Made by a program: the position numbers and the translations under genes
The notes under the pieces: generated by a model
Seen by the model: only the letters and a program-made list of their open reading frames with translations
What the model was told of the DNA's origin: nothing
Databases searched by the model: none
Shown here: positions 1-64,000 of the stretch, one piece after another
Layout of the letters: the number at the start of each line of letters is the position of its first letter
Numbering within the stretch: position 1 is the first letter of the stretch
IMG/VR virus record: IMGVR_UViG_3300045988_101135
Coordinates: 66,762 to 130,761 of that record
Origin: a virus
DNA: 64,000 bases
Reading direction: 5' to 3' (one strand)

Positions 1-8
1 CTAATGCT

Positions 9-3000
9 GTGTTTAAGGGGTTGGATGCAGAGGATATAGCAATGCAAGCATCAAATGATATTGCTGATTATGTAAATGACAATAATTTGTTTGATGATAT
101 AAATACGTTTTATTCATTATCAAGTCAAGCTTTTGATACAGCTAATCAGTTAAGGGAATTGCGTAATGAGATTAATGATCTGAATGCTGAAATAGAGAGG
201 TTGGCTACAACTCCGAGAAGAGTAGAGGATGGCAATGATACCGAAGCAGAGGCTATAAAACAAAAAACTATTAAATACGATAATCTTAATAAGGAATATA
301 GAAGGTTGTCAGAAGATCTTCTTAGTAGTTATAAAGAAGTATTTTATTCTTTTGATCCTGGAGTATTAGCTCTTGAGTTGTTTAAATCCGAAACAATAAC
401 TGCTGAAGATATATTGAAGGCTTATGACTCTGTAGCTTCTTTAAGTACTTATATTGAGAATAATAAAGGAAAGAAAGAAGCAGAGGATTTAAGAAATATG
501 GTGGTGAAATACCAGCAAGCCATTACCCAATATAAGGTTTTACGGTCATTTATGAACTCCATACAGGATAAGAAATTCATGAGACATGATTTTTCTTTAT
601 TTTCTAAGTTCTTAAATGATATGGTATCTTCTAATACTAAATCTATAGAAAGTGATCGTTTTTACCAGACAGAGGATAATAATATCAGTTTGGATGAAAA
701 AATAGATGAGCTTCTGAATAATGGAGAAATAAATTCAGATGAAGCATTTACCATGAAAGTATTTGGTCATCTAAACGATGGTATAACTCAGAAGCCGAAA
801 GAAGATATATTGTCTGATTTTGATTATGAGTCGGCAATGGAAGATCTTTTGTCTGCACCTATAGAGGTTAAAGAACGTATCGTAGATAAGATATATACAG
901 GTAATCAAGATCTTTTATCTCCAAGGGAGAAGGAGATATATGAAAAGTATAAACAGGATATTGATGATTATATATCAAATCTTGGTGATAGTCCGGCTAA
1001 GATGATAAAAGATTTATCAGATAAAGTTAGGAGACTTACTGAACCTCGATCTGTGTATGAGGATAATAAAGCTATTATTGATATGGCTAAATCCAATTTA
1101 GAACCAGATCAAAGGAAGGAACTTGATGATGCTATTTCTTCGTATGTTGATATAATGAACAGACGGGATAAAGGGGAGAAGGTTGACGAAGATAAGCTTG
1201 CTGATTCGGTATTTACCATAGAAGATCTTGGTCAGGTTGGAAACATCACAGATCTCCTTCCTTATATTGAACAAAACAGGATTATTGACAAAGGTCGTAT
1301 TTCCGAATCTACGTTAAGTAATTTTGGGGAGGATGATGCTAATATAGATTCTCTTGTAAATGAATTAGACGAATCTGATAATACACCTGGAGCTAACATA
1401 GATAGTGCCCAGAATCCAGAGACGTTGATGGTAAGAAGAATCTCCAATGATGGCAACGAAAGGTATGAAATTGCGGGTCTTAGAGCTGATAAATTTATAT
1501 CTTCTATAAAATCATTGGTTCCTATTCAAATAAGCTCTGAAACGAACGCTAATGGTACTAAAAGGTATTCTCTTAACATAGGTGGAGAAACGGCTACTAT
1601 AATTGAACTGCCTTATCATGCGAGATGGTCTATAGACAAAGAATCGGCTCGTGTTCTTAACCGTTACACAGACGTGTCTATTCAGGACGTGGGTAATTCC
1701 TATTCTTTGGTTTATAAGCGTCTTGATTCAGATGAGTTGGTTCCGTACAGAACGGGTGTTGGATTCGGAGAGAATGAGGTAGATAAAATAGATCAGGAAG
1801 CATTATCTTCTTTGAAAAAAGGAGATAAGGTTAATCTCGAAATAGATGTAAATGATACTTATAATCAGTCTCTTTTTACCGAATACAATGACGCTGTTCA
1901 GTCCGGCGATAAAAAAAGAATAGAATCTGCTGAGAATAAACTGGTGTCCAATATGGTTATCAAGGTCATGAGTGGGAACAGATTCGTTTCTGTTGTAAAA
2001 GCTGATACAGGAGGCATAGATGGTATAAGTAAAATAAGAAGAACGGCTTTTAACAAGTGGAAGAAGGACGCCGGCCGGTCGGCTACCATCGGCGTCGGCA
2101 CGCATGTTGTTGCCCAGACCCTTCCTGGAAGACCGGTGTTTAACATGAGAGTAAACGGTCAAGGATATGGTCAGGTAGAAAATCTCCCTATTACCGAAAA
2201 AGGTGCTGAAAAAGTATCTGATGTTGGATATGTATTAAATGGCAAAGTCGTGCTTAAGAACGGATCTAAATACACAGGCTTCCCATTTGCTTATTCTATA
2301 TTAAATGACAAGGGGAATAATTACAAAAATGTAAGAGTTCCGGTAGTCGTCATCAAAGGTAAAAACGGTCTTAATTATCTTTTCCCAGTTAGCCTACGTT
2401 CTGTAGAATCAGAGGAAGGGCAGAAATGGATGTCTTTTATAGATACGCTGCTTGAATCTGGTGATTCTGAATTGCTACAGATGGGTCAAGATGACATACA
2501 AGATCTTAATGCGTATCTAACCAAGTTAGGTCTTGATCCGGCTTCGTATCAAGTATCGTATTTGAATCCTATTTCAGGGCTTAGAAAAGCTCGTGAGGCT
2601 ATAGAAAAATTATCTACGGTTCCTGATGTTGTTAAGTGGGTAGAAGATGGAAGTAGGAGCGTGAAAGACATTGTGACGTCTGAAGTAGAATCTGGAATAG
2701 ATTTCGAAGGTGAGATGTTTGTCGCTCCTAAGATCAGGATTCAGTTTGGCAAATCATCTTCCAGGCCTAAATCGCTTATAGAGGATGATCTTCCTTTCTC
2801 TGATGAGGGTAAGACCGTTACTTCTAAGGTAGAAGATGTGGAAGTTTATGAAGAGGAAATGCCAGAGGAAGGGGCTGCCCGGGAGACTCAGCCGGCGCCA
2901 TTAGCTCAGCCGGCTCCTGCGGCACAAGCTACGCAGTCTTTACCTGGCAAGAAGCGTACCTCCAGGAAAAACTTCTCTCTTATGTTAAACGAAATAGAAT

Positions 3001-4580
3001 CTCATATAGAAAAAGAAGGATTGCCGTCTTATGCTAATATTTTTGATTTTATAGCAAGGAAGATTGTAGGAGGTGATTTGAGGTTTCTTCGTGAGAGAGG
3101 TAATCCTAAAAGCCTTAAGGAAGAAATGGGATTAGAACCTAAAGGAACAGTAGGTGATAAAATATCCACTCCTTCCAGTAAAGGTGGTAAGACCTTAGAA
3201 GAATACGTTTCTTGGCTTCGTTCTCAAACAGATCAGGTGGTGGTTGATTATGTTGGGCCAAGATCTGACGAACAAATTATATCAGAGTTGAAAAACTTTT
3301 TGAAATATATTAATTTTGTTCCAAGCAAGGCTTTGAATTATTCTCTTAGAGTCAATGGCATGGATACCCTAAAAGAATATGGCACAAAAGAGGAAGTAGA
3401 AAAAATGGAATCTGATATCAATAGTTTGGTTTCTAAAGTTTTGCCTACGGTGGACAACCAAACTATAGAAGATGTTTCTACTGCAATAAAATCAAACAAC
3501 TTGCCTGCCATATGGGAGCCCGTGGAAAGCCTTGATATGACAAACGAGGAAAAAATAGAGTTTTTGAATAACGTAGCAGATTTCCTTAGCGGCATACCAG
3601 AGTATGATGCTGTCGTGGAGTCTATAGAGTCAGAATCAGATAATATTTTAAATGATGGAAAAGAAGGAAGTGCAGAAGGCGGTGCAGTACGCACTGAGGA
3701 AGATGGCGATAAAAAGGGAGATGGAGAAGGCAAAGGACAATCCAGAACAAATGTCGAAGTTAAAGGAAATATCGAATTACCTGGATATGAAGAAGGAAGA
3801 GTAGATAACTATAGGAAGAACGGAGATAAGTTCTCTGACATTGCTGAAGTCACTTTATGGCTACTTAGAAGGGCTGCCGGCATAACCTCTATCCCGGAAG
3901 GAGAAGAGGTTTATGTAGAGGGAGATGAGGTTAATAGTATTATGACCGATATGGAATCAAGGTATGGTATAGACACCATCAATCACTCGCATACGACTAA
4001 GGTTATAAGGGATCTTAACGGCGTATCAGGTTATAAAGTAGAATACGGCTTAACCTTTTTGACATACGATCCTTTTATTAGGATATCCAATCCAAGGGAA
4101 GAATATAAGGCTGCGAAAGACGAGCCTCGTATATCCGAAGAACCTCTTACTCACATATCAAGGGTGACAACCCCTTATTTCCTGTACGGCGGTGATGAAG
4201 CATATACATCTGTTCCGGCTAAGGTAGAACCTATACCGGAGAAGATAATGGGTCGTAATGGCATTAAATTTGGTATGAGTGTAGTCGAGTTAACCAAATT
4301 AGGGTACAAAAAAGCTGGTGGAAACTGGATATATAAATTCTATATGAACTCAGGTGTGTATGATTTGTATAATATCAGTACCGGTGAAGCGTTTAGGGCA
4401 AAACCGGATCTTGGAGTTAAGATAAGTTCCAGTGCATTCATCCGCTCTTTATCTCAATCTGGTAGAAAAATACAAAATATGATGAGTAATATGAGCCAGG
4501 AAGAGATAGATAGGAATAAGAATCTCGTAGAAGGTTCTGATAATTCGGATTCGATAAATGAGTTAAATAAGGAGTGTTGA
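9..4580 (+). CDS. giant hypothetical protein, N-terminally truncated by window edge (>=1523 aa)
   Basis: Uninterrupted ORF; frame is open upstream to position 3 so the true start lies outside the window. Pro/Ala-rich linker (PAPLAQPAPAAQ). No catalytic motif recognised. Confidence 0.7.
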   Translation: MFKGLDAEDIAMQASNDIADYVNDNNLFDDINTFYSLSSQAFDTANQLRELRNEINDLNAEIERLATTPRRVEDGNDTEAEAIKQKTIKYDNLNKEYRRLSEDLLSSYKEVFYSFDPGVLALELFKSETITAEDILKAYDSVASLSTYIENNKGKKEAEDLRNMVVKYQQAITQYKVLRSFMNSIQDKKFMRHDFSLFSKFLNDMVSSNTKSIESDRFYQTEDNNISLDEKIDELLNNGEINSDEAFTMKVFGHLNDGITQKPKEDILSDFDYESAMEDLLSAPIEVKERIVDKIYTGNQDLLSPREKEIYEKYKQDIDDYISNLGDSPAKMIKDLSDKVRRLTEPRSVYEDNKAIIDMAKSNLEPDQRKELDDAISSYVDIMNRRDKGEKVDEDKLADSVFTIEDLGQVGNITDLLPYIEQNRIIDKGRISESTLSNFGEDDANIDSLVNELDESDNTPGANIDSAQNPETLMVRRISNDGNERYEIAGLRADKFISSIKSLVPIQISSETNANGTKRYSLNIGGETATIIELPYHARWSIDKESARVLNRYTDVSIQDVGNSYSLVYKRLDSDELVPYRTGVGFGENEVDKIDQEALSSLKKGDKVNLEIDVNDTYNQSLFTEYNDAVQSGDKKRIESAENKLVSNMVIKVMSGNRFVSVVKADTGGIDGISKIRRTAFNKWKKDAGRSATIGVGTHVVAQTLPGRPVFNMRVNGQGYGQVENLPITEKGAEKVSDVGYVLNGKVVLKNGSKYTGFPFAYSILNDKGNNYKNVRVPVVVIKGKNGLNYLFPVSLRSVESEEGQKWMSFIDTLLESGDSELLQMGQDDIQDLNAYLTKLGLDPASYQVSYLNPISGLRKAREAIEKLSTVPDVVKWVEDGSRSVKDIVTSEVESGIDFEGEMFVAPKIRIQFGKSSSRPKSLIEDDLPFSDEGKTVTSKVEDVEVYEEEMPEEGAARETQPAPLAQPAPAAQATQSLPGKKRTSRKNFSLMLNEIESHIEKEGLPSYANIFDFIARKIVGGDLRFLRERGNPKSLKEEMGLEPKGTVGDKISTPSSKGGKTLEEYVSWLRSQTDQVVVDYVGPRSDEQIISELKNFLKYINFVPSKALNYSLRVNGMDTLKEYGTKEEVEKMESDINSLVSKVLPTVDNQTIEDVSTAIKSNNLPAIWEPVESLDMTNEEKIEFLNNVADFLSGIPEYDAVVESIESESDNILNDGKEGSAEGGAVRTEEDGDKKGDGEGKGQSRTNVEVKGNIELPGYEEGRVDNYRKNGDKFSDIAEVTLWLLRRAAGITSIPEGEEVYVEGDEVNSIMTDMESRYGIDTINHSHTTKVIRDLNGVSGYKVEYGLTFLTYDPFIRISNPREEYKAAKDEPRISEEPLTHISRVTTPYFLYGGDEAYTSVPAKVEPIPEKIMGRNGIKFGMSVVELTKLGYKKAGGNWIYKFYMNSGVYDLYNISTGEAFRAKPDLGVKISSSAFIRSLSQSGRKIQNMMSNMSQEEIDRNKNLVEGSDNSDSINELNKEC

Positions 4581-4582
4581 GT

Positions 4583-5113
4583 ATGAGAAGGAGATTTTTT
4601 AATGCTGCGGATAATTTCGTGGGAGGATGTTATAATAAGTTATCCAATGAAGATATAAAAAGGCTTGGAGGAAAAAGACCTTATGTATGTCAGTTTAATA
4701 AAATTCATATACATATAGGACCTGTATTAAAAGATCATGATTCTGATGTTAGTTACATAATGTTTAATAGTAATTGGAATTATGGTGGTTATGAATCTAT
4801 GGTTTATAATCATAGCAATAATGGTATTTTTATATTAGGTGAAAACAAAATTGGTAACATAGAAGATCATATACAAGATCTAACATATTGGTACGAATAT
4901 GATCCAAGCATTAATGAAAATTATTGTTATTTTTATTATGAGGCTAATAACAGCGGAAATGCTATCAAGTTGAATGGTGAGTTTGGTGATACCAGTACTG
5001 TTTTCAACATTCCCAGCTTGGAAGTCACCACTCTTCGTGATGGCAGTTTGAGTTTTCCGGAGATTTATATAGAAGGAATTTGGGATCCGTCATTGTATAA
5101 GTCGGTTTTATAA
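4583..5113 (+). CDS. MRRRF-family small protein A (176 aa)
   Basis: ATG at 4583 preceded by aaggag; the track ORF starts at GTG 4574. N-terminus is MRRRFF. A C-terminal block EYDPSINENY...NG..G is shared with the ORF at 21329. Confidence 0.6.
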   Translation: MRRRFFNAADNFVGGCYNKLSNEDIKRLGGKRPYVCQFNKIHIHIGPVLKDHDSDVSYIMFNSNWNYGGYESMVYNHSNNGIFILGENKIGNIEDHIQDLTYWYEYDPSINENYCYFYYEANNSGNAIKLNGEFGDTSTVFNIPSLEVTTLRDGSLSFPEIYIEGIWDPSLYKSVL

Positions 5114-5139
5114 TTAACTTTGCAAAAAAGTTAATTACA

Positions 5140-7398
5140 ATGGGTGTCAAATGTCAGATAGAAAAAAAGGAAAATGAAATAAAACGGGTTAAGGCTCCTA
5201 ACGGGGAGCCTTCCGTTCTTTACGAAAGTGCTTTAAAAGTATTAGGAAACAGCGAGCGGGCCCTTCAGGTATGGGCTAAGGCTTACACTCCTGGTTTTTT
5301 GTCGTATTACGGTCATTGGAACAACCCGGCTCCAGGGGAGATGTTTAACACCGATCCCAATGGCGAACCTCTTTTAGAAGACGTGCTGTCGTATATGAAG
5401 CGTCAGACTTATTTTGCTGATCCTTTAACGGCTCAGGATGTTAAGGATGTAAGGGATTTCCTTTTGTCTACTCATTATTTTTTCAATGCGTCTTCATTGT
5501 CTAATGCTATTCTCTTCGATTTTTATGTAGATGGCAGTTTGATACTGAATGAGCAGAAATTAAGGAGATCCGGTTTGTATGATGAAACAGAAATAAGTCG
5601 TATTTTATCCGATCCTTCTGTTTTAAACGAGGTTTCGACTTCCATGAGAAAGTTAATAGATTCTTCTATTAACGAACATGATAGGGAAAAAGATAATTAT
5701 TTTATGTCTATTGACTATCAGTATGGTCCTATTGTTTACAAGGAGGGAGTGTTTAACCAATTTGGTAAAAAAGTACCATATAATCCTTCTGAGCTTTATT
5801 ATGCTATGCGTAAAACAGTAGCCGGCATAAAAAACTTTTCTGAATTTTCATCTGCTTTTGAATCGTTGAGAAATTCATATCCTGAACTGGTTGAGAAATT
5901 CGTTTCTGATAAAGAATTTGCCGAATCTATGTTTGATGAGTTCTCATCTACGAATAAGATTCCGGTAATAAACATAGAAGGGGATGATGTGGTGGAAGGC
6001 AAGAGAAGATCTTTGTCTAAGCTACAAGATCTTTCTTATTACAATTCCGGCAAAATAGAGTTCCTAAGAGCTCGTATATCAGCTTATTTACATAGGGCTA
6101 ATGCCGACACCGAATCCGATTTAAGAAGCATGATATGGGATATAGAAGAGGCTTGTACGTGGTTTGGCATAGATATAATAGGGACATCGGAAACTTATGA
6201 TGGCACAGAAGAATCTTTGAATAAGATAGATAATTTGATGCTGGATCTTGATATTTATGTGGCCAGGCATAATGATGTAAATTATGCTCCAGCGCTGGCA
6301 TCTTCTATAGATGATGTTCTTGGTGATAGTACAGACTATTATTTTGGATTATTGCCGGAGTATATGGATAATTTGAATATCGTTTATTCTGAATCCGATA
6401 TAGACCCAGTAGAGGCATTTGAGAAACATTCATTGCTCAAGGTAGGAGATAATCTATATCAAAGGATCAGCAAAGATGATCTTAACGAGATGTATCAAAT
6501 ATCAACAGTATTAGCCAAGCACAACCTAACTCATTTTTCTACTAAAATATATCCTGAATCTTGTTTTAAGAACGGCGTTTTGGATAAAGAGAAAGTACGG
6601 AACGTAGATAATAATACGCTCATGGCTTCCATTAAAAAATACGTCAGATCGTTCATGGATTCTCAGAACACAGAGGACATGATAATGACCAGGATGGCGT
6701 TTGGGCACCCTGCGGTACTTGACGTTCCTTACGTGGATGTGGATCGGGAGTATAGTCGATACATGAACAAAAAACAAGATAGCGAAAACCCATTATCCTT
6801 ATTCGATTTATACCAATCTTACCTTGACAACAAACTCCATAAAACAAAATTATATGATAATGCCTATAAGTATCTTGACTTCAAACCTGGTCCATCTTTG
6901 GGTCTTATTTCTGATGATCCTGATATTTTGAAATCAATAGAATTATCTTTATCTGGAAAAGACAGGTTGATGTTGTTTGATTATAGCATGACCAGTACCG
7001 ACCCTTCTTTATCAGAATTGTTTTATTTGGAGAGGTATGACCCTTCGTATGCTGGGAATGATTTTGAACACTATTTTTACACCAGGCACCCGTATTTGTT
7101 AAAAGAAAAATCGGGTTCTAATATCGTAGAGCAAGATGGTGTTATAACAGCAGAAGGTATTTATGATAATTTTATAAGAGTAGGTAATAAGATATGGTCT
7201 AAAGTAAGCGAGAGTAGTTCCGGCTCTATCTACCAAAATCTAACAGGAACCGAATCGGAGGTGAAATACGATTCTACTCAGAAGGCTAAGACGGTAGAAA
7301 CCGATTACGCTCCATACCAAAACAGATCTGGCTTGACGCAAGATATGACCGTAAGCAAGTCTGAATTGGATGATCTTAATAAATTGGAATGCAAATAA
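5140..7398 (+). CDS. hypothetical protein (752 aa)
   Basis: Long ORF co-oriented with the giant ORFs; no recognisable domain. Confidence 0.65.
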   Translation: MGVKCQIEKKENEIKRVKAPNGEPSVLYESALKVLGNSERALQVWAKAYTPGFLSYYGHWNNPAPGEMFNTDPNGEPLLEDVLSYMKRQTYFADPLTAQDVKDVRDFLLSTHYFFNASSLSNAILFDFYVDGSLILNEQKLRRSGLYDETEISRILSDPSVLNEVSTSMRKLIDSSINEHDREKDNYFMSIDYQYGPIVYKEGVFNQFGKKVPYNPSELYYAMRKTVAGIKNFSEFSSAFESLRNSYPELVEKFVSDKEFAESMFDEFSSTNKIPVINIEGDDVVEGKRRSLSKLQDLSYYNSGKIEFLRARISAYLHRANADTESDLRSMIWDIEEACTWFGIDIIGTSETYDGTEESLNKIDNLMLDLDIYVARHNDVNYAPALASSIDDVLGDSTDYYFGLLPEYMDNLNIVYSESDIDPVEAFEKHSLLKVGDNLYQRISKDDLNEMYQISTVLAKHNLTHFSTKIYPESCFKNGVLDKEKVRNVDNNTLMASIKKYVRSFMDSQNTEDMIMTRMAFGHPAVLDVPYVDVDREYSRYMNKKQDSENPLSLFDLYQSYLDNKLHKTKLYDNAYKYLDFKPGPSLGLISDDPDILKSIELSLSGKDRLMLFDYSMTSTDPSLSELFYLERYDPSYAGNDFEHYFYTRHPYLLKEKSGSNIVEQDGVITAEGIYDNFIRVGNKIWSKVSESSSGSIYQNLTGTESEVKYDSTQKAKTVETDYAPYQNRSGLTQDMTVSKSELDDLNKLECK

Positions 7399-7442
7399 TT
7401 TTTGTATATATATAATATATTTTTTCATAATTACGATTTGGG

Positions 7443-7472
7443 AAGTGAGGCTTGTGAAAGTCTCACTTTTCT
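7443..7472 (+). terminator. hairpin (7-8 bp stem aagtgagg/tctcactt) followed by ttctc
   Basis: Inverted repeat 45 nt downstream of the 752-aa ORF stop; weak T tract. Confidence 0.35.
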
Positions 7473-7987
7473 CATATATGTACGTATATCAATAACATAC
7501 AAGAAAAGTTAGATTTTCATTGTTTATGAATTATTTTTGTTAAATTTGCGATATTAGTTTCAGGAAGGGATTATAGAAATAGGAAAAAGTAAGAACCGGA
7601 CGTAACTAATAACAGTAGGAAATGAGAATCAGTACCATCAAACGTAACAACAGCATTCATATTATGTATAAAAACATTATGAATGATTTAGGTCAATTAA
7701 GAACTGTAGTTTCAAAATCCTATATTTATAATCTGATACAAAATCAAACCGGATTAAGTATCAAAACTATATCCCATGTACTTAACCATACCAAAGAATA
7801 GGATACGGATTCTTTGTGAAAAGCATATATTTTCATACATTTGTTCGTTCTTTAGTTTTAGTAGGGAAAAGTTTTTCATGGTATTTTAGTTTAGATTAGT
7901 TGAGGCAGGATTCGCAGTGATGCGGATCCTGTTTTGATTTACAGCGCTTTACCCAAAAAAGAAAAGCGAAAGTTGCTGATTATCAAT

Positions 7988-8009
7988 TTTTCCCCATAAA
8001 TGGGGAAAA
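7988..8009. promoter_or_regulatory. perfect palindrome ttttcccca-taaa-tggggaaaa in a 750-nt leader
   Basis: 9-bp perfect inverted repeat with a 4-nt loop and no flanking U-run; lies in the long non-coding stretch 7399-8153. Confidence 0.3.
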
Positions 8010-8153
8010 CTACTCGTTGTATATTATATTTCCGTTTTTACTGAAAATCCTTCCATTTTATCGGAAACAAACTCAGCCTTGTTCCACCCTGCAATCATGA
8101 TCTTTGTTACGTGCTTCATGCACGTATGTTTAACAATTAAATACTATAAAATT

Positions 8154-9161
8154 ATGGGTGGTGATAAAATCGTCCTTTTAGATGGAGCCGGGGCTAACGG
8201 TGGTGGTGCAGCCACTAACGGTCTTCTTTCAATGATTCCCGGCATGTTTGCTAATTTGATAGGTGGTAATAAAATGGATCCGAATCTGGTGGCGGCTTTG
8301 ATGAACGGTCGTAACAACCAGGACGGTTTCGGTGGGGCTAACGGTTGGTGGCTCTGGATAATTGTTTTGTTCTGGCTGTGGGGTGGACGCGGCTTCGGTA
8401 ACGGTTTTGGAAATGGCGGTGATTGTTGTGCCAATGGTTTGCCGGCTCAGTTGAATAACGATTACGGTCGTGAACTTTTGATGCAGGCAATTCAAGGTAA
8501 TCGTAGCGCCATAGATCAGATTGCTTCTGCTTTGAACTGTTCTACTACTCAACTTCAGAACGCTATCTGCAACGTACAGGGTGCTATTGATAAAGTAGCT
8601 GGTCAGGTAGGTATGACTTCTCAGGCTGTTATCAACGCAGTTCAACAACAAGGTTGTGAAATAGGAAATCAAATCAGCTCTTGCTGCTGCAATCTGAGTT
8701 CGTTGATCAATCAAAGCACTTGCCAGACTCAGGGAATGATTACTCAGCAAGGTTTTGATAACCAGCTTCGCATGTTGGAACAAACCAATGTCTTGCAGAA
8801 CGGTCTCAACCAAGGTCTGGCTAACAATCGTGAGCAAGCTACAAGCCAATTCAATATCTTGTCTGCGAAACTTGACGCCCAAACCGTTATGATCAACGAC
8901 AAATTCTGTCAGTTGGAAATGAGGGAAATGCAGAACACTATTGCTCAACTTCGTGAAGAAAAAGCGGCTTTGACAGCTTCGGCATTATCTCAGCAACAAA
9001 CCCAGAATATCGTTGGTCAATTACGCCCGACGGCCGTCCCGGCCTACCCCTCTTGTTCTCCTTACCAGGCTTATACTTGGGGACAGGTATTCGGAGGAGG
9101 TTGCTGTAATAACGGATGCGGATGTAACAACGGATGTTGCAATAACAACGCTGCTGTCTGA
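8154..9161 (+). CDS. Gly/Gln/Asn/Cys-rich low-complexity protein with one hydrophobic segment
   Basis: ATG at 8154 (track ORF starts at TTG 8079). Contains GGGAATNG, WWLWIIVLFWLWGG, Q/N-rich heptad-like stretches, and the C-terminus GGGCCNNGCGCNNGCCNNNAAV. Confidence 0.5.
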   Translation: MGGDKIVLLDGAGANGGGAATNGLLSMIPGMFANLIGGNKMDPNLVAALMNGRNNQDGFGGANGWWLWIIVLFWLWGGRGFGNGFGNGGDCCANGLPAQLNNDYGRELLMQAIQGNRSAIDQIASALNCSTTQLQNAICNVQGAIDKVAGQVGMTSQAVINAVQQQGCEIGNQISSCCCNLSSLINQSTCQTQGMITQQGFDNQLRMLEQTNVLQNGLNQGLANNREQATSQFNILSAKLDAQTVMINDKFCQLEMREMQNTIAQLREEKAALTASALSQQQTQNIVGQLRPTAVPAYPSCSPYQAYTWGQVFGGGCCNNGCGCNNGCCNNNAAV

Positions 9162-9184
9162 TTTTATTAAGAAAGGAGGCTAAT

Positions 9185-9598
9185 ATGGCTTGTGTTTCTA
9201 AAATAGGATCGTTGTATGAGATGGTTACGAAGAATGTTATTGTCAGTACGACAAATACAGTCTTCGGTATTAACCCACGGGCTTGGATCGCCCTTCCGTG
9301 TGAGGGTCTTATCCTTCTTAAGATAAGGCAAGTAGTCCCCACAGCCGGAAGTGCTCTACCGGTACAGATTGCGGTCCCGGCAAACAGCACAGTTTCAACA
9401 GTAGGAGCCGACACCTGTTGCCCGGTTACGGGAGTGAATGTCGTGAACCCTATTAACGTAGCTGTCACGGGTGCTGCTATGGTAAATGGCACAGAACGCC
9501 TTCTGTACTTCAATAAAGTTCGTGGCGTGTTAAGATTAATGGATTGTTGTGTTCCGACAACAACAGCCCAGGCGTCTGAAGTTAAAGCAGGTAAATGA
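9185..9598 (+). CDS. hypothetical protein (137 aa)
   Basis: ORF preceded by gaaaggagg (SD-like); Thr/Val-rich. Confidence 0.55.
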   Translation: MACVSKIGSLYEMVTKNVIVSTTNTVFGINPRAWIALPCEGLILLKIRQVVPTAGSALPVQIAVPANSTVSTVGADTCCPVTGVNVVNPINVAVTGAAMVNGTERLLYFNKVRGVLRLMDCCVPTTTAQASEVKAGK

Positions 9599-9605
9599 TT
9601 TCAGT

Positions 9606-9634
9606 AGGGTGATGAAGATCATCACCCTATTTTC
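9606..9634 (+). terminator. hairpin agggtgatg-aagat-catcaccct followed by atttt
   Basis: 9-bp perfect stem just after the 9598 stop. Confidence 0.35.
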
Positions 9635-9648
9635 ACCTAACTAATATT

Positions 9649-10143
9649 TTGATCATGTTTTCAGATTTGAAGAAAGGGTTTCAGGTACATACCCTTGATA
9701 CTAATACAGTACCTAAATACGAATTGGGAAAGGTAGTAGCCGTATCCGAACCCAGGTATCTTCCTCCTCAGCCAGGTCAGTATCAGGCGATGCAGACCCG
9801 CGTGGTGGATCTGACGGTAGAGCTCACTGGCGAAACCAAGACCTATACGGTCCCGGAATCCCAGAATGTGGCTAAGGCTATGGGCATAACATTATCTACC
9901 AGCATAGATCCGATTATGAACGAACTGAATGCTATAAAAAACACCAGTCAAGACATAATAAACAGCGTAGATGCCCATCGTGCCAAGATAGAGGCTTGTG
10001 AATCTATATTAGAAGACATCAATCCGGCATTCAAACAAACGAGAGAGCAGGATCGTAAAATAGCTGGTATAGAAAATAAGGTGAATGACCTTACTGATTC
10101 ATTCGAAGATTTAAAGAAGTTAATTGTAGAACGTTTGAAATAA
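9649..10143 (+). CDS. hypothetical protein (164 aa)
   Basis: ORF in the co-oriented array; C-terminal half predicted helical. Confidence 0.5.
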   Translation: MIMFSDLKKGFQVHTLDTNTVPKYELGKVVAVSEPRYLPPQPGQYQAMQTRVVDLTVELTGETKTYTVPESQNVAKAMGITLSTSIDPIMNELNAIKNTSQDIINSVDAHRAKIEACESILEDINPAFKQTREQDRKIAGIENKVNDLTDSFEDLKKLIVERLK

Positions 10144-10150
10144 GTGTAAT

Positions 10151-10519
10151 ATGATAGTATATGATTTAAATTCAGGACACAGAGAATATCCTGGATATGA
10201 CGAGATAGAAGACAGACGAGGTGGAGGCAGAGGCAGAAGCCGGCGTTCTGATGGGACGTACATGGGGTACGGTGGTGGTATTTACGACCATTACGGTATG
10301 CATGAGAAGATGAAGGAAATGGAAGAACGCGAAAACGAGCTGGAAGAAAGGGAAAGAAGGCTTGAAGAGCGCGAACGTCGTCATGAAATGGAGGACCGGG
10401 AATACCGGAGGATGGGTTACGAATCCTACCCGACCGATTACTATGGAGACGACAGATACTACGGTGACGGACCTCAGATGCGTAGAGGTCGCGGACGTGG
10501 CAGAGGTCGTTCTTATTGA
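10151..10519 (+). CDS. RG/RGG- and Glu/Arg-repeat protein (122 aa)
   Basis: GGGRGRSRR at the N-terminus, an EERENELEERERRLEERERRHE repeat, and RRGRGRGRGRSY at the C-terminus; resembles disordered nucleic-acid-binding proteins. Confidence 0.45.
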   Translation: MIVYDLNSGHREYPGYDEIEDRRGGGRGRSRRSDGTYMGYGGGIYDHYGMHEKMKEMEERENELEERERRLEERERRHEMEDREYRRMGYESYPTDYYGDDRYYGDGPQMRRGRGRGRGRSY

Positions 10520-10612
10520 GGAGCAGACGCAGAGGATCCAGCTTATCAGAAATATGTAGATACTTACGGCTACCATTTTTCTAATGCTCTCGCTGATGAG
10601 GCGGTAAAGAAG

Positions 10613-10906
10613 ATGGTCAACGTCGATGGATCCAAGAGGATCTGGAAGCAGCCGGAAATAAAAGATATTTTTGAAAAGTGCGGAGCGAAGAAGCCGGATA
10701 AAGCGACATGGGGCGATGTCCAATATGTCTTTGCAATGTACTATTCGGATGGTTTTCCGAAGGTCTTCAAATGTGAGAACGAGTTGGTGAAAGCTACGTT
10801 AATGTATTTGGATGATCCGGATGCTCCCGAAGGAGTAGCCTTTATAAGATGGCTTGCCGTGCAAGATTACCTCGGCGAAAAAATAAACTGGAAGGATCTG
10901 ACCTGA
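10613..10906 (+). CDS. hypothetical protein (97 aa)
   Basis: ORF in the array. Confidence 0.45.
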   Translation: MVNVDGSKRIWKQPEIKDIFEKCGAKKPDKATWGDVQYVFAMYYSDGFPKVFKCENELVKATLMYLDDPDAPEGVAFIRWLAVQDYLGEKINWKDLT

Positions 10907-11270
10907 GATCCAGATCCAGGTCCTTCCGGTGGTGCGGGAGCCATAGTAAAAAATATGATTCCCGCATTCCCGTTTTTCCCGTTTGGAAAAAAAGGAATAA
11001 AAATATTATACCGGTCGGCGGGCAATAGAATACCCGTGGCCGGTTTGTTTCACATAACTTTTTTTGGGATATGAATATAGCACACGAATCTAAATCGAAT
11101 AAAACCCCATTGTATTTAATAGGAGAGTTGATTGGCGTACCGAATACGGTTATGGACTCAGCATTGCATGAACTGAAAGATAGAATAGACAAAGACCCTA
11201 AATATAAAGATGTTAAAAATTGGCTCGAATCTTTACCCAAGATCTGAACCTATTTTTTTTCAATACCAGG

Positions 11271-11305
11271 CCCGATGCGATTTTAACGTATCGGGTTTTT
11301 ATTTT
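11271..11305 (+). terminator. hairpin cccgat-13nt-atcggg followed by tttttatttt
   Basis: 6-bp GC-rich stem plus T tract in the intergenic region 10907-11375. Confidence 0.4.
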
Positions 11306-11375
11306 AATTCATATTGTTTTATTTTAAATCTAATTAATTCATGAATGTCGTACTTTTGTTGAAAAAGTATTCTAT

Positions 11376-11603
11376 ATGGAAAATAAGGAAGATTACGTTG
11401 GTTACGAGGATCAAGAACTGTGTAACCGGTATTACAAAGAGGCTGAAGCCATGAGGCAAAAGCAGGACTGGTCTCGGCTTAGGGCTGTCCCTGCTCCGGC
11501 CAAGGGAACGCCATCGCCCGGCTGGGGTCAGCTTGGACGTGGAAATGATGTCCGTGTTAAGTATGTTAGCATCAATTCAGGATTAGGAGGAGATAGGTTA
11601 TGA
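11376..11603 (+). CDS. hypothetical small protein (75 aa)
   Basis: ORF overlapping the next ORF by 4 nt (ATGA-type coupling). Confidence 0.35.
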   Translation: MENKEDYVGYEDQELCNRYYKEAEAMRQKQDWSRLRAVPAPAKGTPSPGWGQLGRGNDVRVKYVSINSGLGGDRL

Positions 11604-11815
11604 CTGTAGAAGAATTGGCTAATAAAAGATACGGTGGCGAATTTGTTTTCATGTTTGGTCATCTTGAAGGTAGAACAAGATTCGTTTTTGAATGCTTTGA
11701 TCCCAGACCTGATCACGAAGGTAAAAACACTTATATGGTTTCCTATTTTGATAAGGGACTTCGTAGAAGAGATGTGGTAGATGTGCCGTGTTATATGAAT
11801 ATTTTGCCAAAATAA
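11600..11815 (+). CDS. hypothetical small protein (71 aa)
   Basis: Translationally coupled small ORF. Confidence 0.35.
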   Translation: MTVEELANKRYGGEFVFMFGHLEGRTRFVFECFDPRPDHEGKNTYMVSYFDKGLRRRDVVDVPCYMNILPK

Positions 11816-12018
11816 TGGAAACATTAATCTTAGATGTACCTGTATTTTCCGGTAAGATTATTTCTCCTATCTGGATTAAAGCCGTAAGAGATTTTCAATC
11901 CAAATCGAAGACAGAAAGAGACTCGTATTGTTTGATTTGTGGATGTACAGGAGGGTGTAACTTGTGCGATGATATAAGTAAATATAGGATTTCAGAACAA
12001 TTAAAATATTACAAATAA
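11788..12018 (+). CDS. hypothetical Cys-containing small protein (76 aa)
   Basis: ORF with CLICGCTGGCNLC. Confidence 0.35.
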   Translation: MLYEYFAKIMETLILDVPVFSGKIISPIWIKAVRDFQSKSKTERDSYCLICGCTGGCNLCDDISKYRISEQLKYYK

Positions 12019-12749
12019 TGGAATTAAAAGATTCAGTCAGGGTAATGACTAAAGAAGAGTTCGAATCAGCAATCAACGAAGATATTAAATTCGTTGAAGG
12101 AATTAAGCATTTTTTTAAACATGATGATGCTACGAGGGTAATGGAACACGTAAAGTCCGTGTTAGAGGCATCAGTAGACTACCACTACCCGAATCATCCT
12201 GAACCTGAAGCAGAACCTGGAGACATGGGAGAGGTTTCTGATGGATACCATACTTTCAATGAATTGTATCGGTACCGCATGTTGTATAATGCCGCCTTCT
12301 TTAATCTATTAGCCAGAAACGGACAGGTTGAAGTTTGCAAATCAAGGAGACACAGCGATGGAGAAAAATGCTTCGGTTCTGATGATTGGTTTATTGTGAT
12401 GGCGATCCTACCTACCGGTCAGGTATCTAATCACTATGAAAGCAAATACTGGGATTTGTTTGATGTTCCTGAAAGAGAAACCGCTTTCGAATACGATGGC
12501 CATACACCAAATGAAGCCTCCGACAGACTTGAAAAGTATCTCAAACTGCCTCGTCATGGCATGACATTCGAACAGGCTTTAGAACGGCTTAAATTAGGTC
12601 GTAAGATAAAAAGAATCGATTGGGGTAAAAAGTATATCTGTATGTTTGACGTAAATATATTGATGATAGATACAGGTCAAAAAGTAGCATCAAATTGGAA
12701 TCCAACCGAACATGATATTATGTCTAATGACTGGGAGATTGCGGGATGA
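12018..12749 (+). CDS. protein with C-terminal DUF2829 (Tad2-like) domain
   Basis: The last ~60 aa read MTFEQALERLKLGRKIKRIDWGKKY...NWNPTEHDIMSNDWEI. This matches the F-x-EAL-x2-LK-x-G-KK-V-R-x-x-W ... D-W-E signature of the DUF2829/Tad2 family. The N-terminal 180 aa are unassigned. Confidence 0.5.
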   Translation: MELKDSVRVMTKEEFESAINEDIKFVEGIKHFFKHDDATRVMEHVKSVLEASVDYHYPNHPEPEAEPGDMGEVSDGYHTFNELYRYRMLYNAAFFNLLARNGQVEVCKSRRHSDGEKCFGSDDWFIVMAILPTGQVSNHYESKYWDLFDVPERETAFEYDGHTPNEASDRLEKYLKLPRHGMTFEQALERLKLGRKIKRIDWGKKYICMFDVNILMIDTGQKVASNWNPTEHDIMSNDWEIAG

Positions 12750-13021
12750 GTTTGTTTGTTTGTTCAAAATGTGGCTGTATAGATAATACAGCCACATCCT
12801 GTTATTGGGCTCTTATAAGACCTTGTAAGAATCGTATTTACGATAAGTCGCTAAAGGGATATGAAGGCAAGCCTCTTTGTTCTGAATGTGCCGCTATTGA
12901 ATATAGTAAGGGAGACGAAGTGGTGGTAGTTCCTGGAACGTGGCATGGTAAGTTCAAGAAAGAATGGCCTACTGAAGAAGAGAAGAAGCATATTGGTAAA
13001 AACGGTATTTTAAATATGTAA
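12746..13021 (+). CDS. Cys-rich zinc-ribbon-like small protein (91 aa)
   Basis: CSKCGC...C...C...CSEC pattern. Confidence 0.4.
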   Translation: MSLFVCSKCGCIDNTATSCYWALIRPCKNRIYDKSLKGYEGKPLCSECAAIEYSKGDEVVVVPGTWHGKFKKEWPTEEEKKHIGKNGILNM

Positions 13022-13024
13022 ATT

Positions 13025-13330
13025 ATGTGTGATAAGGAAATTGTTGTATGCGCAGCTATATGGGTTCAAGATCACAAGAACAAGCCTCACGGTCCAGTAA
13101 ACATACCATCCGGAACCGTATTTTGTGGATTGAGACATTGTTCTATCATTTCTCAGTTTGCAGCTTATGGTATTGCTCATAAAAACCGCAGTGTTCAAGG
13201 ATTTTTGACAAGCAAGAATCGGTTTCTAACAAGAGAGGAGGCATCTGCTCTTGTTAAGAGCAATAATCAGGAAATGGTAGTAGATAGGAGTGCCATTAGA
13301 GAACAATTGTATTCAGAAGATCTATATTAA
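13025..13330 (+). CDS. hypothetical protein (101 aa)
   Basis: ORF; contains conserved-looking VFCGLRH and GFLTSKNRFLTREEA motifs of unknown family. Confidence 0.45.
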   Translation: MCDKEIVVCAAIWVQDHKNKPHGPVNIPSGTVFCGLRHCSIISQFAAYGIAHKNRSVQGFLTSKNRFLTREEASALVKSNNQEMVVDRSAIREQLYSEDLY

Positions 13331-13347
13331 CTAAAAAACAAAACAAC

Positions 13348-13701
13348 ATGGGGTTTAAAATCAAAAAGTCAATCACTTATGATATGATGGACGACAGTCG
13401 GGTAGAGTACGAATTTGATAATACCAATGATTTAAATCATATCATATTTAAAGGTAATTGTAGAGAACCTTTTTCATTCAGCAGAGTACTTGTTGAAGAA
13501 TTAATTAAGACATTTGAAACCATACGGGATAGATACTCTGATAATTATGAACTTAAGGTCTATCTTTACAATTGTATAATTCAACTGAGCGTAAATCCAA
13601 AGGATCCCAGTGAATCCTTTTTTGGCGTATATGATAGAGATGAGATGAAATTGATATACGGAATAAAGATCAGTATTCTGAAAGGAATGTTTGGCATATG
13701 A
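13348..13701 (+). CDS. hypothetical protein (117 aa)
   Basis: ORF in the array. Confidence 0.45.
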   Translation: MGFKIKKSITYDMMDDSRVEYEFDNTNDLNHIIFKGNCREPFSFSRVLVEELIKTFETIRDRYSDNYELKVYLYNCIIQLSVNPKDPSESFFGVYDRDEMKLIYGIKISILKGMFGI

Positions 13702-14015
13702 TGACTAAACAAGATATACAAGCAGCAGCATCGTATGTTTTCCGAAGCAGTTTTGTCTCGGAGGACCAGACAAGGAAAACAATGGTAAAAGCCGGCAATA
13801 ACGCTACCAAGATCCTCGTCAAGACCTTTAGAGGCAAATTGTTCAAGAAAGCTTTTGAAAGAGCCCGTAGAGGAAAGGATATCAGTTCTTTTGAAAGACA
13901 GGAAAAAGAAAGTGGTTTCAATTTTCTTTACAATCCTAATAATGGTCGTATGCAAAGCGGTCATATTATAATAGATGGAATTGGTCTGTTTAAACAAATA
14001 ATTCATGAAAGGTAA
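13698..14015 (+). CDS. hypothetical basic protein (105 aa)
   Basis: ORF overlapping the previous ORF by 4 nt. Confidence 0.4.
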   Translation: MMTKQDIQAAASYVFRSSFVSEDQTRKTMVKAGNNATKILVKTFRGKLFKKAFERARRGKDISSFERQEKESGFNFLYNPNNGRMQSGHIIIDGIGLFKQIIHER

Positions 14016-14180
14016 AAAAGTTGATATTCGTTTAGGCAGAGGTCTGGCGAATCAGATTAAGATAAACAAAACCATTCCAGTGTCTCATAAACCAAAAGAA
14101 GAACGTCGAATGATGTTTATTTGTGGTGATGATATTGCTTCTCTTATAAAGCGGTTTGAAAACGAATCAAAGTAATATAA

Positions 14181-14212
14181 AGTCGGACATGTGTCTTGTC
14201 CGACTTTTTTTT
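14181..14212 (+). terminator. rho-independent terminator agtcggaca-tgtgtct-tgtccgact + T8
   Basis: Perfect 9-bp stem, 7-nt loop, followed by tttttttt. Confidence 0.7.
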
Positions 14213-14225
14213 ATATATTTGTGGC

Positions 14226-14549
14226 ATGGCAAGAGGTTATTATTGGATACCACAAACAGATGAAACGTTAAATGGCAGAAGCTATTACGTGGCTAAGATA
14301 GTAGGAGATATCACGTTTGATACTAAACGAAAAAGAATCGTATTTCAAGCTGATAGGTATTTCCCTGTAGGATCTGTTTTCCATTTTACGCACAATTGCT
14401 TCAATTATATCATAACTTGCCGACTTCGTAAGCCGGGGCTTTGGTTTGAAGCCAGGAGAGAGGATTCGGGCCCTATTTGCCCTGAAGATATTGAGCGCTT
14501 TGAATCGGGAAGGTTTATACACCGAGATGGGTACATGCATTACATATAA
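14226..14549 (+). CDS. hypothetical protein (107 aa; start moved to the second Met)
   Basis: The track ORF starts at 14196 inside the terminator hairpin; ATG at 14226 (MARGYYW) is the more plausible start. Confidence 0.4.
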   Translation: MARGYYWIPQTDETLNGRSYYVAKIVGDITFDTKRKRIVFQADRYFPVGSVFHFTHNCFNYIITCRLRKPGLWFEARREDSGPICPEDIERFESGRFIHRDGYMHYI

Positions 14550-14602
14550 GCTGAACTTGACGATTTTTCGTCAGATTATAATTTTTTTTTCATATTATTT
14601 TT

Positions 14603-14640
14603 AAGCCATCAGACTGAGAAGTTAGGTGGCTTTATTTTTT
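14603..14640 (+). terminator. hairpin aagccatc-14nt-ggtggctt + tatttttt
   Basis: 8-bp stem (one G-U pair) followed by a T tract, 50 nt upstream of the 2140-aa ORF. Confidence 0.55.
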
Positions 14641-14692
14641 ATGATATGCTTTATTTTTAACTACCTTTGTCTCATAACAAAAATGTTTTATC

Positions 14693-17600
14693 ATGGTATC
14701 AACGTGTATTATTAAAAGAGATAATAAAAAGAAAGTTGTTTCTGTCTCTACCAGATCAGGGGACAGGTCTATGTTGTTTGATAAGATAGCATCTATTCCT
14801 CTTATGGAGAACAGGGAACGGGCTACTACTGTTTTTAAAACCGTATTTTCTAATAAGTTCTTAAAGGATTTTGGCGACTGGAGAAAGAGAGTGCCTATCA
14901 ACAAACCGGCTTATAATAAGGTTAAATCCAACATTGATCTTATTCCGGAAGCTTATAGAGAAAGGGTACTGGATAAGGCTTCTAAGATGAGCAACCCTAT
15001 TCTTGTGTCAAAATCAGATGCACCTTATGGAATCCGAGAATCGGGCTTTGGATTCTACAGCCAAGATCTGGGTGATAATATTATGTTGGTGGATGCTATG
15101 GTTCCGTCAAGTATTTCCGTACCGGAAGGACCTGGAATAGACGCCGGGCAGTATTTACAAGATGCTATATCTTCGGACTTCACTCCCGTATCTATGGTAC
15201 AGGATAAGGGTGTTAATTATATGGTTATAAAAGACGGTCTTAAGATATTTAGCCCAGAAGAGTTACCACAGACAGATTCTAATCCTGTGGGTGTAACGTA
15301 TCATACTGGAGAGCCTCGTTTGTTTTTCATGAACGATCGTAGTCAATTATTTGAAGATTACGGAGAAGCTCTTCGCTCTGGAGGGAATGATATTAGAATA
15401 GGATTCTTATCCGGCACCGTTCAAGAATCTGCCGTGGATGGCGTGGCAGACATTACTTACAAGGCTGGAAAGTATGTTCTTAATAATCCCAAGTCTTTTA
15501 TACCGGTCATGACCGCTTCTGCTTCTACTTCTTTATCAACAAAAGGTGGTATAATTAACTACCTTATAAAGAAAGGTCTTTTGTCCGGATCCAAGATATT
15601 CGATCCGGAAACAAGAAGCTATTATATTACAGGAGAAGGACATACAGGACAAATTAGACTTTTCAATTCAGCCTTATCCTACACTGAGCTCCGTAATCAT
15701 TTTGGTTCCGATGTTTCCATGAACGACCAGGGTATGATAACCATAAATTCATTGGATAATAGTAAGGTAACTATGAGACTCGCCACCGGAGGAACAGAAA
15801 GAGTTAGCAAGGAGCAGATAAAGAGCGATCTTAAGTCTGGAAGATACAATGAATTGGATGCTAAATACGATCACTTTGATGCGCTTGTAGTTTCATTTAT
15901 ATTAGAAGACAATGATCTTTATGCTGATACTAAAGCTAAGATAGTATCGGATTATAGCCAAGAGGAACGTAATCAACGAAATTCTATTGTTGAGATACTG
16001 AAAACGCTGGGCGTTAGTGTCGTTGGCATGACCGATTATATAGAGAAGTACCAAACCAAATACGGGCACGAACCTTCTGCTAAGGCATTGGCGGATATTG
16101 CCAATAACGTAATAGCAGTTGGTGAAGATGCTACTTTATCTGATTTAGTAGAAGAAACAGCCCACTTCCTTGTAGAGGCATACAGAGATCAGAATGCTGT
16201 TGAGGCTGTTCTGCAAGATGTGGAAGGTACGGAAGAGTGGAACCAATATGCAGGTCAGTATTATAATACATACGGTAAAGTATATGAAGGCTCTGAACTT
16301 GATAATGCTGTTAGGAGAGAAATTCTTGGAAAGATCCTCGCCAGGGAGATGCAGACCGGCACAGCACAGGCGCCGGTAGAGCCCACCTCCTTCCTGGGGC
16401 GCGTCCGGCAGCTTTTCTCTGGAATCGTAAGCTGGCTTAAATCAGCTTTATCAACTCAAAGACAAGATTTGAATAACGTTATTAAAAACATTCGTGATCT
16501 TGCCATTACTGACATAGATAAAGGATTTGACACCTCTCTGTTAAAGGATAATGACTTTACATTATACTCCCTTTCTTCTATGAACAAGAACAAGTTTCTT
16601 GAGTCTAAGATCCTGGCATTAAGGAAAACATTAAGAGACTTACGTCAGATAAGCTCTGATAGGGCTGTAACTACGTCTATGACCCTTGCTCAGCTTAAGA
16701 CCATAGAAGATAAGATAAATAAGGTAGAGACCGAAATAGACAAGAATGAGATGGCGGCTGCCATGAACAGCATGATCTCTACAGCCGAAGCTCAGGTCAG
16801 ATACTTAAGCAATGTGGTGAACACCATCCTTCATGGTGATACCAAAGACGGTAAGCTTCACTTCAATACCAATGATCGAAAGAACGTAGATATTATCAAC
16901 AATCAGGTTCTTCCGATCATGAACGATCTTCGAGGATATATCCGTAACAGAAGTACCGAATTTGATGAACGTGAAAAGCAGGATTATACAAATAGGATCA
17001 ATACCGTCATTGCCGACATCAATGGTATTCAGTCTGATATTAAATCAGTACAAGACCTTGATGAAAGTACGTTGCTTGATAAGTTAATGAACGAACTTCA
17101 TGTGCCGGCAGATAAGGTAAAGAGAGTAAAAGAATTTTTCGACAAGGTTCAACACGATGTTTCTTGGATAAGTAGGTGGTTCGGTATATTAGAGCATTCT
17201 TCCAGTCCGTTCAATAACGCTCTTGGAGCTATGATTGCCAAAGACAATTACAATGCGATGGTGAATGCCCAGCCCGCCATATCCGATTTCCTGGCATATG
17301 CGAAAAAGCATGGTTTTAACAAATCTGAATTTGAAAAACTGCTTCAGAAAGTAGACGGCAAAACTTCTAATTACCTTCGTAGTGCTCTTGATATGGCTAA
17401 ATACGATCGTAATAAGAAGCTGGCGCAGATGCGAGCGTTTGCGACTGCCATGAACATAGAGATATCAGAAGAAGAAATTGGTGATGTGGTTGACAATAAC
17501 CGTAATTACGTATTTAAAAGAGAAGTAGTTGACAAGGATGGAAATACGGTTACTGAAAACGCTAAATTCAAACCATCGTCTGATAGGGTTAATACCGATA

Positions 17601-20600
17601 TTTTTACCATCGAGCAGGAAAAGATCTATACAGAGCAGATGGAAAAGTGGGATGCTGAAAATTCGGAACTGGAATTTAGCGAAAGTTATGCCACAAGAAT
17701 GGAATCCATATACAAAAAGGCTGAAGAAGAATTAGGGTATCCGGTTTCTCAAACAACCAAAGAATATCTTAATGCCCTATCCCGGCAAAAACGGATATTG
17801 AGGCAGCCTTTTATTGATAGCGGTGGTAATTTTGATGAGGTTGCCTATTTTAAAAGCAGCAATTACGAAGAAGAAGGACTGCTTCGTAAACAACGTAAGG
17901 AAGCAGCTTCAGAATACATATATGTAGGAACCAGGAGAGTGGAAAAAACCGGCGACCAACTTAAGATGGCCAAAGAAATACAAGCTATAAATGAAGTTTG
18001 GAGAAAGGAATCAAATAATGCCACTAATGCCGTATCAGAATCGTTTTTGCAAAAATTAAGAACGATTCAGAGCGAGTCTGGAGGAGAAGCTGCGCTGAAG
18101 ACACTTATGTTGGGAGGTCACCTGTCATTCAACGATCGGTTTTGGAATGATGTAGAATCAGAACAGTCGGCACGTACCGAATCAAATAACAAGGCTTCGT
18201 ATCTTAAAATGGCGCATGATATCATTAGTTCTACGACAAGTGATAGAGATGCGACTGACGTGGATTCTATTGTGAAAGATATAGAAAAAAATAAGGCTAT
18301 TATCAAGGAAATAATCGGAAACAATCGCGATGTGGCTGATATCGGAGAAATTAACGAAGCGACATTTACCTCATCCGAAAGAGATGCTTTTAGGGCCGCA
18401 TCTGAAGCTATTGAAGCCGATTACGCTATTTTGATAGATTATGCTAAGATGGTGGGTCTTGAAGATATTGATAAGTACCTTACTAAAAGCAGTAAGGCTG
18501 AAAACGAAGTAAATCAGTCTTATTTAAATGCTCTTGCTGACTCCAAGGAAGTGGAATGGAAGTTCGTACAACGTCATACTACGGCGAAGAAAGCAAAAAG
18601 GATTCAGGCTTTAAGGGATAAGCTGTTTAAGGCTGCTGATAACCGATATCTGTTTACCGTATCTGAAACCAACTACCTGTCAGAAAAGCTTGGTATAAGC
18701 AAAGAATTAGACGGTAGAGATTTCAGGAATGCTGTTAATGCTAAGATGGCCAGCTTATTTTTAAATAATACAAGAGAAGAGGGCGTAGAAGAAGCTAATG
18801 CTATTGTTAATGAATTTGCCAGAAGCCAGGTTTTTTCGTACTATAAACGCATGGCGCCTACCGGATATGCAGCTATGATCGACAAAATCGGTCGAGGTGA
18901 GATAGATGTGGCGCAAATGGTTAAGGACGTACAAAACGGTACATCCACCCAAGATTATGGCATGGACATATCGTACTTGTCTTTCGACCCTGCAAGGGCA
19001 TGGGTGGCTGAATCTGAAGCCGAAAATAGCGGTCGTAATCCTGATTATGTAAAAGATCATGGGTATGGTCATCGAATGCCTAAGAAAAGCCTGTATCGTG
19101 ACGAATCGTATTTCAATGACTTTGGTATCAAGTATGATGCTGACGGTAATGAGGTTGCTACTAAAAACGTAGAGCAGTGGAATATGATTCAAAAACTCAA
19201 GGAAATAAAAAGACAATCCCTTGATCTATACAAAGAGCAGAGCCCGAACCTGTATGCTATTCCACAGATATCCAAACAAGATATAGAACGTGTAGAAGGA
19301 TTGGGTATTAACTTCAAAAATACGGTTCGTAATTTTGTATCAGATCTGTGCCTGGACAGAGTAGACGATTCTCTATATGGTAAGACCAGGCAAGGAGAAG
19401 TGTATGATCCAGAAGACAGGCTTAGGTCTATACCTAAATACTACATATATGAATTGGAGAACCAAGATGATGTATCTCACGATTTTGGCTACTCTTATTC
19501 GATGCTTATGATGCAATCATCGTTATACAACGAAAAGCAGAAGTCTATAGAGCTTGCCCAAGGACTGGAGCAGATGTTACTAAATAAACAATTTGAAGGT
19601 GGTAAAAAGGCTGAAGCAACCCAAGCATATCAGATGTTCAGGGACTTCTTCAACGATCATTATTATGGCATTAGGATGAACACCAAAAAACTTACGGTGA
19701 ACATCGGAGGATATACGGTAGACCTTACAAGAATTATGATGGCTGTTGAAAGATTTATGTCGGTTATGAACTTGGCACTGTCTCCGTTTGTGGCAGCTAC
19801 CGGCGCCCTGACAGGCCATATCAACCTCATCATGGAATCAGCCGTAGGACAGTATATAAGCAAAGATTCCCTTAAATACGCATCGGCTGAGTTTTCCCGT
19901 CTTGCGCCATCTTGTATAGCAGAAACCGGAGACATAGATAGGAAAAGCAAATTATATGTCATAGGTGAGAGAATGGGGATATTCAATATCCGAAATCGTA
20001 TGTATGGTGCCGGATACAATAGAGCGGCCAGGACCTTAATGCGTTCGCCTATGTATGCTTTTATGGAAATCCTGAACTACCCTCTTGATCCGCAGGTTAT
20101 GATTGCTACTATGGACAATGTTCGTTATTACAAAGGCCGGTTCTACACGTTCCAAGATTTCAAGATGGAAAAAGAACGCAATAAAGAACAGAGTACCATA
20201 AAAAGAGAATGGAACGCATTAAAAGATCGTACTTTATGGAGTATGGTAGACGTCGTGGATGGAAAGGTGGTTGTAAAGCCGGGATCGGGTGTTACTGTTG
20301 AGGAAGTTGAAACCCAGATGGCTATAACCAGGAATCAAGTCCGTAGCTTGTCGCAGATATGTAACGGATCTTTGAATGAAGAAAACCGAACTGCCGCATC
20401 GCGCAACTGGATAGCCAGGTTCATGACCGCCCACCGAGGATGGTTGGTGCTGGCGGCTCAACGTCTGTGGAAAAGACGTGGCTTCAATTTCCAGACAATG
20501 CAAGAAGAGGAAGGGTTGTCAATTACGTTAAAGAATATGATAGCCAAAACATTTAGCTTAGCTTCCGAGTCTGGTATGAAAAACATCATAGATGCCTGGA

Positions 20601-21115
20601 ACGAAAATAAAGACAATATGAATGAGGTAGAGAAAACCAATATAAAACGTCTCAGTGTCTATGCCGGCACGTTCCTTATCATGCAAGCCGTATCCATGCT
20701 TCTTGCCGGATGGCGTGATGATGATGAAAACGAAGAAAGTTGGCTTACTCAATTTGGATCCTATGTCGGATTCAGAACCATAAACGAAATAGCTTCACAG
20801 ATGCCGTTTATTATGGAGCTTAACGTGGTAGATATCATTAACGATCCGTTTGTTATGGGGCGAAAACTGAAGGATCTTACCGATCTTAGGAATTATTCAC
20901 TTGATAAAGTAACATCCGGTACATACAAGGGAGAGTCTAAGTTATTTAGGCAACTCGCCAAACAGACGTTTATCAAACAATGGTATAATATCAAGACGCC
21001 GGAAGACGTAGCGCGTGCCTATAACTGGTGGCAGCAGACGAACAACAAGTCAATGATGTTTTTCATCGGTGCCACTCCTGATTCAGAAGGAGACGATGAT
21101 GTGAGCTACAAGTAG
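14693..21115 (+). CDS. giant hypothetical protein (2140 aa)
   Basis: 6.4-kb uninterrupted ORF bracketed by terminators. No DxDGD, Walker or other catalytic motif recognised by eye. An alternative start at 14771 (MLFDK) is possible. Confidence 0.8.
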   Translation: MVSTCIIKRDNKKKVVSVSTRSGDRSMLFDKIASIPLMENRERATTVFKTVFSNKFLKDFGDWRKRVPINKPAYNKVKSNIDLIPEAYRERVLDKASKMSNPILVSKSDAPYGIRESGFGFYSQDLGDNIMLVDAMVPSSISVPEGPGIDAGQYLQDAISSDFTPVSMVQDKGVNYMVIKDGLKIFSPEELPQTDSNPVGVTYHTGEPRLFFMNDRSQLFEDYGEALRSGGNDIRIGFLSGTVQESAVDGVADITYKAGKYVLNNPKSFIPVMTASASTSLSTKGGIINYLIKKGLLSGSKIFDPETRSYYITGEGHTGQIRLFNSALSYTELRNHFGSDVSMNDQGMITINSLDNSKVTMRLATGGTERVSKEQIKSDLKSGRYNELDAKYDHFDALVVSFILEDNDLYADTKAKIVSDYSQEERNQRNSIVEILKTLGVSVVGMTDYIEKYQTKYGHEPSAKALADIANNVIAVGEDATLSDLVEETAHFLVEAYRDQNAVEAVLQDVEGTEEWNQYAGQYYNTYGKVYEGSELDNAVRREILGKILAREMQTGTAQAPVEPTSFLGRVRQLFSGIVSWLKSALSTQRQDLNNVIKNIRDLAITDIDKGFDTSLLKDNDFTLYSLSSMNKNKFLESKILALRKTLRDLRQISSDRAVTTSMTLAQLKTIEDKINKVETEIDKNEMAAAMNSMISTAEAQVRYLSNVVNTILHGDTKDGKLHFNTNDRKNVDIINNQVLPIMNDLRGYIRNRSTEFDEREKQDYTNRINTVIADINGIQSDIKSVQDLDESTLLDKLMNELHVPADKVKRVKEFFDKVQHDVSWISRWFGILEHSSSPFNNALGAMIAKDNYNAMVNAQPAISDFLAYAKKHGFNKSEFEKLLQKVDGKTSNYLRSALDMAKYDRNKKLAQMRAFATAMNIEISEEEIGDVVDNNRNYVFKREVVDKDGNTVTENAKFKPSSDRVNTDIFTIEQEKIYTEQMEKWDAENSELEFSESYATRMESIYKKAEEELGYPVSQTTKEYLNALSRQKRILRQPFIDSGGNFDEVAYFKSSNYEEEGLLRKQRKEAASEYIYVGTRRVEKTGDQLKMAKEIQAINEVWRKESNNATNAVSESFLQKLRTIQSESGGEAALKTLMLGGHLSFNDRFWNDVESEQSARTESNNKASYLKMAHDIISSTTSDRDATDVDSIVKDIEKNKAIIKEIIGNNRDVADIGEINEATFTSSERDAFRAASEAIEADYAILIDYAKMVGLEDIDKYLTKSSKAENEVNQSYLNALADSKEVEWKFVQRHTTAKKAKRIQALRDKLFKAADNRYLFTVSETNYLSEKLGISKELDGRDFRNAVNAKMASLFLNNTREEGVEEANAIVNEFARSQVFSYYKRMAPTGYAAMIDKIGRGEIDVAQMVKDVQNGTSTQDYGMDISYLSFDPARAWVAESEAENSGRNPDYVKDHGYGHRMPKKSLYRDESYFNDFGIKYDADGNEVATKNVEQWNMIQKLKEIKRQSLDLYKEQSPNLYAIPQISKQDIERVEGLGINFKNTVRNFVSDLCLDRVDDSLYGKTRQGEVYDPEDRLRSIPKYYIYELENQDDVSHDFGYSYSMLMMQSSLYNEKQKSIELAQGLEQMLLNKQFEGGKKAEATQAYQMFRDFFNDHYYGIRMNTKKLTVNIGGYTVDLTRIMMAVERFMSVMNLALSPFVAATGALTGHINLIMESAVGQYISKDSLKYASAEFSRLAPSCIAETGDIDRKSKLYVIGERMGIFNIRNRMYGAGYNRAARTLMRSPMYAFMEILNYPLDPQVMIATMDNVRYYKGRFYTFQDFKMEKERNKEQSTIKREWNALKDRTLWSMVDVVDGKVVVKPGSGVTVEEVETQMAITRNQVRSLSQICNGSLNEENRTAASRNWIARFMTAHRGWLVLAAQRLWKRRGFNFQTMQEEEGLSITLKNMIAKTFSLASESGMKNIIDAWNENKDNMNEVEKTNIKRLSVYAGTFLIMQAVSMLLAGWRDDDENEESWLTQFGSYVGFRTINEIASQMPFIMELNVVDIINDPFVMGRKLKDLTDLRNYSLDKVTSGTYKGESKLFRQLAKQTFIKQWYNIKTPEDVARAYNWWQQTNNKSMMFFIGATPDSEGDDDVSYK

Positions 21116-21251
21116 ACGAAGAATATCGGACTTGCATTGTTTTTGTATGATTCCAATATGTTATATTAGTATCGTCAAAGAGTAGATTGTACGTTTTTTG
21201 TTCTTACTTGAAAGATTATGTAGGTTAAATTTTTTCTGAAATTGTTTTCTT

Positions 21252-21293
21252 ACCGGTTCTCAGTCAGAGATGATAGGGAACCGGTTTCTTTTA
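21252..21293 (+). terminator. hairpin accggttc-18nt-gaaccggt + ttctttt
   Basis: Perfect 8-bp stem and T tract 137 nt after the giant ORF stop. Confidence 0.5.
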
Positions 21294-21328
21294 TGTTGTC
21301 AATTATTGCTATCTTGCAAACAAAAATC

Positions 21329-21742
21329 ATGAGACGAAGATTTCAAATAGGGATGGGGGTAAATCCCTCGCTTATAATCAATAAAGGCATATACATCCAA
21401 CATGTAGATGGAGGATTATATACAAAAGAAAATTGGTCTAATAAAGGATATTCCAATGATCTATGCAATGGAATAGCTCTTGTAGATAAAGTGTGTTTTG
21501 TTATAGCCACCGAATATATTGGCACATTTAGTTGGGGTAAGGATGGAAGAGTAGACAATGTATTTGCACAAAATAGTTCTTATATGGAGACCGTTAAAAA
21601 GGATTATTGGGGGCGTGAAAATCAGAATGCGTATCTTGAATATGATACCAGTAATGAAAATTACGCTTTTAATAAAGCTAATAGCTATTTATTTAAAAAT
21701 GGTCAAAATGGATATGTAGGTGGCGCCGGAGAGTTTTTTTGA
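21329..21742 (+). CDS. MRRRF-family small protein B (137 aa)
   Basis: ATG at 21329 (MRRRFQ); the track ORF starts inside the terminator. C-terminal block LEYDTSNENYAFNKAN...NGQNGYVGGAGEFF is paralogous to protein A at 4583. Confidence 0.55.
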   Translation: MRRRFQIGMGVNPSLIINKGIYIQHVDGGLYTKENWSNKGYSNDLCNGIALVDKVCFVIATEYIGTFSWGKDGRVDNVFAQNSSYMETVKKDYWGRENQNAYLEYDTSNENYAFNKANSYLFKNGQNGYVGGAGEFF

Positions 21743-21945
21743 TATCATTGTATGCGAATGAAATAAACGAATGCCTTTTAATGGTAGGAGGTACGATAAT
21801 GAGTAATAAAATGTGGACATCCACTCAATCTACACAATTTACCTATTCGTGGTATTATGATATAAACATCCAAGGAGATCATTTGGATACAAGTACAAGG
21901 AGTAATCCACGTTATGTCCGCCCCTTTACCGAATTAATTTTATGA
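21739..21945 (+). CDS. hypothetical small protein (68 aa)
   Basis: Small ORF bridging two MRRRF genes. Confidence 0.3.
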   Translation: MISLYANEINECLLMVGGTIMSNKMWTSTQSTQFTYSWYYDINIQGDHLDTSTRSNPRYVRPFTELIL

Positions 21946-21949
21946 AATT

Positions 21950-22687
21950 ATGAGAAGAAGATTTGAAAATAATGCTAAACTATATGAGTATAAGATAGTT
22001 AGCAATTGTATAGGGGGGAGGGTAATCGTAGAAGGAAAGAAAGTAGGCACCATTCCACAGGGCGGGCAATTTATCTTTCTGTCTAAAAAAGAACGGCTGG
22101 ATTCCATAAGTGTCCAAGGCGGTGTTCCAATGGAAGATAGGCAAGAGATCGATAGTCAGGTTGATACGACAGAGGAATTGCTTGAACAGGATTCGGTGGT
22201 TCTTGCTATTGCTTTAACAACCTCTCCTTATTATGGATTTAGAGTAAGTGTGATAGCACCTGATGAGTTTACGCTAAGAACAACCAATAGGATTAATAGA
22301 ACCTTTTTAATAACAAGCTTTACTCCACCTGCTGCTATATACGGTGTAAACTTTGGTGATCCTATTGTCCTTAATTATGATAGTTACCAATATGAGATGC
22401 CAGATCTTGTAATTGATGGACCTCATGATAGAATAGTTAGGGCAGATCCTAATCTTACTTGGGTTGTAAGATGTACAGACGCCGACTTTAAACCTTTGCC
22501 ATATCCAGAATCATGGTCTGGCCAAGGTTTAAATTCTATGTTCTTATCAGATATGAAACGTCTTGCTCCTGGTGATCATCATGTATCATATACAGCTTAT
22601 ATTAATTTGGACTTGATAAATGATGGCGGAAGTAAAGTTCATACTGAATATCTGATATTAGAAGAAACACTTAATTTTACGATATGA
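21950..22687 (+). CDS. MRRRF-family protein C (245 aa)
   Basis: Starts MRRRFEN; last gene of the plus-strand block. Confidence 0.55.
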   Translation: MRRRFENNAKLYEYKIVSNCIGGRVIVEGKKVGTIPQGGQFIFLSKKERLDSISVQGGVPMEDRQEIDSQVDTTEELLEQDSVVLAIALTTSPYYGFRVSVIAPDEFTLRTTNRINRTFLITSFTPPAAIYGVNFGDPIVLNYDSYQYEMPDLVIDGPHDRIVRADPNLTWVVRCTDADFKPLPYPESWSGQGLNSMFLSDMKRLAPGDHHVSYTAYINLDLINDGGSKVHTEYLILEETLNFTI

Positions 22688-22690
22688 CAA

Positions 22691-22729
22691 CAATCCCCAA
22701 CCGTACGCCTATTGTATGGTTGGGGATTG
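22691..22729. terminator. 12-bp perfect hairpin at the convergent junction (caatccccaacc / ggttggggattg)
   Basis: Inverted repeat with a 15-nt loop exactly between the last plus-strand gene and the last minus-strand gene; the U tracts are weak. Confidence 0.45.
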
Positions 22730-22776
22730 TTGTAGTTACCATCTTTTCTTGTATAAGCAGAACATGAAATAAGTTT

Positions 22777-23265
22777 CTAAGCATTAACTTCATGACCTCC
22801 CCTATCTGTGAAAACTAAACCAATACCTTCTATGATATGTCCTACTACAGGAGCTTTGTCAAATTCCTCCTTCGTAGCCCAAGTAGCATTATCAGGCATA
22901 AGATCCTTGAATGCGTCCGAAACATCACCTTGACACCAGCAGTTATTTGATGTAACAATGCCTTTCCCTTCGATATTGATATACATTTTTCTTCCACCAC
23001 ATCCAAGGCTGTTCCATCCGCTCGGTACGTTTTCCACCATAGGCTTAAGCACCCAGCTTTCACCGTCTATCCTAACCCATCCTGGATCGTCTTTGTGCTT
23101 GTCGTACAAGTTTTGCCAAAAAGAGCATTCGTAGCACCACCCCCTGTCTTCCATGACAGTTCTTATCTCACACCTTTCAAATCCATCTGCATCCATCGTG
23201 TGCGGAGAATGAGGCTGGTGAGGAGTGCCACATTTTGGACATATGAGTTTTAAATTCTTTTCCAT
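22777..23265 (-). CDS. Cys-rich zinc-ribbon protein, paralog of 42630..43073
   Basis: Shares ICPKCG, DGESW and FKDLxPDNAxW blocks with the 147-aa ORF at 42630. Confidence 0.55.
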   Translation of the reverse strand: MEKNLKLICPKCGTPHQPHSPHTMDADGFERCEIRTVMEDRGWCYECSFWQNLYDKHKDDPGWVRIDGESWVLKPMVENVPSGWNSLGCGGRKMYINIEGKGIVTSNNCWCQGDVSDAFKDLMPDNATWATKEEFDKAPVVGHIIEGIGLVFTDRGGHEVNA

Positions 23266-23266
23266 A

Positions 23267-23503
23267 TTATTTAACTTTTACGATCTTAATAGAATCTCCG
23301 ATATTGTATTCCCCTTGGTATCCAACGAATTTTATAAGCCTATTATTATAAAATATTGAAATTCTTTCGTCTTTACCATAATACATTATACATCCATCTT
23401 CTAAAGGACGTAAATCATATATAACCCATCCGTTATTAACCTGACTATCATCATGCGAACATGATGATAACACAAGTGCCATCAATAAAATAAAATACCT
23501 CAT
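23267..23503 (-). CDS. small putative lipoprotein (78 aa)
   Basis: N-terminus MRYFILLMALVLSSC resembles a signal peptide with an LSSC lipobox. Confidence 0.5.
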   Translation of the reverse strand: MRYFILLMALVLSSCSHDDSQVNNGWVIYDLRPLEDGCIMYYGKDERISIFYNNRLIKFVGYQGEYNIGDSIKIVKVK

Positions 23504-23510
23504 ATTATTT

Positions 23511-23702
23511 TCAACATAAAAATTTATAACCTGTTTTTACAGCTTCCGCTTCTTCTCTCGTATCAAACATTAAGATAGTAGTTGATTCTGTACCTTCACA
23601 AATGTAAGATACTTCCACCCACCACCTAAAAATTCCAGAGCCATAATCATCATAGTACGGCTCAGAAAGAATCTCTTCTACATACCCATCCAAATAATTC
23701 AC
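23511..23702 (-). CDS. hypothetical small protein (63 aa)
   Basis: ORF in the minus array. Confidence 0.35.
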   Translation of the reverse strand: MNYLDGYVEEILSEPYYDDYGSGIFRWWVEVSYICEGTESTTILMFDTREEAEAVKTGYKFLC

Positions 23703-24421
23703 GATCGCTCCTCCTTATTTTTAGATTCTGCCTCTTCGAGTATGCTGATCACCTTATCAACAATATCCGAATCAGACATTTTCTCAATAAAAACATCCAT
23801 TGCCTTAGTTATATCATTGGCTTCTTTTTCTTCAAGAGCTATTTCCCCACCGGTAATAGCATCAGATAATGATGTAGATAAGTGTCTTATCTTATCAATG
23901 CTCATAAACGTAAATGGATTACCACCCCAGCCACCACCCATTTCTTTCATGATCTGATATCCACCTGAGATAAGTCTGCCTGATGTCGTGGCCAAGGAGG
24001 ATACGATTAGGGACAGTACCGCCGCTTCCGTCCGCTCCTCGGACACACCCCTCGACCACACGGCTGCCCTTATAGCGCCGGCCAGGTCGTCTATGTATGG
24101 CATGAGGCAATCCTCCATCGCTTGTGTTATATCAGCTATAACCTCACTACGCTCTTTATTTATGTAGTAGATAGAAGCATTGTACCTCTTTATCTCTTTG
24201 TCCATATCATTTAAAAGACGCTTGATATTGTGCTTATACATAGGACTGGTTTTAATTATTTCCTTTAGTTTAAGAATGTAATTATAAGCCTGGTCGTTTA
24301 CGAATAACGTCATGGTCTCAACCGTTGAATGAAGCGTGTTAAGACTGTTAAGAATCTTATCGAAATTGTTTATCAAATAAGCTTTTCTGGCTTTTGCTGC
24401 ATAGTTAATCATCGCATTCAA
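23699..24421 (-). CDS. hypothetical protein (240 aa)
   Basis: ORF in the minus array. Confidence 0.55.
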   Translation of the reverse strand: MNAMINYAAKARKAYLINNFDKILNSLNTLHSTVETMTLFVNDQAYNYILKLKEIIKTSPMYKHNIKRLLNDMDKEIKRYNASIYYINKERSEVIADITQAMEDCLMPYIDDLAGAIRAAVWSRGVSEERTEAAVLSLIVSSLATTSGRLISGGYQIMKEMGGGWGGNPFTFMSIDKIRHLSTSLSDAITGGEIALEEKEANDITKAMDVFIEKMSDSDIVDKVISILEEAESKNKEERS

Positions 24422-24935
24422 ATTTTAGATTTTCAAGTTCATTCAATTTTTTCTTAATAAATTCGATCAGGTGCGCTCTCCGTTCCTCTGCATGTTTTAA
24501 AGCTTCTTCTTTGCTCTCAAAAGCATCCATTCCTATTTCATAAGGAGTGAACCTATCAGGGATGTCGGCTAACAAAAGACCACCATACTCTTCTATTTTA
24601 GCTTTTACTTTTCTTATTATACCGTTTCTCAGGCACGCATCCGTAACCCATATAAATCTATCACATTCTTCTAATTCCCTTTCGTACAATTCATACCATT
24701 CCGGCTTAGGGAATCTTAATGTGAATCTAATTTCGGTATCTTTCTCTAAGACATTAATATCATATGCCTCCGGCCACAGTTCTTTTATGCTGTCTTCATC
24801 TTCAGCATACGCTACCAATACAAATGAATTATCGGATTCTGCACTACACCAATATGGATATTTTATAGGCCATTTGACTGGACGGTAGTCGTTGTCGCAG
24901 TCGGATTTTTTAATGTAAAATCTTGCTCTAATCAT
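24405..24935 (-). CDS. hypothetical protein (176 aa)
   Basis: ORF in the minus array. Confidence 0.5.
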   Translation of the reverse strand: MIRARFYIKKSDCDNDYRPVKWPIKYPYWCSAESDNSFVLVAYAEDEDSIKELWPEAYDINVLEKDTEIRFTLRFPKPEWYELYERELEECDRFIWVTDACLRNGIIRKVKAKIEEYGGLLLADIPDRFTPYEIGMDAFESKEEALKHAEERRAHLIEFIKKKLNELENLKFECDD

Positions 24936-24942
24936 ATCGTTG

Positions 24943-25254
24943 CTAATCTAATAATTTTTCTATTTTAATTAATTTTGATGATAGATACATATTCCATTTT
25001 CCTCTGCCTCTGTCACCTTTTTCGTTTTGTTTTTGGATTGTCAAGTACAGATCTCCGTCTTCACATACTTCAACTTTTTTCAAGAAGCCTATCATTTCAT
25101 CTCCTGTTTCGTGTAAAATACGGATCTTATCTCCTTCTTTTAACCCATAATTGGAATCAAAGTATTCTTTTTTGATTCTATCAATATTGTCTTTATGGTT
25201 TTTTATAGCATAAAGCTCTTTTCTTAATAAATAATTTAGTTGTTCTATTGTCAT
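24943..25254 (-). CDS. hypothetical protein (103 aa)
   Basis: ORF in the minus array. Confidence 0.45.
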   Translation of the reverse strand: MTIEQLNYLLRKELYAIKNHKDNIDRIKKEYFDSNYGLKEGDKIRILHETGDEMIGFLKKVEVCEDGDLYLTIQKQNEKGDRGRGKWNMYLSSKLIKIEKLLD

Positions 25255-25808
25255 TTCTTTTCCTCCTTGTTTAATGGTATCAACCCTTTTCCATGCTTAT
25301 CATACCACAGCATAGCTATACAGTTCCATGCACATTGTGCAAGATGAAAACATCCTGTATCGGAATCCACTCTTTCCCCTTTCATGTATTCCATTAGGTG
25401 TCTGGCAGCCGCAGCACGATACCGTTCAAACCCGTTGTCAAGGTTCTGCCATTTATTGGGTCCGTACTTCTTTGCACCAGCATGATAGACTCTTACAATA
25501 TCCTCAATCTCTTTCATTGGAAGCAAATCCCATCGTAGTTTGTCGTCAATGATGTCATTTTTCACCGATTTGTTTTCTATGGGGTCTTTGGTAAGAATAA
25601 TATCCATAATATCCGTTTCTATGACGAACGTCTCCCCATTGCAACAAACCTCAGCATATTTATCATTTACTTCTATGTCTGATACTGCCTCCGCTATAGC
25701 TCCTTTGACGATTTTAAATTCGGCACTGATTATATCATCTTTTAATATGCGAAAAATAGATCCTTTTGGATAAAGGATATTTTTAGTATTATCATCCATC
25801 TTTTCCAT
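25251..25808 (-). CDS. dATP/dGTP pyrophosphohydrolase-like protein (DUF5664-type domain)
   Basis: RWDLLP...YGPNKW...RHLMEYMKGERVDSDTGCFHLAQCAWNCIAML matches the conserved R-D-L-P / YG-x-NW / RH...GE-x-D-x-ESG-x-HLA signature of the phage dATP/dGTP diphosphohydrolase N-terminal domain family. Confidence 0.6.
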   Translation of the reverse strand: MEKMDDNTKNILYPKGSIFRILKDDIISAEFKIVKGAIAEAVSDIEVNDKYAEVCCNGETFVIETDIMDIILTKDPIENKSVKNDIIDDKLRWDLLPMKEIEDIVRVYHAGAKKYGPNKWQNLDNGFERYRAAAARHLMEYMKGERVDSDTGCFHLAQCAWNCIAMLWYDKHGKGLIPLNKEEKK

Positions 25809-25860
25809 TGCTTTATCGTTGTTTTACCTCATTTCGATAGCAATATAATCCATCTTCGTC

Positions 25861-26148
25861 TTATACCCTATCATTTCTGTTTTTCTCAAAATACTGTTTT
25901 ACGGCTTCAATCGCCTTATCGTCATCAAAAGCCTCTACAAACCCCTCATAGAATCTATTTCGCTCCATAGAGAACGTATTGCTTCCATCCGGAATGGTTC
26001 TGAACACAACTACCTTCTCTCCATCTACGTTCGTTCCTATGATGTTGTTATGGAGAATAATAGAATACCGCCCAGAGTTTTTGTTCTGGACGACACTATG
26101 TTCGAGATTGTAGAGTCTAAGTAGTTCTCTTATTTCTTTTACTCCCAT
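25861..26148 (-). CDS. hypothetical protein (95 aa)
   Basis: ORF in the minus array. Confidence 0.45.
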   Translation of the reverse strand: MGVKEIRELLRLYNLEHSVVQNKNSGRYSIILHNNIIGTNVDGEKVVVFRTIPDGSNTFSMERNRFYEGFVEAFDDDKAIEAVKQYFEKNRNDRV

Positions 26149-26149
26149 A

Positions 26150-26917
26150 TTATTTTACGTTTTTAGAAGTTACAGCCTCTTCTCCCCATTTCTTTACATA
26201 TATAGATCTCATCATGTTCATTAAATTAGAGAAAGAAGAGATGGTTCCCATCTCTATGCAGAATGCAAGATTAGACTGTAGGGTTTCAAGTTCTTTCAAC
26301 TGCTCCTGTGTAGCCCTATTTCTTATCATGCTTTCATGCTCATTAAATACAATCCAATTTAAGCCTTTAGCCATCTTGGAGTAATCGGCATCCGGAAATC
26401 TTGATATAGCTCTTGATAGGACATTGTATTTATCACCTGCCTCTATTCGGTTTAAGATAAGCTTATCTGTTAACCACGTAACAACCTCAGCATACAACAT
26501 AGGGTTTAGTTCCATAGCTACAAGCACCCATATATATGGATTACACATAGTTCTCCTATTCTCTCCTCTACCCATTGTCTTATAAGCTCCCATTTTTTTC
26601 ATCACTTTTATAAGTGACTCTTTTTCAACAGATTGTATAAAACCAGGAAATCCTGATTCTATCTTATATCCTTGTTTTTCAAGGATATAGTAAACACGTT
26701 CCGCACTCTCCTTATTAGATAGGATATTCTCTATTCTCTTTTCATTCCACCCCATCTCAACCCTCTTCTTCGTATAGGCTTCCTGAAGGTCTGTTAAGGA
26801 CATAAACGAAGTTTTAGTGTCCTGCTTAATTATTACGCCAAATAATTCTCGGTCTTTTGATACCATTGTAACATTTGTTTTCATAAAATATAACACATAA
26901 AAAATAATACGATACAA
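26150..26917 (-). CDS. KilA-N/Bro-N-like DNA-binding domain protein (tentative)
   Basis: The segment NPYIWVLVAMELNPMLYAEVVTWL resembles the C-terminal KilA-N signature. The true start is probably the internal Met at 26884 or 26866, because the track start sits inside a terminator hairpin. Confidence 0.4.
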   Translation of the reverse strand: MYRIIFYVLYFMKTNVTMVSKDRELFGVIIKQDTKTSFMSLTDLQEAYTKKRVEMGWNEKRIENILSNKESAERVYYILEKQGYKIESGFPGFIQSVEKESLIKVMKKMGAYKTMGRGENRRTMCNPYIWVLVAMELNPMLYAEVVTWLTDKLILNRIEAGDKYNVLSRAISRFPDADYSKMAKGLNWIVFNEHESMIRNRATQEQLKELETLQSNLAFCIEMGTISSFSNLMNMMRSIYVKKWGEEAVTSKNVK

Positions 26918-26933
26918 AAATATGTATCGTATT
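26896..26933 (-). terminator. hairpin aatacgatac-8nt-gtatcgtatt followed (on the minus strand) by attttttat
   Basis: Perfect 10-bp stem; the A-run on the plus strand at 26898-26904 gives a T-run on the minus strand, downstream of the 26983..27345 gene. Confidence 0.5.
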
Positions 26934-26982
26934 ATACTTATACAAATATACTGTGTTAAATTTTATTATTGTATTTTTTATA

Positions 26983-27345
26983 CTATGCGCCTATCGCTGC
27001 CTCTAAATTCCCTATAATACCAGTTTCTATGTCATCGATTTTATCATCAATGGTTGAAACCGCATTCTCTAAATCCCCTACAATACTTTCCATATCATCA
27101 ACAACCGCCTCCATATTAGCTACAGCCTCATCTGATTGATAATATCTTTCTGTATCTTGTAATGACTCCGGCATATTGTCTCTTGCTTCTGTCTCCTCGT
27201 CTAAAATCATATCAACATCATCCTTGGCTGAATCCAAATTATGCCTGACCTCTAACAGCTTTGATTTGATAAACTCAAGATCTGTTTTATGCTTTTCCAA
27301 ATTGGAAATAATATCCTCTATTTTCTTACGTCTTTTGCTGTTCAT
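26983..27345 (-). CDS. acidic coiled-coil protein (120 aa)
   Basis: ORF; Asp/Glu-rich and helical. Confidence 0.5.
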   Translation of the reverse strand: MNSKRRKKIEDIISNLEKHKTDLEFIKSKLLEVRHNLDSAKDDVDMILDEETEARDNMPESLQDTERYYQSDEAVANMEAVVDDMESIVGDLENAVSTIDDKIDDIETGIIGNLEAAIGA

Positions 27346-28763
27346 GCTTTTATCCTATTATAATATTCGATAATCTTTTCTTTCCTATCTCCCGGTTTTA
27401 CCGCCATATTCTCAGCCAAGAACCTAAAATACGACACCGGTATGTCCTTGAATCTAATTCCTTCATATTTTCCAAACCACATTATTATACTGTCAAGATC
27501 GTCTTCTCTCCTACCATCTCCATTCACAGATTTAATCGAGGCTGCCCGACGAAGGATCTCGTCTTTGGTAATAATATCACCCATCCTTATATTAGACAGA
27601 AGTTGATCGCCGGCAAACATACACCAGCCCTTAGAAGGGAATTGCTCGATTGTCAGGTCTTCTATCCGACCAAAGCGCCTCATGTTGTCGCAGCAGTCAA
27701 CTATCAGCGCCTCTTTCTTGTCAGGATGGATGCGGACGCACCTGCCGAGCACCTGGTAATATGTTGAATATGAGAATGTTGGTCGTCCAAACATCACACA
27801 ATCAAGTTCGGGAAAATCAAATCCGGTAGCAAGCGTTGAATAATTAAAAACCACCTTCAACTTACCTTCTTTGAAATCGGATATGATTTGCTCTCTTTTC
27901 TTTTTGGTTGTTAGCGATGTTACGACACCGGTTATGGCTCCCATCCTGGCATTCATGAACTCTGATATTCTATTACATGATTCGATAGAATCCATGCAAA
28001 CCAAAATAGCTTTACGCTCGTTCATAAGTTGAAGAAGGCGCTTGTAGATAGAGTTGTTTAAGCCGTTTCGTACGATGCTTTCTTTAATAGATTCGTTGGT
28101 ATATTCGGCTCCGGTACTGTTTAATATCAGAGCCGATTCATCAAACGACCATCGTTCGTACTTAAGAGGGCACCAAAATCCCTGAGAAGTTAGCTCTTGT
28201 ATTTGAGTCACATGAACTATCTTCTTAAAGAAATTATGCTCGTCTTTCGTCAGCATATTAAGTTTGCTGTAGTTTCCTTCCAGCATGGAGCTGTAGGTCC
28301 GGAGGCGGCAGGGCGTGGCGGTGAAGCCCAGCACCTTCGCCTCTGGGAACCTGTTCATAAACTCCATAAATTCAGAACCTTCTTCAGGAGAATACCCGCT
28401 ATGCACCTCATCTATCAATAATGTGTCTATCCCTATATCTTTCAACCTTGCTACGTCTTTCTTTATGCTTTTAAGTGTAGCATAAGTCATAGCCGATAAC
28501 TCTTTTTTTTTACATGAAGCAGAATATATGGTAGGTTTAGAACCGAATGATACAGCCTTCGCATAATTCTGCTCCAGAATCTCTTTAGATGGCTGTAATA
28601 CAAGGATAGGTCTTTTTAATTCATGAGCTATCTTGCTAATTATCAAAGACTTCCCCGCTGCACACGGCAAGACTTCTATGCCAGGCTTCTTAGATCTTCC
28701 TGTAAGGAACTTAAGCCCGGCATCTACTGCCTCTTTTTGGTAAGGTCTAAGTTCAAAGCCCAT
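27342..28763 (-). CDS. superfamily-2 DEAD/DEAH-box helicase with C-terminal DUF3820-like tail
   Basis: LRPYQ (Q motif), PCAAGKS (Walker A), LLIDEVH (DEVH box), GFTATP (motif III), QVLGRCVR (motif VI). The C-terminal MWFGKYEGIRFKDIPVSYFRFLAEN resembles the DUF3820 motif. Confidence 0.8.
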   Translation of the reverse strand: MGFELRPYQKEAVDAGLKFLTGRSKKPGIEVLPCAAGKSLIISKIAHELKRPILVLQPSKEILEQNYAKAVSFGSKPTIYSASCKKKELSAMTYATLKSIKKDVARLKDIGIDTLLIDEVHSGYSPEEGSEFMEFMNRFPEAKVLGFTATPCRLRTYSSMLEGNYSKLNMLTKDEHNFFKKIVHVTQIQELTSQGFWCPLKYERWSFDESALILNSTGAEYTNESIKESIVRNGLNNSIYKRLLQLMNERKAILVCMDSIESCNRISEFMNARMGAITGVVTSLTTKKKREQIISDFKEGKLKVVFNYSTLATGFDFPELDCVMFGRPTFSYSTYYQVLGRCVRIHPDKKEALIVDCCDNMRRFGRIEDLTIEQFPSKGWCMFAGDQLLSNIRMGDIITKDEILRRAASIKSVNGDGRREDDLDSIIMWFGKYEGIRFKDIPVSYFRFLAENMAVKPGDRKEKIIEYYNRIKA

Positions 28764-29130
28764 CGCAATCTATTTTACTGTTTTTTGAAAGTTCTATTAT
28801 CGCCTCTTTCAACATCTCCCTTGCTTTATCTTCGTTATCTTCAAGCAAGCATACACTGCACGATATGCCCATACGATCCCCATAAGCCTCGGCATTACCT
28901 AATGTGAATGCGCAGCAGTAATCATAATCCATGTTTTTTGCTACGGCAATAAACTGATTATCTTCTATCAGTACAGCATATTCAGCATCAGTTTCACACA
29001 TGATAATGGCTTTATCTTTTTTTATAGACAACACCTTGTTTCTGAAAAGTCCGTTATAAATCCATAGTTCTTTTCCTGTATTTTTATAAAACACAGCCAT
29101 ATCTTCCTTGATTGTGACTTCTTTTTTCAT
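28753..29130 (-). CDS. hypothetical protein (125 aa)
   Basis: ORF in the minus array. Confidence 0.5.
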   Translation of the reverse strand: MKKEVTIKEDMAVFYKNTGKELWIYNGLFRNKVLSIKKDKAIIMCETDAEYAVLIEDNQFIAVAKNMDYDYCCAFTLGNAEAYGDRMGISCSVCLLEDNEDKAREMLKEAIIELSKNSKIDCDGL

Positions 29131-29133
29131 GAC

Positions 29134-29463
29134 TTACTTGTGTTTAACATCAGTAATTAAAATGTATTTTTTAACAATATCTTCAAGACTCACAGAAGAA
29201 CGTATATATGGTTTTTCTTCGTACTCATATAGAACGTACCCTTCTTTTATGTCTAATATCTTAATCACATGCTTGCCTCTTTCAAATGGATCCTCAAAGT
29301 AGTTCTTATGTTCGTATCTTTGACCTACTTTGATTTTGTCAGTTTTCTTCTTCATCTTATAACGATCTACTGCTCTACCTGTTTTTATGAAAGCTGTCGT
29401 GAGCAAGTATAATAAAACTAAATACAAAAGGATCGCTACTCCACATATTAGATCTTCTTTCAT
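29134..29463 (-). CDS. membrane-anchored small protein (109 aa)
   Basis: N-terminal hydrophobic helix ICGVAILLYLVLLYLLTTAFI. Confidence 0.5.
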   Translation of the reverse strand: MKEDLICGVAILLYLVLLYLLTTAFIKTGRAVDRYKMKKKTDKIKVGQRYEHKNYFEDPFERGKHVIKILDIKEGYVLYEYEEKPYIRSSVSLEDIVKKYILITDVKHK

Positions 29464-29633
29464 TGGACTCCCTTTAAGTAGTTAAACCATATATCCTCCA
29501 GCTTCTCCTGAAGTTCAAATGCTTTCTTGAAATTCCCACATCTTACAGCAACGTCTCTCATGTATTCTACGTTTATAACTTCCGGATCTTGCCGGTATTT
29601 TGTTCTTAACTTTTGAACGTCCTCGTATTTCAT
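29460..29633 (-). CDS. unlisted 57-aa ORF (MKYEDVQKLRTKYRQDPEVINVEYMRDVAVRCGNFKKAFELQEKLEDIWFNYLKGVQ)
   Basis: Hand translation shows that it fills the 166-nt gap exactly. ATGA overlaps both the upstream stop (29630) and the downstream start (29463). It is below the 60-aa cutoff of the supplied track. Confidence 0.45.
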   Translation of the reverse strand: MKYEDVQKLRTKYRQDPEVINVEYMRDVAVRCGNFKKAFELQEKLEDIWFNYLKGVQ

Positions 29634-30649
29634 CGTTTTATCTTTTTAGACGGATCCCAATCCGAAGAGAAAGGGCATTCGTTTTTGTTATGTAATCCAA
29701 AGTCACAATAGTAACACAGTGCTGACGGGCAGGGTAGCTTGTTTTGCGGAACAGGCTGGCTTAGGGTGGCACGCCGCTTGCTATACCTGGCTCCTTCTGC
29801 TCCCTGGATGTATGCCTGAAATGTTTTTACACTATTATCTTCAAAATCATACATTTTAGACAAAGTGTCATTTAGCATCTCTATAGATTTTGTTTTACGT
29901 TCCTCATCCACCTTAACCTTTTGGTATTGTCTGGTCCTGGTAAAGAAATAGATGTTCATATCTGGCAGAACTCCACCATATTTTCTATAGATGTAAAACG
30001 AATATATAGGATGCTGTAAATTCGTTTCCAACTTCTTAGAATCAAAAACCTTATTACCTGATTTCCAATCTATGACATAATGGTGAACTACGTTCTTGCT
30101 TTTTATAGCCAGATGAAGGTCTACCGATCCTACTATGTACACATGAGTATGAATTACTCCATTTATGTTAACAGGCTTAGGAAGACGGTACGGCAGCACA
30201 AAATCTTCTTCGACTCCAACTATAGCGCCGTGTCTGATAAGTTTCTCGCAGGGATTAAGATCACTATCAGCTATCATAAACCTATTGCCGTCTTTTTTGA
30301 ACAGATCCACAATCCAAGCAAGAAGCTCTCCAGATTGCTTCATGGCTATCATCATATTTTCCGGTGATTGCCAAGGTATGTCTTCTTGGTAAGCATAGTA
30401 ACTTATAGCTTCCCCCAGGTCTTTGCCAGAAGGCTGTCTTCCGTTCTTGAAGAAGTATTCCAGTGTCTTATGAATAACCGTACCATAAGACGTAGCTTCT
30501 TGTTTTTCCGTAGACCTTTTGCCCTCCACGTAAGTTTTATACCATTTCATTGGACAAGTAAGAAACGTATCTATCTGGGAATAAGATATGGCAAGACGTT
30601 TCACACCATTAAACTCCTTATATAGCAAATGCGTTTCCGGGACCATCAT
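29630..30649 (-). CDS. Cas4/RecB-like PD-(D/E)XK exonuclease with C-terminal 4-Cys cluster
   Basis: N-terminal YSQIDTFLTCPMKWY...GTVIHKTLE; core VGSVDLHLAI...IDWKSGN (D...D-x-K); C-terminal CPSALCYYCDFGLHNKNEC typical of Fe-S Cas4-family nucleases. Confidence 0.6.
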   Translation of the reverse strand: MMVPETHLLYKEFNGVKRLAISYSQIDTFLTCPMKWYKTYVEGKRSTEKQEATSYGTVIHKTLEYFFKNGRQPSGKDLGEAISYYAYQEDIPWQSPENMMIAMKQSGELLAWIVDLFKKDGNRFMIADSDLNPCEKLIRHGAIVGVEEDFVLPYRLPKPVNINGVIHTHVYIVGSVDLHLAIKSKNVVHHYVIDWKSGNKVFDSKKLETNLQHPIYSFYIYRKYGGVLPDMNIYFFTRTRQYQKVKVDEERKTKSIEMLNDTLSKMYDFEDNSVKTFQAYIQGAEGARYSKRRATLSQPVPQNKLPCPSALCYYCDFGLHNKNECPFSSDWDPSKKIKR

Positions 30650-31005
30650 AAGTCATTGTCTTTAAATCCTTCCGGGTAATATACGACATACTTCTTACCG
30701 TCTTCTGGTGTCATGGCAAACTGCATGTAGTTATTACGATTACGATGCTTGCCATCCAATCCTCGTTTCCAATACAGGATACCGTCTATATCCACATAAG
30801 ATCGGCCGCGGTCGGCTCTAACCACGTCCGTGTGTAGCAGATACCCGTCGGAAGACACAATCCACACTTTATCCCCTTTGCTTAAATAAGATATTCTTTT
30901 TCTTACAACAACCCTTTTCTTATTATCCAATACAAATTCCTCGTCAGTCATACTCTTCATCCTCCTCTTCTTCTGTTTCAAAATCAATTCCATAATACTG
31001 ATCAT
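30646..31005 (-). CDS. hypothetical protein (119 aa)
   Basis: ORF; the true start may be the internal Met (MKSMTDEEF). Confidence 0.45.
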   Translation of the reverse strand: MISIMELILKQKKRRMKSMTDEEFVLDNKKRVVVRKRISYLSKGDKVWIVSSDGYLLHTDVVRADRGRSYVDIDGILYWKRGLDGKHRNRNNYMQFAMTPEDGKKYVVYYPEGFKDNDL

Positions 31006-31126
31006 AATGCTTGGTCAGTTCTTCTGGTTCTAAATCTTGTCCAAAATCCATGTTAAAAATATCGTAATTAGTAAAGCACTGTTCCTGCCGGCAGGAAATC
31101 TATGAATGCTGCTTTTATTTCTTCAA

Positions 31127-32860
31127 TTAGGCCCAAGTGTAACCCTGGGCCATTGTATTTATTTTTTTGTCATCTCCTTTTAGCTTCTTTAAAGTATCTG
31201 CAATCGGAAGCTGATCAATGACTCCCAATGCCGGAGCGACGGTCTTAACAACATTGTTAAGGAAATTACCGGTACTGTTCTGACCGCCGTCAAATACCGT
31301 GATATTTCCGAGGTTAATGTGCTCAAATGCCTTAACCTGTTCTCCGGCAATTTCTTTCCACTGATTAACCATCTTGTACTGGATGGCGATCTGAGGATTG
31401 GATTCTGCTGCTTCCACCATAGCCTTAAATCCGTCGGCTTCTGCCATCAACGACTTTTTCTTACCTTCGGCTTCCGCTTCCAGCTTCATCTGAATAGCTT
31501 TTGCTTCCGCCTCTGCTTTTGCCAAATGTGCTGCTGCTTCAGCATCGGCCCGGCGTTTGATCTTCTCGGCCTCGGCATCAGCTTGCAACATAGCCTCCTG
31601 CTTCTGAATTTCAGCCGGCACAATCTTTTCAGCTTTAAGCGCAGCTTGAACCTTCTTAGCTTTAGCTTCTTCCACTTCTTTATCAGCAAGCTCTTTTGCC
31701 GTTTTCACAGCCGCTTCCGATTTAACTTTCTCTTCTCCGGCTTTCTTTTCTGATTGAGCTTTGATAACCTGCAATTCTGATTCTGATACAGCAACCTCTT
31801 TCTGGGCATTGTTGTAGCCTACAGAAGCATTTTTCTCAGCCTCAGCTTTCTTAATCTGAGCTTCAGAGTCTTGTATTGCTATAGCTGCTTGTTTGTCAGC
31901 TTCAGCTTTATTCTTTCCAACTTCTTCCATTCTTTCGGCTTCAGCTTTGTTTACTTCAAGTTCCGCCTTAGATCTTGCAATCGCTGATTCCTTGTCAGCC
32001 AAAGTCTTTGCTATAGCCGCAGCCCTATCTCTATCGGCTTGAGCTACACCGATCTGTTTTTCTTTATCGGTTAAAGCCAAAGCTACTTCTTTTTCTTTCT
32101 TTGTTTCAGCTACTACCGTTTCTTTTTCTTTTTCAGTATAGGCAATTTGAATCTCTTGCTCTTTTTGGGTATTAGCTACAGCCGTTTCTTTTTCCTTCTG
32201 TTGTACAGCAATCTTAATAGCACCCAGCTTTTCCTGTTCTTCGATATTAGCCTGTGCTTCGTTCAGAGCCTTGCTTTCAGCCTCTTTACCAAGATTCATG
32301 ATGTAGCCGGCTTCATCTCTGATGTCACTGATGTTAATGTTCAAAAGATAAAGACCCAATTTATTAAGTTCGTTATCAATGTTTTTTCTTGCCTTATCCA
32401 AAAACTCATCCCTATCAGAATTAAGTTTTTCGATTGTCATTTCGGCAATAATCAAACGCATCTGACCGTAAACGATGTCTGTAATAAGATTTTCAGTAGA
32501 TTCGGTATCCATCCCCAAAAGTCTTTCTGCTGCATTTTGCATGATTTCAGGATTTGTACTGATAGCTACTGTAATAGTTGTAGGCACATCTACTCTAATA
32601 TTCTGAGATGACAAAGCACCGGTAAGCCTACAATCTATTTGCATAGGCTCCATAGACAAAACATCATAGCTTTGAATAATAGGCAAGACAAATGCCGCTC
32701 CACCATGATATAATTTTGCCGACTTCTTTTCCCCACCTGTCTTACCGTAAACGACCAAGACCTGATTAGGCTTACATCTACGATACCTTGATAAGACTCC
32801 GATGATTGTCAAAATAATCACTACAGCTAAGATGGCTGACACGTACATAATTGTTGTCAT
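31127..32860 (-). CDS. flotillin-like SPFH/band-7 membrane scaffold protein (577 aa)
   Basis: N-terminal TM helix (VSAILAVVIILTIIGVL), an SPFH core (PNQVLVVYGKTG...), and a long Ala/Glu/Lys coiled-coil with EAEA repeats; architecture of FloT/YqiK. Confidence 0.75.
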   Translation of the reverse strand: MTTIMYVSAILAVVIILTIIGVLSRYRRCKPNQVLVVYGKTGGEKKSAKLYHGGAAFVLPIIQSYDVLSMEPMQIDCRLTGALSSQNIRVDVPTTITVAISTNPEIMQNAAERLLGMDTESTENLITDIVYGQMRLIIAEMTIEKLNSDRDEFLDKARKNIDNELNKLGLYLLNINISDIRDEAGYIMNLGKEAESKALNEAQANIEEQEKLGAIKIAVQQKEKETAVANTQKEQEIQIAYTEKEKETVVAETKKEKEVALALTDKEKQIGVAQADRDRAAAIAKTLADKESAIARSKAELEVNKAEAERMEEVGKNKAEADKQAAIAIQDSEAQIKKAEAEKNASVGYNNAQKEVAVSESELQVIKAQSEKKAGEEKVKSEAAVKTAKELADKEVEEAKAKKVQAALKAEKIVPAEIQKQEAMLQADAEAEKIKRRADAEAAAHLAKAEAEAKAIQMKLEAEAEGKKKSLMAEADGFKAMVEAAESNPQIAIQYKMVNQWKEIAGEQVKAFEHINLGNITVFDGGQNSTGNFLNNVVKTVAPALGVIDQLPIADTLKKLKGDDKKINTMAQGYTWA

Positions 32861-32891
32861 AACTTTTAAAATTTAATTGTTGATAAAAAAA

Positions 32892-33386
32892 TTAGATAAT
32901 TAATTCTCCTTCTTCGTATTTTATATTCACCTTGTCACCGTTTTTGTAAGTTTTTCCAGACAAGCATCTTACTCTCATTTGCTCCTGTCTTCCATTTTTC
33001 GAAATATTTACCATATAATGATTCTTCCCTGATCTAAACACTATCTCCACCTCTCTGCCATTTAAATCTTCCGGACATTCGTACACCATTTCTTGCTTTA
33101 ACTTAAGAAGTAACTTATATACGTAAAACAAAACGATAAAGAAAAACGACCCTATCACAACCCCTACTAAATGGGAACCCGAAAAGTAGGTAGTCCAGCT
33201 ATATCCAAGAATAAAATGTGTTATGCCCTTGAATGATATGATGTCCGACAAAGACATACTTAAATCAGAAGCATCATCAATATCAATATCCGTATCCAGA
33301 TCAGATCCTAATATCGACAACAAAAACTGTATAACAAAAGCAAATGACGCTATTAAAGCCATGCATAAAATTATGTCACTTCCCAT
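32892..33386 (-). CDS. NfeD-like membrane protein (short YuaF-type), partner of flotillin
   Basis: Three N-terminal hydrophobic helices plus a C-terminal soluble beta domain (EVEIVFRSGKNHYMVNI...GDKVNIKYEEGELII). It sits immediately upstream of the flotillin gene, as in yuaF-floT operons. Confidence 0.6.
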   Translation of the reverse strand: MGSDIILCMALIASFAFVIQFLLSILGSDLDTDIDIDDASDLSMSLSDIISFKGITHFILGYSWTTYFSGSHLVGVVIGSFFFIVLFYVYKLLLKLKQEMVYECPEDLNGREVEIVFRSGKNHYMVNISKNGRQEQMRVRCLSGKTYKNGDKVNIKYEEGELII

Positions 33387-33627
33387 ATCCTTCTGTTATT
33401 ATTTTGTAAACAAGATCAGTCATATCTTTGATGGTCTCCATATCATAATCATTAATAACAATATTGAATTTTTGTTCCACCATCACTTCCAGTTCAATTT
33501 GATCGATAGAATCTAATCCAAGTTCTTTAAACGTCACATCTTCTTCATGAACTATATCTATTTCCGAATTAAGAAACTGAGTAATAATTATATCCTCTAT
33601 TATCTTTCTGATTCTTACTTTTTCCAT
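33376..33627 (-). CDS. acyl carrier protein-like (83 aa)
   Basis: FKELGLDSIDQIELEVMVEQKFNIVI matches the ACP helix II DSL phosphopantetheine-attachment motif. Confidence 0.7.
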   Translation of the reverse strand: MEKVRIRKIIEDIIITQFLNSEIDIVHEEDVTFKELGLDSIDQIELEVMVEQKFNIVINDYDMETIKDMTDLVYKIITEGYGK

Positions 33628-34328
33628 TGCTTTCTAATTTTGTTAAATAAATACGTTTTTATGTTTTTCAATCGCTCTTTGTCTGTTTCAGAACTTCCGG
33701 TAAACAAATAATCCGGATTGCCTTTAGCCGGCGGCGTAGGCAATTTAGATACGGCAAACAACCAATCCATTTCCTTATTCTTCTTAGACTCCAAATAAGG
33801 CTCGGTAGCGATCTTAAATTTTTCAGCTATTAAGTCAAAGAGCTTTGAATTTTTAAGGTTCATATGGACCGAAAAGGCCTGAGAAGGCGGTTTCCATATG
33901 AAGTTACATAAGCTCATTGTATAATCTCCTGACTCTGCTATATAAGATTCCGTTACCTGAAGTATGACCTCTTTCTTGAATGAGGTGTTACCCATAAACC
34001 AACACAACCTGGATTCCGCTTCTTTTCTGCTGACACCTATGTCTTTTGAATACGATTCGTACATTCCTATCATAATCTTCAACGTTTCCAGAACCTCGTC
34101 TGTCATCTCCGGTGTCTCTATATAATTCACAAAAGACGTTCCTTTGTTGGTCAATCTCATCACGCCTGATTTTAATTTCTCAACCAGGCCAAGCTCTATA
34201 TACCTCCCAGCATCTTTTTCCAGCATGGCTTCGATCATAACCGTATCCTTCTGTCTTATAGCAAGAAGATTAGCCAGATCATTAGGAGTCATGTCTGATG
34301 CTGCAAGTTGTCTGAAATTGATGTACAT
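33615..34328 (-). CDS. hypothetical protein (237 aa)
   Basis: ORF overlapping the ACP gene start by 13 nt. Confidence 0.5.
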   Translation of the reverse strand: MYINFRQLAASDMTPNDLANLLAIRQKDTVMIEAMLEKDAGRYIELGLVEKLKSGVMRLTNKGTSFVNYIETPEMTDEVLETLKIMIGMYESYSKDIGVSRKEAESRLCWFMGNTSFKKEVILQVTESYIAESGDYTMSLCNFIWKPPSQAFSVHMNLKNSKLFDLIAEKFKIATEPYLESKKNKEMDWLFAVSKLPTPPAKGNPDYLFTGSSETDKERLKNIKTYLFNKIRKQWKK

Positions 34329-34330
34329 GC

Positions 34331-34540
34331 CTAATCAGCTTTAATAAAAATAACATCCTTACCATCCTCCCTCTCTACGTGATTACACGGGCCTGCGACT
34401 ACATCTACCGACCCGCATGTAATGTGGTCATTAAATATACATCCTTCACATCCTAAGTCTGGCTCTGGAGCATCCACACATTTTAATCTCACAAGTCCGG
34501 CATCAAACACTTCTCCTACTTTAAATTCCTTCTTTTCCAT
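34331..34540 (-). CDS. hypothetical Cys-containing small protein (69 aa)
   Basis: ORF with CxxC...C...C. Confidence 0.4.
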   Translation of the reverse strand: MEKKEFKVGEVFDAGLVRLKCVDAPEPDLGCEGCIFNDHITCGSVDVVAGPCNHVEREDGKDVIFIKAD

Positions 34541-34555
34541 ATTTCCTCCTTGTTT

Positions 34556-35158
34556 TTAACTGTTGTACCCTTCTTTGATAATCGAATTTCTACCGGTAGA
34601 TACCGACTGTCGAAGATCGTCATGTACAGAATCTACCGTAGAATACTTGTTTCTGGTTGTAAAAATCACTTCCAGCATCTCCTTGTAATCACCTAAAGCT
34701 ACTTCATATCTCGGATCTACTTTGGCTTTTCTTTCGGCCTCGGCATTACTCTTAGCCAGCTCTCGGTCAAGAAGATCTTCTTTGATTCGGTCAGCAATCA
34801 TATCAAGTTCTTTTTTTATGACTTCTCCTGCTGCCCGAAGTTGACCTTCTACGTCGCCAAGCTGATCTTGGACGGTTCCTATTTCTTTCTTTAGGCGATC
34901 GTATTCGTTAATCATACCCATATCACCTGCATAGCCGGAAAAGTCCTTGATTATTCTGGTTCCTTCTTTAAGGAGTTCAATAACTCGTCTTTTACGTTCT
35001 CTGCTTATTAAAGACGGAAGACGATAATTCATATCCGCCACCGCCTTATCATGTATGGAGTTGATTAAAAACATCTCTCTTTCATCCCCTGCAAACTCAG
35101 TAAGAACCAAAAGGAACTTACTTATCAGGTATTCGTTTTCTTCTACTGTTAGTCTCAT
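34556..35158 (-). CDS. hypothetical coiled-coil protein (start trimmed to Met 35158)
   Basis: The track ORF (to 35311) would overlap the helicase gene by 139 nt; the internal ATG lies right after the helicase stop. Confidence 0.5.
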   Translation of the reverse strand: MRLTVEENEYLISKFLLVLTEFAGDEREMFLINSIHDKAVADMNYRLPSLISRERKRRVIELLKEGTRIIKDFSGYAGDMGMINEYDRLKKEIGTVQDQLGDVEGQLRAAGEVIKKELDMIADRIKEDLLDRELAKSNAEAERKAKVDPRYEVALGDYKEMLEVIFTTRNKYSTVDSVHDDLRQSVSTGRNSIIKEGYNS

Positions 35159-35172
35159 GGTTCTTATTTTTT

Positions 35173-36306
35173 TTAATACAATGACTGTTCTTCCTTTGTC
35201 TCTTGTTCTTGATCTTGATTGTTCGTAACGTCTTCCACAGTATAGAGCTTGGGCGGCGTCGGCGGCTGGTTGGGGTTCACGAACTTCGTCCCGCCCTCCC
35301 CGTACATCCATCCATGTCCCGGCAGTATCTCTGGGTGGATTGTATTAGTAAGCTCTTCCATACTAACTTGCCTTACCTTCAGTATATGATGAAACACCAG
35401 TCCGGCTGTCCTGAATGATGTTTTGTTTTCAGTTTTAAACCTATCAAGAGTCTGATACCAATCTTTCCCAAATATCATATACTTATCCAGCCCGTACCTA
35501 CGAGGATTGTGCAAGCCTATCATTAACGTACATAACTGACCCAGCGTATCAGACTGGTAAAAATCAGAAAGACGCGGAGGCTGCTCTTGTGGGCTTTTTA
35601 TCCTTCCTTCTATTTCTCTGTTGAATTGGGATATGATGAGGAAAAATATGTTTTTATATACTAATTTAGCTTCGTTCATAACCGCCACCAAATCATCTAT
35701 AGCCGACTTAGGATCTAATCCCATTCTTTTTATCAAAGCAATATGATCGACTTTAAATATTATAAGACGTTTGTCTTTATGTTTGGTAGCTATATGATAC
35801 ACAGCCGCCTCAAACTCTTTTACCGTACACGGAGCATCGATGTATATTATATTATTTCTGATTTCACCTTGAAGGATTTCAAACATCCTCATCTCTTCTA
35901 CTGTATTAGAATCTTGCCTTCTTAATATTTCAGGAGCCCGCTTTTTCATATCCTGGCTCATTCTACGAAGAAGAAGATCTTGAGGATTCATTTCGAACTC
36001 GCAATTAACAAGAAAATAATCTTCTGCTTGCGGGTTGATCATCGGATTCATCACATTTTCCAATATCTTTTGGGCCACATACGATTTACCTACAGATGGC
36101 CGGGCTCCTATGGCAATAGCATGCTGAGGGAAAATACCTCCAAGCAAAGCCTCATCAATATAATCGTATCCGGTTTTAGCGGGGATAAGCTCTCCCCGCC
36201 TGTATTTCAAGATATTCTCATACGCCTCTTCCATAACTTGTTTAGAGGTCTTGAATATCCTTCTTATATCTATCCTATTTGCTATCTCCTCTTGCATTTT
36301 TGTCAC
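35173..36306 (-). CDS. DnaB-family replicative helicase (C-terminal RecA-like domain)
   Basis: GARPSVGKS Walker A, FEMNPQDLLLRRMS, IFKVDHIALI, ISQFNREIEGR match the DnaB C-terminal domain motifs. The ATG at 36297 is the likely start (GTG at 36306). Confidence 0.7.
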   Translation of the reverse strand: MTKMQEEIANRIDIRRIFKTSKQVMEEAYENILKYRRGELIPAKTGYDYIDEALLGGIFPQHAIAIGARPSVGKSYVAQKILENVMNPMINPQAEDYFLVNCEFEMNPQDLLLRRMSQDMKKRAPEILRRQDSNTVEEMRMFEILQGEIRNNIIYIDAPCTVKEFEAAVYHIATKHKDKRLIIFKVDHIALIKRMGLDPKSAIDDLVAVMNEAKLVYKNIFFLIISQFNREIEGRIKSPQEQPPRLSDFYQSDTLGQLCTLMIGLHNPRRYGLDKYMIFGKDWYQTLDRFKTENKTSFRTAGLVFHHILKVRQVSMEELTNTIHPEILPGHGWMYGEGGTKFVNPNQPPTPPKLYTVEDVTNNQDQEQETKEEQSLY

Positions 36307-36553
36307 CTTTCGTATCCGACTTGGATCCCCTATTAGCTTTTACTGATTTATACCTAAGACCGTTCTTGGTATGAGAACAATCCTTGCCTTTCCTCCAGCC
36401 CTTGCCCTTCTTCTTGTCCGTTTCGTAGTTTTTACGACCAAGCTCCCGGCGTTTGGCTTTCTGTTCCGGTCTGGCATTTATCTCCTTGTCCTTTTTAGCC
36501 TTTTTCTTCCTGGCTTCTGGATGAGTCCTGTAGTACTCTGTTGATCTGCCCAT
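36275..36553 (-). CDS. highly basic Lys/Arg-rich small protein (92 aa)
   Basis: ORF overlapping the helicase start by 32 nt; about 40% K/R. Confidence 0.35.
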   Translation of the reverse strand: MGRSTEYYRTHPEARKKKAKKDKEINARPEQKAKRRELGRKNYETDKKKGKGWRKGKDCSHTKNGLRYKSVKANRGSKSDTKGDKNARGDSK

Positions 36554-36605
36554 GTGCTTATATTTTTTTTGATTAATAATAGCACAAAGATAGGCAATTC
36601 GCGCC

Positions 36606-37172
36606 CTATTTCAACCTGCCGTAGCTCATATCAGGATCACACCAGACATACCCATCTTTCTCATCATGGAGATACTCAGGACATCCTCTACATGCGCTAC
36701 TTCCTGACACTATTTGATTGTTCTTATTAGGGCACTTATCTCCAGGCTTATGCCATTCTATTCTCGAACCTGATCGTTCTTTGTTTACATGACAGAACTG
36801 AAAGACTTTTCCCATCGTCTTCTCGCCAAACATACCTATATGTGTGTACTCTTCCGGTATAGATAGAAATTCAGATAAATCTTTATACATCCTTTCCCGT
36901 TCCTCCGGCGTAGACCATAATCTGTCAAGTTCGGCATGGACTCTTATCTTAAGAGACCTCAGTGATGGCCCCGCAAGCCGGCCTTTAGCTTTTCCCTTAT
37001 TCGGCCCTGATTCATGAACACCGACATAAGCGTTGCATGGTTTGCACATCATAACCATCCCTAAGCCTTTTCTGCTATATATTTTATCGGCATTTACCAG
37101 CTCAGTTTCTCTTCCGCAATAAGGACAAATTTCGCCTCTTAAAACCCGTTGTTGGCGCTCATTAAGTTCCAT
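36606..37172 (-). CDS. zinc-ribbon protein (188 aa)
   Basis: CPYCG...CKPC plus a second CRGC cluster. Confidence 0.5.
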   Translation of the reverse strand: MELNERQQRVLRGEICPYCGRETELVNADKIYSRKGLGMVMMCKPCNAYVGVHESGPNKGKAKGRLAGPSLRSLKIRVHAELDRLWSTPEERERMYKDLSEFLSIPEEYTHIGMFGEKTMGKVFQFCHVNKERSGSRIEWHKPGDKCPNKNNQIVSGSSACRGCPEYLHDEKDGYVWCDPDMSYGRLK

Positions 37173-37414
37173 ACCCTATTCTTTTGTTTTTCTTTAAACT
37201 TTTCATACAAACTGCTTTCAGTTTCCATTTCTGAGATCTCTACCTCTACGTCCTCTCTTTTGAAAATTACTTTCTTGGCTGTCGGATACGCACATTTAGA
37301 GATACGAATAGCATTACGAATAGCGTAAACAAAATACGTTTCTGGTGACGATTCGATCACCACTACCTCATTTAAAGTATTTTTATAATTTTCCATATTA
37401 TCTGCTTGCTTCAA
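37139..37414 (-). CDS. hypothetical protein (91 aa)
   Basis: ORF in the minus array. Confidence 0.4.
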   Translation of the reverse strand: MKQADNMENYKNTLNEVVVIESSPETYFVYAIRNAIRISKCAYPTAKKVIFKREDVEVEISEMETESSLYEKFKEKQKNRVWNLMSANNGF

Positions 37415-37751
37415 TTATATAACCCGGATGATCTTCACACGCCTCTTTGTATTTGATAAGAAACTTAAGAAATGAATCATAAGACCCCCATCCGTTTTCT
37501 GGTTCGTATCTCAAAAGACTCTTTCTCTTGGAGATCATAATATATATACCTTTTGTGAGTATCTTCACCATCTCCTTAGTATCTATTTCCCTGCCCAATT
37601 CTTCCGGTCTCCAAACATAATCGTATAGTGTTTCTTTGTTTTCTGATACGAATATTTTTTGTGCCATCTTGTTCATGTTGTGGGTGATGTTTGCAACCCA
37701 TTTACGATCCTCTTCTTTCTTCTTGCTCTTAATATAAACGTCCAGGCTCAT
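37398..37751 (-). CDS. hypothetical protein (117 aa)
   Basis: ORF in the minus array. Confidence 0.45.
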   Translation of the reverse strand: MSLDVYIKSKKKEEDRKWVANITHNMNKMAQKIFVSENKETLYDYVWRPEELGREIDTKEMVKILTKGIYIMISKRKSLLRYEPENGWGSYDSFLKFLIKYKEACEDHPGYIIEASR

Positions 37752-38742
37752 AATATTTCTCTTTTACTTTGTTATTAATTATCAAATCTGCCACATCATC
37801 TCCGTCCCCTACATTCTCAACACTCTGAAGATAGTCCGATACTTTTATCCTTGACTTCATCATCATCCCATCTATCTTTTTACTCCATGTGTCAAATGCT
37901 TGTCCTTTGTCCGGAAAAGCTACAGTCTTTCTATCTTTTAAAACATCTATCACTTCCGGTCTTAAGTTCTGCAACCCACCGGTAGCTACAAACAACTCAT
38001 CTGGTTTATTCACGGCGCATATAATAGCCGTCTTTTCTGACTCCACCAAATTAACTACCTTATCTGGATACTGGCTTAGAAGATGTTCTCCAAACAGGCA
38101 TTGTCTAAACAAGAAGTCTCTTGCATGCAACGAGTGATAAAACATGACATGAGGTCGCTCATTGTCACCGTCTTTTTCCTTCACTCTTTTTACATCAATC
38201 TCATTCCCCTGGCTGTCGGTCTTTATATAAAAATCCATAATCTTGCCGGTTCTGCATACAAAGTCCTTATCTATCTGCCAGAATATACAACACCCTTTCC
38301 ATCCCCATAAGTCCATTGTTCCAACATGATACCTTCTAAATACGTCAGATACCCTTTCTTTTCCCCATAGAGACGATAAAAATCTAAATACGGTGTTTCT
38401 ATCGTCTGGAACTACAGTCCTCTCAAACTCGCTAAAAGGTATGTAATTTACAACGTCAGGATTTACAGGAGGACGATAAGCTCTTATGCACTTATTTCCC
38501 GAAATCCAAAGATCTTTGTCACCTACATCCTTGCCGGTAGGTCGTTTATCATAACCGCAAGTTCGTTCATGATCGCATCTTCCAAACTCATTGCCAACGA
38601 CCTGACCGGTCGCCACATCAATATAAGGGGTAAGGCACCGGCTTTTCCCGCAAGCCGGGCAGGTTAGCTTCAGTCGGCTCCTGCCCGGCCTGCGGTCAAG
38701 TTGAAACCGAGGTACGTTTTCGTATTTTCTAAAATCAAGCAT
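37729..38742 (-). CDS. primase-like protein (N-terminal zinc ribbon + Toprim-like segment)
   Basis: CPACGKSRC...C.HERTC near the N-terminus; LVESEKTAI ... VAFPDKGQA resembles Toprim E / DxD elements. It lies three genes from the DnaB-like helicase. Confidence 0.4.
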   Translation of the reverse strand: MLDFRKYENVPRFQLDRRPGRSRLKLTCPACGKSRCLTPYIDVATGQVVGNEFGRCDHERTCGYDKRPTGKDVGDKDLWISGNKCIRAYRPPVNPDVVNYIPFSEFERTVVPDDRNTVFRFLSSLWGKERVSDVFRRYHVGTMDLWGWKGCCIFWQIDKDFVCRTGKIMDFYIKTDSQGNEIDVKRVKEKDGDNERPHVMFYHSLHARDFLFRQCLFGEHLLSQYPDKVVNLVESEKTAIICAVNKPDELFVATGGLQNLRPEVIDVLKDRKTVAFPDKGQAFDTWSKKIDGMMMKSRIKVSDYLQSVENVGDGDDVADLIINNKVKEKYYEPGRLY

Positions 38743-38764
38743 TTTTAACTCCTCTCATTGCTTT

Positions 38765-40081
38765 TTATATCATGAACCTTTTAGATATTTCCTCTGCAAT
38801 ATCATATACAACCGTATGATCCTCTTCATTGTATGGTTTATTGATATTCAACACTCCTTTTCTCACTTTGAATTTCTTATCTTTTCTAAGGTGATTCAAC
38901 ATACCTTGTTGGAACACACAGTCCGCCTTTTCAAGTGCTACACTGTCTTCTGTCCATTCTTTCAGCGTATATCCTTTACTGCTCGTGCTTTTTGGAGAAA
39001 AGTTCATAATACGTGCATCAATGCCATACCATGCTTTAACCATTCTTCTTTCAGCTTCCAATTGGAATGCATATGATTCCCATATTCCTCCCGATTTAAA
39101 GTCAAGAATGACCACTTCTTCTTTTTCCACTTCTCTTACTTCCTTCTTCGGATCACCTTTTTTGAACTGTCCGGTAGCCCTTTGATACACGGCTCCAAAA
39201 TAACCTTCTTCTTTGTATTTGAATGTCATTTTAACCATCGCATCTATCGGCGTAGCTACTAAATAGTCTTCTAATGACAATATTCTTTCAATCATCATCG
39301 GCTTAACCTTATACTCTGAACAAAATTTGGCAAACTTCATAATTCTGACAATCATATCATCAAGATCATCAATACTGTTAAAAAACCGATCAAGATTTTT
39401 CTTAGATATTTTCAGCTTGCCTTCTTGCACTGTCTTAACTACAAAGCTTCGATTTAAGACCATATCTCTACCTGTTAGGTACAATCCGTACAGATAGTGC
39501 ATGATCGTTCCCCTGTCGGCTTCATACTGTGCCACCTCTTCCGGATTGCGACCAAGCATCTTCATCTCTTGCTTCCATTCCTGAAGTGCGGTCTTATCAT
39601 CTACATACCCATCTTTGATTAAAGTTGTTACCGAAGCATATATCTTGGCCGTTCCATCATCCATCTTCCTTACATAAAAACGATTGTCGTCTAATGTCAA
39701 TCTTACGAATTTGGGAGTCTCAATCTTCTTTAACTCATCACAGATATAAAACGGTTCTAACGTTTCCTGATTTTCTGTAAACGGATTCGAATCCTCTTCT
39801 CCAGGGTTAGGAGCGGCTTCCTCCGCCGGAGCTTCCGGTTCCTCCTTCTGGGCCTGCTCTGTCTCAGGCGCCGGCTCTTCAACTACTGGAACCTGTCCGC
39901 CTCTTTCTGCTATGTCTCTGTTCTTTATTAAAGACATAACCTCCTTCTTCAACTGCTCTGGTGTTTGGTTAGGATCTGACACCGACATCACAACATCGTT
40001 CATTCTAAACAACGTATTTCCTTCTCCTTCCACCATAGGGACAAATCCTAAATCTGTCAATATTTTTATTTTCTCTTTCAT
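38765..40081 (-). CDS. PD-(D/E)XK nuclease-like protein with acidic N-terminal linker (438 aa)
   Basis: GTIMHYLYG ... PIDAMVKM ... VVILDFKSGG (D ... D-x-K) pattern; Glu/Pro/Ala-rich low-complexity region at aa 60-100. Confidence 0.4.
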   Translation of the reverse strand: MKEKIKILTDLGFVPMVEGEGNTLFRMNDVVMSVSDPNQTPEQLKKEVMSLIKNRDIAERGGQVPVVEEPAPETEQAQKEEPEAPAEEAAPNPGEEDSNPFTENQETLEPFYICDELKKIETPKFVRLTLDDNRFYVRKMDDGTAKIYASVTTLIKDGYVDDKTALQEWKQEMKMLGRNPEEVAQYEADRGTIMHYLYGLYLTGRDMVLNRSFVVKTVQEGKLKISKKNLDRFFNSIDDLDDMIVRIMKFAKFCSEYKVKPMMIERILSLEDYLVATPIDAMVKMTFKYKEEGYFGAVYQRATGQFKKGDPKKEVREVEKEEVVILDFKSGGIWESYAFQLEAERRMVKAWYGIDARIMNFSPKSTSSKGYTLKEWTEDSVALEKADCVFQQGMLNHLRKDKKFKVRKGVLNINKPYNEEDHTVVYDIAEEISKRFMI

Positions 40082-40263
40082 GATCTTCCTCTAATCAATT
40101 CTTCTTTAATACAATGTAACACTGTTTCCACTTCATCTTTATCTCTATCTTTCACTGCGATAGCTATATCCTTACCATAACTTTCTCTCTGTATGTGAGC
40201 ATAAAAGATAGTTTCATCGTCAGCTTCTATTCTTATTTTATAAAGTTTTCTCATATCTGTCAA
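40078..40263 (-). CDS. hypothetical small protein (61 aa)
   Basis: ORF in the minus array. Confidence 0.35.
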   Translation of the reverse strand: MTDMRKLYKIRIEADDETIFYAHIQRESYGKDIAIAVKDRDKDEVETVLHCIKEELIRGRS

Positions 40264-40753
40264 TTATTTCAATAATTAATCTACCTCTTTCTTTAATCAT
40301 TCCCCTGCTTTCCATATCCAGCACCTTCTTTACCGCATACTTCCACACAAAAGGAAATTCTGTTTCAAGTTTATCAAATTCCATCCGGTCAAGATACATG
40401 TCGAATACCGTATGCTCTGATTCATGAAGGAAAACTATATTATCCCTGCAAGTGGCAACCGACTTATATAACCTTTTCGGAAGTATGTGACAGACGTTAC
40501 ATACTGTAGGAAAATGAATAGCTTTACCAGTCATAGACATTCGAATAGTACTCAACTCCTCCAACATAAGACGAAAAAACCCGGATAAATCCGGGTTCTC
40601 TAACTTTTTCTTCTTGCTGCTGTTTTTAATGGATGTAATTCTGTCTTTTTTCTTCGGAGTCAACTCTTTACTCCTGCAAGCCTGGCATAAGCCATGACTT
40701 CTTATCATCACTTTTCGTCCGCATCTTTCGCAGACGTACAATTTCTTTTCCAC
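40238..40753 (-). CDS. zinc-ribbon protein (171 aa)
   Basis: N-terminal CERCG...CQAC. Confidence 0.5.
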   Translation of the reverse strand: MEKKLYVCERCGRKVMIRSHGLCQACRSKELTPKKKDRITSIKNSSKKKKLENPDLSGFFRLMLEELSTIRMSMTGKAIHFPTVCNVCHILPKRLYKSVATCRDNIVFLHESEHTVFDMYLDRMEFDKLETEFPFVWKYAVKKVLDMESRGMIKERGRLIIEIIDRYEKTL

Positions 40754-40938
40754 TCTCTATATTTCAATACAAGTGATATAATTGAAAAGGATACTGCCGT
40801 TAAAGATAACGTATATGGTAAGTTCATTAACCATCTCGGTACTTCTTCGGTCTTAATCACTATCAACAAAGTAGCACCTGCTACTACCAATAATACAATT
40901 GCCGTCGCAAGTGCTACACGGGAAACAACATCACTCAT
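40708..40938 (-). CDS. small two-TM membrane protein (76 aa)
   Basis: Two hydrophobic helices (ALATAIVLLVVAGATLLIVI; LSLTAVSFSIISLVL); fills the gap between neighbours. Confidence 0.35.
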   Translation of the reverse strand: MSDVVSRVALATAIVLLVVAGATLLIVIKTEEVPRWLMNLPYTLSLTAVSFSIISLVLKYREWKRNCTSAKDADEK

Positions 40939-41401
40939 CAGTTTTCTTTTCTCCCAATTTTTCTACACCTTTTTGCAGATCGTATTTAAACACTTCAATG
41001 ATCTTTGTTTCAGCAATAGACTCGCAATTCCAGTCTCCCAACGTACCCTGCATACCTTTAGTCAACACAGCTTCGGCGTCTTTAGGATTGCCGGCTTGGA
41101 CATACATATAGCATGGCGTTTTCTTTTCTTTACCTTTCTTTTCATCCAGTGTAATGTAATTCACCTTGCACTTATACCAGTACTCAGCTTCTCCGTTGAA
41201 AAAGATTTCTGACACTTTAATAGGGTTAATTTTTACAACCTCGAAAGAATTGTACAAATCCTTAAAGATCTCCAACGATCTTGATTCTGCCTCTGTATAA
41301 GACAAGGCATCCACCAAATACTTTTCAGTTACTTTCTTTTTTTTGCCGTTCTCGATATTATCAATCTCGGCTTTTACCGTAATTTCAAACCAGCGATTCA
41401 T
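40931..41401 (-). CDS. hypothetical protein (156 aa)
   Basis: ORF in the minus array. Confidence 0.5.
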   Translation of the reverse strand: MNRWFEITVKAEIDNIENGKKKKVTEKYLVDALSYTEAESRSLEIFKDLYNSFEVVKINPIKVSEIFFNGEAEYWYKCKVNYITLDEKKGKEKKTPCYMYVQAGNPKDAEAVLTKGMQGTLGDWNCESIAETKIIEVFKYDLQKGVEKLGEKKTDE

Positions 41402-41412
41402 TGTATTAATAT

Positions 41413-41721
41413 TTAATTAGTTGATTTCTTTCCTTTCTCTATACTATTTTTAAATCTTTCAGAACACCACTGCAAAACGTCCATCATCATCATCTCATTA
41501 TTAGATAAGATACCTTTTATAACTAACGCCAATTGATGCTGTGACATTCTTTGGCTCATATCAAATCTTCTTTCCTCTTCATTTACTATCGTAGCCACGA
41601 AATACTTACACCCCTCTAAGTGCGTCAGGGCTTCAATCATAGCTTCTTTTATCTCTTTTTCTTCCATTATGTTTGTTTTTTTTGGGCAAAGATATGTCTT
41701 TTGATAATAAAAAAGATTCAA
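41413..41721 (-). CDS. hypothetical protein (102 aa)
   Basis: ORF in the minus array. Confidence 0.45.
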   Translation of the reverse strand: MNLFYYQKTYLCPKKTNIMEEKEIKEAMIEALTHLEGCKYFVATIVNEEERRFDMSQRMSQHQLALVIKGILSNNEMMMMDVLQWCSERFKNSIEKGKKSTN

Positions 41722-41741
41722 AATGATTTAATTTAGCTTAA

Positions 41742-42410
41742 TTACTGCTCTTTTGATTCGTCCGGTATAGGCATGTCAAACTTTTTTCTGATAAACGACT
41801 CTGTTTCTTCATTGAATGGATAGGCTTCCTTAATAAAATTCATAGCTACCTCCATATCACCGTCTGCTATATCTTTATACCTTTCAAAGATACCAACCAG
41901 GTCATTGTTATATGAACGCTCTTGTTTTATGTTGTACACGTATTTCAACACCCTGTCTTTAATTTCATTGGCTTTTTTCACGGTGTCATTGAAGGTATTT
42001 ATACTTGTCAATTCAGGGTTTTTATTTTTCTCATCTATCTTATCAAACTCTTCCTTGCTATATCCTGTTTCTCCTTTAACAGCCGGGCAAACACCCTCCT
42101 TCATGATCCAAAACTGTTCATACGATCCTGCCAGATATCTCGATTCTGTTTTAAATGCATTATACTTGACAAGCAAATTAGCCACCTCAGTTGCACCTTC
42201 TATGGTTCTAAAACCGATGCCGATATCTTTTAACATAAATACCGGAACTCCAGTTCTTGGATACACGACTTCTTTTTTGTTCTTTATATTCCAGTTTTTA
42301 GCTTCAATTGGAATACCTTTATTAGCAAGCTCTTTGTCTATATACAGACTTATGTCTTCGTCTGTCAATGCCACAATCTCATCTCTGCTTAAATCAAAAA
42401 CTGTTTTCAT
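41742..42410 (-). CDS. hypothetical protein (222 aa)
   Basis: ORF in the minus array. Confidence 0.5.
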   Translation of the reverse strand: MKTVFDLSRDEIVALTDEDISLYIDKELANKGIPIEAKNWNIKNKKEVVYPRTGVPVFMLKDIGIGFRTIEGATEVANLLVKYNAFKTESRYLAGSYEQFWIMKEGVCPAVKGETGYSKEEFDKIDEKNKNPELTSINTFNDTVKKANEIKDRVLKYVYNIKQERSYNNDLVGIFERYKDIADGDMEVAMNFIKEAYPFNEETESFIRKKFDMPIPDESKEQ

Positions 42411-42610
42411 TTTTCTTTATTTATTAAATTAAACAACTTACTTCTTTGTTCAGGCTCCGTATATTCTACCCATATATCGGCCGCCACATTTCTAAGAAAT
42501 TCCATAAAGTCTTGATGATCCCTGTATTCAGCAGAATCAACTTTTCTCACAAAACTTAGAATTTCCTTTAACATCTTATTGTTTTCTTCAAGAAGTTCTC
42601 TGTCGGTCAT
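42407..42610 (-). CDS. hypothetical small protein (67 aa)
   Basis: ORF in the minus array. Confidence 0.4.
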   Translation of the reverse strand: MTDRELLEENNKMLKEILSFVRKVDSAEYRDHQDFMEFLRNVAADIWVEYTEPEQRSKLFNLINKEK

Positions 42611-42629
42611 AACCTTTCATATTTTCTTC

Positions 42630-43073
42630 TTAACTCATTTTTACCCATTTGGCATTATCAGGTATTAAATCCTTAAATTCTTCTGGGATTTTCCCTTGAT
42701 GCCACCAATCATTGGAAATGATTTTTCTCCCATCATTTGAAATAGCCTCCATCATTCTTCCTCCCATACCCATGAATCTTCGTGTTTTGTTGTTTGTATT
42801 GGGAACAAACGGATTAGCTATCCATGATTCTCCATCTATAATCAACCAATTGGGATTATTCTTATTCTCTTCATATAGTCTGATCCAAAACGCACAAGAA
42901 TAGCAAACTCCATCTCGTTCCATAATAGACCGTATAGGACATTTACAAAAATGTTCTGGATTCATGCTATGTATATTATTTTGCCCCGACCCATCTTCGC
43001 AGCCGCATTTGGGACATATTTTCTTCTTTTCGCTTTCCATATTGCTTATGCTGTTTTTAAGGTAATAGATCAT
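42630..43073 (-). CDS. Cys-rich zinc-ribbon protein, paralog of 22777..23265
   Basis: KICPKCG...DGESWIANP...FKDLIPDNAKW blocks shared with the ORF at 22777. Confidence 0.55.
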   Translation of the reverse strand: MIYYLKNSISNMESEKKKICPKCGCEDGSGQNNIHSMNPEHFCKCPIRSIMERDGVCYSCAFWIRLYEENKNNPNWLIIDGESWIANPFVPNTNNKTRRFMGMGGRMMEAISNDGRKIISNDWWHQGKIPEEFKDLIPDNAKWVKMS

Positions 43074-43317
43074 CTAAATAAGCCCATGATTCCATTTCAT
43101 CTAATCTGTATAAAATACATCCTGGACGGCTGGATATAAAAGTTTTGTTCTCTTCCAATATACCCATAATTGGACTCTTTGATCCTATTGTTGATTTCTT
43201 GGGGAGAAACACAATAAAACGGTGGCAATCTGGAATTACTGTTATAGAATGCCACACGCTGTTAATGCGCCACTCTGCACCAGCTTTAAAAAGAGGAATA
43301 GCATATTCTTGTTCCAT
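43057..43317 (-). CDS. hypothetical protein (86 aa)
   Basis: ORF in the minus array. Confidence 0.4.
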   Translation of the reverse strand: MEQEYAIPLFKAGAEWRINSVWHSITVIPDCHRFIVFLPKKSTIGSKSPIMGILEENKTFISSRPGCILYRLDEMESWAYLDDLLP

Positions 43318-43323
43318 GTCTAT

Positions 43324-43779
43324 TTAGTTTTGAATTAATGTGAAAAGAGCAATTATAGCCGCAACTGATATAATAGATAAAATAACGTTTGCCAATGCAT
43401 GCTTTAAGAGGCGCCTTTCGAGATTTGCGATATGCTTTCTTAGTCCTTCGCAATGTTTTTTTGTAGATCTGGATTCTTTGAGTTCTTTGTTGTATTTTAC
43501 CATATTTTTGTCGCACCATTTCATTATATCAGCACTTGCTTTGTTAAGCATATCTCTGATTTTTTCATCATCATAGAATGGTATTTCAACATCAACACAA
43601 GTATTTGGCCTGTATAATAATCCGTATGTATCAAAGCACACTTTCAATGTGACAACTTCAGGCTTAGCCATTTCTTCGGCTTGTTTCTTTATCTGCTCAT
43701 CTGTTGCTTCGGCTTTAGCTTTAAGCTCATTGTAGTCTTCTATATTCAGCAAAGCCATGTTTTCAAATTCTGTATTCAT
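43324..43779 (-). CDS. tail-anchored membrane protein (151 aa)
   Basis: Helical/coiled N-terminus and a C-terminal hydrophobic helix VILSIISVAAIIALFTLI. Confidence 0.5.
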   Translation of the reverse strand: MNTEFENMALLNIEDYNELKAKAEATDEQIKKQAEEMAKPEVVTLKVCFDTYGLLYRPNTCVDVEIPFYDDEKIRDMLNKASADIMKWCDKNMVKYNKELKESRSTKKHCEGLRKHIANLERRLLKHALANVILSIISVAAIIALFTLIQN

Positions 43780-43965
43780 ATCTACTATTTCTTATTTAGA
43801 GTGAATGTTTGCCAAATGCTTTATCCCAACGCCTGCTTGCTATCTGTACACATACTACCAACGCATCACGATATTTACGGGATTAGATGGTTCTTATGTG
43901 GCGGATGTTGATAATCCTAACAACGCATTCGTACTGATTTTTGCAAACTGTTCACTCAATTATTT

Positions 43966-44217
43966 TTAATTTTTAATTAATTCAACTCCTATAATATCTT
44001 CGTAATCAATATAGTGCATCATTGAAACACCGTTGTCATCATCGGCCATTATTTCAACACAAGCAGAACAGCCATTGAATGCACCTTCGATTGTTATACC
44101 TGTTAATTGCCTAAAGAATCCTAAAAATTTCTTTGGTTTGATAACCCTAATGCGGACAAGATCATTCCAAGTTATTCCTTTCTCTTCGCAAATAGATTTA
44201 AACTTCTCGGCTGTCAT
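43966..44217 (-). CDS. hypothetical protein (83 aa)
   Basis: ORF in the minus array. Confidence 0.4.
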   Translation of the reverse strand: MTAEKFKSICEEKGITWNDLVRIRVIKPKKFLGFFRQLTGITIEGAFNGCSACVEIMADDDNGVSMMHYIDYEDIIGVELIKN

Positions 44218-44224
44218 AGTTCAC

Positions 44225-44422
44225 TTATTTTTTACGATTACGTTTATTCATTTTCTTCTTCTTACGATCTTTCTTGATCTGTTTTTCGCTTCTTCCGGAT
44301 TTGTAAGAAGAACCTTTATATGCCGGTGGTTTATTTTCCCACATCGGAAGGCTGACTTCTATTTCATCCATAACATTCTGGACATTGGTCAGCTCCACGT
44401 GGAAGAAGCATTTGTACTCCAC
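44225..44422 (-). CDS. Lys-rich small protein (65 aa)
   Basis: C-terminus KKDRKKKKMNKRNRKK. Confidence 0.35.
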   Translation of the reverse strand: MEYKCFFHVELTNVQNVMDEIEVSLPMWENKPPAYKGSSYKSGRSEKQIKKDRKKKKMNKRNRKK

Positions 44423-44482
44423 ATTGAGTACATCTCACCCAGTCTCCATGCTGCACCCCTTCGTATGTTCTTGTTTTCATAT

Positions 44483-44677
44483 TTATTGTTTATCATTTAT
44501 AACATTTACTTCTTCGCTCCACAAATGTCTCTTATATATCGGAGTGATGCCGATCAGAATACCACTATCTTCGCCCCAATACTGAAGTGTTTTAGGCTCA
44601 ATTTTATGATGCAATTCTTGTATTCCTCCTTTGTTTCTGTCATAAGGAGAAAAATCAGATAATTTTACCGTTTTCAT
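44483..44677 (-). CDS. hypothetical small protein (64 aa)
   Basis: ORF in the minus array. Confidence 0.35.
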   Translation of the reverse strand: MKTVKLSDFSPYDRNKGGIQELHHKIEPKTLQYWGEDSGILIGITPIYKRHLWSEEVNVINDKQ

Positions 44678-45408
44678 TTTTCTGGATTTTCAGCAGTTCC
44701 TAAAAGATATTCATTGCCCTCAAAAGGAATGCAATAAACATACACTGTTCCATTCAAGCATTCATATTTAATCTCCCCATCCTGATCGTCTGTAATTGTT
44801 CTTATGAATAAACTGGCCTCCCAATTATCGTCCTCATAATATTTTGCTAACACTTTGTCAAACGGCTTAAACTCATATTTCGTCCTTTCTTCAATTCCGA
44901 AGAAGCGTTTTAGATATTCTTTTGCTTTAGGATTTTTGCTTTTCTTTAACGCTTTAATCATCTTCTGTTTTTCCGAATCTGTTGCAAGTCTATAACATTC
45001 TATGTGGTTTTCGTGTGCAGCCAAATTATCCGATATATTAAGACTTTTTCCCGCTGCAAGACTCGCATAAAAAGATGTTAAATATTTCCCATGCGTATTT
45101 AAAATAAAAATATAACTTCCATCTTTGCTGCTTAACACATCTCCATCTTTAAATGTAGTATATTCCGGGACTTCAAGAAGGAGGCGATTTTCGCTGCTAA
45201 ATGCTTTTCCTGTAGCAGAAAACCAATCTGCCGATACAGAAATAGAATGAATTACAACCAATAACGGACAAATTGACGAATTGTCTTCATATACTATTTC
45301 TGCTCTATTTCGTCCTTTCTCTGTCACAATCTGACCTACTCTTTCCCCTATGTTTATTTTTTTCGCCGTTTCTAAATCAAACGGGATTGTTACCATTTTA
45401 TATTCCAT
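44674..45408 (-). CDS. hypothetical protein, tandem paralog 1 (244 aa)
   Basis: Shares IPFDLxTAxKI...FKPFxxVLxxxxxxxxWxxxLF...YECLxG...CIPxEGNExLLGT with the adjacent ORF at 45413. Confidence 0.55.
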   Translation of the reverse strand: MEYKMVTIPFDLETAKKINIGERVGQIVTEKGRNRAEIVYEDNSSICPLLVVIHSISVSADWFSATGKAFSSENRLLLEVPEYTTFKDGDVLSSKDGSYIFILNTHGKYLTSFYASLAAGKSLNISDNLAAHENHIECYRLATDSEKQKMIKALKKSKNPKAKEYLKRFFGIEERTKYEFKPFDKVLAKYYEDDNWEASLFIRTITDDQDGEIKYECLNGTVYVYCIPFEGNEYLLGTAENPEK

Positions 45409-45412
45409 AATC

Positions 45413-46204
45413 TTATTTGTTTTTATTGGTTCCTAAAAGATGTTCGTTCCCTTCGTATGGGATACACTGACTAAATCCTACCCCTCCTAAGCATTCGTAT
45501 TTATTATCTCCTACTGATTCTCTGGAAAATAGATGCAATTTCCACCTCTCTTGGTTAGTTCTTCTCACCAGCACTCGTTCAAATGGTTTGAAGTCACGTT
45601 TCGGCATCTCATCTAATAGATACTCATATTCACTTAAATATCGTTTTATTATATCTATTTTTCTACTGTCTTCGGCTTTTATAATCTTTTCTGCTAAAAA
45701 TTTCTTCTCTTCTTCTATAGCCTTTCTTACATGCCGTTTTTTATCTTCATCATACACATCAGTCCATAATCCGCTATGATCAAACTTAATATCTCCAGAT
45801 GTTACCATTCCACATATACTTCCCATTACCCCTTTGGTAATAAGTCCATCATATATAAATTGACATCCTTTAGTGTTTGTTAATACATCTCCTTTCTTAA
45901 AATACGCTCCAGCCTCTACCCTCAATTCCAGAGTGGTGCCGCCAATAATACAACCTTCCGTGTTGGCATATATAGCACTTATCCCATATCCATCTTTTTT
46001 TACAAAAAGCAAATTATAAGGACCTGCACAGTCTTTCGACTCATATACAAATTCTATTTCAATATTATCAATTAATACCGAACCTTCTATTTCTCCGCTT
46101 TTAATTTTTCTCGCCGTATTTAAATCAAACGGAATAATAATTGCATTTTCCATATTTTTCTTGTTTTTAGTTGTTATAAAATAAGATGGGTTACTTACGC
46201 CCAT
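45413..46204 (-). CDS. hypothetical protein, tandem paralog 2 (263 aa)
   Basis: See 44674..45408. Confidence 0.55.
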   Translation of the reverse strand: MGVSNPSYFITTKNKKNMENAIIIPFDLNTARKIKSGEIEGSVLIDNIEIEFVYESKDCAGPYNLLFVKKDGYGISAIYANTEGCIIGGTTLELRVEAGAYFKKGDVLTNTKGCQFIYDGLITKGVMGSICGMVTSGDIKFDHSGLWTDVYDEDKKRHVRKAIEEEKKFLAEKIIKAEDSRKIDIIKRYLSEYEYLLDEMPKRDFKPFERVLVRRTNQERWKLHLFSRESVGDNKYECLGGVGFSQCIPYEGNEHLLGTNKNK

Positions 46205-47133
46205 CCCAGTTGCTTTGCAATACTTTCCATCTCACTATACGCAATACGATGACATCCGGCTGTCAGTATATCGTTTTCATACCGGTTTATGCTCCACTTA
46301 TTGCCACCCACGTCCTCTACCAGGCCATGCCGGAACTGGCCTCCCCGGTGCAACAGTGACACCATCTGCCACATCCTTCTGGCTTCTTCTATCCCGATTT
46401 TTATTTGTTTGCTCGTTTCAATAATTCCCCCTTTTATGCGCATCCAAGCATTTACGTCAGCACAATCAATAAAATAATATGAATGCAAGAAATTAAGTTC
46501 TCCCGACTTCCATTTTTCTAATTTTTCATAAAAATCCTTACGAAATTTGTCTAATTCTTCTTCCCTTGCCCTTCGCTTTTTTTCCTGTTTTGCTTCTATA
46601 TTTATTCTATATTTTTCAACTCTTTCCCGATATTTCAACCAAGTTCCTTCACCACAAACTTCATCTACAATCACAATAACGGTTCCAAGGACTTCCAGTG
46701 CTTGATGATTCAATAATATCTGGAAAACACGTTTCAACTCACGGACATGTTCACGTTTAATCTTATCTGATTTCCATGATAATTCATGGTTAGTTCCAAG
46801 CCATTCGTTTGCGCTCTTTTTAAGAAGACGCCGGGGAGTCCCCATATCGAAGAACTCAATATAATCCATCAGATTTTTAAAATTCCCCCAAACATCCCGA
46901 TAAGACAATTCGGTTCTGGCTTTCTTGTATTTTTCAATAGCATCTTTAATACATTCCAACATATTGGTAACAAAGAGCATGTTACCGATACAATATGATA
47001 TATTACATTCAACATAGAACACCTTTGAGCCAGTTGGTATTGCTTCACGAACATAATATTGATGCTTGCTTGTAGTAGAAGAATAGTATGTATCATTAAT
47101 CAAATACGCCTTTTCTCCACGCTTGTTTCGCAC
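46195..47133 (-). CDS. hypothetical protein (312 aa)
   Basis: ORF in the minus array. Confidence 0.55.
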   Translation of the reverse strand: MRNKRGEKAYLINDTYYSSTTSKHQYYVREAIPTGSKVFYVECNISYCIGNMLFVTNMLECIKDAIEKYKKARTELSYRDVWGNFKNLMDYIEFFDMGTPRRLLKKSANEWLGTNHELSWKSDKIKREHVRELKRVFQILLNHQALEVLGTVIVIVDEVCGEGTWLKYRERVEKYRINIEAKQEKKRRAREEELDKFRKDFYEKLEKWKSGELNFLHSYYFIDCADVNAWMRIKGGIIETSKQIKIGIEEARRMWQMVSLLHRGGQFRHGLVEDVGGNKWSINRYENDILTAGCHRIAYSEMESIAKQLGWA

Positions 47134-47271
47134 GATTCTTCCGACCTCAAAATGTCTTCCATAGGAGTAAATACTTTCACCTTCAAAATAGAAATTACTA
47201 CCATTTGCAGATTCTTACTTTTCGTTTGCCCACAAGTGAGCGACCATTGAATTGTTCATATAAATATCTTT

Positions 47272-47562
47272 TTAATTGTTTAACTTACCTTTATCATATG
47301 ACATTCTTTTTTCGTATTTTTCAATACGTTCGATTATCATATCGCAGAAGACTTGCCCATCTTTTTCGGAACCTCTGAAGTAACCGATCATCTTCAGGAT
47401 ATTCCCGTTAAACTCATGGACAAACTTGTTGTAATAATGTTCTCCCATAACTTTCCCGTATTTTTCTATGAACAAATCCTTGTCCAACGATTCATCTTTA
47501 AAACAACGGTTGTAATCCCATATTACGACACGAAGTAACGTTTCAAAATCCAACCTTTCCAT
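47272..47562 (-). CDS. hypothetical protein (96 aa)
   Basis: ORF in the minus array. Confidence 0.45.
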   Translation of the reverse strand: MERLDFETLLRVVIWDYNRCFKDESLDKDLFIEKYGKVMGEHYYNKFVHEFNGNILKMIGYFRGSEKDGQVFCDMIIERIEKYEKRMSYDKGKLNN

Positions 47563-47570
47563 ATCCTGTA

Positions 47571-48467
47571 TTATTTAAGTTCAAACTTGATGCCTTCCGG
47601 CAACTGAGAGCGGTCTACGTTATTCACAAAATCATCAAACTCTTCCTGTGTGATTTTTCCTCCATAATCGTTCCAGTTGAAAGATAAAGTGTTCGTGTGA
47701 GGATAATATATAACATTATTAATTGGCAATCCATAATCAAACACACAGAGTATTATCTTCTTTTCTGCTTCTGCTTGTCTGATTTTTTTATCGTATCGCT
47801 CACAAATTTCAGCACGTTTTGCCGCCATCTTTGCTTTATGGGCTTCCACTCTGCGTTTCTCTATATTTTCTGAGGAATAATGCCCGGCTTTAATACGCTC
47901 TTCAATAAGAGATCGTTCCTCGTCCGTTAGTGTTAAAACAAATCTTTCTTCTTCCGGCTTATATGGATTAACCCACTTCTTTCCACACAATTTTTCAAGT
48001 TCCGCAATAAGCTCTTCTGATTCTCTTTTCCATCTATCCACAATCCCAAGATTGAAAAGCTGATACTTGAAATACAACTCATCCTCAGAGGCTTTATATA
48101 ATTCTGCGCATTCTTGTTCTGATATACGCAAATACTCCATTGCTACAGACATGCCACTTCTTCTAACGTGATATATGCCATTTTCCACCGGATACATAGG
48201 AGCACCATAATGGTTACAAAGATGCAACGATATGAATTTTGCCAATTCCGGAAAATGTTTTGCAACTTCATCGTGACAGCAGCCTCCCATATACTCCTTG
48301 TATTGTCCACGTTGATTTTTCCATCTAACATCGGCTGTTACGCTCCAGTCACACATATTGCTACGACAATCATCATCTAAAGATACTGTGACTGTTATTC
48401 TGTATTCTTCTTTGTTTTCTGTAAAGAATTTTGTACTTAAATAAGTTAGTTTGTTTGCAGTTTCCAT
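47571..48467 (-). CDS. hypothetical protein (298 aa)
   Basis: ORF; central coiled-coil. Confidence 0.55.
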   Translation of the reverse strand: METANKLTYLSTKFFTENKEEYRITVTVSLDDDCRSNMCDWSVTADVRWKNQRGQYKEYMGGCCHDEVAKHFPELAKFISLHLCNHYGAPMYPVENGIYHVRRSGMSVAMEYLRISEQECAELYKASEDELYFKYQLFNLGIVDRWKRESEELIAELEKLCGKKWVNPYKPEEERFVLTLTDEERSLIEERIKAGHYSSENIEKRRVEAHKAKMAAKRAEICERYDKKIRQAEAEKKIILCVFDYGLPINNVIYYPHTNTLSFNWNDYGGKITQEEFDDFVNNVDRSQLPEGIKFELK

Positions 48468-48478
48468 ATTATTTTAGT

Positions 48479-48733
48479 TTAATCATTACACTTATGAAAA
48501 ATAAAATCTGCACACTCTCCGGGAAGTGTTCCTGCGTCATTACAACGGTAAAACCCTTGTGTTTCCAAATCTACATCTACCGGATAACCTTCTGCTTTTT
48601 TCAAAAAAGCATCTATTTCCTGTATTTCTTCTTCAGACAGTCCTGAATAATCACCGTTTATCAGAGCGCAAGCCCAATAAATCGGAAGCCTGTATCTTAT
48701 TATTTCTATCATACCACCTTCGTTTATACGCAT
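48479..48733 (-). CDS. hypothetical protein (84 aa)
   Basis: ORF in the minus array. Confidence 0.4.
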   Translation of the reverse strand: MRINEGGMIEIIRYRLPIYWACALINGDYSGLSEEEIQEIDAFLKKAEGYPVDVDLETQGFYRCNDAGTLPGECADFIFHKCND

Positions 48734-49029
48734 TCTATTATATCCACATCATCAATTTGAGCAACCTGTACACCTTCGTCGTTTTCTATGATATATACAT
48801 TAACTGCAAAAGGCGAACAGAAACCATTTTTTGATTCTCCTCCAGTGATGGGATTATTATCCTCATCTAACCCGCCCCATACCTCAAAATGATATTTTCC
48901 GAAATCAAAATAAGAGAACCAGACATTATTGTCTTCATGTATTTCAATCTCTTTTTTATCTATTTTGTAATTATGTTTACACCCACCATATTTAAATGAT
49001 ATGGTTATATATTTATCAAATTCTTTCAT
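48724..49029 (-). CDS. hypothetical protein (101 aa)
   Basis: ORF in the minus array. Confidence 0.45.
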   Translation of the reverse strand: MKEFDKYITISFKYGGCKHNYKIDKKEIEIHEDNNVWFSYFDFGKYHFEVWGGLDEDNNPITGGESKNGFCSPFAVNVYIIENDEGVQVAQIDDVDIIECV

Positions 49030-49030
49030 T

Positions 49031-49423
49031 TTATATCTTCATTAGTCTGCAATTTGCATCTTCAAATACCGGAATCATCCCTTGTTCTCTAAAATAAGCA
49101 GTGGCCACTTTAAAAGCATACAGCGGATTTACTTTCTGGATTTCCCGCTGTGATTTGTAGAAAGATAACGGTTGACATACATAGAAGTTTTCATTGCCAA
49201 GACTCCCAAAAAGCCAATCCATACTACCTTCATCACAATTAGTGCCACCCAGTATTATTAAATCACATCCGGTCTTTCTGGTTCCAAGAATAAATATCTT
49301 ATTCTTGTTTTTCGGTTGCATAAATATCTCCTTGTCGATTTTAAACCAGTCACTCTGGCAACTCTCCACATCCCGACGAACGATTTCGTCAATTTCACGG
49401 GCATATTCTTCTTGTGTTTTCAT
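49031..49423 (-). CDS. hypothetical protein (130 aa)
   Basis: ORF in the minus array. Confidence 0.5.
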   Translation of the reverse strand: MKTQEEYAREIDEIVRRDVESCQSDWFKIDKEIFMQPKNKNKIFILGTRKTGCDLIILGGTNCDEGSMDWLFGSLGNENFYVCQPLSFYKSQREIQKVNPLYAFKVATAYFREQGMIPVFEDANCRLMKI

Positions 49424-49460
49424 AAGATATGTTATTAAAAATGATAACTAAATATGTTTC

Positions 49461-49874
49461 TTAAAAGAAACTCCAACAAAATGTTACGATAAATTCTCCC
49501 ATTCCGTATTCAGCAAGTTGCTTAAACGATTCTATCCCATTGCAGTAACAAAAAACATCATCATTGTCATCATCGTTGATGTTCAATGATAGTTTCATTG
49601 TCTTTCTTTGTTCATCTCCTGTCTCTTTCCGTACAATCTGACATTCTACGTATTCAGGCTCCTTCCCTGTTCTTTCTACAAATTCATGAAACCTTAAATC
49701 AATTTCATGTTTGACTTCTTCAATGTTGGATATTATCACCTCGTTTTCACAATTCGAGCAAATAGCATGCATAAAAGATCCATCAAAATAATCTATTATT
49801 TTTCCGGTATTCGGATTTACTATGGCTTCACAAGCAACATTTGTTCCACCACATCTTGTACATATATATCCCAT
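49461..49874 (-). CDS. Cys-rich protein (137 aa)
   Basis: CTRCG...C...CSNC zinc-ribbon-like pattern. Confidence 0.5.
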   Translation of the reverse strand: MGYICTRCGGTNVACEAIVNPNTGKIIDYFDGSFMHAICSNCENEVIISNIEEVKHEIDLRFHEFVERTGKEPEYVECQIVRKETGDEQRKTMKLSLNINDDDNDDVFCYCNGIESFKQLAEYGMGEFIVTFCWSFF

Positions 49875-49920
49875 AATTATCTGTTTTTAAAATGTTCAAC
49901 AATTTCATCTACTGTAGCCT

Positions 49921-49990
49921 TACGTCACGCAAAGCAGGCCCCGTCTCCCCTGAACCGGAGCTCTTCGCACTTTCCCACCTGTCTCCTGTG
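49921..49990. other. GC/polypyrimidine-rich intergenic island
   Basis: About 65% GC and CT-rich on the plus strand (ctcccctg, cctgtctcctgtgg) within a roughly 33% GC genome. Confidence 0.3.
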
Positions 49991-50017
49991 GCGTCCGTCA
50001 CTATCAGCCATTATAAC

Positions 50018-50827
50018 CTATTCTTCTAAATCATTCTCTATCATAACTTCCTTTATCAATTCATCTGTCTCCTCGTAACATCCCCAGCAAGAATCAACCT
50101 CTTCCCATTCTTCACAATCTTCATCCTCTCTTGATTCGTCTTTGTATCTCTTGGTAAATGCTACCTTCTTTTCAAGAACGTACCCTTTTACATCTCCCCA
50201 CATCCACATACCTATGGACTTTACTTCATTATCTATAATTTTGGCACAATCTTCTTTCCAGTCTCCTTCTTTATCGCAGACTTCATTATCATATTTTTCT
50301 TTTGTAACGTATGCTATCCCTTTTATATAATCACCTTGATTATAACCCCTTGTTGACCACTCTATAGCCACCACATCTTTTCCATATTTGGATATGATAT
50401 CTAACAAATCTTCGTCATCCAGATCCTCTATTAATTCTCCTCTGCAATCAAAGTCCGTCAAATCACTTGGTGAAAACTCTTGATCTATATATGGACTTGT
50501 CTTATGCTTCAACTCCCATACATTGCTACCTCTGTTGTATGTGAATGAGATCCCATTCGCTTCCCCTTTCTTTAAATATTTTACAATGTCTTTCTGTTCT
50601 ATATGCTTCATTACAATAGCATCAATAACATCTCTAAGATTATGCTTGTTATCGTAGAAGAAAGTTTTCCAATTGCATTCATCATGTAATCGATGTGTAT
50701 CTGAGTATTCAAAAAAGAATGACCCAAACAAACCCCAATTAGTTATAGGGCATTCTGAATCACGGCAATAATACACTTTAATGCGATAATCACCTACTTC
50801 TTTTGTTGTAATAAGATCGTCTTCCAT
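50018..50827 (-). CDS. acidic hypothetical protein (269 aa)
   Basis: ORF; Asp/Glu-rich with an EDEDCEEWEEVDSCWGCYEETDE tail. Confidence 0.55.
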   Translation of the reverse strand: MEDDLITTKEVGDYRIKVYYCRDSECPITNWGLFGSFFFEYSDTHRLHDECNWKTFFYDNKHNLRDVIDAIVMKHIEQKDIVKYLKKGEANGISFTYNRGSNVWELKHKTSPYIDQEFSPSDLTDFDCRGELIEDLDDEDLLDIISKYGKDVVAIEWSTRGYNQGDYIKGIAYVTKEKYDNEVCDKEGDWKEDCAKIIDNEVKSIGMWMWGDVKGYVLEKKVAFTKRYKDESREDEDCEEWEEVDSCWGCYEETDELIKEVMIENDLEE

Positions 50828-50875
50828 GTCTTTATATTTTAAATAGTTCTTAATTTTTCTGCTGCTGTCATAATA

Positions 50876-51190
50876 TTAATCTGTTATTCTGTAATAATAA
50901 TCAAGTTCTTCTCCCTTAAAGTTGTTCATGGCATACTCGTCAGCTTCTCGCCACAACCGGTCATACAGTGCAGCCAGTTTACGATTGCTTTCATGATGTT
51001 GCCAGATTTTATGATTCAATACAAGCGTTAATTCCGTGAAGAACTTATAATCGTCTTTCCATTCATTGAACGCACGTCTGTAGGTATCTTTGACACCTAC
51101 TATACCATACTTGTCGGCTATACTAAAATCTTCCCAAAAGGTAGTCAGTAGGTTATAGCCCACTTCTTTCATAAATTCTTTGAATGTCAT
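50876..51190 (-). CDS. hypothetical protein (104 aa)
   Basis: ORF in the minus array. Confidence 0.45.
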   Translation of the reverse strand: MTFKEFMKEVGYNLLTTFWEDFSIADKYGIVGVKDTYRRAFNEWKDDYKFFTELTLVLNHKIWQHHESNRKLAALYDRLWREADEYAMNNFKGEELDYYYRITD

Positions 51191-51378
51191 AAACTATTAT
51201 TTTAGGTATATAATTATCTTATCTTATCAATGACCTCTCTCTTGAACTCGTAATATTCATATATGCGACCTTTATAATCAGCCACCATTTCTTAAAATTA
51301 CTTCTGCTTCTTCTGCGCTGTTAAGTTTTAATTCGTTTCCCATTTTATGTATTGTTTTCGCCGTTCACTATCTGATTA

Positions 51379-51470
51379 ATGTATGGCCCTGGCCACGAAC
51401 AGCCAGGCTGGCCTCATGGCAGGACGGGCGCCTCCTTACCCTGGCTGCTCTGCCCACTCCCTGTATCCTA
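51379..51470. other. GC-rich structured island (cagccagg ... cctggctg 8-bp stem)
   Basis: About 68% GC stretch with nested inverted repeats, partly overlapping a weak 62-aa ORF. Confidence 0.3.
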
Positions 51471-51624
51471 CGTTAAAACCAATAGGATCATACCTTTTGA
51501 TCATAGTACCATAATTCTCTCTACCGCAATATCTGTTCCTTCCTCCAATAATCCATGCTTCATCGTCTCTATCTGGAGATATGGAGTTAAGATATTTTTC
51601 ATAATCCTTTCTACTCTTTCCCAT
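51436..51624 (-). CDS. hypothetical small protein (62 aa)
   Basis: ORF overlapping the GC-rich island; uncertain. Confidence 0.3.
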   Translation of the reverse strand: MGKSRKDYEKYLNSISPDRDDEAWIIGGRNRYCGRENYGTMIKRYDPIGFNVGYREWAEQPG

Positions 51625-51710
51625 CTTTGTCTTGATTTAAGCAATAGTTAATAAAATAAGCAACCTGTTCATTTTCCCCTGTATTATCAAAATCACCTAA
51701 AGTCATATCA

Positions 51711-51971
51711 TCATAGTCCAGCAGAACCATACGAAAATCGTTTTTTTTTGACATACACCTCCGTTAAAAACATAGGAATCCCAGCAATTTCTATTATCAC
51801 CGGAAACTGATCATCAAAGTCAAACGCATTATTATCTTCTCCCCATTTTTTAAATTTTAGCTTTATACTTCCACCATTCTCCACTAATGCCTCTTTGATG
51901 TACTTTAATCTTTTTGCATTCAGATCAATCTCTGCTTTTTCTATTTCTTTGTACAATTCATTCAGATCCAT
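51711..51971 (-). CDS. hypothetical protein (86 aa)
   Basis: ORF in the minus array. Confidence 0.4.
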   Translation of the reverse strand: MDLNELYKEIEKAEIDLNAKRLKYIKEALVENGGSIKLKFKKWGEDNNAFDFDDQFPVIIEIAGIPMFLTEVYVKKKRFSYGSAGL

Positions 51972-52058
51972 ATTCCACTATATTTATATTGTCAAATTTT
52001 TCTTTTATAATATCCAAAGCACCGCACTCGTTTGTTACCATAACATACTTTCCCGGCT

Positions 52059-52382
52059 TCATTCCTTTATTCTCCTTATCTTTAAATTGTTATTCCCACA
52101 GTATTCCTTCAGCCAACTATCCGTTAGATAACGATTAACTCTATCGTATTTCTTTTTCGGACCCTTGCTCCAGAATTTCCATTCGTTTGTGATATTGTAC
52201 CCATATTTATCAAACCAATAGATATAATACACTACGTTACCGTATAAATCCACTCTTTTTCTTTCCTGTATGACTACCTCATAAGGTATCTCCTTGTCTC
52301 TTTTTCCCATCTTTGTCCTCCTTTCTTGAATAAAAAAAACGGCACCTATCTTCACAGACCAGTGCCGGCAACTAACTCGCAT
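52059..52382 (-). CDS. hypothetical protein (107 aa)
   Basis: ORF in the minus array. Confidence 0.45.
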   Translation of the reverse strand: MRVSCRHWSVKIGAVFFIQERRTKMGKRDKEIPYEVVIQERKRVDLYGNVVYYIYWFDKYGYNITNEWKFWSKGPKKKYDRVNRYLTDSWLKEYCGNNNLKIRRIKE

Positions 52383-52388
52383 GGAAAA

Positions 52389-52799
52389 CTACTTAACCTC
52401 AACTAATTCTACAGAGCTGTAGAATTTAGTGAAGCTACCAACAAATTCTCTTATATTTTTATATTCTTCTGGTCGTTTTCTGTTACCATCTTTTATACAA
52501 TTCACCCACAGTCTATCCTCTATGTTCTTAATCGCATTCTCTATCGTAAATTCGTCGCTGACGCTCATTAAACACGAAGACCCGGTTTTCTTATGTGGTT
52601 TATATATCCTTGAAAAAGACCACATTTTTATTCTATCATATATATATCCGTTGTTGGGATAAACGAATCCTATCCGGCTGTCACCTTCTTTAGCGTAAAA
52701 CACACCTGGCTCCTTCCCGCCCTTTCTATATACTACAAATCCTTTTTCTTTTAGGATATTAACCACTTTATCTAATTTATTTTCTACGTTCATTTTCAT
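52389..52799 (-). CDS. hypothetical protein (136 aa)
   Basis: ORF in the minus array. Confidence 0.5.
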   Translation of the reverse strand: MKMNVENKLDKVVNILKEKGFVVYRKGGKEPGVFYAKEGDSRIGFVYPNNGYIYDRIKMWSFSRIYKPHKKTGSSCLMSVSDEFTIENAIKNIEDRLWVNCIKDGNRKRPEEYKNIREFVGSFTKFYSSVELVEVK

Positions 52800-53250
52800 G
52801 CAAAAATTTAAAAACGACCCTCATTACAGTTGCGAAGTTCTCTACCTTAACCCACTCATGAGCTACTGCTCTAAGTACAGACGTTTCATATGTTGGGACA
52901 TTGTCTTCTTTAACCACCTTACAAGAAGCCAGAACTCCTTCAGTCGGCTTTAGTCCACGGTCATGCAGCTCGCATAGACCGTCCGGCCGGCGGAATGCGC
53001 ACCACCCGTCTTTCTCTGTTGGCTGGATCATCGCTATTGGTTTTTCTTTCACTGCAAGATACCCTACCATCCACATTGTTTCTTTTAACCTGTCAGCGTA
53101 TCCGGCATCTATGATAGCCTCTATGTCTTTTGGCGTACCAATACAAGGAACCTTACACATGTTCTTGCATTTATCACATGTACAAGGTTGCTCCCATCTG
53201 TTATGATCTATGCCTACCAACTTCTTTATCCGTTCTACTTCTTCTTTCAT
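52777..53250 (-). CDS. Cys-rich protein (157 aa)
   Basis: CTCDKCKNMCKVPC cluster. Confidence 0.5.
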   Translation of the reverse strand: MKEEVERIKKLVGIDHNRWEQPCTCDKCKNMCKVPCIGTPKDIEAIIDAGYADRLKETMWMVGYLAVKEKPIAMIQPTEKDGWCAFRRPDGLCELHDRGLKPTEGVLASCKVVKEDNVPTYETSVLRAVAHEWVKVENFATVMRVVFKFLHENERRK

Positions 53251-53251
53251 A

Positions 53252-53533
53252 TTATACTATCTCTGTTAGTTTTTCATAATACAACTTCATTTCCGGTGAA
53301 GCATATTCCATGAATGCTTCGAATAAGTGGGGTACCTCTATTATCATATTCACATTACAACCTTCTGCCTGTGAAAGAGATTCAAGATCATTACTGTATG
53401 AACACGTTACATAAGCTCCTACATTAAACACATGTAAATCTAATCTTACATATTCCATACATAAATCTAACGCTTTAAACAAGTTCTCTACCTCAATCTC
53501 CTGAAATAGGTCTATAAACATCCTTAAATCCAT
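53252..53533 (-). CDS. hypothetical protein (93 aa)
   Basis: ORF in the minus array. Confidence 0.4.
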   Translation of the reverse strand: MDLRMFIDLFQEIEVENLFKALDLCMEYVRLDLHVFNVGAYVTCSYSNDLESLSQAEGCNVNMIIEVPHLFEAFMEYASPEMKLYYEKLTEIV

Positions 53534-53916
53534 TATTTTACCACCCTTTCTACATGTTTAATTAATACTACTGCTATTCCATTGCCGGTTTTTATCGCAC
53601 ATTCCGATCCCCTTATCCATTCTACACACCCTACATACTTTTCCGTAGCATGAAATCCGGGATTGTATTTTCCAGATGTACTGAACTCTACCGTATCCCC
53701 TACCCTCAGATCATCAAAAGCAATAGACCATGTGGTCCAAATTCTGTCATGTCTCCCAGGCTGAATGGCCCCGATTACGCCTTTTTTACGACCGTTTTTT
53801 ATTGCCCTTAGTATTATCTTCCTATCACCTTCGATAAGGCTGCAAAAGCGCCCGTAAAAGGTCAAATCAACCTGTTTTCCTCCTATTTCTTCTCTTATTT
53901 TTGTTATTCTGTTCAT
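53533..53916 (-). CDS. hypothetical protein (127 aa)
   Basis: ORF in the minus array. Confidence 0.5.
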   Translation of the reverse strand: MNRITKIREEIGGKQVDLTFYGRFCSLIEGDRKIILRAIKNGRKKGVIGAIQPGRHDRIWTTWSIAFDDLRVGDTVEFSTSGKYNPGFHATEKYVGCVEWIRGSECAIKTGNGIAVVLIKHVERVVK

Positions 53917-54160
53917 TTTCTGATTTTGTTTTATTTTTTTCTTTGTTTTTTCTATCTTCTATAGAAGATGATAATAACATTATCTTTTCTATGTTACTTT
54001 TTGACTGTAAAAAAGAATCGCATTTCATTACTACTACCACCTTCTTAAGTTCCCCATTATCGTATAGCGATACACGCATCATGTTTTGCACCTCGTCCAC
54101 TATCAGACCTGGAGTAGTCTTAGCCATTTTGCGTAGCTTATTATACTCCGGTCTTTCCAT
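53867..54160 (-). CDS. hypothetical protein with basic tail (97 aa)
   Basis: C-terminus KNKEKNKTKSENEQNNKNKRRNRRK. Confidence 0.4.
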   Translation of the reverse strand: MERPEYNKLRKMAKTTPGLIVDEVQNMMRVSLYDNGELKKVVVVMKCDSFLQSKSNIEKIMLLSSSIEDRKNKEKNKTKSENEQNNKNKRRNRRKTG

Positions 54161-54425
54161 TTCCTCTGTTTATTACTCTATAGTATTTATCCTTATCCCC
54201 TTCTTTCAACTTCTCCAGATAGAAAATTCCATCATGTAAATGAGACAAACAAAACCTGTATCCGTATTTCTGTACTCTTCTTACATGATCCCGCAGTCTT
54301 ATCTCTTCACTTTTGTCTTGTACTTTGATTTTAATACTGTCTCCTTCTTTGATTGTGTATAAAATAGTTTGAATCTCTTCTTTTTTCATCTTATAAAATA
54401 TTTTAACGGCAGCACCTATACTCAC
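54141..54425 (-). CDS. hypothetical protein (94 aa)
   Basis: ORF in the minus array. Confidence 0.4.
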   Translation of the reverse strand: MSIGAAVKIFYKMKKEEIQTILYTIKEGDSIKIKVQDKSEEIRLRDHVRRVQKYGYRFCLSHLHDGIFYLEKLKEGDKDKYYRVINRGNGKTGV

Positions 54426-54452
54426 GCACCACTACTGCCTTATGTTTAACAA

Positions 54453-55262
54453 TTAAATACTTAACTCTTCAATGGTCAAGCCTTTTTCTTTTGCCCACTT
54501 TAGCATCGCGCATAATTCTGTTTCTGACTTATATTTCGGATCACGCCACGCCCATCCGAATTTATCCAGGACATGATGATATAATTCGTCGGCCTTTGCC
54601 GTGTAAATGTCTTTGAATAAATGCTCCGAACCTTCCGGTATAAGCATCTCTGTTGTTGCAAAATCGGAATACGATAAACATCCGTAAGCATATTCTGTTA
54701 TTTCACTCCATGCTTCTCCGGCTTTAAATCCAAATTCTTTTACAAAAGCCAAAGTTAGATACATATTTAATAATATTGTTACATCATATCCGGAATCCGA
54801 CTTTCTTTCTATTATTTCCTTTTCAAATTCCTTTAAATCTTCAGGTCCTAAAAAGATGTATCCTGATACCGACCGGTAATTAGTCTCCGCATACTTCTTG
54901 CATTTATCATCATTGACAATCTTACTAATGTTAGATAACATCTTTTGCCTCCATTCATCACAAAACTCTACCTCTACGTTCATCCAATCAGTACCATAAT
55001 TATATTCTTTCGGATATCCGACCGATGTTACCTTTATACTATTCACGCCATATCCGTAAAGGCGTTCACTTACCTCATTCGCCCATTCCTGTACAAAAGG
55101 AATAAACTTATTGTAATAAGAATCAAAATCAAAATCCGATTCCTCCTCATATTCTGGCATCTCTTCATAATCCTGTTCAAAGAAATGACGAGGATCTGCT
55201 ATTGTTTCGTAGAAACTTACGTTAATGAAACAAAACTCGTTGGTTGTCGTTTTTAATATCAT
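54453..55262 (-). CDS. acidic hypothetical protein (269 aa)
   Basis: N-terminal EQDYEEMPEYEEESDFDFD acidic patch. Confidence 0.55.
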   Translation of the reverse strand: MILKTTTNEFCFINVSFYETIADPRHFFEQDYEEMPEYEEESDFDFDSYYNKFIPFVQEWANEVSERLYGYGVNSIKVTSVGYPKEYNYGTDWMNVEVEFCDEWRQKMLSNISKIVNDDKCKKYAETNYRSVSGYIFLGPEDLKEFEKEIIERKSDSGYDVTILLNMYLTLAFVKEFGFKAGEAWSEITEYAYGCLSYSDFATTEMLIPEGSEHLFKDIYTAKADELYHHVLDKFGWAWRDPKYKSETELCAMLKWAKEKGLTIEELSI

Positions 55263-55513
55263 AACTTTTTGTATTTACGTACATTTTTCTTGCCATAGAA
55301 TCTACACATGGCACGAATCTGACTATAAAATACTTTTGTCCTCCTGGCCTCAAAGTATTTAAACATTTCTTCATTCTTTGTTTCCCAAACGTAATCCGTT
55401 TGGGAACTCATGCGATCTTTCTCCTTGCGTGAATAATGGTAATATGATACCACAACACGTTTCATACCATTCTTTACAGGTACGATATTTACGTCTATAC
55501 TATTCTCTGTCAT
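55259..55513 (-). CDS. hypothetical protein (84 aa)
   Basis: ORF in the minus array. Confidence 0.4.
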   Translation of the reverse strand: MTENSIDVNIVPVKNGMKRVVVSYYHYSRKEKDRMSSQTDYVWETKNEEMFKYFEARRTKVFYSQIRAMCRFYGKKNVRKYKKL

Positions 55514-55632
55514 ATTATTATTGTTTTATGCATTATACAAATACAAAGAGCGCATACCTTCACAGGCCGGCGCTCCTTTCAATAAAAATGAAAAAACTAA
55601 TATTACATAAACATATTGTTTTCTACTCTTTA

Positions 55633-55866
55633 TTACAATACTTTTGTTCCGCAATTATTATATCTTCCGTACTCTTTTTTCGTATCATTCAAGATTTCAA
55701 AAACCATCTTCTTGTGATCTTCGTTTGGTAACCTATCCTTAACAGCCGATATTACGCCCGCTATAGACGTAAAGCCTGAATCTGTTATTGAACACAGCAA
55801 CACGCCTCTGTCGGCTCCGGTGCTTATTGCTGACGCCTTTATAATATCATTCTTATATATTCTCAT
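55633..55866 (-). CDS. hypothetical protein (77 aa)
   Basis: ORF in the minus array. Confidence 0.4.
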   Translation of the reverse strand: MRIYKNDIIKASAISTGADRGVLLCSITDSGFTSIAGVISAVKDRLPNEDHKKMVFEILNDTKKEYGRYNNCGTKVL

Positions 55867-55879
55867 AACTTTTTTGTTT

Positions 55880-55975
55880 TATTGTTTGTGAGATGCCCAG
55901 AATCGAACCAGGACCGGCACATACGCACCGGCACGCCGCGTCATCCCCTCTATGATGCAGAAATAGGCATGCCTA
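55880..55975 (-). tRNA. tRNA-like element 1 (canonical T-arm; ~95 nt; atypical body)
   Basis: The minus strand reads ...cctgg-TTCGATT-ctggg-catctcac. This is a T-stem/loop with G53, T54, T55, C56 and C61, followed by a 7-nt acceptor 3' strand. A complementary 5' strand (gtgagga) lies about 95 nt upstream. An internal 7-8 bp hairpin (ccggtgc-gtat-gtgccgg) could be a long variable arm. D and anticodon arms could not be folded by eye. Confidence 0.45.
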
Positions 55976-56041
55976 TCCTCACGAACCGACATGCCAAAAC
56001 CCAAAACTTAATTTGATGAATAAAATAGATTAACAAAAATA

Positions 56042-56356
56042 CTATTCTAATTCTTTTATAATATCTTTCACAATATTCAGCCTTACCTCCTTCGTTTCTG
56101 GACTAAGACAACCAAACCACCCATAAAACGTTCTTGTTTCCTCTGGTTCTGTGGCCATACTTATCTTCTCTTCCAATTCCGGGAAATATATTCTCACCAT
56201 TTCGTCTGAACGAAACTCATAGATATTTTTATGTGTTTTGAAATACATAAACACTACATTTCTTAACGCAACACATATGTATTCCCCATCCTCTAACCTA
56301 TCAATCATCTCATATACCTTTTTCCATATGAATAATCGCTCTTCTTTTGCAAACAT
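56042..56356 (-). CDS. hypothetical protein (104 aa)
   Basis: ORF in the minus array. Confidence 0.45.
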   Translation of the reverse strand: MFAKEERLFIWKKVYEMIDRLEDGEYICVALRNVVFMYFKTHKNIYEFRSDEMVRIYFPELEEKISMATEPEETRTFYGWFGCLSPETKEVRLNIVKDIIKELE

Positions 56357-56378
56357 ATCTTTCTTTATTTTTGTGGTA

Positions 56379-56708
56379 TTATTTGACTGTACGCAGACTT
56401 TTCCATGTACACAATACTATGTGTCCAAGTATTTTCTTTGCTGCTTCTTTCTTTATCGCGCAATATCTCCCTGTACGATACGGATTCTTTTGATCTGATC
56501 CATCCTCAACTTCGATAATAAAACAACCTCCGTCATCTATTATCTTTTTGCAATTGTCACATATTTCTCCCGTGCATATATGATGCGGCGCCTGCCCTTT
56601 GATGTTATTCCCTAATAAAGCAATCCCCATCTCTTCACCGCATACTATGCATAGTTCTATGGATGGATTCAACCCATGCTCTGGATGCAATACAATACCG
56701 TCTTTCAT
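56379..56708 (-). CDS. Cys/His-rich protein (109 aa)
   Basis: CIVCG...HHICTGEICDNC pattern. Confidence 0.45.
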   Translation of the reverse strand: MKDGIVLHPEHGLNPSIELCIVCGEEMGIALLGNNIKGQAPHHICTGEICDNCKKIIDDGGCFIIEVEDGSDQKNPYRTGRYCAIKKEAAKKILGHIVLCTWKSLRTVK

Positions 56709-57109
56709 TTTCTATCCTCCTTTATTAATTCTATTATAAACTTTTTATCTTGTTCCCACAATGGCAGCCCTTCTTTTACTGTGTATGCCACTGTTTCCCT
56801 CTCTCCTATTAATCGCACGGCAATCTCTCTTGCTTTCAAGTCATCCTCCTCATGCGATTTGTTTATTAAATCATAGGCACATGATTCCACCTTTTGCCTT
56901 TCGATTATTATCGAACCCATTAACTCGCTTATATGCGATCCTAAAAACGATAAGACATTAATAGCTTTCCCAATATCATTTGAAATAGCACTTGCTAAAT
57001 ACATCTTATCCATATACTCCGGCAAAGCCTCGTATGCCGTTTCTATGTTTTTATACTGATTTTCGTTTACCTCCCTTTTAATCAGTTCTTCAAATTCTTC
57101 TTTTAACAT
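56705..57109 (-). CDS. hypothetical protein (start trimmed to Met 57109; 134 aa)
   Basis: The track ORF (to 57256) would run through the tRNA-like element; the internal ATG (MLKEEFEEL) avoids this. Confidence 0.5.
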   Translation of the reverse strand: MLKEEFEELIKREVNENQYKNIETAYEALPEYMDKMYLASAISNDIGKAINVLSFLGSHISELMGSIIIERQKVESCAYDLINKSHEEDDLKAREIAVRLIGERETVAYTVKEGLPLWEQDKKFIIELIKEDRK

Positions 57110-57132
57110 GTTCTTCCCTATTTTAATGTTGT

Positions 57133-57199
57133 GTGAGATCGCCGGAATCGAACCGACTTGCTGCACCATGAATCCCATAAAGCAAATGCTCCGATCTTC
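57133..57199 (-). tRNA. tRNA-like element 2 (T-arm gtcgg-TTCGATT-ccggc + acceptor 3' gatctca)
   Basis: Same T-arm core (ccggaatcgaaccg on the plus strand) as elements 1 and 3. The candidate 5' acceptor strand gaagatc pairs 5 of 7. The 67-nt span is short for a canonical tRNA. Confidence 0.4.
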
Positions 57200-57256
57200 G
57201 CAGATGGGAGCATTCTGTCTAAAGCATAAGAAAATTAATGAAGAAATTTTTCTCAC

Positions 57257-57337
57257 TTACGCCATAGCATCTAAAATAGCTATCAGCACTATTTCTATGA
57301 CAAACATAATAGAAAATATCTTAAATGCCTTTTTCAT
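57257..57337 (-). CDS. unlisted 26-aa hydrophobic peptide MKKAFKIFSIMFVIEIVLIAILDAMA
   Basis: ATG preceded at 9 nt by ggagg (strong SD); the peptide is a single predicted TM helix; below the track cutoff. Confidence 0.3.
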   Translation of the reverse strand: MKKAFKIFSIMFVIEIVLIAILDAMA

Positions 57338-57444
57338 ATCGCTATCTCCTCCTTTTTATTTTTTTTAGTTCCACAATAAACTGTTCCGGCTCTGCTCCGA
57401 CCTACGTTCCACCTACAACCGCAGGCCTTAGCCCAAGGCGCCGC

Positions 57445-57714
57445 CTACTCCCCCTCTATGGCAGCCTGTTCGTACCTACAAATCCAATCTCCATCTATAC
57501 AACTATCACTACGCGATAATAAACATTTATCCTTATAACAATCATAAAAAATACACCTATCACAACTGTAATCCTTAACGTCTACACAGCTAACTACCTT
57601 AGCATATACTATTCCATCACTGCCTTCTATTCCTTTTACCCCGAAAATAGAACCTTCTACCTCCTTACTCAAATCTAAGTCAGGCGCAAAGTCATATACG
57701 TTCATACCATCCAT
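57445..57714 (-). CDS. Cys-rich small protein (89 aa)
   Basis: CVDVKDYSCDRCIFYDCYKDKC...C...C. Confidence 0.4.
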   Translation of the reverse strand: MDGMNVYDFAPDLDLSKEVEGSIFGVKGIEGSDGIVYAKVVSCVDVKDYSCDRCIFYDCYKDKCLLSRSDSCIDGDWICRYEQAAIEGE

Positions 57715-57803
57715 ATTTTAATTGTTAAACATCCCGCTTAAAAAAAAATACTCACATAATGCAGTCCTCAACCCTTAATCTGTTGGAAGGAACCTATATA
57801 ATG

Positions 57804-57889
57804 CTGTTTTAAACCCTTATCATATTGAATTTTGTGGAAATGATCTACAGAACACTGTTTTAAAACGCTTATCTATTGAATTTTGTTGG
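57804..57889. repeat. imperfect direct repeat (2 x ~34 nt): ctgttttaaa(a)c(g)cttatc(a/t)tattgaattttgt(t)gg
   Basis: Two copies at 57804-57837 and 57855-57889. Confidence 0.5.
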
Positions 57890-58000
57890 TAGGGAGTGCC
57901 CTCCCTCTCCCCCTCTCCAACCCCGGCTAATCCTCCGGCTTTCCGCATAGAACCTGCGCTCTCGGCCTCACTACCGGCATACGGAGAGCGCTACAAGCTT
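57889..58000. other. GC/CT-rich structured island (possible small RNA)
   Basis: ccctccctctccccctctcc tract followed by nested hairpins: agggag-tgcc-ctccct, ccgg-ctaatcct-ccgg, and gcgctctc-20nt-gagagcgc. Confidence 0.3.
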
Positions 58001-58420
58001 ATACTCTGGCATGAAGTATGGGGTATTTAGAGATAATATCATTCCATAGAGAGAATAGAGAGCCTTCAGCCCACGCCCTACCGCCTGCTCCTCCTATCAA
58101 GATAGATATTTAAGCCTATAATCAAAGCCAATAAAGAAAAGCAAAAGACCATTACAATATTATACTGATCCGGTCCGTACTCCAACATAGAGCGAATACC
58201 AACCGACAGAAAATACAAGTCAGCTACTAATAAAAACCACCACATAAAATAAAAAAAAAATACAATAAGTATGTCCGAAAATACGGGGATTATAAAACCT
58301 AACTAATTGATAATCAAGCATACATAATTTTTAAGAAAAGTACAATAAGCCTAATTTTCAATCCATAGAGACGAAAAAGGCGGAATCCGGAACCCTATTT
58401 TGGGCCAGAAAACCGCATAA

Positions 58421-58514
58421 AGTTTCGTTTTAGACCAATTTTAACGACATGATATAGACAAAATACCGGCATTATATCCAAACTATCCTATTTTAGTTTC
58501 GTTTTAGACCAATA
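58421..58514. repeat. 19-nt direct repeat agtttcgttttagaccaat x2, spaced 75 nt
   Basis: Exact copies at 58421-58439 and 58496-58514. Confidence 0.5.
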
Positions 58515-58618
58515 TAGCTTACATCCGCCGTTCACTCTCAGAATATCCTACCCGTAAATAGAAAGAGTAGGATACAAAAATAGGGCTGCTCCGATATTCG
58601 AAACAACCCTACTCCTGT

Positions 58619-58825
58619 TTAAATACTGTTTATGTTTTCCTTCACGTAAGTTCGTGATGTATGGACTTTACGTTTGCATTTGTCCTTTCCCGTATCGGCA
58701 TGATACGCTTCTTTGAGATCACGATACAACATAAATTCCCGATACGCTCTTTTCCGCTTTTCTTTAGCTTCTTTCCTGGACAGACCGCGGACGTCTACCA
58801 TATGAGATTTAAATTTCCTTTCCAT
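58619..58825 (-). CDS. basic small protein (68 aa)
   Basis: Isolated ORF in the non-coding hub; Lys/Arg-rich. Confidence 0.35.
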   Translation of the reverse strand: MERKFKSHMVDVRGLSRKEAKEKRKRAYREFMLYRDLKEAYHADTGKDKCKRKVHTSRTYVKENINSI

Positions 58826-59043
58826 TTTCTTTATGCTTTAATTATGATTAACTCCAGCGGTTAAGAGCTTCGATATAGAAACCCTCCGCCTCTTTATACT
58901 CATTTTCACTGAGTGTTTCCACCGTCTCGATATAGTTACGCAATGTTATTTTTACGCAGATGTTTTTAGATTTATTGAACGCTTCAGTTAAAGCGTTGAT
59001 CATTTCTTTCTTTTCCATGTTATTATATTGTTTATAATTTAGA

Positions 59044-59110
59044 GGTTGCTCCGGAATCGAACCGAACGCGCATTCCTATCCTGTACGAATTTTATGCTAC
59101 AACCAACAGC
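59044..59110 (-). tRNA. tRNA-like element 3 (T-arm ttcgg-TTCGATT-ccgga; D-arm-like gctg-ttggttg-tagc)
   Basis: Shares ccggaatcgaaccga with element 2. The ggttgt / gcaacc acceptor pairing is possible, but the spacing is non-canonical. Confidence 0.35.
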
Positions 59111-59577
59111 CCGTAATTAGTACGTAGTTCTTGTGTACAGGCCCGTACTATGTTGTTATTATATTTTCCGTCTGCTACACAACTTAGCCACAAATAAAGG
59201 CGATTGTGTCCTTGCGTTTTGATACAACATGTTCCTACATGTTAGGCTACATGTTTATACCCTGTAATTTAATCTACAGCCTTGTCCTATTTTACGTGCA
59301 GGCAAGTAAGGCACGTTTCGGTCTAGAGATAAACCGCGTACAACGGTATGTTTTCCAAACTGTACTAACATACCTAACATAACTACATTTATCCAATGTA
59401 GTACATGCAGTAATACCAGCCCTTTAATTGCCAACGGCAAGGGCAAAGGTATATCTATCTCCAATATGTAAAATAACTCTCTGTTTTGTCAGCTTCAGTC
59501 TAAAGCATACGCGGGACATGCACCCACTGACAACGGCGTACAAGCGCGTTTAAAGGTACGCGCCCAACCTTGTTTTT

Positions 59578-60117
59578 TCACTGTTGATTGCTTTCGTGTG
59601 CTAAATACTCAGATACACACTTTGCAACGGTACGAAGCGAATAAGATTTGATCTTAACGGCCACATAAGTAGATTTATACTCGTCCGTCTCTTTAACGAT
59701 CCATTTTGCACTACTTTTCGTTTCCAACGTTTCCGCGGTCGCAAATCCGAAAGGCTTGTACTCTTCGCCATAAACTACATTATCAGCGCACCAATCAGCC
59801 GTTTTAGCCTCAACGCCTTTCTCTTTGTCTGCATTGGTATCCTTATACACTTTAGAGTATAAAGCAAATTTAACAAATGTATCGTCAACTTTCGGTAACA
59901 TTTGGCTACACACAGCTACCAGGCGTTTTTTATCCTTGGCGAGGGCTGCAACCTTTACGGCGTATTCTGCCGGTATTTCTAAGGCCTTGCAAATAGACTT
60001 AAGATCAGCTCCATTAGCAAATAAAGCGTTGTATAACTTTACGGCACCTACCAAATTTGCAGCATTTTCTTTGATAACAGCATTCTGTAGTTTGTTTACA
60101 TTTTTTTTAGTAATCAT
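59578..60117 (-). CDS. Ala/Lys-rich hypothetical protein (179 aa)
   Basis: Clean ORF inside the otherwise non-coding hub; the direction matches the DHH/PNKP operon. Confidence 0.55.
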   Translation of the reverse strand: MITKKNVNKLQNAVIKENAANLVGAVKLYNALFANGADLKSICKALEIPAEYAVKVAALAKDKKRLVAVCSQMLPKVDDTFVKFALYSKVYKDTNADKEKGVEAKTADWCADNVVYGEEYKPFGFATAETLETKSSAKWIVKETDEYKSTYVAVKIKSYSLRTVAKCVSEYLAHESNQQ

Positions 60118-60344
60118 AACATTATGTATTTATTTGTTAAACAAGTGATATTCAATTCAATAGCCCACAACGCAAGCTATTAACAGATACAGATATAGCG
60201 TTATCCAACGGATACACTATATAGGTTCATCATGTCGGCATGTGTTATCGCTTTAACACATTGCAAATATACTACTTTTATTGTTACTACAAATATATAT
60301 ACTATATTTTTTTTGTTAACTTGTATTAATTTCGATTCTATTAT

Positions 60345-60496
60345 CTGATTATCAGCAAATTATAAAACACGCAAGAGCAGTATTATACGCGTACATTAAT
60401 ATGTAGGATATATGCTTATTTAAGTGGCTTATAATCAATATGTTACAATAACACATTGATTATCAATAATTTAAATAAGTGGTTGATAATCAGAGA
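60345..60496. repeat. cluster of TGAT(T/A)ATCA palindromic motifs plus a 20-nt direct repeat taagtgg(c)tt(g)ataatca
   Basis: ctgattatcag (60345), cttataatcaat (60428), attgattatcaat (60455), ttgataatcag (60483); iteron-like. Confidence 0.45.
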
Positions 60497-60595
60497 GTTT
60501 TTAAGTTTGAGGTAAAAACGCGTTTTCGGTTTTCCAGCGAAGGGGGTGTGGGGGAGAAAACGCGTTTCGGGGGCGGGAGGTTCGTGATAGGTACC

Positions 60596-60720
60596 CCCTC
60601 TCTCCCATCACATAAACATCTTTTACCCTCTCTCCCATCACATAAACCTCTTTCTCACATATCTCCCACATTACATAAACATCTTTTACCCTCTCTCCCA
60701 TCACATACCCACCTCACACA
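60596..60720. repeat. tandem ~30-bp polypyrimidine repeat ccctctctcccatcacataaacatctttta (about 4 degenerate copies)
   Basis: Periodic repeat visible directly in the sequence; generates the spurious plus-strand ORF 60479..60736 with a repeated LPSLPSHK. Confidence 0.6.
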
Positions 60721-60724
60721 CAAC

Positions 60725-60759
60725 AAAAAAAAATAGGATTGATAGAAACCAATCCTATT
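60725..60759 (-). terminator. rho-independent terminator (10-bp stem aataggattg/caatcctatt, then T9 on the minus strand)
   Basis: Perfect hairpin 20 nt after the DHH gene stop; the A9 on the plus strand at 60725-60733 reads as a U-run on the minus strand. Confidence 0.65.
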
Positions 60760-60779
60760 TAAAACACGACCTTATTAAT

Positions 60780-61766
60780 TTATTGAATTGAAGTAAGTTT
60801 ATGGTTTTCAAGGAAGTCCTTAAACTGGTCACTTGATACGTCTATAACGAATCCAGCAGCACCAGCATGTCCTCCACCACCGAATCTCTTACTTACCTCA
60901 CAGCAATCCGCGCTGTCTTCCACGCATTCATAAAGAGAGAACCTAACCTTACCACCTGGCATGATACAAAATGGCATAAGGGCTTTAATTTTTCTACCGT
61001 CTAACCAGTCTCGTGTAAGAGAATCAAATACTTTAGAACTAAATTCCGTAGTATTCATCGCCACGACCTTAACCTCGTCTACGTAAGCTTCGAACGAATA
61101 CGCACTTACCTCTTGTTCGTTTTTACCAGCCATGTAGTTAATTATAGCACGTCCTTCTTTAGCGAGATCATAAAAAATAAGATCAATTTCATTGTCCTTC
61201 ATATCTTCTTTAAAGTGATCATACAAATACGACAATGCTATTAATACATTGAGTCTTATTTTTGATCTCAAGGCATACTGGATAGCTACTACCGTATCCC
61301 ATCCTAATTCAGAATCTTTATTCCACACATCGTAGTCTGACAGGCACCGGACGATCGCCGGCACCTTCCCCATCAGCAGGTCCGAGGCCAGAGCGCACGC
61401 ACCGACACCGACTCTCCTCAACCCTGGAACTACGAACCCCCATGTCTTACTATCTTCGATAATCCCCTTATGATGATCTATCCACATCAGGCTCTTTCCT
61501 TCATCAAGCCATTTCTTGAAAACCGTTTTAGAATCGGCTCCGAAAGACACGTCAAGAACATAAACAACATCTAAGTCACGCACTTGGTCAACAACTTTCT
61601 TAACATCATCTTCATACGAATACGGGATATAAACAACATCCTTGTTTTTACTGTGTTCATACATAGTTGCGATGGCTGCCGACACAACGCCATCTAAATC
61701 CGATTTATGATAAACTATCGCTGTTTTCTTTACTTTCATGATACAAACTTGTATATTTGATACCAC
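60780..61766 (-). CDS. DHH-DHHA1 family phosphoesterase (NrnA/RecJ-like)
   Basis: YHKSDLDGVVSA (motif I), IDHHKG (DHH motif), C-terminal GGGHAGAAGF (DHHA1 GGGH motif). The true start is probably MKVKK at 61739. Confidence 0.7.
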   Translation of the reverse strand: MVSNIQVCIMKVKKTAIVYHKSDLDGVVSAAIATMYEHSKNKDVVYIPYSYEDDVKKVVDQVRDLDVVYVLDVSFGADSKTVFKKWLDEGKSLMWIDHHKGIIEDSKTWGFVVPGLRRVGVGACALASDLLMGKVPAIVRCLSDYDVWNKDSELGWDTVVAIQYALRSKIRLNVLIALSYLYDHFKEDMKDNEIDLIFYDLAKEGRAIINYMAGKNEQEVSAYSFEAYVDEVKVVAMNTTEFSSKVFDSLTRDWLDGRKIKALMPFCIMPGGKVRFSLYECVEDSADCCEVSKRFGGGGHAGAAGFVIDVSSDQFKDFLENHKLTSIQ

Positions 61767-62646
61767 CGTCTTTTAATGTTTCTATTTTTATAACATCACT
61801 ATATAAATTGAAATTCTGATCTTTATCAATCCTTATATTCAGCACATCATCTACGGTTGCAGTTTTTCCATCATCGGTTTCAATCTTATAAAAATCTTTT
61901 AAAGTGATTTTTATATTAAGACCAACACCATATGGATTTTCAAGGATATATATATGATCGTTGTTGAGAATAACTATTCCTTCACTTGTATGTTCTTTGG
62001 ACAATACATATTCTAAATCAAGATCTTTATCCAAAAATGTAGTAATATCCATATAGTTAATACCGGAATTATAGGCACATACCTTATCCGAATCAGAGAA
62101 CTGCCCTGGCAGACCACTGGCGTCCCCGACCATCAACGAACATCCCTTAAGTTGACTGAAGTTCATACCGCGCATTACCGTGTCTTTACACTTCATAAGA
62201 ATATCATCAATCATGCCCGTATTAGGCTTCCTCATCGGATTTTGTTCGTCATTTGAATAACACAACCTTTTTTCATATAGGACGCCTCTTATACCTCTCT
62301 TTACCGCCAGATCATGTACGGACCTCAGTACGTATTCTATCTTAGCTTCAATATCAGCTCCAGAAACAAACCCAGCTTCTACTCCTCCTTGATTGCTTAC
62401 GATAGCAAATACCTTAACACCGTTCTCCTGCATGAGGTCAAGAGCCTTATTCACCACATCCATCTTAATCCTCATATCTGTCAAGTCTGTAGCGAACGTA
62501 TTCCCAGAAGCGGTTTCTATAAGCGTTCCATCAAAATCAAACAATAATATTCGTTTGGATTTTATATCAATATCTTGTACCATATCATTCTCCTTTCTCA
62601 AACTTACTTTTCTTAATCTCTCTCGGAACCAGGCAGAACACACCAT
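61705..62646 (-). CDS. PNKP-type HAD-family polynucleotide 3'-phosphatase with unknown C-terminal domain
   Basis: FDFDGTLIETASGNTFAT (DxDGT motif I plus the PNKP-specific TxxSG), SNQGGV, RKPNTGM, MVGDASG...FSDSDKVCAYNSGINY parallel the T4 Pnk / mammalian PNKP phosphatase domain. No kinase P-loop is present. Confidence 0.65.
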   Translation of the reverse strand: MVCSAWFRERLRKVSLRKENDMVQDIDIKSKRILLFDFDGTLIETASGNTFATDLTDMRIKMDVVNKALDLMQENGVKVFAIVSNQGGVEAGFVSGADIEAKIEYVLRSVHDLAVKRGIRGVLYEKRLCYSNDEQNPMRKPNTGMIDDILMKCKDTVMRGMNFSQLKGCSLMVGDASGLPGQFSDSDKVCAYNSGINYMDITTFLDKDLDLEYVLSKEHTSEGIVILNNDHIYILENPYGVGLNIKITLKDFYKIETDDGKTATVDDVLNIRIDKDQNFNLYSDVIKIETLKDGGIKYTSLYHESKENSDSLS

Positions 62647-63007
62647 CTTCGTCCTTAACCTTCACAATATCATAAACCGCATACTGATTATCACCGATAT
62701 CCCAACCTAACGAAGACAGTACATCACGGAGGTAAATACGTCTATATTTCTCACCTTGTTTATTTAATAAAAACGATCTCTCGTCTTCTACCTTAGAAGG
62801 AGCTATATACAAATTAGAATCCAACACCCCTTTAAACTCAGCTCCTTCTTCCATACCAATAATAACCGCATCTTCGATACCCATCCATTTCAGATTGTCC
62901 ACCGATATGGTCATAATCCGATCTTTGCTAATAGAAAGCTTTCTGATTTTAGCTTCTTTTGTCTTAGAACCTACATAGGTTTTACTGCTTAAAAAGTTTA
63001 TCTTCAT
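62585..63007 (-). CDS. hypothetical protein (140 aa)
   Basis: ORF in the minus array. Confidence 0.45.
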   Translation of the reverse strand: MKINFLSSKTYVGSKTKEAKIRKLSISKDRIMTISVDNLKWMGIEDAVIIGMEEGAEFKGVLDSNLYIAPSKVEDERSFLLNKQGEKYRRIYLRDVLSSLGWDIGDNQYAVYDIVKVKDEDGVFCLVPREIKKSKFEKGE

Positions 63008-63086
63008 GATATAATGTTTTTAAATTGTATCGCAAATATACGCAATAATATAAACAATACAATTTAAAAACAATTAAAATATGATA

Positions 63087-64000
63087 TTATAATACAGGTA
63101 ATTTTTTGAACTGCTCTGGAGCCACCTCGGATATGATTCCACGGAAAGCAAGACGCGAACCGAAGTACGAACTCGCGCTCAACGCGTTGCGAGACGCATA
63201 CGCATACGCCACGCCACTACTCGTATCCGAGCCGCTATAGGAGCGCGCCAAAACAATGGAGTTGCTCGATGTCTGACTATAGTAATCTGAATAATGCATG
63301 GAATCGTTACCGCCAACATTTGTCGGCACCACATCGAAAAACGGACCGTTTTCCGCTGCGATATTCGTTATCCAGCCATTGGAAGTTCCGGCGTTCACAT
63401 TGCGAGTCGATCCGTCTGGGTCGGTGATTTTCCAAACTCGGTTGTTGATTTCTACACCTTCAACCCATTCATAGATACCACCAAAAACCCCTTCCAAACC
63501 TAAGCCGCAAACGTACTTTGAACTTTCGTTTTTGGTATCCGCACCGCCGGTTGCGTTGCTGCTTCCCGTTGTTGTAGCCGGATTATTATTTGCGCCACCT
63601 AATCCTAATACAGATTGAATATTACGTGTTTTGTACTTAGCATACAACATCATAGCAATCACGCAATGTTGTTGAAAATCTATCATCTGAAACCCGGTAC
63701 CACGCGCTTTCGCATAACCTTCAAAATCGTTGAATGATTTTGAAGTTGTAGGACTAACACCACTCCAGCTATATAATCCATTCAAAGATACATATCCTTT
63801 ATATGCTCCAACAAGAGATTCCGGGACATGGATGTAAGTGCCGTCAATATCATGATCAGCAAAATGATAAAGAAATCTATTATCATCCACCTTATACCAT
63901 TTATACCAAAATTCTAAGAAAACGACCATCACATCACCTTCTGGTCCGGTAAGATTAGCCTGACTACCATCAAGATACAAATTGCTGTTGTCTTCCTTCA
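63087..64000 (-). CDS. Gly/Ser/Thr/Asn-rich fibre-like protein, N-terminus beyond the window edge
   Basis: The frame stays open to the window end. Composition (GGANNNPATTTGSSNATGGADT; the C-terminus has many S/T/N/G) resembles receptor-binding or tail-fibre distal domains. Confidence 0.5.
   Translation of the reverse strand, partial: KEDNSNLYLDGSQANLTGPEGDVMVVFLEFWYKWYKVDDNRFLYHFADHDIDGTYIHVPESLVGAYKGYVSLNGLYSWSGVSPTTSKSFNDFEGYAKARGTGFQMIDFQQHCVIAMMLYAKYKTRNIQSVLGLGGANNNPATTTGSSNATGGADTKNESSKYVCGLGLEGVFGGIYEWVEGVEINNRVWKITDPDGSTRNVNAGTSNGWITNIAAENGPFFDVVPTNVGGNDSMHYSDYYSQTSSNSIVLARSYSGSDTSSGVAYAYASRNALSASSYFGSRLAFRGIISEVAPEQFKKLPVL

What the first reader, a model, noticed from the sequence alone, without database searches (positions are those of the whole stretch)
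55880..59110. Three tRNA-like elements that share a canonical T-arm but do not fold as standard cloverleaves
The 11-mer ggaatcgaacc, which on the minus strand is GGTTCGATTCC (the tRNA T-stem/loop), occurs three times in 3.2 kb. Each copy sits in an intergenic gap and is followed by a plausible 7-nt acceptor 3' strand. The upstream parts are either too long (element 1 is ~95 nt and has an 8-bp internal hairpin, so type II, selenocysteine-like or intron-containing) or too short (element 2 is ~67 nt). The options are unusual phage tRNAs such as suppressors or intron-bearing tRNAs, tRNA 3' fragments that mark former integration sites, or tRNA-like decoys or regulatory RNAs. Their position beside a 3'-phosphatase/DHH operon is suggestive of tRNA repair or decoy functions.
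Basis: seen in the sequence. Interest (0 to 1): 0.55.

Follow-up and report, generated by a model that had tools for sequence, protein, structure and literature searches.

The report
Truncated tRNA mimics between phage genes
Three short tRNA look-alikes, with only the acceptor stem and T-arm of a tRNA, sit about 22 bases upstream of three small genes of a gut Bacteroidota phage; they are conserved, belong to a wider undescribed family, and most likely act as cutting signals for the host's tRNA-processing enzymes.

Summary
Three T-arm hairpins (two exact GGTTCGATTCC, one GGTTCGATTCT) lie on the minus strand within 3.2 kb, and they are the only such hairpins in the 64-kb window (0.19 expected). 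None is a tRNA: ARAGORN default mode and Rfam find nothing.

Each element is an acceptor-like helix of 6-7 bp stacked on a canonical T-arm. There is no D-arm or anticodon loop, and the insert is 13-32 nt. A hairpin lies upstream (GNRA-capped for E1 and E2), and a 22-24 nt A-rich leader and an ATG follow.

In more than 100 related gut-phage contigs, substitutions keep the pairs. T-loops (0.5%) and acceptor strands (1.7%) change far more slowly than third codon positions (9.1%). The same module, with perfect 7-8 bp acceptor stems, occurs in several unrelated gut phage contigs. Real phage tRNAs show the same hairpin-tRNA-ORF layout.

Best reading: these are tRNA-derived "t-element"-like punctuation signals cut by RNase P and RNase Z. 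The structure and the selection are shown; the processing is inferred. Suppressor tRNAs, intron-bearing tRNAs and integration scars are not supported. The family is absent from Rfam 15 and from the GenBank annotation of the closest phage.

The parts
55966..55995 (-). E1 upstream hairpin: GGCAUGUC-G-GUUC GUGA GGAU-A-GGCAUGCC (8 bp, a 1x1 mismatch, 4 bp, GNRA tetraloop)
   Evidence: Fold and alifold. 99.7% of cells are paired in 29 distinct variants, with G.U-tolerant one-sided changes. The same apex, YGUYC-GUGA-GGAU, occurs with entirely different outer stems in other phages.
55888..55948 (-). E1 tRNA-like core: acceptor 5' strand GGGGAUG 55948-55942; connector 55941-55933; 8-bp hairpin with GUAU loop 55932-55913; T-arm CCUGG UUCGAUU CUGGG 55912-55896; acceptor 3' strand CAUCUCA 55895-55889; discriminator C 55888
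   Evidence: Coordinates checked. Pair counts. Variant L218 has GGAAUG/CAUUC, a compensatory G-C to A-U change. ARAGORN calls this element only with -i or -ps80.
55867..55887 (-). E1 A-rich leader (21 nt) up to the ATG at 55866-55864 of a 77-aa ORF
   Evidence: Sequence. In 37 relatives, homology ends at about 55872 and a different gene follows.
57185..57214 (-). E2 upstream hairpin: AAUGCUCC-C-AUCU GCGA AGAU-C-GGAGCAUU (same architecture as the E1 hairpin)
   Evidence: Inverted repeat I20. Three pairs show compensatory changes: A-U/G-C in 16 variants, U-A/C-G in 3, C-G/A-U in 1.
57133..57177 (-). E2 tRNA-like core (a minihelix): acceptor 5' strand UGGGAUU 57177-57171; 13-nt connector 57170-57158; T-arm GUCGG UUCGAUU CCGGC 57157-57141; acceptor 3' strand GAUCUCA 57140-57134; discriminator C 57133
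   Evidence: Variant L058 has three substitutions in the 3' strand (AAUUCC), all of which still pair with GGGAUU.
57110..57132 (-). E2 A-rich leader (23 nt) up to the ATG at 57109-57107 of a 134-aa ORF (phrog_15742)
   Evidence: In 65 relatives, homology ends at about 57121.
59109..59142 (-). E3 upstream hairpin GCCUGUA...UACGGGC (7-8 bp, 20-nt loop, no GNRA cap)
   Evidence: RNAalifold consensus over 60 variants. One variant shows U-A to C-G.
59043..59105 (-). E3 tRNA-like core (no D-arm): acceptor 5' strand (U)GGUUGU 59105-59099; middle hairpin 59097-59070 (GCAU/AUGC outer stem, AUUC/GGAU inner stem, 5-nt loop); T-arm UUCGG UUCGAUU CCGGA 59066-59050; acceptor 3' strand GCAACC(U) 59049-59043
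   Evidence: The RNAalifold and single-sequence minimum-free-energy folds agree. 99.4% of cells are paired, 4 pairs change on both sides, and 0/500 shuffles reach the observed score. ARAGORN calls it only at -ps80, as a poor 71-nt 'tRNA-Ile'.
59019..59042 (-). E3 A-rich trailer/leader (24 nt) up to the ATG at 59018-59016 of a 56-aa ORF. Whether the discriminator is U 59043 or C 59042 is not settled.
   Evidence: It shares the trailer UCUAAA with the phage's genuine tRNA-Cys.
58581..58611 (-). Related hairpin without a T-loop: UAGGGUUG-U-UUCGA AUA UCGGA-G-CAGCCCUA followed by UUUUUG. It may be a collapsed derivative of an E3-like acceptor/T-arm that now looks like a terminator.
   Evidence: Repeat family D5. 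The 8-mer YCGGAGCA occurs 6 times in the window against 1.7 expected. Sequence. The homology is inferred, not shown.

Best explanation
E1, E2 and E3 are tRNA-derived, tRNA-like RNA elements reduced to the part of a tRNA that processing enzymes read: an acceptor-like helix of 6-7 bp stacked on a canonical T-arm. The D-arm and a functional anticodon arm are missing.

They lie on the coding (minus) strand in a run of small genes that follows the phage's replication genes and its real tRNA cluster. Each module reads: stable hairpin (GNRA-capped in E1 and E2), a 3-17 nt spacer, the tRNA-like core, a 22-24 nt A-rich stretch, then a start codon.

Proposed mechanism (inferred):
1. The modules are transcribed as part of the mRNA.
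2. Host RNase P cuts at the 5' side of the acceptor helix. This leaves the upstream RNA ending in the protective hairpin.
3. RNase Z, or an equivalent enzyme, cuts after the discriminator. This releases the downstream mRNA with a short, unstructured A-rich 5' leader of about 21-23 nt, the leader length most common in Bacteroides mRNAs.
4. A 45-63 nt minihelix RNA is released as a by-product, or possibly as an active product.

Because the module is conserved while the flanking genes are swapped, it also marks mosaic boundaries.

Shown here: the T-arm, the strand-specific RNA pairing, purifying selection on the T-loop and acceptor strands, membership of a wider family, and the shared layout with real tRNAs.

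Inferred here: transcription through the element, cleavage by RNase P and RNase Z, and the roles of the hairpin and the leader.
For: 1. Only three T-arm hairpins occur in the window, all on the gene strand.

2. Substitutions in relatives preserve the pairs.
- E3: 99.4% of cells paired, 4 pairs changed on both sides, 0/500 shuffles.
- E2: 99.3% paired, 4 pairs changed on both sides, 0/500 shuffles.
- E1: 99.1% paired, with many G.U intermediates that would be C.A mismatches on the other strand.
- Variants L058 and L218 keep or compensate the acceptor helix.

3. Selection in loci fetched through the DHH protein, independently of the motif:

| Site class | Mismatch |
|---|---|
| Third codon positions | 9.1% |
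| First and second codon positions | 3.0% |
| T-loops | 0.5% |
| Acceptor strands | 1.7% |
| Whole cores | 6.3% |

The minihelix is therefore constrained while the middle is nearly free. In those loci the T-loop varies only at position 59. Over all loci fetched, most T-loop changes are at positions 59-60 or are a purine-to-purine change at 57, with one change at 55. This is close to the pattern of real tRNAs.

4. Family. The same module occurs in several unrelated gut phage contigs with quite different, perfectly paired 7-8 bp acceptor stems. Over 19 members, 93% of cells are paired against 60% in shuffles, and 10 of 12 pairs change on both sides.

5. Real tRNAs share the layout.
- In this phage lineage a GUGA hairpin precedes tRNA-Met and tRNA-Arg, and tRNA-Cys is followed 18 nt later by an ATG.
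- In other phages the same hairpin abuts genuine tRNA-Gln or tRNA-Glu.

6. The leader left after a cut at the discriminator would be 21-23 nt. In B. thetaiotaomicron most mRNAs have a 23-nt 5' UTR and A-rich, Shine-Dalgarno-less leaders (PMC7366714).

7. A helix of acceptor stem plus T-arm is the minimal substrate of RNase P, RNase Z and the CCA-adding enzyme (established knowledge).
Against: - There is no transcript data. Cleavage, and even co-transcription, are unproven.
- The acceptor helices of E1-E3 have only 6-7 bp, include G.U pairs, and are individually not significant against shuffles.
- The three cores are not thermodynamically unusual (z between -0.3 and +0.4).
- All relatives of E1-E3 are about 93-97% identical, so most of their stems show few independent changes. 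The cross-family alignment used 5' strands that I picked by complementarity.
- A TAnnTTTG-type box lies upstream of E1 (56041) and near-matches precede some family members. The module could therefore be a 5' UTR with its own promoter rather than an internal punctuation mark.
- Some upstream hairpins resemble true terminators. If they terminate efficiently, that argues against read-through.
- The DUF4494 gene has such an element in other phages but none in this window, so the element is dispensable for that gene.
Confidence: 0.5

Rival explanations
1. The elements are made in order to be released. The excised minihelix RNAs of 45-63 nt act in trans as tRNA mimics. They might be decoys or sponges for a host enzyme or defence nuclease that reads the acceptor/T-arm, or substrates for CCA addition or aminoacylation. 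They could be linked to the phage's own PNK 3'-phosphatase/DHH genes and tRNA cluster.
For: The parts under strongest selection are exactly those that proteins read on a tRNA. One family type encodes a complete ACCA 3' end (type B). Some contigs carry tandem arrays of such elements, like tRNA arrays. PNK3P and DHH/NrnA-like genes and four real tRNAs lie 1.7-7 kb upstream.
Against: The elements have no anticodon loop, so they cannot decoy anticodon nucleases. PNK3P and DHH do not lie within about 5 kb of family members in other phages. G3.U70 occurs in E1 and E2 but is lost in variants and in other family types, so there is no conserved aminoacylation identity. The constant position just upstream of start codons is explained better by a cis role.
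Confidence: 0.2
2. The elements are decaying tRNA pseudogenes, remnants of a once larger tRNA array. They have no present function, and their conservation only reflects the close relatedness of the available genomes.
For: Real tRNAs with the same hairpin-tRNA-ORF layout lie nearby. The middle domains differ between E1, E2 and E3 and evolve almost neutrally. The acceptor helices are imperfect. The hairpin at 58611-58581 looks like a further collapsed copy.
Against: T-loops and acceptor strands change about 17 and 5 times more slowly than third codon positions in the same genomes. Stem substitutions are pair-preserving. T-loop variation is almost confined to the positions that are free in real tRNAs. 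Armless versions with perfect acceptor stems recur in unrelated phages.
Confidence: 0.1
3. The conserved sequence works at the DNA level. It could be a phage-specific promoter or operator, or simply a stretch of homology that mediates recombinational shuffling of gene cassettes, as the promoter-stem-loop cassettes of T4-type phages do.
For: Homology between relatives breaks 12-16 nt after the E1 and E2 elements and just inside the ORF after E3, and different genes follow. The modules sit between small genes of unknown function. No standard TAnnTTTG promoter lies between the hairpin and the ATG, so some other start signal might be present.
Against: Pairing is kept through G.U intermediates that work only in minus-strand RNA. 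Conservation follows tRNA rules (T54-A58 fixed, position 59 free) rather than a DNA-site pattern. Across the family the stems covary while their sequences differ completely. Mosaic boundaries are an expected by-product of any conserved intergenic block.
Confidence: 0.08
4. The elements are functional but non-canonical decoding tRNAs: suppressor, type II or Sec-like, intron-containing, or D-armless as in animal mitochondria.
For: ARAGORN with intron search reports a tRNA-Val(GAC) with a 21-nt intron for E1. At 80% thresholds it reports tRNA-Thr for E1 and tRNA-Ile for E3. A relative in other phages (the L036 type) is called a D-armless tRNA-Met(CAU) in mitochondrial mode.
Against: ARAGORN default mode and Rfam tRNA, tmRNA and intron models are all negative. 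E2 has no room for an anticodon arm. E1's middle hairpin has a tetraloop and E3's a 5-nt loop. Substitutions in relatives do not maintain ARAGORN's E3 anticodon stem. A 21-nt intron does not fit bacterial tRNA introns, which are group I introns of hundreds of nt (established knowledge). The L036-type loop is CACAUAA and lacks U33.
Confidence: 0.02
5. The elements are tRNA 3' fragments: attP-type cores or scars of former integration into host tRNA genes.
For: T-arm plus acceptor 3' strand is what attP sites in tRNA genes typically retain (established knowledge).
Against: Each element has a matching 5' strand and is under RNA-level selection. There are three copies in 3.2 kb. No integrase or recombinase domain was found in the ORFs scanned. 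The phage resembles a 151-kb phage whose record annotates no integrase in the regions viewed. Identity to a host tRNA was not tested.
Confidence: 0.03

Closest known systems
t-elements of plant mitochondria (tRNA-like structures that serve as RNase P / RNase Z cleavage signals at mRNA ends)
   Same: They are non-decoding tRNA mimics embedded in transcripts at gene boundaries, with acceptor/T-arm features retained and the rest degenerate. The proposed role is the same: defining mRNA 5' and 3' ends with the tRNA-processing machinery.
   Different: The setting is different: a dsDNA phage of Bacteroidota. Here a GNRA-capped hairpin is a fixed partner and a start codon follows 22-24 nt downstream. 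Cleavage has been shown for t-elements but not here. The comparison rests on my knowledge of that literature, not on a test.
mascRNA / MALAT1 and MEN-beta tRNA-like elements (mammals)
   Same: The order is the same: a stabilising structure, then a tRNA-like element. RNase P cleavage creates the 3' end of the upstream RNA, which the structure protects. RNase Z and CCA addition then release a small tRNA-like RNA.
   Different: mascRNA is a near-complete cloverleaf, and the upstream protector is a triple helix rather than a hairpin. The setting is a eukaryotic nucleus, and no downstream ORF is served.
tRNA punctuation of animal mitochondrial transcripts, and phage or bacterial operons that mix tRNAs and mRNAs (as in this phage's own Met-Gln-Arg-Cys cluster followed by an ORF)
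   Same: tRNA-shaped units between coding regions are excised to separate mRNAs. In relatives of this phage a genuine tRNA-Cys sits 18 nt upstream of an ATG.
   Different: Those units are functional tRNAs. E1-E3 cannot decode.
tRNA minihelix and the tRNA-like domain of tmRNA
   Same: The architecture is a 12-bp coaxial acceptor/T-stem helix with a T-loop and no anticodon arm. The only Rfam matches to family members are weak hits to the tRNA-like ends of tmRNA models.
   Different: There is no tag reading frame or pseudoknots, G3.U70 with A73 is not conserved, and scores are far below the gathering thresholds.
D-armless tRNAs of nematode and mite mitochondria
   Same: The D-arm is replaced by a few nucleotides. 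ARAGORN's mitochondrial mode calls one family member (the L036 type) a 64-nt tRNA-Met(CAU).
   Different: E1-E3 have no 7-nt anticodon loop. The L036-type loop lacks U33. A bacterial host has none of the specialised factors these tRNAs need.
PeSL (promoter-early stem-loop) cassettes of T4-type phages
   Same: They are conserved intergenic cassettes containing a stem-loop, placed between small early genes, and they coincide with mosaic exchange points.
   Different: PeSLs are a terminator plus a promoter and have no tRNA-like part. No promoter could be identified here. This comparison is from memory.

Membership tests
Canonical tRNA (Rfam RF00005; ARAGORN default) | Cloverleaf with a D-arm and an anticodon arm carrying a 7-nt loop; score above the model threshold | tested here: not met
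   ARAGORN finds 0 genes in the window. Rfam at gathering thresholds finds 0 families. There is no RF00005 hit even at E<=10 in 55500-59500. None of the first 175 related loci fetched has E1-E3 called as a tRNA, although their real tRNAs are called.
Canonical tRNA (Rfam RF00005; ARAGORN default) | T-arm: 5-bp stem, loop T54 T55 C56 R57 A58 N N, G53-C61 | tested here: met
   All three elements meet it. Variation in relatives falls almost entirely at positions 59-60.
Canonical tRNA (Rfam RF00005; ARAGORN default) | 7-bp acceptor stem directly adjoining the T stem | tested here: inconclusive
   E2 has 7 bp (5 Watson-Crick, 2 G.U). E1 and E3 have 6 bp. Shuffle p is 0.04-0.18 or 0.07-0.4 with a free register. 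Variants L058 and L218 keep the pairing.
Intron-containing bacterial tRNA (group I intron in the anticodon loop) | A group I intron (hundreds of nt, detectable by Rfam) interrupting an otherwise complete tRNA | tested here: not met
   Rfam gives no intron hit. ARAGORN's 'intron' in E1 is 21 nt, and its model reuses one arm of the upstream hairpin.
tmRNA | tRNA-like domain plus a tag reading frame and pseudoknots | tested here: not met
   ARAGORN finds no tmRNA, either in the default scan of the whole window or with -m -ps80 on 55500-59500. The only Rfam match is 17 nt of T-arm, 9.9 bits, E = 5.
tRNA-gene attP core or integration scar | A 3' tRNA fragment only, next to an integrase | tested here: not met
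   A 5' acceptor strand is present and maintained. The ORFs scanned show no integrase domain.
tRNA-gene attP core or integration scar | Sequence identity to the 3' end of a host tRNA gene | not tested
t-element / mascRNA-type processing signal | Non-decoding acceptor/T-arm mimic within a longer transcript, at a gene boundary | tested here: met
   Structure and selection. Position: 22-24 nt upstream of the ATG, on the gene strand. That the element lies within a transcript is inferred.
t-element / mascRNA-type processing signal | Cleavage by RNase P at the 5' side and by RNase Z at the 3' side | not testable with these tools
   This needs RNA end-mapping or enzyme assays.
D-armless (mitochondrial-type) tRNA | Acceptor, anticodon arm with a 7-nt loop, and T-arm, with a D-replacement loop | tested here: not met
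   ARAGORN -mt at default thresholds calls none of E1-E3. The middle domains are a tetraloop hairpin, a 13-nt connector and a 5-nt-loop hairpin. Only the L036-type relative is called.
YrlA / bacterial Y-RNA-like tRNA mimics, and other curated RNA families | A match to the Rfam covariance model | tested here: not met
   No such hit at E<=10 in the region, nor at E<=1 in five family loci.
New family proposed here: GNRA hairpin plus armless tRNA-like element upstream of an ORF in Bacteroidota phages | Hairpin with apex YGUYC-GNRA-GGAU, a short spacer, a 6-8 bp acceptor helix, a T-arm, an A/C-rich tail and an ATG within about 20-45 nt | tested here: met
   E1 meets every feature, including the exact apex GUUC-GUGA-GGAU. 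E2 has the same architecture with a covarying apex, AUCU-GCGA-AGAU. E3 has the core but a different upstream hairpin.

The most novel reading that the evidence does not exclude
Gut Bacteroidota phages carry a previously undescribed class of armless tRNA mimics. Host tRNA enzymes excise them, and they then act in trans as 45-65 nt minihelix RNAs, possibly CCA-tailed. In that role they could titrate or redirect a host protein that reads the acceptor/T-arm, such as RNase P, the CCA-adding enzyme, a T-loop modification enzyme, EF-Tu, or a tRNA-directed defence system. They would then be a new kind of phage small RNA rather than mere punctuation.
Probability: 0.15. Interest if true: 0.85.

Novelty: new variant of a known kind. 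Interest (0 to 1): 0.6.

Why it matters
If the proposed mechanism holds, phages of the dominant gut phylum use stripped-down tRNA mimics to cut their transcripts into units. In doing so they would borrow RNase P and RNase Z, as organelles and some mammalian long non-coding RNAs do. That would add a post-transcriptional layer to phage gene expression in Bacteroidota, where Shine-Dalgarno-less translation makes the exact 5' leader important.

It would also explain why tRNA-like sequences that no tRNA finder calls recur in gut viromes, and it would provide a compact, portable processing module for Bacteroides genetics.

The work also corrects annotation. In the nearest GenBank phage the elements are unannotated, and E1 is overlapped by a "hypothetical protein" CDS.

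Finally, it shows that the acceptor/T-arm half of a tRNA can be kept under selection on its own. This bears on minihelix models of tRNA function.

Tried and rejected
- **ARAGORN in relaxed, intron, mitochondrial and tmRNA modes.** The relaxed calls are mutually inconsistent: Val with a 21-nt intron, Thr, Ile. At 70-90% thresholds many obvious false positives appear, so I rejected them as evidence for tRNAs.
- **Rfam at E<=10.** Only chance-level hits appeared (snoRNAs, RT-14). One was a weak BTnc231 match that is really just the GUGA-capped hairpin.
- **Long-range closing helices suggested by single-sequence folding.** These were E1 GUUUUGGG/CUCACAAAC or GUGAGG/UCUCAC, and E2 GUGAGA/UCUCAC. 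I rejected them because the 5' partner mutates without compensation in E2 (GUAAUA variant) and variant L218 breaks the E1 alternative.
- **The idea that the upstream hairpin is specific to tRNA-like elements.** The genome scan showed the same apex on ordinary terminator-like hairpins in Prevotella and Bacteroidaceae chromosomes.
- **A family covariance model.** MAFFT could not align the variable-length middle domains. A model built on spliced sequences would not tolerate inserts of 13-49 nt. I used spliced pair counts and shuffle tests instead. My first shuffle test wrongly demanded contiguity at pair 7-66 and was replaced.
- **A link to the PNK3P/DHH genes.** tblastn found neither gene near family members in other phages.
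- **A G3.U70 alanine identity in E1 and E2.** It is not conserved in variants or in other family types.
- **Literature searches.** Three searches for tRNA-like elements in phages, and one for the phage's name, returned nothing relevant.
- **The sigma-70 promoter and terminator scan.** It was uninformative for a Bacteroidota-type system.

Full report
**What is in the sequence**

On the minus strand, GGTTCGATTCC occurs exactly twice, at 57144-57154 and 59053-59063 (none expected). A third copy at 55899-55909 has one mismatch, GGTTCGATTCT.

I scanned both strands for a 5-bp stem closing a GTTCRANNC loop. The scan finds these three sites and no others in 64 kb. Shuffled sequence gives a mean of 0.19 and a maximum of 2. 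I call them E1 (55.9 kb), E2 (57.1 kb) and E3 (59.05 kb).

All genes in this part of the window run on the minus strand. Each element ends 22-24 nt before a start codon.

**They are not tRNAs**

- ARAGORN default mode finds no tRNA or tmRNA in the window.
- Rfam finds no family at gathering thresholds.
- A permissive Rfam search of 55500-59500 (E<=10) gives no tRNA or intron hit. It returns only a 17-nt T-arm match to a tmRNA model at E = 5.
- Relaxed ARAGORN modes give mutually inconsistent calls. E1 is called tRNA-Val with a 21-nt "intron" or a 64-nt tRNA-Thr, and E3 a 71-nt tRNA-Ile with poor stems. E2 is called only in the mitochondrial mode at a 90% threshold, amid dozens of obvious false positives.
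- Substitutions in relatives do not maintain ARAGORN's anticodon stem for E3.

**Genomic setting**

The window is about 94% identical to phage csAssE-Sib (OR575929; 151 kb, human gut). That record annotates tRNA-Cys, -Arg, -Gln and -Met about 6-7 kb upstream of E3 in the direction of transcription. This lies just beyond the end of the window.

The record leaves E1-E3 unannotated, and a "hypothetical protein" CDS overlaps E1. ARAGORN finds the same four tRNAs in related IMG/VR contigs but never calls E1-E3.

Upstream of E3 lie a DHH/NrnA-like phosphoesterase (60780-61766) and a protein with a polynucleotide-kinase 3'-phosphatase domain (61705-62646). Typical Bacteroidota promoter boxes (TAnnTTTG) occur before several genes in the window (consensus from PMC7366714). 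The host is therefore very probably a member of the Bacteroidota.

**Anatomy**

Each element is an acceptor-like helix that directly adjoins a canonical T-arm. A variable insert takes the place of the D and anticodon arms.

| Element | Acceptor 5' / 3' strands | Insert | T-arm |
|---|---|---|---|
| E1 | (G)GGGAUG / CAUCUC(A) | 9-nt connector plus an 8-bp hairpin with a GUAU loop | CCUGG UUCGAUU CUGGG |
| E2 | UGGGAUU / GAUCUCA | 13-nt connector only | GUCGG UUCGAUU CCGGC |
| E3 | GGUUGU / GCAACC | 28-nt hairpin with a 5-nt loop | UUCGG UUCGAUU CCGGA |

A stable hairpin lies 3-17 nt upstream of each core. In E1 and E2 the hairpins share one architecture: 8 bp, a 1x1 mismatch, 4 bp and a GNRA tetraloop (GUUC-GUGA-GGAU and AUCU-GCGA-AGAU). 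Many of the pairs are G.U, which would be C.A mismatches on the other strand. The structures therefore belong to the minus-strand RNA.

**Evidence from close relatives**

Two exact-pattern scans of IMG/VR and one protein-anchored scan returned more than 200 loci from the same phage group. I extracted the elements with upstream anchors that do not include the T-loop, then counted pairs with the tool.

| Element | Cells paired | Pairs changed on both sides | Shuffles reaching the score |
|---|---|---|---|
| E3 | 99.4% | 4 (inner stem of the middle hairpin, and the T stem) | 0/500 |
| E2 | 99.3% | 4 | 0/500 |
| E1 | 99.1% | 1 (L218: GGAAUG/CAUUC) | control uninformative (500/500) |

- In E2 the upstream hairpin switches A-U to G-C in 16 variants.
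- In E1 most variation is one-sided through G.U pairs. This makes the shuffle control uninformative for E1.
- In E2 variant L058, three substitutions in the 3' acceptor strand all keep pairing.
- Taken alone, the acceptor helices of E1-E3 are weak against shuffles, and the cores are not unusually stable.

**Selection**

I used only loci fetched through the DHH protein, which are unbiased with respect to the motif. Mismatch to the window is shown below.

| Site class | Mismatch |
|---|---|
| Third codon positions of the seven flanking ORFs | 9.1% |
| First and second codon positions | 3.0% |
| The three T-loops | 0.5% |
| The six acceptor strands | 1.7% |
| Whole cores | 6.3% |

The acceptor/T-arm half is thus under strong constraint, while the middle is nearly free.

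In this set the T-loop changes only at position 59. In the larger set the other changes are at position 60, a purine-to-purine change at 57, and one change at 55. This is close to the variability pattern of genuine T-loops. It argues against neutral decay and against a DNA-level signal.

**A wider family**

One relative (L036) carries a fourth element with a perfect 7-bp acceptor stem (UGGGACG/CGUCCCA). Only 31 nt separate that stem from the T stem, and the E1-type GUGA hairpin precedes it.

I scanned IMG/VR for that hairpin apex followed by a T-loop. The hits include at least seven further sequence types in unrelated gut-phage contigs. All have the same order of parts: hairpin, 2-8 nt, a perfectly paired 7-8 bp acceptor of quite different sequence, a reduced middle, a T-arm, an A/C-rich tail and an ATG.

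- ARAGORN's standard mode calls none of them. Its mitochondrial mode calls the L036 type a D-armless tRNA-Met(CAU).
- Rfam gives only weak matches to the tRNA-like ends of tmRNA models.
- I spliced together the acceptor and T-arm of 19 members. In that alignment 93% of cells pair, against 60% in shuffles, and 10 of 12 pairs change on both sides. There is a caveat: I chose the 5' strands by complementarity. The T-stem pairs were fixed by the loop, and they covary strongly.
- One contig has three such modules in tandem.

**Relation to real tRNAs and to terminators**

In other phages the same GUGA hairpin directly abuts genuine tRNA-Gln or tRNA-Glu.

In this phage lineage similar hairpins precede tRNA-Met and tRNA-Arg. 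tRNA-Cys is followed by UCUAAAAAAA and then an ATG 18 nt downstream. E3 shares that UCUAAA trailer.

In Prevotella and Bacteroidaceae chromosomes the apex CGUCC-GUGA-GGAUA caps ordinary terminator-like hairpins followed by T-runs. The hairpin is therefore a general Bacteroidales stable stem-loop, not something unique to these elements.

The simplest history is that hairpin-plus-tRNA units were duplicated, and that the tRNA part was whittled down to the portion that still matters.

**Mechanism**

A coaxial acceptor/T-stem helix with a T-loop is what RNase P, RNase Z and the CCA-adding enzyme recognise (established knowledge). I therefore propose that E1-E3 are cis processing signals.

1. RNase P cuts at the 5' side. 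The upstream RNA is left ending in the protective hairpin.
2. A 3' cut after the discriminator frees the downstream mRNA.
3. The leader that remains would be about 21-23 nt long and A-rich.

In B. thetaiotaomicron most mRNAs have a 23-nt 5' UTR, and translation depends on A-rich, Shine-Dalgarno-less leaders (PMC7366714). This numerical fit, and the identical layout after the real tRNA-Cys, are the main indirect supports.

Nothing here shows transcription or cleavage. There are three open points:
- A TAnnTTTG box lies upstream of E1, and near-matches precede some family members, so some modules may be 5' UTRs with their own promoter.
- Some of the hairpins may terminate transcription.
- The DUF4494 gene has such an element in other phages but not in this window, so the element is not indispensable.

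**Other observations that bear on function**

- Between relatives, homology breaks 12-16 nt after E1 and E2 and just inside the ORF after E3, and different genes follow. The modules are therefore mosaic boundaries. I regard this as a consequence of their conservation.
- The PNK3P and DHH genes do not accompany family members elsewhere, so a dedicated tRNA-repair link is not supported.
- A trans role for the released minihelix RNAs cannot be excluded. One family type even encodes ACCA.

**Comparison with known systems, and novelty**

In function, the closest analogues are:
- plant mitochondrial t-elements;
- the mascRNA/MALAT1 arrangement;
- tRNA punctuation of organellar transcripts.

In structure, the closest analogues are tRNA minihelices, the tRNA-like domain of tmRNA, and D-armless mitochondrial tRNAs.

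E1-E3 fail the tests for tRNA, tmRNA, intron-bearing tRNA and integration scar. They match no Rfam 15 family. Three literature searches for tRNA-like elements in phages found nothing relevant.

I class the finding as a new variant of a known kind: tRNA-like processing elements in a new host-virus setting and with a characteristic partner hairpin.

**Confidence**

| Claim | Confidence |
|---|---|
| Selected, tRNA-derived RNA structures | about 0.85 |
| The RNase P / RNase Z punctuation mechanism | about 0.5 |

Noticed in passing
window 57257-57337 (-): A 26-codon ORF encodes a very hydrophobic peptide, MKKAFKIFSIMFVIEIVLIAILDAMA. It lies behind AAGGAGGAG, immediately upstream of the E2 module. 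It is too short for the ORF list and is highly conserved in relatives (about 96-99% identity over most of its length).
   Followed up: partly
window 57715-58618: This is a stretch of about 900 nt with no convincing ORF. It contains a perfect 19-nt direct repeat (58421-58439 and 58495-58513), a 22-nt repeat pair (57756-57777 and 57798-57819) and a polypurine run near 57896-57920. The linear GenBank record OR575929 ends inside it (window about 58537). Many IMG/VR contigs end here or about 200-300 nt after the DHH gene. It may be a genome terminus, a packaging site or origin, or an assembly-breaking repeat.
   Followed up: partly
window 55966-55995; loci L420, L433, L442, L383, L485 and many of L253-L370: The hairpin apex CGUCC-GUGA-GGAUA (or YGUYC-GNRA-GGAU) recurs on otherwise unrelated stems. 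It is found on terminator-like hairpins in Prevotella and Bacteroidaceae chromosomes and upstream of tRNAs and tRNA-like elements in gut phages. Why the apex itself is conserved is unexplained.
   Followed up: partly
window 58581-58611 (-): A hairpin followed by UUUUUG and a TATTTTTG box has a sequence that looks like E3's acceptor/T-arm with the T-loop collapsed. It shares UCGGAGCA with E3. YCGGAGCA occurs 6 times in the window against 1.7 expected, five of them between 54.6 and 59.1 kb.
   Followed up: partly
window 59112-59577 (-): A 466-nt stretch upstream of E3 is conserved (mostly 83-98% in 25-nt bins, with one bin at 74%) and apparently non-coding. OR575929 annotates it as a hypothetical CDS. 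Rfam gives only chance-level hits there (RT-14, snR41).
   Followed up: no
window 60780-62646 (-); OR575929 6667-7027: A gene with a PNK 3'-phosphatase domain and a DHH/NrnA-like phosphoesterase gene overlap each other. They lie between the phage's tRNA cluster (Met, Gln, Arg-CCT, Cys, just outside the window) and the tRNA-like elements. No RNA ligase was seen among the ORFs scanned.
   Followed up: partly
L263 1-530: Three hairpin-plus-tRNA-like modules sit in tandem in an unrelated 7-kb viral contig. Their acceptor stems are GGGACGUG/CACGUCCC, UGGAGC/GCUCCA and UGGUCGCA/UGCGACCA. Neither ARAGORN nor Rfam calls any of them at threshold. The middle one gives a weak match to the two ends of the tmRNA model.
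   Followed up: partly
L276 1164-1213: There is a sub-threshold match (29 bits, E = 0.007) to the Rfam DUF2693-FD RNA. Its consensus is also a 7-bp closing stem with a 5-bp, 7-nt-loop hairpin next to the 3' strand. It lies about 700 nt downstream of a family member.
   Followed up: no
window 40931-41401 (-); L036 about 10950-11150: In other phages the DUF4494 gene is preceded by the hairpin plus a D-armless 'tRNA-Met-like' element. In this window the same gene has only a 12-nt spacer, so the module is gained or lost as a unit.
   Followed up: yes
relatives of E1 (for example L038 866-1000, and one variant): One variant has lost exactly the 14 nt between the direct repeats GUGCCGGU, which removes E1's middle hairpin. 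Another carries a 22-nt tandem duplication within the upstream hairpin. The T-arm and acceptor strands are untouched in the deletion variant.
   Followed up: partly

Follow-up and report, generated by a model that had tools for sequence, protein, structure and literature searches.

A conserved control module with a large folded RNA in an Epsilon crAss-like phage, and a candidate packaging start within it

A 3-kb hub in the genome of a crAss-like phage is a conserved control module and not empty spacer: it holds four small genes, a folded RNA and several sets of repeats. The hub occupies positions 57,715 to 60,779 of the window, the whole 64,000-nt stretch of DNA that was analysed, which comes from an Epsilon crAss-like phage with about 88% identity to its sister phage crAssE-Sib (OR575929). 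The best explanation of the hub as a whole, to which we give an even chance, is a minus-strand module of RNA and protein genes bounded by tandem arrays, with a pac-type packaging start beside a pair of 19-nt repeats. Functions of the RNA, of ORF179 and of the arrays are proposed below in conditional terms. Our search of the literature returned no description of the hub region or its RNA, and no cultured member of the phage group was found there.

Organization of the hub

The hub was compared across 70 strains. It is read on the minus strand and opens, in that direction, with the terminator of an NrnA-like gene, an array with units of 27-33 nt (array B) and a C-rich block with two AAAACGCGTTTT palindromes. 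These are followed by TGATWATCA palindromes, a Bacteroides-type promoter with a structured leader, ORF179 and a structured RNA of ~520 nt. The order is completed by ORF56, ORF68 and a terminator, then two 19-nt repeats, then ORF55 with a GC-rich block, and at the end a second array with units of 21 or 51 nt (array A). The features, in window coordinates and in the same order, are:

60731-60760, minus strand: intrinsic terminator of the NrnA-like gene; 13-bp stem, then the T-run TTTTTTGTTG
60596-60722, no strand: array B; hypervariable, 30-nt unit here, minus-strand core TTTATGTGATGGGAGAG
60467-60600, minus strand: C-rich block (G-rich on the plus strand); the two AAAACGCGTTTT palindromes at 60514-60526 and 60556-60568
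60344-60494, no strand: TGATWATCA palindrome cluster; copies at 60346, 60457 and 60484, together with an inverted repeat of 31 nt (60415-60479)
60264-60297, minus strand: putative Bacteroides-type promoter of the ORF179 operon; -33 TTTG at 60293-60290 and -7 TATATTTG at 60271-60264, 18 nt apart
60120-60262, minus strand: structured 5' leader of ORF179; hairpins at 60240-60261, 60194-60222 and 60163-60177
59578-60117, minus strand: ORF179, a conserved protein of no recognisable family or fold (orphan fold)
59042-59577, minus strand: structured RNA of ~520 nt (core 59113-59560); covariation, no coding signal
59042-59112, minus strand: tRNA-like element lacking a D-arm, at the 3' end of the RNA; T-loop GGTTCGATTCC
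58848-59018, minus strand: ORF56, a small protein, missing or replaced in ~23% of strains
58619-58825, minus strand: ORF68, a short and very basic protein; 19/9/40 variable sites at codon positions 1/2/3
58575-58615, minus strand: intrinsic terminator closing the ORF179 operon; consensus fold with a 17-bp stem, then ATTTTTGT
58514-58560, no strand: position equivalent to the PhageTerm-predicted start (between 58536 and 58537), from alignment to OR575929
58421-58439 and 58495-58513, no strand: the 19-nt repeat AGTTTCGTTTTAGACCAAT in two identical copies; candidate pac sites for recognition by the terminase
58308-58316, no strand: isolated fourth palindrome TGATAATCA, from the TGATWATCA count
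58078-58245, minus strand: ORF55, a short hydrophobic protein whose frame is intact in 68 of 70 strains; 14/6/27 variable sites at codon positions 1/2/3
57890-58077, no strand: GC-rich block, ~95% conserved, function unexplained
57745-57895, no strand: array A; hypervariable, 51-nt unit containing a CTGTTTTAAAACAG palindrome, present twice here; located immediately upstream of ORF89

An initial annotation had described the hub as non-coding DNA with unrelated families of repeats, whose iterated, binding-site-like motifs would suit an origin or a genome terminus. All of the repeat families that it named are present where it placed them, and they are real and non-random. The word non-coding was too strong: four ORFs take up 1086 of the 3065 nt, and a further ~0.7 kb consists of the structured RNA gene and the structured leader. 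The picture of iterated binding sites also overlooks RNA structure, which makes up a large part of the conserved non-coding DNA.

Variation among the 70 strains is concentrated at the third codon position in ORF179, ORF56, ORF68 and ORF55 alike. ORF56 gave a weak match to DUF6241; searches of Pfam and PHROGs returned no match for ORF179, ORF68, ORF55, TerL or TerS. Upstream of the hub lies the gene of an NrnA-like DHH phosphoesterase (60780-61766), identified by DHH/DHHA1 and phrog_4771 matches, and directly downstream of array A lies ORF89 (57445-57714), the first of a long gene block. The compositional domains on the two sides of the hub differ.

The -7 box TATATTTG is the sole TAnnTTTG box of the non-coding hub that is retained in 99% of strains. 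As a sequence match, it agrees with the pattern of the Bacteroides primary sigma factor (TAnnTTTG at -7 and TTTG at -33, ~19-21 nt upstream), the TTTG lying here 18 nt upstream. This motif and the two terminator hairpins bracket a minus-strand set that comprises the leader, ORF179, the ~520-nt RNA and two small proteins; a second hairpin (58545-58573) stands beyond the terminator of the set. We infer from this arrangement of motifs that the bracketed genes may form one operon, read by the host RNA polymerase.

The palindrome TGATWATCA occurs six times in the window (1.5 expected), with four copies in the hub (58308, 60346, 60457 and 60484) and one in each of two other intergenic regions (7977 and 62685). 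The hub cluster also contains a 22-nt direct repeat, and the outer pair of its 31-nt inverted repeat co-varies, with CG found in 24 strains and UA in another 24; this inverted repeat may be either an RNA hairpin or a DNA palindrome. Identity of the C-rich block among strains is 0.95-0.99, and AAAACGCGTTT, itself palindromic, is found in it at 60515 and 60557. The GC-rich block was considered as a further structured RNA and rejected: the segment 57885-58078 shows no folding beyond expectation on the two strands (z = 0.0 and +0.6), only three compensatory pairs were counted in the block, and no match to it was found in the distant loci described below.

A structured RNA beside ORF179

The fold of the ~520-nt RNA comprises 143 predicted pairs, with 99.3% of cells paired. 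Twenty-five pairs are compensatory (185 cells), compared with 13.4 +/- 1.9 pairs (57 cells) in shuffles, none of 500 of which reached the observed value, and with one to eight pairs in slid controls. Many G-U intermediates are valid on the minus strand only, and no codon-position signal was detected in the region among the 70 strains. The leader of ORF179 behaves in the same direction, with compensatory changes in 12 pairs on the minus strand against five on the plus strand.

Conservation of the module reaches far beyond close strains. The order of elements recurs in phages whose ORF179 is only ~40% identical; these distant loci, gathered by exact-protein look-ups, contain an ORF179-like gene, then 630-780 nt without a gene, two small ORFs that hold the place of ORF56 and ORF68, and another gap. 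Homologues of the ~520-nt RNA were found there by nhmmer with E values of 1e-26 to 1e-31, the C-rich palindrome block was recovered upstream of the ORF179-like gene (nhmmer E 3e-16 to 9e-9), and the block with the 19-mers was recovered as well (nhmmer E = 2e-8). Arrays stand at equivalent positions, the analogues of array A being composed of 41-42-nt units, and the whole order, terminal array included, is found in a 147-kb contig of another clade.

The RNA was compared with known classes. Rfam models gave no match in the window at the gathering threshold or at E <= 10, and in the distant loci they matched ordinary tRNAs only. GOLLD and ROOL were rejected on this ground in both sets, and so were Y RNA and YrlA, the Ro60-like gene of the phage lying at record 73.1-74.7 kb and not adjacent to the hub. 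Covariance models of the catalytic cores of group I and group II introns yielded nothing at E <= 10. ARAGORN found no convincing tRNA or tmRNA, with or without its intron and low-stringency options. The tRNA-like element was rejected as a tRNA, having only a T-arm and an acceptor-like stem, no D-arm and no 7-nt anticodon loop, and giving a sub-threshold call at 80% stringency. Identification as tmRNA fails too, with the ARAGORN result negative, an Rfam tmRNA score of 7.1 bits over 11 nt and a third acceptor pair that is G-C and not G3:U70. The ~520-nt folded RNA is previously undescribed and has no Rfam family.

Several known RNAs nevertheless offer instructive comparisons. Like GOLLD and ROOL, whose function is unknown, the hub RNA is a phage-borne structured RNA of several hundred nucleotides beside tRNA-type sequence and tRNA genes; unlike them, it matches neither Rfam model, is putatively co-transcribed with a specific protein gene and is conserved beside it. 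A T-arm with a canonical GGTTCGATTCC loop and an acceptor-like stem ending a longer RNA are also features of MALAT1 mascRNA-type elements and of YrlA, and the phage genome does encode a Ro60-like protein and a CCA-adding enzyme. The hub element differs from these in having no D-arm, no 7-nt anticodon loop and no match to Rfam tRNA or Y-RNA models; the Ro60-like gene is ~75 kb away, and processing is a prediction.

Enzymes of tRNA maturation probably use the tRNA-like element as a processing signal, and would in this way release the ~520-nt RNA from the transcript of the operon. The released RNA would then probably act with the RNA-handling genes of the phage, of which NrnA and polynucleotide kinase adjoin the hub and the CCA-adding enzyme and Ro60-like protein are encoded elsewhere, or else with ORF179, a partnership suggested by their conserved adjacency. 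More tentatively still, and as a possibility that we rate clearly below an even chance, the RNA with its tRNA-like end and the ever-preceding ORF179 may represent a new class of large phage ribonucleoprotein, conserved across crAss-like phages of ~150 kb beside the start of virion DNA. Such a particle would be trans-acting and not a passive untranslated region; conceivable roles include packaging, the repair of RNA and service as a decoy for host defences that target tRNA.

The 19-nt repeat pair and the predicted packaging start

The start of the crAssE-Sib genome was predicted by PhageTerm with p = 1.5e-22 (Babkin et al. 2024, PMC11054128) from a ligation-based NEBNext library of DNA from DNase-treated virus particles (PMC11054128). 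The same paper gives the predicted start in one sentence and does not say whether packaging is of the pac, cos or DTR class (PMC11054128). The end and the start of the OR575929 record align to window positions 58536 and 58537, and the window reads straight across the junction; assuming that the record was rotated to its predicted start, position 58537 would be the equivalent of that start. The flanks on its two sides, CGTTCACT and CTCAGAATA, are near-invariant in the commonest strain variants. The suspicion of a genome terminus in the initial annotation is thus supported in part: a published start would map inside the hub, at a point that coincides with none of the arrays it had stressed.

Next to this point lie the 19-nt repeats. 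The two exact copies that had been annotated were confirmed, their spacing being 74 nt (58421 and 58495) and not 75. AGTTTCGTTTTAGACCAAT occurs exactly twice, and even with three mismatches allowed no further copy is present in the 64 kb (0.04 expected). The spacing is 74 nt in all 54 strains that bear two copies, and distant phages retain the motif ATTGGTYYAAAACGAAAC in the corresponding location, with similar spacing (~74-90 nt). A distance of 24 nt separates the end of the second copy from the predicted start, which itself falls just past the terminator of the ORF179 operon.

We infer that the 19-nt repeats would be the recognition (pac) site of the terminase, and that headful packaging of a circularly permuted genome would begin there. 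Short repeated motifs beside the cut are seen in the pac sites of P1 (repeated hexamers), SPP1 (pacL and pacR boxes) and P22, where likewise a unique packaging start lies beside short motifs at fixed spacing. The genome of the hub phage assembles as a circle, as expected of permuted, terminally redundant DNA, and full-length contigs either hold the hub internally or break at an array with overlapping ends. Contig ends mapped at ~240 loci included none at 58537. In many pac phages the packaging site lies inside or beside the gene for the small terminase subunit; TerS and TerL are here encoded at record 20.1-23.2 kb, ~20 kb from the predicted start; binding and cutting at the candidate site are predictions.

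Repeat-rich, non-coding terminal regions are also known from the first-step-transfer region of T5 and from the short arrays that flank the terminal repeat of T7. The hub resembles these termini in its unrelated families of repeats and palindromes near a predicted genome end, beside small early-type genes with host-type promoters. It differs in having no demonstrated terminal repeat and in that much of its non-coding DNA is RNA structure.

Arrays, strand skew and alternative readings

Both arrays vary strongly among strains. Array A has units of 21 or 51 nt in 2-9 copies, with a segment length of 120-550 nt; in the window there are exactly two minus-strand copies of its core TTAAAACAGNNNTNTNTAG (57794-57812 and 57845-57863), and the direct repeat at 57804-57889 consists of two copies of 34-35 nt that lie 51 nt apart and are ~85% alike, with small indels. 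In array B, units of 27-33 nt are repeated 2-12 times over 185-716 nt across the 70 strains. The annotated polypyrimidine array of 30-bp units beyond a terminator was recovered by TRF at 60596-60707 (3.6 copies, score 155) as the top-scoring array in the window, next to the 13-bp-stem hairpin at 60731-60760. Regulators of the transcription units on the two sides of the hub probably bind to the palindromes and arrays.

The hub might be a purely regulatory region with an RNA gene, its repeats serving regulators and the phage or virion RNA polymerase as operators or promoters, and the PhageTerm peak being an artefact or minor. This alternative has a real but modest chance. All elements do lie within or upstream of minus-strand transcription units, array A stands directly upstream of the long gene block that opens with ORF89, TGATWATCA recurs in the two further intergenic regions, the phage has a virion RNA polymerase, and the hub separates two compositional domains. 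The array motifs, however, occur only in the arrays within the 64 kb and were therefore rejected as general promoters. The PhageTerm value of 1.5e-22 was moreover obtained on a suitable library, and the cut-site flanks and phased 19-mers are conserved without RNA or coding signal.

A replication origin, which the initial annotation had favoured as one possibility, appears improbable. The arrays would then be initiator iterons, the AT-rich stretch at 60270-60345 an unwinding element and the palindromes accessory sites, an arrangement like that of the iteron origins of lambda, plasmids and P1, where direct repeats in tandem adjoin AT-rich sequence. Epsilon phages have no DNA polymerase of their own (PMC11054128), therefore a host-dependent origin is needed somewhere. 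The ingredients (27-33-nt and 51-nt arrays, AT-rich stretch, palindromes) are all present, distant phages carry arrays at like positions, a modest step in GC skew (-0.30 to -0.19) and AT skew (-0.14 to -0.05) falls at the hub, and cumulative AT skew reaches its minimum at record 150,663. Against this, the cumulative GC-skew analysis that the initial annotation had called for placed the minimum (17,716) and the maximum (110,658) of a complete relative genome exactly at the two gene-strand switches and not at the hub, and no matching skew step is seen half a genome away. DnaA boxes (TTATCCACA, at most one mismatch) are not enriched, with 27 in the window against 21.7 expected and one of the 27 in the hub. 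The AT-rich stretch carries the conserved promoter, no initiator-like fold was found for ORF179, and more than 20 kb separates the hub from the genes for helicase and primase. Unlike in true iteron origins, the hub has no recognisable adjacent initiator gene, and array unit and copy number vary freely among strains.

Very improbable is a 2.85-kb long direct terminal repeat between the arrays, with these as physical ends of virion DNA. In its favour, ~14 IMG/VR contigs end in array B and ~16 in array A, very many Logan contigs of 2.72-2.84 kb correspond exactly to the inter-array segment, and this segment alone is missing from two contigs of nearly full length (148,183 and 141,445 bp). Against it, contigs terminate at each array from both sides, which indicates assembly breaks. 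Of the full-length contigs, four begin and end in array A and one begins and ends in array B, the overlaps being 0-42 nt long and falling within repeat units. The segment is never present twice in any contig (sets of 89 and 114), and the predicted start lies inside it and not at its edges; the reading was rejected on the geometry of the contig ends. The arrays bound the module at both sides, and short-read assemblies break there because the repeats are longer than the word length of the assembler.

An array-bounded module of RNA and protein genes with a pac-type start beside the 19-mers is the reading we prefer, and it concerns a phage group that ranks with the most widespread ones in data from the human gut. 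Clusters of ORF179 at 90% protein identity hold up to 2,680 member sequences in a single cluster; a scan of bacterial genomes for clues to a prophage or host returned one 3.9-kb contig only, binned into a Veillonella MAG. The arrays explain why assemblies of these phages break at two fixed places and leave an orphan contig of 2.8 kb, which matters for their counting and binning. The pair of 19-mers presents a candidate packaging signal for the group, and next to it a large, strongly supported structured RNA without known family has been held beside an orphan-fold protein over deep divergence.

Gene layout and coding content of the hub

In GenBank, only OR575929 is closely related to the region, with about 88% identity; it is crAssE-Sib, an Epsilon crAss-like phage of 151,256 bp recovered from a virome of the human gut. 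Genes in the window are read from the plus strand until about 22.7 kb and from the minus strand through to the end; the hub, a repeat-rich stretch at 57715-60779, is therefore embedded in an extended run of minus-strand genes. It is flanked on the right by an NrnA-like phosphoesterase, a polynucleotide kinase, tRNAs and replication accessory genes and on the left by numerous small genes. An extra 130-aa gene (phrog_1365) is located between array B, the tandem array at 60596-60722, and the NrnA-like gene in crAssE-Sib and about 20 of 70 strains (L001 2226-2618); its counterpart site in the window, 60707-60795, holds a terminator hairpin only. OR575929 also codes for a Ro60-like protein and a CCA-adding or poly(A) polymerase-type enzyme (73,091-74,725 and 137,063-137,725), two TnpB genes and a DGR. 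The Ro60-like gene directly follows tRNA-Tyr and tRNA-Lys, and Rfam gave no Y RNA match in the 50 kb around it.

Each repeat family claimed for the hub by the initial annotation was found at or near its expected place, above chance. The description of the hub as non-coding needs correction: four minus-strand ORFs with third-position excess cover 1086 of its 3065 nt. When 70 distinct strain sequences that cover the hub are aligned, variable sites by codon position number 67/42/158 in ORF179 (59578-60117), 7/7/19 in ORF56 (58848-59018), 19/9/40 in ORF68 (58619-58825) and 14/6/27 in ORF55 (58078-58245); we regard all four as coding because such an excess is expected of genes. No third-position excess (37/36/35) is seen in a GenBank-annotated ORF inside 59092-59464, which only 9 of the 70 strains have in intact form. 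ORF56 is deleted or replaced (58825-59005) in about 23% of strains, with the flanking RNA and ORF68 retained.

Most non-coding blocks are better conserved across the 70 strains (identity about 0.93-0.95) than ORF179 (about 0.85), a sign that the DNA or RNA itself is under constraint. A GC-rich block, 57890-58077, is 95% conserved, and neither folding nor coding signal was detected in it. G runs are conspicuous at 57890-57916 and 60530-60580 in this genome of 36% GC. The run beside array A (tandem array 57745-57895) reads GGGGTTGGAGAGGGGGAGAGGGAGGG on the minus strand, with the distant-clade counterpart GGGGAGGGGAGGCACC; the runs between the palindromes read GGGGGTGTGGGGGAG...GGGGGCGGGAGG on the plus strand. 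Both GGGGTTGGAGAGGGGGAGAGGGAGGG and GGGGGTGTGGGGGAG...GGGGGCGGGAGG have predicted G-quadruplex potential. Two more TGATTATCA palindromes occur outside the hub, at 7977-7985, between ORFs, and at 62685-62693, just upstream of the start of a polynucleotide-kinase-like ORF and overlapping the end of the predicted ORF before it, which hints at a shared regulator.

A large structured RNA and its probable operon

The RNA elements are as follows.

59042-59577, minus strand: structured RNA, 536 nt between ORF179 and ORF56, recognized by consensus fold and covariation
59042-59112, minus strand: tRNA-like 3' end of this RNA, with acceptor-like stem, covarying hairpin and T-arm with canonical loop GGTTCGATTCC
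57135-57225, minus strand: second tRNA-like fragment, with T-arm GTCGGTTCGATTCCGGC and bulged acceptor-like stem

The consensus fold of the large RNA, derived from 62 distinct sequences, comprises 143 pairs, with 99.3% of cells paired. Twenty-five pairs are changed on both sides (185 cells). Column shuffles yield 13.4 +/- 1.9 such pairs (57 cells), with the observed value never reached in 500 trials, and partner-slid controls yield 1-8 pairs. G-U intermediates are frequent and valid on the minus strand only, and the RNA is therefore co-directional with the genes. Single-sequence folding of the region gives z = -2.7. No Rfam family matches any portion of the RNA, even at E <= 10. Its tRNA-like end lacks a D-arm and was called neither tRNA nor tmRNA by ARAGORN and Rfam. 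The second fragment, likewise given no call by either, is found in crAssE-Sib too; it is placed between a 26-codon hydrophobic ORF (57256-57336) and the phrog_15742 gene, whose true start is likely the ATG at 57108. About half of strains carry an extra hairpin just past the ORF179 stop codon (about 59560-59577; alignment A1 columns 1-35), with the form GGAGAGC-GCCGTTAA-GCTCTCC in some and GGGCGGAC...GTCCGCC in others; the two forms are therefore compensatory.

The 140 nt upstream of ORF179 contain three hairpins with 12 compensatory pairs. They come after a Bacteroides-type -7 box with TTTG 18 nt upstream. Of the boxes of this type in the non-coding hub, it alone is retained in 99% of strains. 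ORF68 is followed by a strong hairpin and a T-run. Taken together, these signals argue for one operon composed of promoter, leader, ORF179, RNA, ORF56, ORF68 and terminator.

Contig ends and the proposed genome terminus and replication origin

A 2.85-kb terminal repeat was first suggested by contigs ending in the arrays: of 80 IMG/VR contigs with ORF179, about 14 stop in array B and about 16 do so in array A. Contigs coming from outside, collected by searches with flanking genes, also stop at each array. Both ends lie in array A in four full-length contigs and in array B in one, their ends overlapping by 0-42 nt within repeat units, and the segment between the arrays never occurs twice in any contig examined. 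Such contig ends and the single-copy segment make this repeat very unlikely. Two contigs represent the genome without the inter-array piece, and this piece of 2.7-2.8 kb alone makes up many Logan contigs. Both arrays vary among strains in unit and copy number, and the contig ends there mark places where assembly broke at a variable tandem repeat. A 253-kb contig, IMGVR_UViG_3300045988_105517 (the genome is about 150 kb), has the hub once only and could be chimeric or come from a larger relative. Among 185,579 genomes of bacteria and archaea, the sole match is NZ_DXLG01000138.1, a contig of 3.9 kb assigned to a Veillonella MAG and probably a mis-binned orphan inter-array piece.

Babkin et al. 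2024 (PMC11054128) describe the crAssE-Sib contig as pseudo-circular and give a PhageTerm prediction of its starting point (p = 1.5e-22), based on a NEBNext ligation library prepared from DNase-treated particles. Position 1 of OR575929 aligns to window 58537 and its last base to 58536; we assume that the record had been rotated so as to place the PhageTerm start first. This point lies 24 nt right of the second of two exact 19-nt repeats (58421-58439 and 58495-58513) and 8 nt left of a hairpin. The repeats are 74 nt apart in each of the 54 strains that have both copies. Its flanks, CGTTCACT to the left and CTCAGAATA to the right, are near-invariant among the commonest strain variants. We infer a candidate pac-type site here; the paper gives no packaging class. 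The proposal that the hub is a genome terminus is partly supported by the published start inside it, on the strength of one published analysis.

The proposed origin was not borne out by cumulative GC skew, whose extremes in a complete relative genome (17,716 and 110,658) are the two gene-strand switches, and DnaA boxes showed no enrichment. We infer the roles of the arrays, palindromes, ORF179 and RNA from position and conservation alone. Skew at the hub changes by a step in magnitude only, with gene direction unchanged. The step lies at window position of about 57.9 kb (OR575929 150,663), with GC skew going from about -0.30 on its left side to -0.19 on its right, and AT skew from -0.14 to -0.05. 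Such a compositional step without a change of gene direction points to two domains that differ in expression or in replication.

Follow-up and report, generated by a model that had tools for sequence, protein, structure and literature searches.

Among 3'-phosphatases of the PNKP type, mammalian PNKP and the stand-alone enzymes Tpp1 of yeast and ZDP of plants are DNA 3'-phosphatases. Their phosphatase domains have a HAD-IIIA fold and share the motifs DxDGT, TNQ/SNQ, RKP and GDAxG...FSxxD...A.N.G...F. A phage enzyme with this phosphatase fold, T4 Pnkp (PseT), acts together with RNA ligase 1 to mend tRNA cut by the PrrC anticodon nuclease, and also removes the phosphate from 3'-dNMPs.

DHH-DHHA1 proteins are a second group of enzymes acting on nucleic-acid ends and fragments. 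NrnA, NrnB and RecJ break down short RNA and ssDNA (PMC9757072, PMC12709177), and in NrnA of B. subtilis the residues R262, R264 and R266 form an R-x-R-x-R motif that has been proposed to function in substrate recognition (PMC9757072). Other members degrade type III CRISPR signals, showing that a DHH protein may have an immune messenger as its specific substrate (PMC8284326, PMC10600005).

A crAss-like ('epsilon'-type) gut phage with a genome of ~150 kb carries a gene unit in which both enzyme types occur together, within a stretch of 64 kb that was analysed here and is referred to as the window. Our preferred explanation, to which we give a probability of roughly 45%, is that this unit may be an accessory cassette for nucleic-acid end processing and fragment clearance that serves replication and nucleotide supply. 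Both genes come from known enzyme superfamilies and are already annotated in a close GenBank relative, csAssE-Sib (OR575929.1, 151 kb, 86% identical), and as it stands the observation adds little to this. It does establish a phage-specific DHH-DHHA1 family with a distinctive substrate motif that recurs in or beside crAss-like replication modules. Literature searches on csAssE, on crAss together with DHH, and on PNK3P/phrog_4771 turned up no work on these phage proteins. The crAss-like phages rank among the most abundant viruses of the human gut, and phage-host biology would gain from knowing if such enzymes serve in nucleotide recycling, in end repair or in disarming Bacteroidales immunity.

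Organization of the unit

The unit comprises the following features, all on the minus strand:

62585..63007 (-): up140, a 140-aa protein with no assigned function, first gene of the unit (ORF list)
61705..62583 (-): PNKP-type HAD-IIIA 3'-phosphatase, 292 aa, without a kinase domain (stop codon 61705-61707 included)
62026..62553 (-): HAD phosphatase domain, residues ~11-186 (alignment columns and match to mouse PNKP)
61708..62025 (-): beta-rich C-terminal extension of the phosphatase, residues ~187-292 (AF2)
60780..61739 (-): stand-alone DHH-DHHA1 phosphoesterase or exonuclease, 319 aa (phrog_4771, Pfam, AF2, Foldseek)
60731..60760 (-): intrinsic terminator closing the unit, with a 13-bp stem, a 4-nt loop and a T7 run (terminator scan and sequence reading)

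A first-pass annotation of this DNA had placed the two enzyme genes in one terminated minus-strand operon. The ORFs and the terminator scan agree with a shared unit, although it consists of three genes rather than two, the 140-aa ORF being the first. The ORFs that this annotation had delimited are present, but their likely true starts differ: ATG 62583 for the phosphatase and ATG 61739 for the DHH protein are preferred and agree with the csAssE-Sib annotation and with the length seen in most homologues. An upstream in-frame ATG at 62646 would lengthen the phosphatase to 313 aa. The TGA stop of up140 sits 1 nt ahead of the phosphatase start (TGA-T-ATG), and the phosphatase and DHH genes, which overlap by 35 nt, are translationally coupled or overlapping and have a common terminator. 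The up140 protein has no match in Pfam, PHROG, NCBIfam or PADLOC; it is found in 77 of 80 close relatives and shares 62% identity with its positional counterpart in csAssE-Sib. A candidate TAnnTTTG-like motif, TATATTTG, can be read ~25 nt ahead of the up140 ATG.

The phosphatase

The phosphatase scores above the curated cut-offs of the Pfam family PNK3P (PF08645; 75.3 bits, cut-off 22) and of TIGR01662 (HAD-SF-IIIA; 51.1 bits, cut-off 44.6), and among the HAD-IIIA branches it lies closer to PNKP than to GmhB or HisB-N. The PNKP signature noted in the first-pass annotation is complete, as DFDGT, SNQGG, RKPN and GDASG...FSDSD are all found and conserved in the family. In residue numbers, motif I, which holds the nucleophile and general-acid Asp residues, is D16-x-D18-G-T20, motif II S63-N64-Q65, motif III R118-K119 and motif IV G153-D154-A-S-G followed by F162-S-D164-S-D166. 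These columns are invariant or near-invariant in the homologue alignment and agree residue by residue with the motifs of mouse PNKP, including its GDAAG...FSxxD signature. Judged from this conservation, the catalytic set of a PNKP-type HAD phosphatase is intact. Membership in the PNKP-type/HAD-IIIA family is safe; a function identical to that of TIGR01664, the 'DNA 3'-phosphatase' equivalog-domain, is only predicted, the score for this model being 71.2 bits and thus below its cut-off of 107.65.

The absence of a kinase, also noted in that annotation, is confirmed: there is no kinase domain, the P-loop motif GxxxxGK[ST] does not occur in the sequence, and the bifunctional kinase-phosphatase model TIGR01663 (47.3 bits, cut-off 502.8) aligns only through its phosphatase part. 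In lacking a kinase the phage protein resembles Tpp1. Eukaryotic PNKP is by far the nearer relative in sequence, whereas T4 Pnkp gives no sequence match at all. Unlike PNKP, Tpp1 and ZDP, the protein is encoded by a phage, falls below the TIGR01664 cut-off and carries a clade-specific C-terminal domain of ~95 aa, and its activity is a prediction. This C-terminal part is beta-rich (AF2 strands between residues 188 and 279, with the final 10 residues disordered), matches nothing in Pfam or PHROG even at E 10, and is limited to this phage clade, being missing from the stand-alone homologues of ~170-190 aa.

Stand-alone PNKP-type phosphatases form 822 clusters at 50% identity, mostly on phage-sized contigs, and many of their genes sit among small early genes. 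Homologues are labelled 'DNA 3'-phosphatase' by JGI; no match for the protein of this phage was found in PHROGs v4. Alleles of the phosphatase are mosaic, and the motif IV Asp is lost in ~15% of the PNK clusters.

The DHH-DHHA1 protein

The assignment of the next gene to the DHH-DHHA1 enzymes, made at first pass from its motifs, is upheld by a match to phrog_4771 'DHH phosphoesterase' (6.4e-27), by invariant catalytic motifs and by a fold match in Foldseek. Pfam, in which DHH and DHHA1 are the only domains found, gives a more equivocal picture: both are matched, but both fall just under their cut-offs (DHH, PF01368, 25.4 against 28.1 bits; DHHA1, PF02272, 24.2 against 25.9 bits). Because the phrog_4771 match and a fold match at probability 1.0 outweigh these scores, the protein is regarded, on profile and model grounds, as a divergent DHH-DHHA1 member. 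H11, D14, D16, D63, D88-H89-H90, D137 and GGGH288-291 do not vary among 25 homologues, and the catalytic motifs are retained in nearly all of ~100 full-length homologues. The protein thus has an intact DHH site of the two-metal type together with an intact GGGH substrate motif. The AF2 model (pLDDT 93) consists of a DHH domain (1-175), a long helix (182-214) and a DHHA1 domain (215-319), with no extra domain in the 319 aa.

Against the PDB, Foldseek matches the model to NrnA, TmPDE/PDE, DhhP and RecJ cores (E ~1e-12, probability 1.0). With NrnA, NrnB, Rv2837c/CnpB, TmPDE and DhhP/Pde2 the protein shares the combination of DHH and DHHA1, a length of ~300-320 aa, all DHH motifs and GGGH-x-x-AAG. 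Profile matches to the NrnA/PDE class range from 2e-7 to 5e-6, yet identity is only 12-18%. The best structural relatives are viral DHH proteins in BFVD (E 1e-18 to 1e-14, TM 0.65-0.72), i.e., the phosphohydrolases of the jumbo phages PaBG, AR9 ('NrnB'), PhiEaH1 and RP12 and of the giant eukaryotic viruses Marseillevirus, Klosneuvirus and Pithovirus. Membership in this viral family gives the protein a name but no mechanism. In contrast to NrnA, the phage family has its own YDVW motif IV, and the R-x-R-x-R of NrnA is replaced by R-x-S-x-Y (V-R266-F-S268-L-Y270), the Tyr of which is nearly universal in the family and takes the place of the TmPDE/DhhP Arg in HMM alignments. Since R-x-S-x-Y stands where the R-x-R-x-R is expected, the substrate of the phage enzymes may differ from that of the classical nanoRNases.

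Genomic context, natural variants and proposed function

The phosphatase-DHH pair is retained in all 80 close relatives. A profile search for related loci with the DHH alignment returned near-identical relatives only, so the diverged lineages described here come from single look-ups. In one of them (L085) the two genes are adjacent, with 36% (DHH) and 47% (phosphatase) identity. Four further crAss-like lineages have the DHH gene behind an SNF2-like helicase gene, in or at the edge of a replication module made up of DnaB, a PD-(D/E)XK nuclease and a helicase. It directly adjoins the gene for a PF18909 dATP/dGTP diphosphohydrolase in L082, L083 and L086 and lies 1.4 kb downstream of this gene in L093. 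In an additional lineage, L087, it directly follows the helicase gene. PF18909 enzymes hydrolyse dNTPs to dNMPs (PMC12884076). A PNK3P gene (176 aa) occurs 3 kb downstream of the DHH gene in L086, and none was found within +/-8 kb in four DHH-bearing lineages. Elsewhere, PNK3P sits beside ThyX, dNMP kinase and DNA ligase in Whopevirus, and near PolA and Thy1 in L210. The same replication module is present in the window, with PF18909 at 25251..25808. The pair lies outside it, beside a non-coding hub, and in csAssE-Sib just downstream of a block encoding SSB, a sliding clamp, a RuvC-type resolvase, thymidylate synthase and dUTPase, the last two of which are annotated in csAssE-Sib only, past the end of the window. 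A nucleotide-metabolism setting, which the first-pass annotation had regarded as speaking against its own proposals of an RNA-repair or an anti-defence module, is thus found in part, through the DHH neighbours in other lineages and the phosphatase neighbours in Whopevirus.

Natural in-frame deletions remove parts of both the phosphatase and the DHH enzyme. The apparent two-domain 'fusion' proteins (P0127, P0129 and others) are such deletion variants and not designed fusions. Given these deletions and the losses of the motif IV Asp, natural variants can do without the function of the pair, as is typical of accessory or counter-defence genes and equally of auxiliary metabolism.

In the preferred explanation, the phosphatase would strip 3'-phosphates, be it from the ends of DNA or RNA, from short oligonucleotides or from 3'-nucleotides. 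Damage, endonucleases of the host or the phage, and cleavage by RNases or toxins would leave such ends, which would obstruct polymerases, ligases and 3' exonucleases. The DHH enzyme would next convert short single-stranded (deoxy)oligonucleotides to 5'-mononucleotides, which could supply the nucleotide enzymes of the phage (in the window, the dATP/dGTP diphosphohydrolase), and this clearance may also get rid of inhibitory nanoRNA or nanoDNA. The DHH relatives in jumbo phages and giant viruses, as identified from structure models, would fit general nucleic-acid turnover better than the countering of immune signals. Against this explanation, the pairing is not universal, the pair is located outside the replication module in this phage, it is dispensable, the DHH family carries R-x-S-x-Y, and the sequences do not distinguish between DNA, RNA and free nucleotides as the substrate.

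As a sub-case, the cassette could act in DNA-nick repair, the phosphatase restoring a 3'-OH on which the polymerase or ligase of the phage can act, with the DHH protein as a RecJ-like trimmer. Taken as an explanation in its own right, a DNA repair and recombination function, in which the phosphatase would clean 3'-phosphate nicks in replicating phage DNA and the DHH protein would be a minimal RecJ-like 5'-3' ssDNA exonuclease that resects flaps or ends, seems unlikely to us. It agrees with the DNA-repair roles of PNKP, Tpp1 and ZDP, the closest characterised relatives of the phosphatase, with the JGI naming, with the helicases and the PD-(D/E)XK nuclease next to DHH genes and with the position of the Whopevirus PNK3P gene two genes downstream of that for DNA ligase. 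RecJ N-terminal regions are, in addition, the sole NCBIfam matches of the DHH protein. However, the score for RecJ (TIGR00644) is 19.9 bits against a cut-off of 396.9 and comes from N-terminal motifs only, the OB-fold and C-terminal domains of RecJ are missing, and in size and architecture the protein matches the stand-alone NrnA/NrnB class, which acts on short oligonucleotides. The dispensability of the pair also argues against DNA repair proper.

Immune messengers as possible substrates

The anti-defence module proposed at first pass is unsupported, as PADLOC finds no match for the operon proteins and these have no detectable similarity to known viral signal nucleases. In such a module, the DHH protein would hydrolyse a nucleotide immune messenger. 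Examples would be cyclic oligoadenylates, cyclic dinucleotides and the SAM-AMP that type III-B CRISPR uses in Bacteroides. From this messenger, or from what its breakdown leaves, the phosphatase would take off a terminal phosphate. We regard this as unlikely. The viral signal nucleases known, Acb1, Apyc1 and AcrIII-1, have other folds, unrelated to DHH. Precedents among cellular DHH-DHHA1 enzymes do speak for it: the MAD nuclease of Sulfolobus degrades cA4 (PMC8284326), B. fragilis NrN degrades SAM-AMP (PMC10600005), and GdpP, Pde2 and Rv2837c, the structures of which are matched by Foldseek, degrade c-di-AMP and pApA. NrN and MAD belong to the same superfamily as the phage protein, and NrN comes from the probable host phylum. 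NrN is, however, shorter, with the motifs GGHDLE and GGGI where the phage protein has DLDG and GGGH (NrN as read from OCR text), and the phage DHH-family profile gave nothing meaningful against NrN as read from an OCR-damaged synthetic gene sequence. In contrast to the CRISPR-associated DHH proteins compared, the phage protein is not membrane-associated.

Further points in favour are the R-x-S-x-Y motif, which hints at a non-canonical substrate, and the combination of allele mosaicism, deletions and loss of catalytic residues at the locus, which is often seen in accessory arms-race genes. The phage also carries a gene for a Tad2-like sponge, predicted at first pass and recovered at 12018..12749 (PF11195, 5.6e-11), and in L209 a stand-alone PNK3P gene lies three genes away from a Tad2-like gene. 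On the other hand, the DHH gene keeps a constant position within or next to the replication module in several crAss-like lineages, the fold has relatives in giant eukaryotic viruses, which do not meet these defence systems, and the need for a 3'-phosphatase would be left unaccounted for.

RNA ends and a structured RNA near the operon

The first-pass annotation had further described three tRNA-like elements beside the operon, of which only one tRNA-like module is left. ARAGORN predicts 0 tRNA or tmRNA genes in the whole window (a control on csAssE-Sib recovers 4 tRNAs), and Rfam at E<=1 over 55000..64000 gives nothing tRNA-like and a single chance miRNA match, which rules out tRNA genes next to the operon. 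The 'T-loop' element at 58610 is an 8-bp hairpin followed by a T-run, i.e., a terminator-type hairpin. The region 57760..58110 is not supported as a structured RNA, with covariation in only 2 of 76 predicted pairs and none seen in 57900..58100. The remaining module forms the 3' part of a pseudoknotted RNA of ~280 nt at ~59036..59316 (-), which has strong covariation support, encodes no CCA, matches no Rfam family and lies 1.5 kb downstream of the operon. It is not a tmRNA, as the acceptor 5' strand lies just ~45 nt upstream of the T-arm, away from the RNA 5' end, ARAGORN finds no tmRNA, and an apparent frame of 27 codons crosses covarying helices.

These observations bear on the RNA-repair module of the first-pass annotation, which is unsupported in that no tRNA genes flank the operon and neither a 5'-kinase nor an RNA ligase was found. 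Pfam detects no kinase and no RNA ligase (Rnl1, Rnl2, RtcB) in the operon and 27 further window ORFs, and the full annotation of csAssE-Sib, which extends beyond the window, lists none, so an RNA ligase is probably absent from the element. Unlike the T4 system, the unit has neither a kinase domain nor a detectable RNA ligase partner. What can still be envisaged is healing of RNA 3' ends without ligation, on tRNAs or on the phage tRNA-like RNA after attack by host anticodon or acceptor-end nucleases. The phosphatase would clear 3'-phosphate or cyclic-phosphate-derived ends, a nucleotidyltransferase of the CCA-adding or poly(A) type would rebuild the 3' end, and the DHH enzyme would trim or clear fragments. 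We consider this unlikely, even though T4 Pnkp is an established precedent for a phage phosphatase fold in tRNA repair. Further support comes from the six tRNAs of csAssE-Sib, Lys and Tyr among them, and from its genes for a Ro60-like protein and a CCA-adding or poly(A) polymerase, from the conserved tRNA-like RNA without encoded CCA, and from the order of phosphatase, DHH, 179-aa gene and RNA, which is retained in the diverged lineage L085. This shared order is weak evidence, since L085 is collinear with the clade across the whole region. Besides the missing kinase and ligase, RNA-end healing is opposed by the terminator, the repeat-rich spacer of 650 nt and the additional gene that separate the operon from the RNA, by the DNA or nucleotide contexts in which both enzymes occur elsewhere, and by the nucleotidyltransferase having no Pfam match among the window ORFs scanned.

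A joint reading, in which the pair would be an RNA-centred or counter-defence module conserved in the phage clade and not a housekeeping one, appears rather improbable. In one version, phosphatase, DHH protein, 179-aa protein, ~280-nt RNA and nucleotidyltransferase would together carry out ligase-independent healing or maturation of tRNA-type 3' ends attacked by host nucleases. In the other, the phage DHH family would be a viral 'off-switch' phosphodiesterase for a Bacteroidales messenger (SAM-AMP or a cyclic oligoadenylate), with R-x-S-x-Y fitting a non-canonical substrate, and would then be the first DHH-type anti-CRISPR or anti-CBASS enzyme. The covariation-supported structured RNA is itself new and, with its tRNA-like end beside the operon, is the more valuable by-product of this analysis.

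A kinase-less phosphatase and a DHH-DHHA1 protein in one operon

Window positions 60780..62646 hold two overlapping minus-strand ORFs, of which the upstream one encodes a PNKP-type phosphatase and the downstream one a DHH-DHHA1 protein. Membership of the phosphatase in the PNK3P/HAD-IIIA family is established: it matches Pfam PNK3P at E 5.9e-21 (75 bits, cut-off 22), exceeds the HAD-SF-IIIA cut-off and contains the conserved motifs D16-x-D18-G-T20, S63-N64-Q65, R118-K119-P-N and G153-D154-A-S-G...F-S-D164-S-D166. No P-loop was found in it, and the PNKP phosphatase signature without a kinase domain reported in the first-pass annotation is thus confirmed. In a phmmer search of the PDB the mammalian PNKP phosphatase domain is the sole match (2e-6), and a profile of 29 homologues matches this domain over its whole length (2.9e-17), the next HADs being an uncharacterised HAD-like protein and then GmhB and HisB (1e-8 to 1e-5). 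Equivalence to DNA 3'-phosphatase is not established, because the score against TIGR01664 'DNA 3'-phosphatase' (71 bits) lies under the equivalog cut-off of 107.65 bits. A beta-rich domain (residues 187-282) is confined to this clade and has no Pfam or PHROG match even at E 10; homologues from outside the clade (165-190 aa) consist of the phosphatase domain alone.

Membership of the downstream protein in the DHH-DHHA1 superfamily, likewise proposed in the first-pass annotation, is established as well. Its Pfam scores are slightly below the cut-offs, it matches phrog_4771 'DHH phosphoesterase' at 6.4e-27, every catalytic residue is invariant across 25 diverse homologues, and with its AF2 model (pLDDT 93) Foldseek retrieves the cores of NrnA, TmPDE, DhhP, GdpP and RecJ (E ~1e-12). 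Equivalence to NrnA or RecJ is not established, because the protein falls short of cut-offs or defining motifs. Where NrnA has R-x-R-x-R, its proposed substrate motif (PMC9757072), the phage protein reads V-R-F-S-L-Y. The Tyr of this segment aligns with a conserved Arg of TmPDE and DhhP and is near-universal among about 100 phage homologues. With Tyr in place of Arg, the substrate, or the way in which the substrate terminus is held, may, as judged from the alignment, be unlike that of the classical nanoRNases. The best structural matches in BFVD (TM 0.65-0.72) are uncharacterised DHH phosphohydrolases, encoded by jumbo phages (PaBG, AR9, PhiEaH1 and RP12) and by giant viruses of eukaryotes (Marseillevirus, Klosneuvirus and Pithovirus).

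The relative used for reference is csAssE-Sib (OR575929.1), a 151,256-bp human gut phage with 86% nucleotide identity over window 59000..62575, and the likely gene starts are consistent with its annotation and with most homologues. The elements of the operon are as follows.

Elements of the phosphatase-DHH operon (window positions)
62585..63007, minus strand: 140-aa ORF, ending TGA-T-ATG on the phosphatase start
ATG 62583, minus strand: likely start of the phosphatase (292 aa)
ATG 61739, minus strand: likely start of the DHH protein (319 aa), in a 35-nt overlap of the two genes
60760..60731, minus strand: strong terminator after the DHH gene

The abutting 140-aa ORF, the overlap and the terminator together define a three-gene terminated operon; the terminated minus-strand operon described earlier therefore stands, but with the 140-aa ORF as an additional gene. 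The phosphatase-DHH pair is kept in 80/80 close relatives fetched and the 140-aa gene in 77/80. The GenBank record of csAssE-Sib already names a 'polynucleotide kinase, 3 phosphatase' and a 'phosphodiesterase (NrnA)', and phosphatase homologues bear the JGI name 'DNA 3'-phosphatase'. No paper on these phage phosphatase and DHH proteins was found in the literature. The pair is a fresh instance of known enzyme kinds, whose families are already named in the relative's record.

Genomic context and proposed function

The two proteins are intact hydrolases of known chemistry, translationally coupled, served by one terminator and conserved as a pair across the clade. Our preferred reading, to which we assign a probability of roughly 0.45, is that they clear nucleic-acid fragments and ends. 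The phosphatase would convert 3'-phosphate ends or 3'-nucleotides to 3'-OH, and the DHH enzyme would break short single-stranded oligonucleotides down to 5'-mononucleotides. In the predicted coupling, the DHH enzyme would be stalled by a 3'-phosphate and the phosphatase would lift this block. As a pair they would remove fragments and ends that otherwise resist exonucleases, polymerases and ligases, and the products would return to the nucleotide enzymes of the phage.

This role is favoured over a defence-specific one because the genes recur in a context of replication and nucleotide metabolism and because large viruses of every kind have the DHH fold. At 28-46% identity, DHH homologues are found on phage-sized contigs. 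Four crAss-like lineages (L082, L083, L086 and L093) have the gene within or at the edge of a DnaB / PD-(D/E)XK nuclease / SNF2-like helicase module. It directly abuts the gene for the PF18909 dNTP diphosphohydrolase in loci L082, L083 and L086, lies 1.4 kb downstream of that gene in L093, directly follows a helicase gene in L087, and in a smaller phage is the last gene of an ERF/YqaJ recombination operon. Enzymes of the PF18909 (DUF5664) family turn dNTPs into dNMPs (PMC12884076). In L085, a diverged lineage, the phosphatase gene adjoins the DHH gene, and in L086 it is located 3 kb downstream. Whopevirus animalis (Crassvirales) has the phosphatase gene after those for DNA ligase, dNMP kinase and ThyX; in L210 it is flanked by PolA and Thy1 genes, and in L208 and L209 its neighbours are small early genes, with a Tad2-like gene three genes away in one case. 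A version of the clearance reading restricted to DNA repair is inseparable from it on this evidence and, as a strict claim, rather improbable.

Counter-defence, i.e., destruction of immune signals by the DHH enzyme as part of the anti-defence module suggested in the first-pass annotation, is the least probable of the readings weighed here. Cellular enzymes of the DHH type provide real precedents: cA4 is a substrate of the MAD nuclease (PMC8284326), and the type III CRISPR messenger SAM-AMP, but not cA2-6 or pApA, is one of B. fragilis NrN (PMC10600005). However, the operon proteins have no PADLOC match, a phage-family profile found nothing in the NrN gene, whose sequence was OCR-damaged, and the DHH context is one of replication and nucleotide metabolism. 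The Tad2-like gene mentioned in the same annotation does exist: a 243-aa protein (12018..12749, plus strand) has a Tad2-like domain at its C-terminus (PF11195, 5.6e-11), fused to a WDGH domain (PF25311, 4.5e-36).

Mapped onto the record of csAssE-Sib, whose annotation uses crAss-type virion terms (e.g., muzzle and ring proteins), the window spans approximately positions 92.7k-151.2k together with 1-5.4k. From 22.8 kb to 64 kb the window's genes are on the minus strand, including a replication module that was verified with Pfam.

Replication module of the window (window positions, minus strand)
37729..38742: primase-like protein
35173..36306: DnaB
29630..30649: PD-(D/E)XK nuclease
27342..28763: SNF2-like helicase
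25251..25808: PF18909 dATP/dGTP diphosphohydrolase

In L082, L083 and L086 the DHH gene occupies a slot between the SNF2-like helicase and PF18909 genes, abutting the latter. In the window, where these two genes delimit 25251..28763, unrelated ORFs (26150..26917 and 26983..27345) fill the slot instead, and the DHH gene adjoins the phosphatase gene at a distance of 35 kb; it seems to have moved or to have been re-acquired. On the minus (early-gene) strand, a 297-aa ORF (63087..63980) is similar to the last ~250 residues of large tail proteins (phrog_14959, 1.4e-41; phrog_5302 'tail protein', 4.4e-31). Roughly half of the close relatives have it, and in csAssE-Sib its position is taken by a plus-strand gene with the annotation 'glycosyl hydrolase family 5 protein'.

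A structured RNA with a tRNA-like module

The first-pass annotation had placed the operon beside three tRNA-like elements. ARAGORN detected no tRNA or tmRNA in the 64-kb window, while in a control on the relative it recovered the four tRNAs annotated there, and Rfam at E<=1 gave nothing relevant in 55000..64000; the tRNA cluster of csAssE-Sib lies upstream of the operon, past the end of the window. Of what were probably the three elements, one is a terminator hairpin at ~58610, one (57900..58100) is without covariation, and one is a structured RNA, not a tRNA.

~59036..59316, minus strand: structured RNA of ~280 nt, between a 179-aa gene (59578..60117) and a small ORF (58848..59018)

This RNA is conserved in 92 sequence variants of the clade and is found only there and in the diverged L085 lineage, in which it is still 75% identical, whereas the flanking enzymes are only 36-47% identical. 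RNAalifold predicts 73 pairs with compensatory changes in 19. A hand-built structure of 13 helices and 65 pairs, including an H-type pseudoknot, has 98% of cells paired (20 sequences) and both-side changes in 23 of the 65 pairs, compared with 6.8 +/- 1.7 in shuffles (0/500) and 1-7 in slid controls. Its 3' end is a tRNA-like module that lacks an encoded CCA and consists of an acceptor-like stem (GGTTGT/GCAACC, replaced in L085 by GGCTATA/TATAGCC), one arm, and a T-arm (TTCGG-TTCGATT-CCGGA) whose loop, TTCGATT, is canonical. The RNA matches no Rfam family and is not detected by ARAGORN, csAssE-Sib has a 95-aa hypothetical CDS annotated over it, and it looks like an undescribed RNA family.

Proximity to this RNA lends some support to RNA end healing as the function of the pair, as do the six tRNAs, the Ro60-like protein and the CCA-adding or poly(A) polymerase-type enzyme of csAssE-Sib. 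Against this reading, tight linkage is lacking, and neither the kinase nor the RNA ligase sought for the RNA-repair module envisaged earlier was found in the neighbourhoods described above, in 27 further window ORFs scanned with Pfam or in the annotation of the complete relative. RNA end healing is unlikely, albeit the foremost of the alternatives to fragment clearance.

The 179-aa protein encoded between the operon and the RNA (minus strand) is better conserved than the enzymes (89% in csAssE-Sib; 66% in L085, where the DHH protein has 36%), and has no family match except a weak one to PADLOC PDC-M04B (E 0.012).

Variation and repeats at the locus

Between csAssE-Sib and the window the phosphatase is just 63% identical and the DHH protein 93%. 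The motif IV aspartate is lost in 18 of 116 phosphatase clusters, including that of csAssE-Sib, which have GNASG, GSASG, GYASG or GGASG for GDASG (proteins P0086-P0108 and L001:3537-4409, the latter from csAssE-Sib); the window's own phosphatase is intact. Sixteen of the 18 form one allele group that also carries MKPNPGM for RKPNTGM and NQC[DE] for NQGG. These substitutions suggest a catalytically impaired or re-purposed phosphatase next to a DHH gene that is 93% conserved; the csAssE-Sib allele (GNASG, MKPN) is predicted to lack activity. Seven metagenomic variants of 60780..62583 (P0127, P0129, P0139, P0062, P0141, P0167 and P0201) resemble PNK-DHH fusion proteins and are rather independent in-frame deletions, which take out the C-terminal domain of the phosphatase, the N-terminal catalytic part of the DHH protein or both, several of them at short shared residues. 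The locus behaves as an accessory one: it is a hot spot for deletions, and some populations can do without the pair.

Past the operon terminator lies a repeat-rich 650-nt spacer (60130..60730) with two tandem copies of ~61-63 nt at 60599..60722. A palindromic motif, TTGATAATCA/TGATTATCA, occurs at 58300, 60346, 60449 and 60476, with some copies forming inverted repeats of 27-31 nt. These repeats may be operator, promoter or origin elements. In this 37% GC genome, a conserved GC-rich stretch (57760..58110, minus strand) precedes tandem repeats of ~50 nt, TTCCAACAAAATT[CA]A...GTTTTAAAACAG..., whose copy number varies among relatives. An RNA structure is not supported there, because only 2/76 predicted pairs covary; the repeats may be iterons or a promoter array. 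Finally, an exact 19-nt direct repeat, AGTTTCGTTTTAGACCAAT, is present in a non-coding stretch at 58421..58439 and 58495..58513, 74 nt apart.
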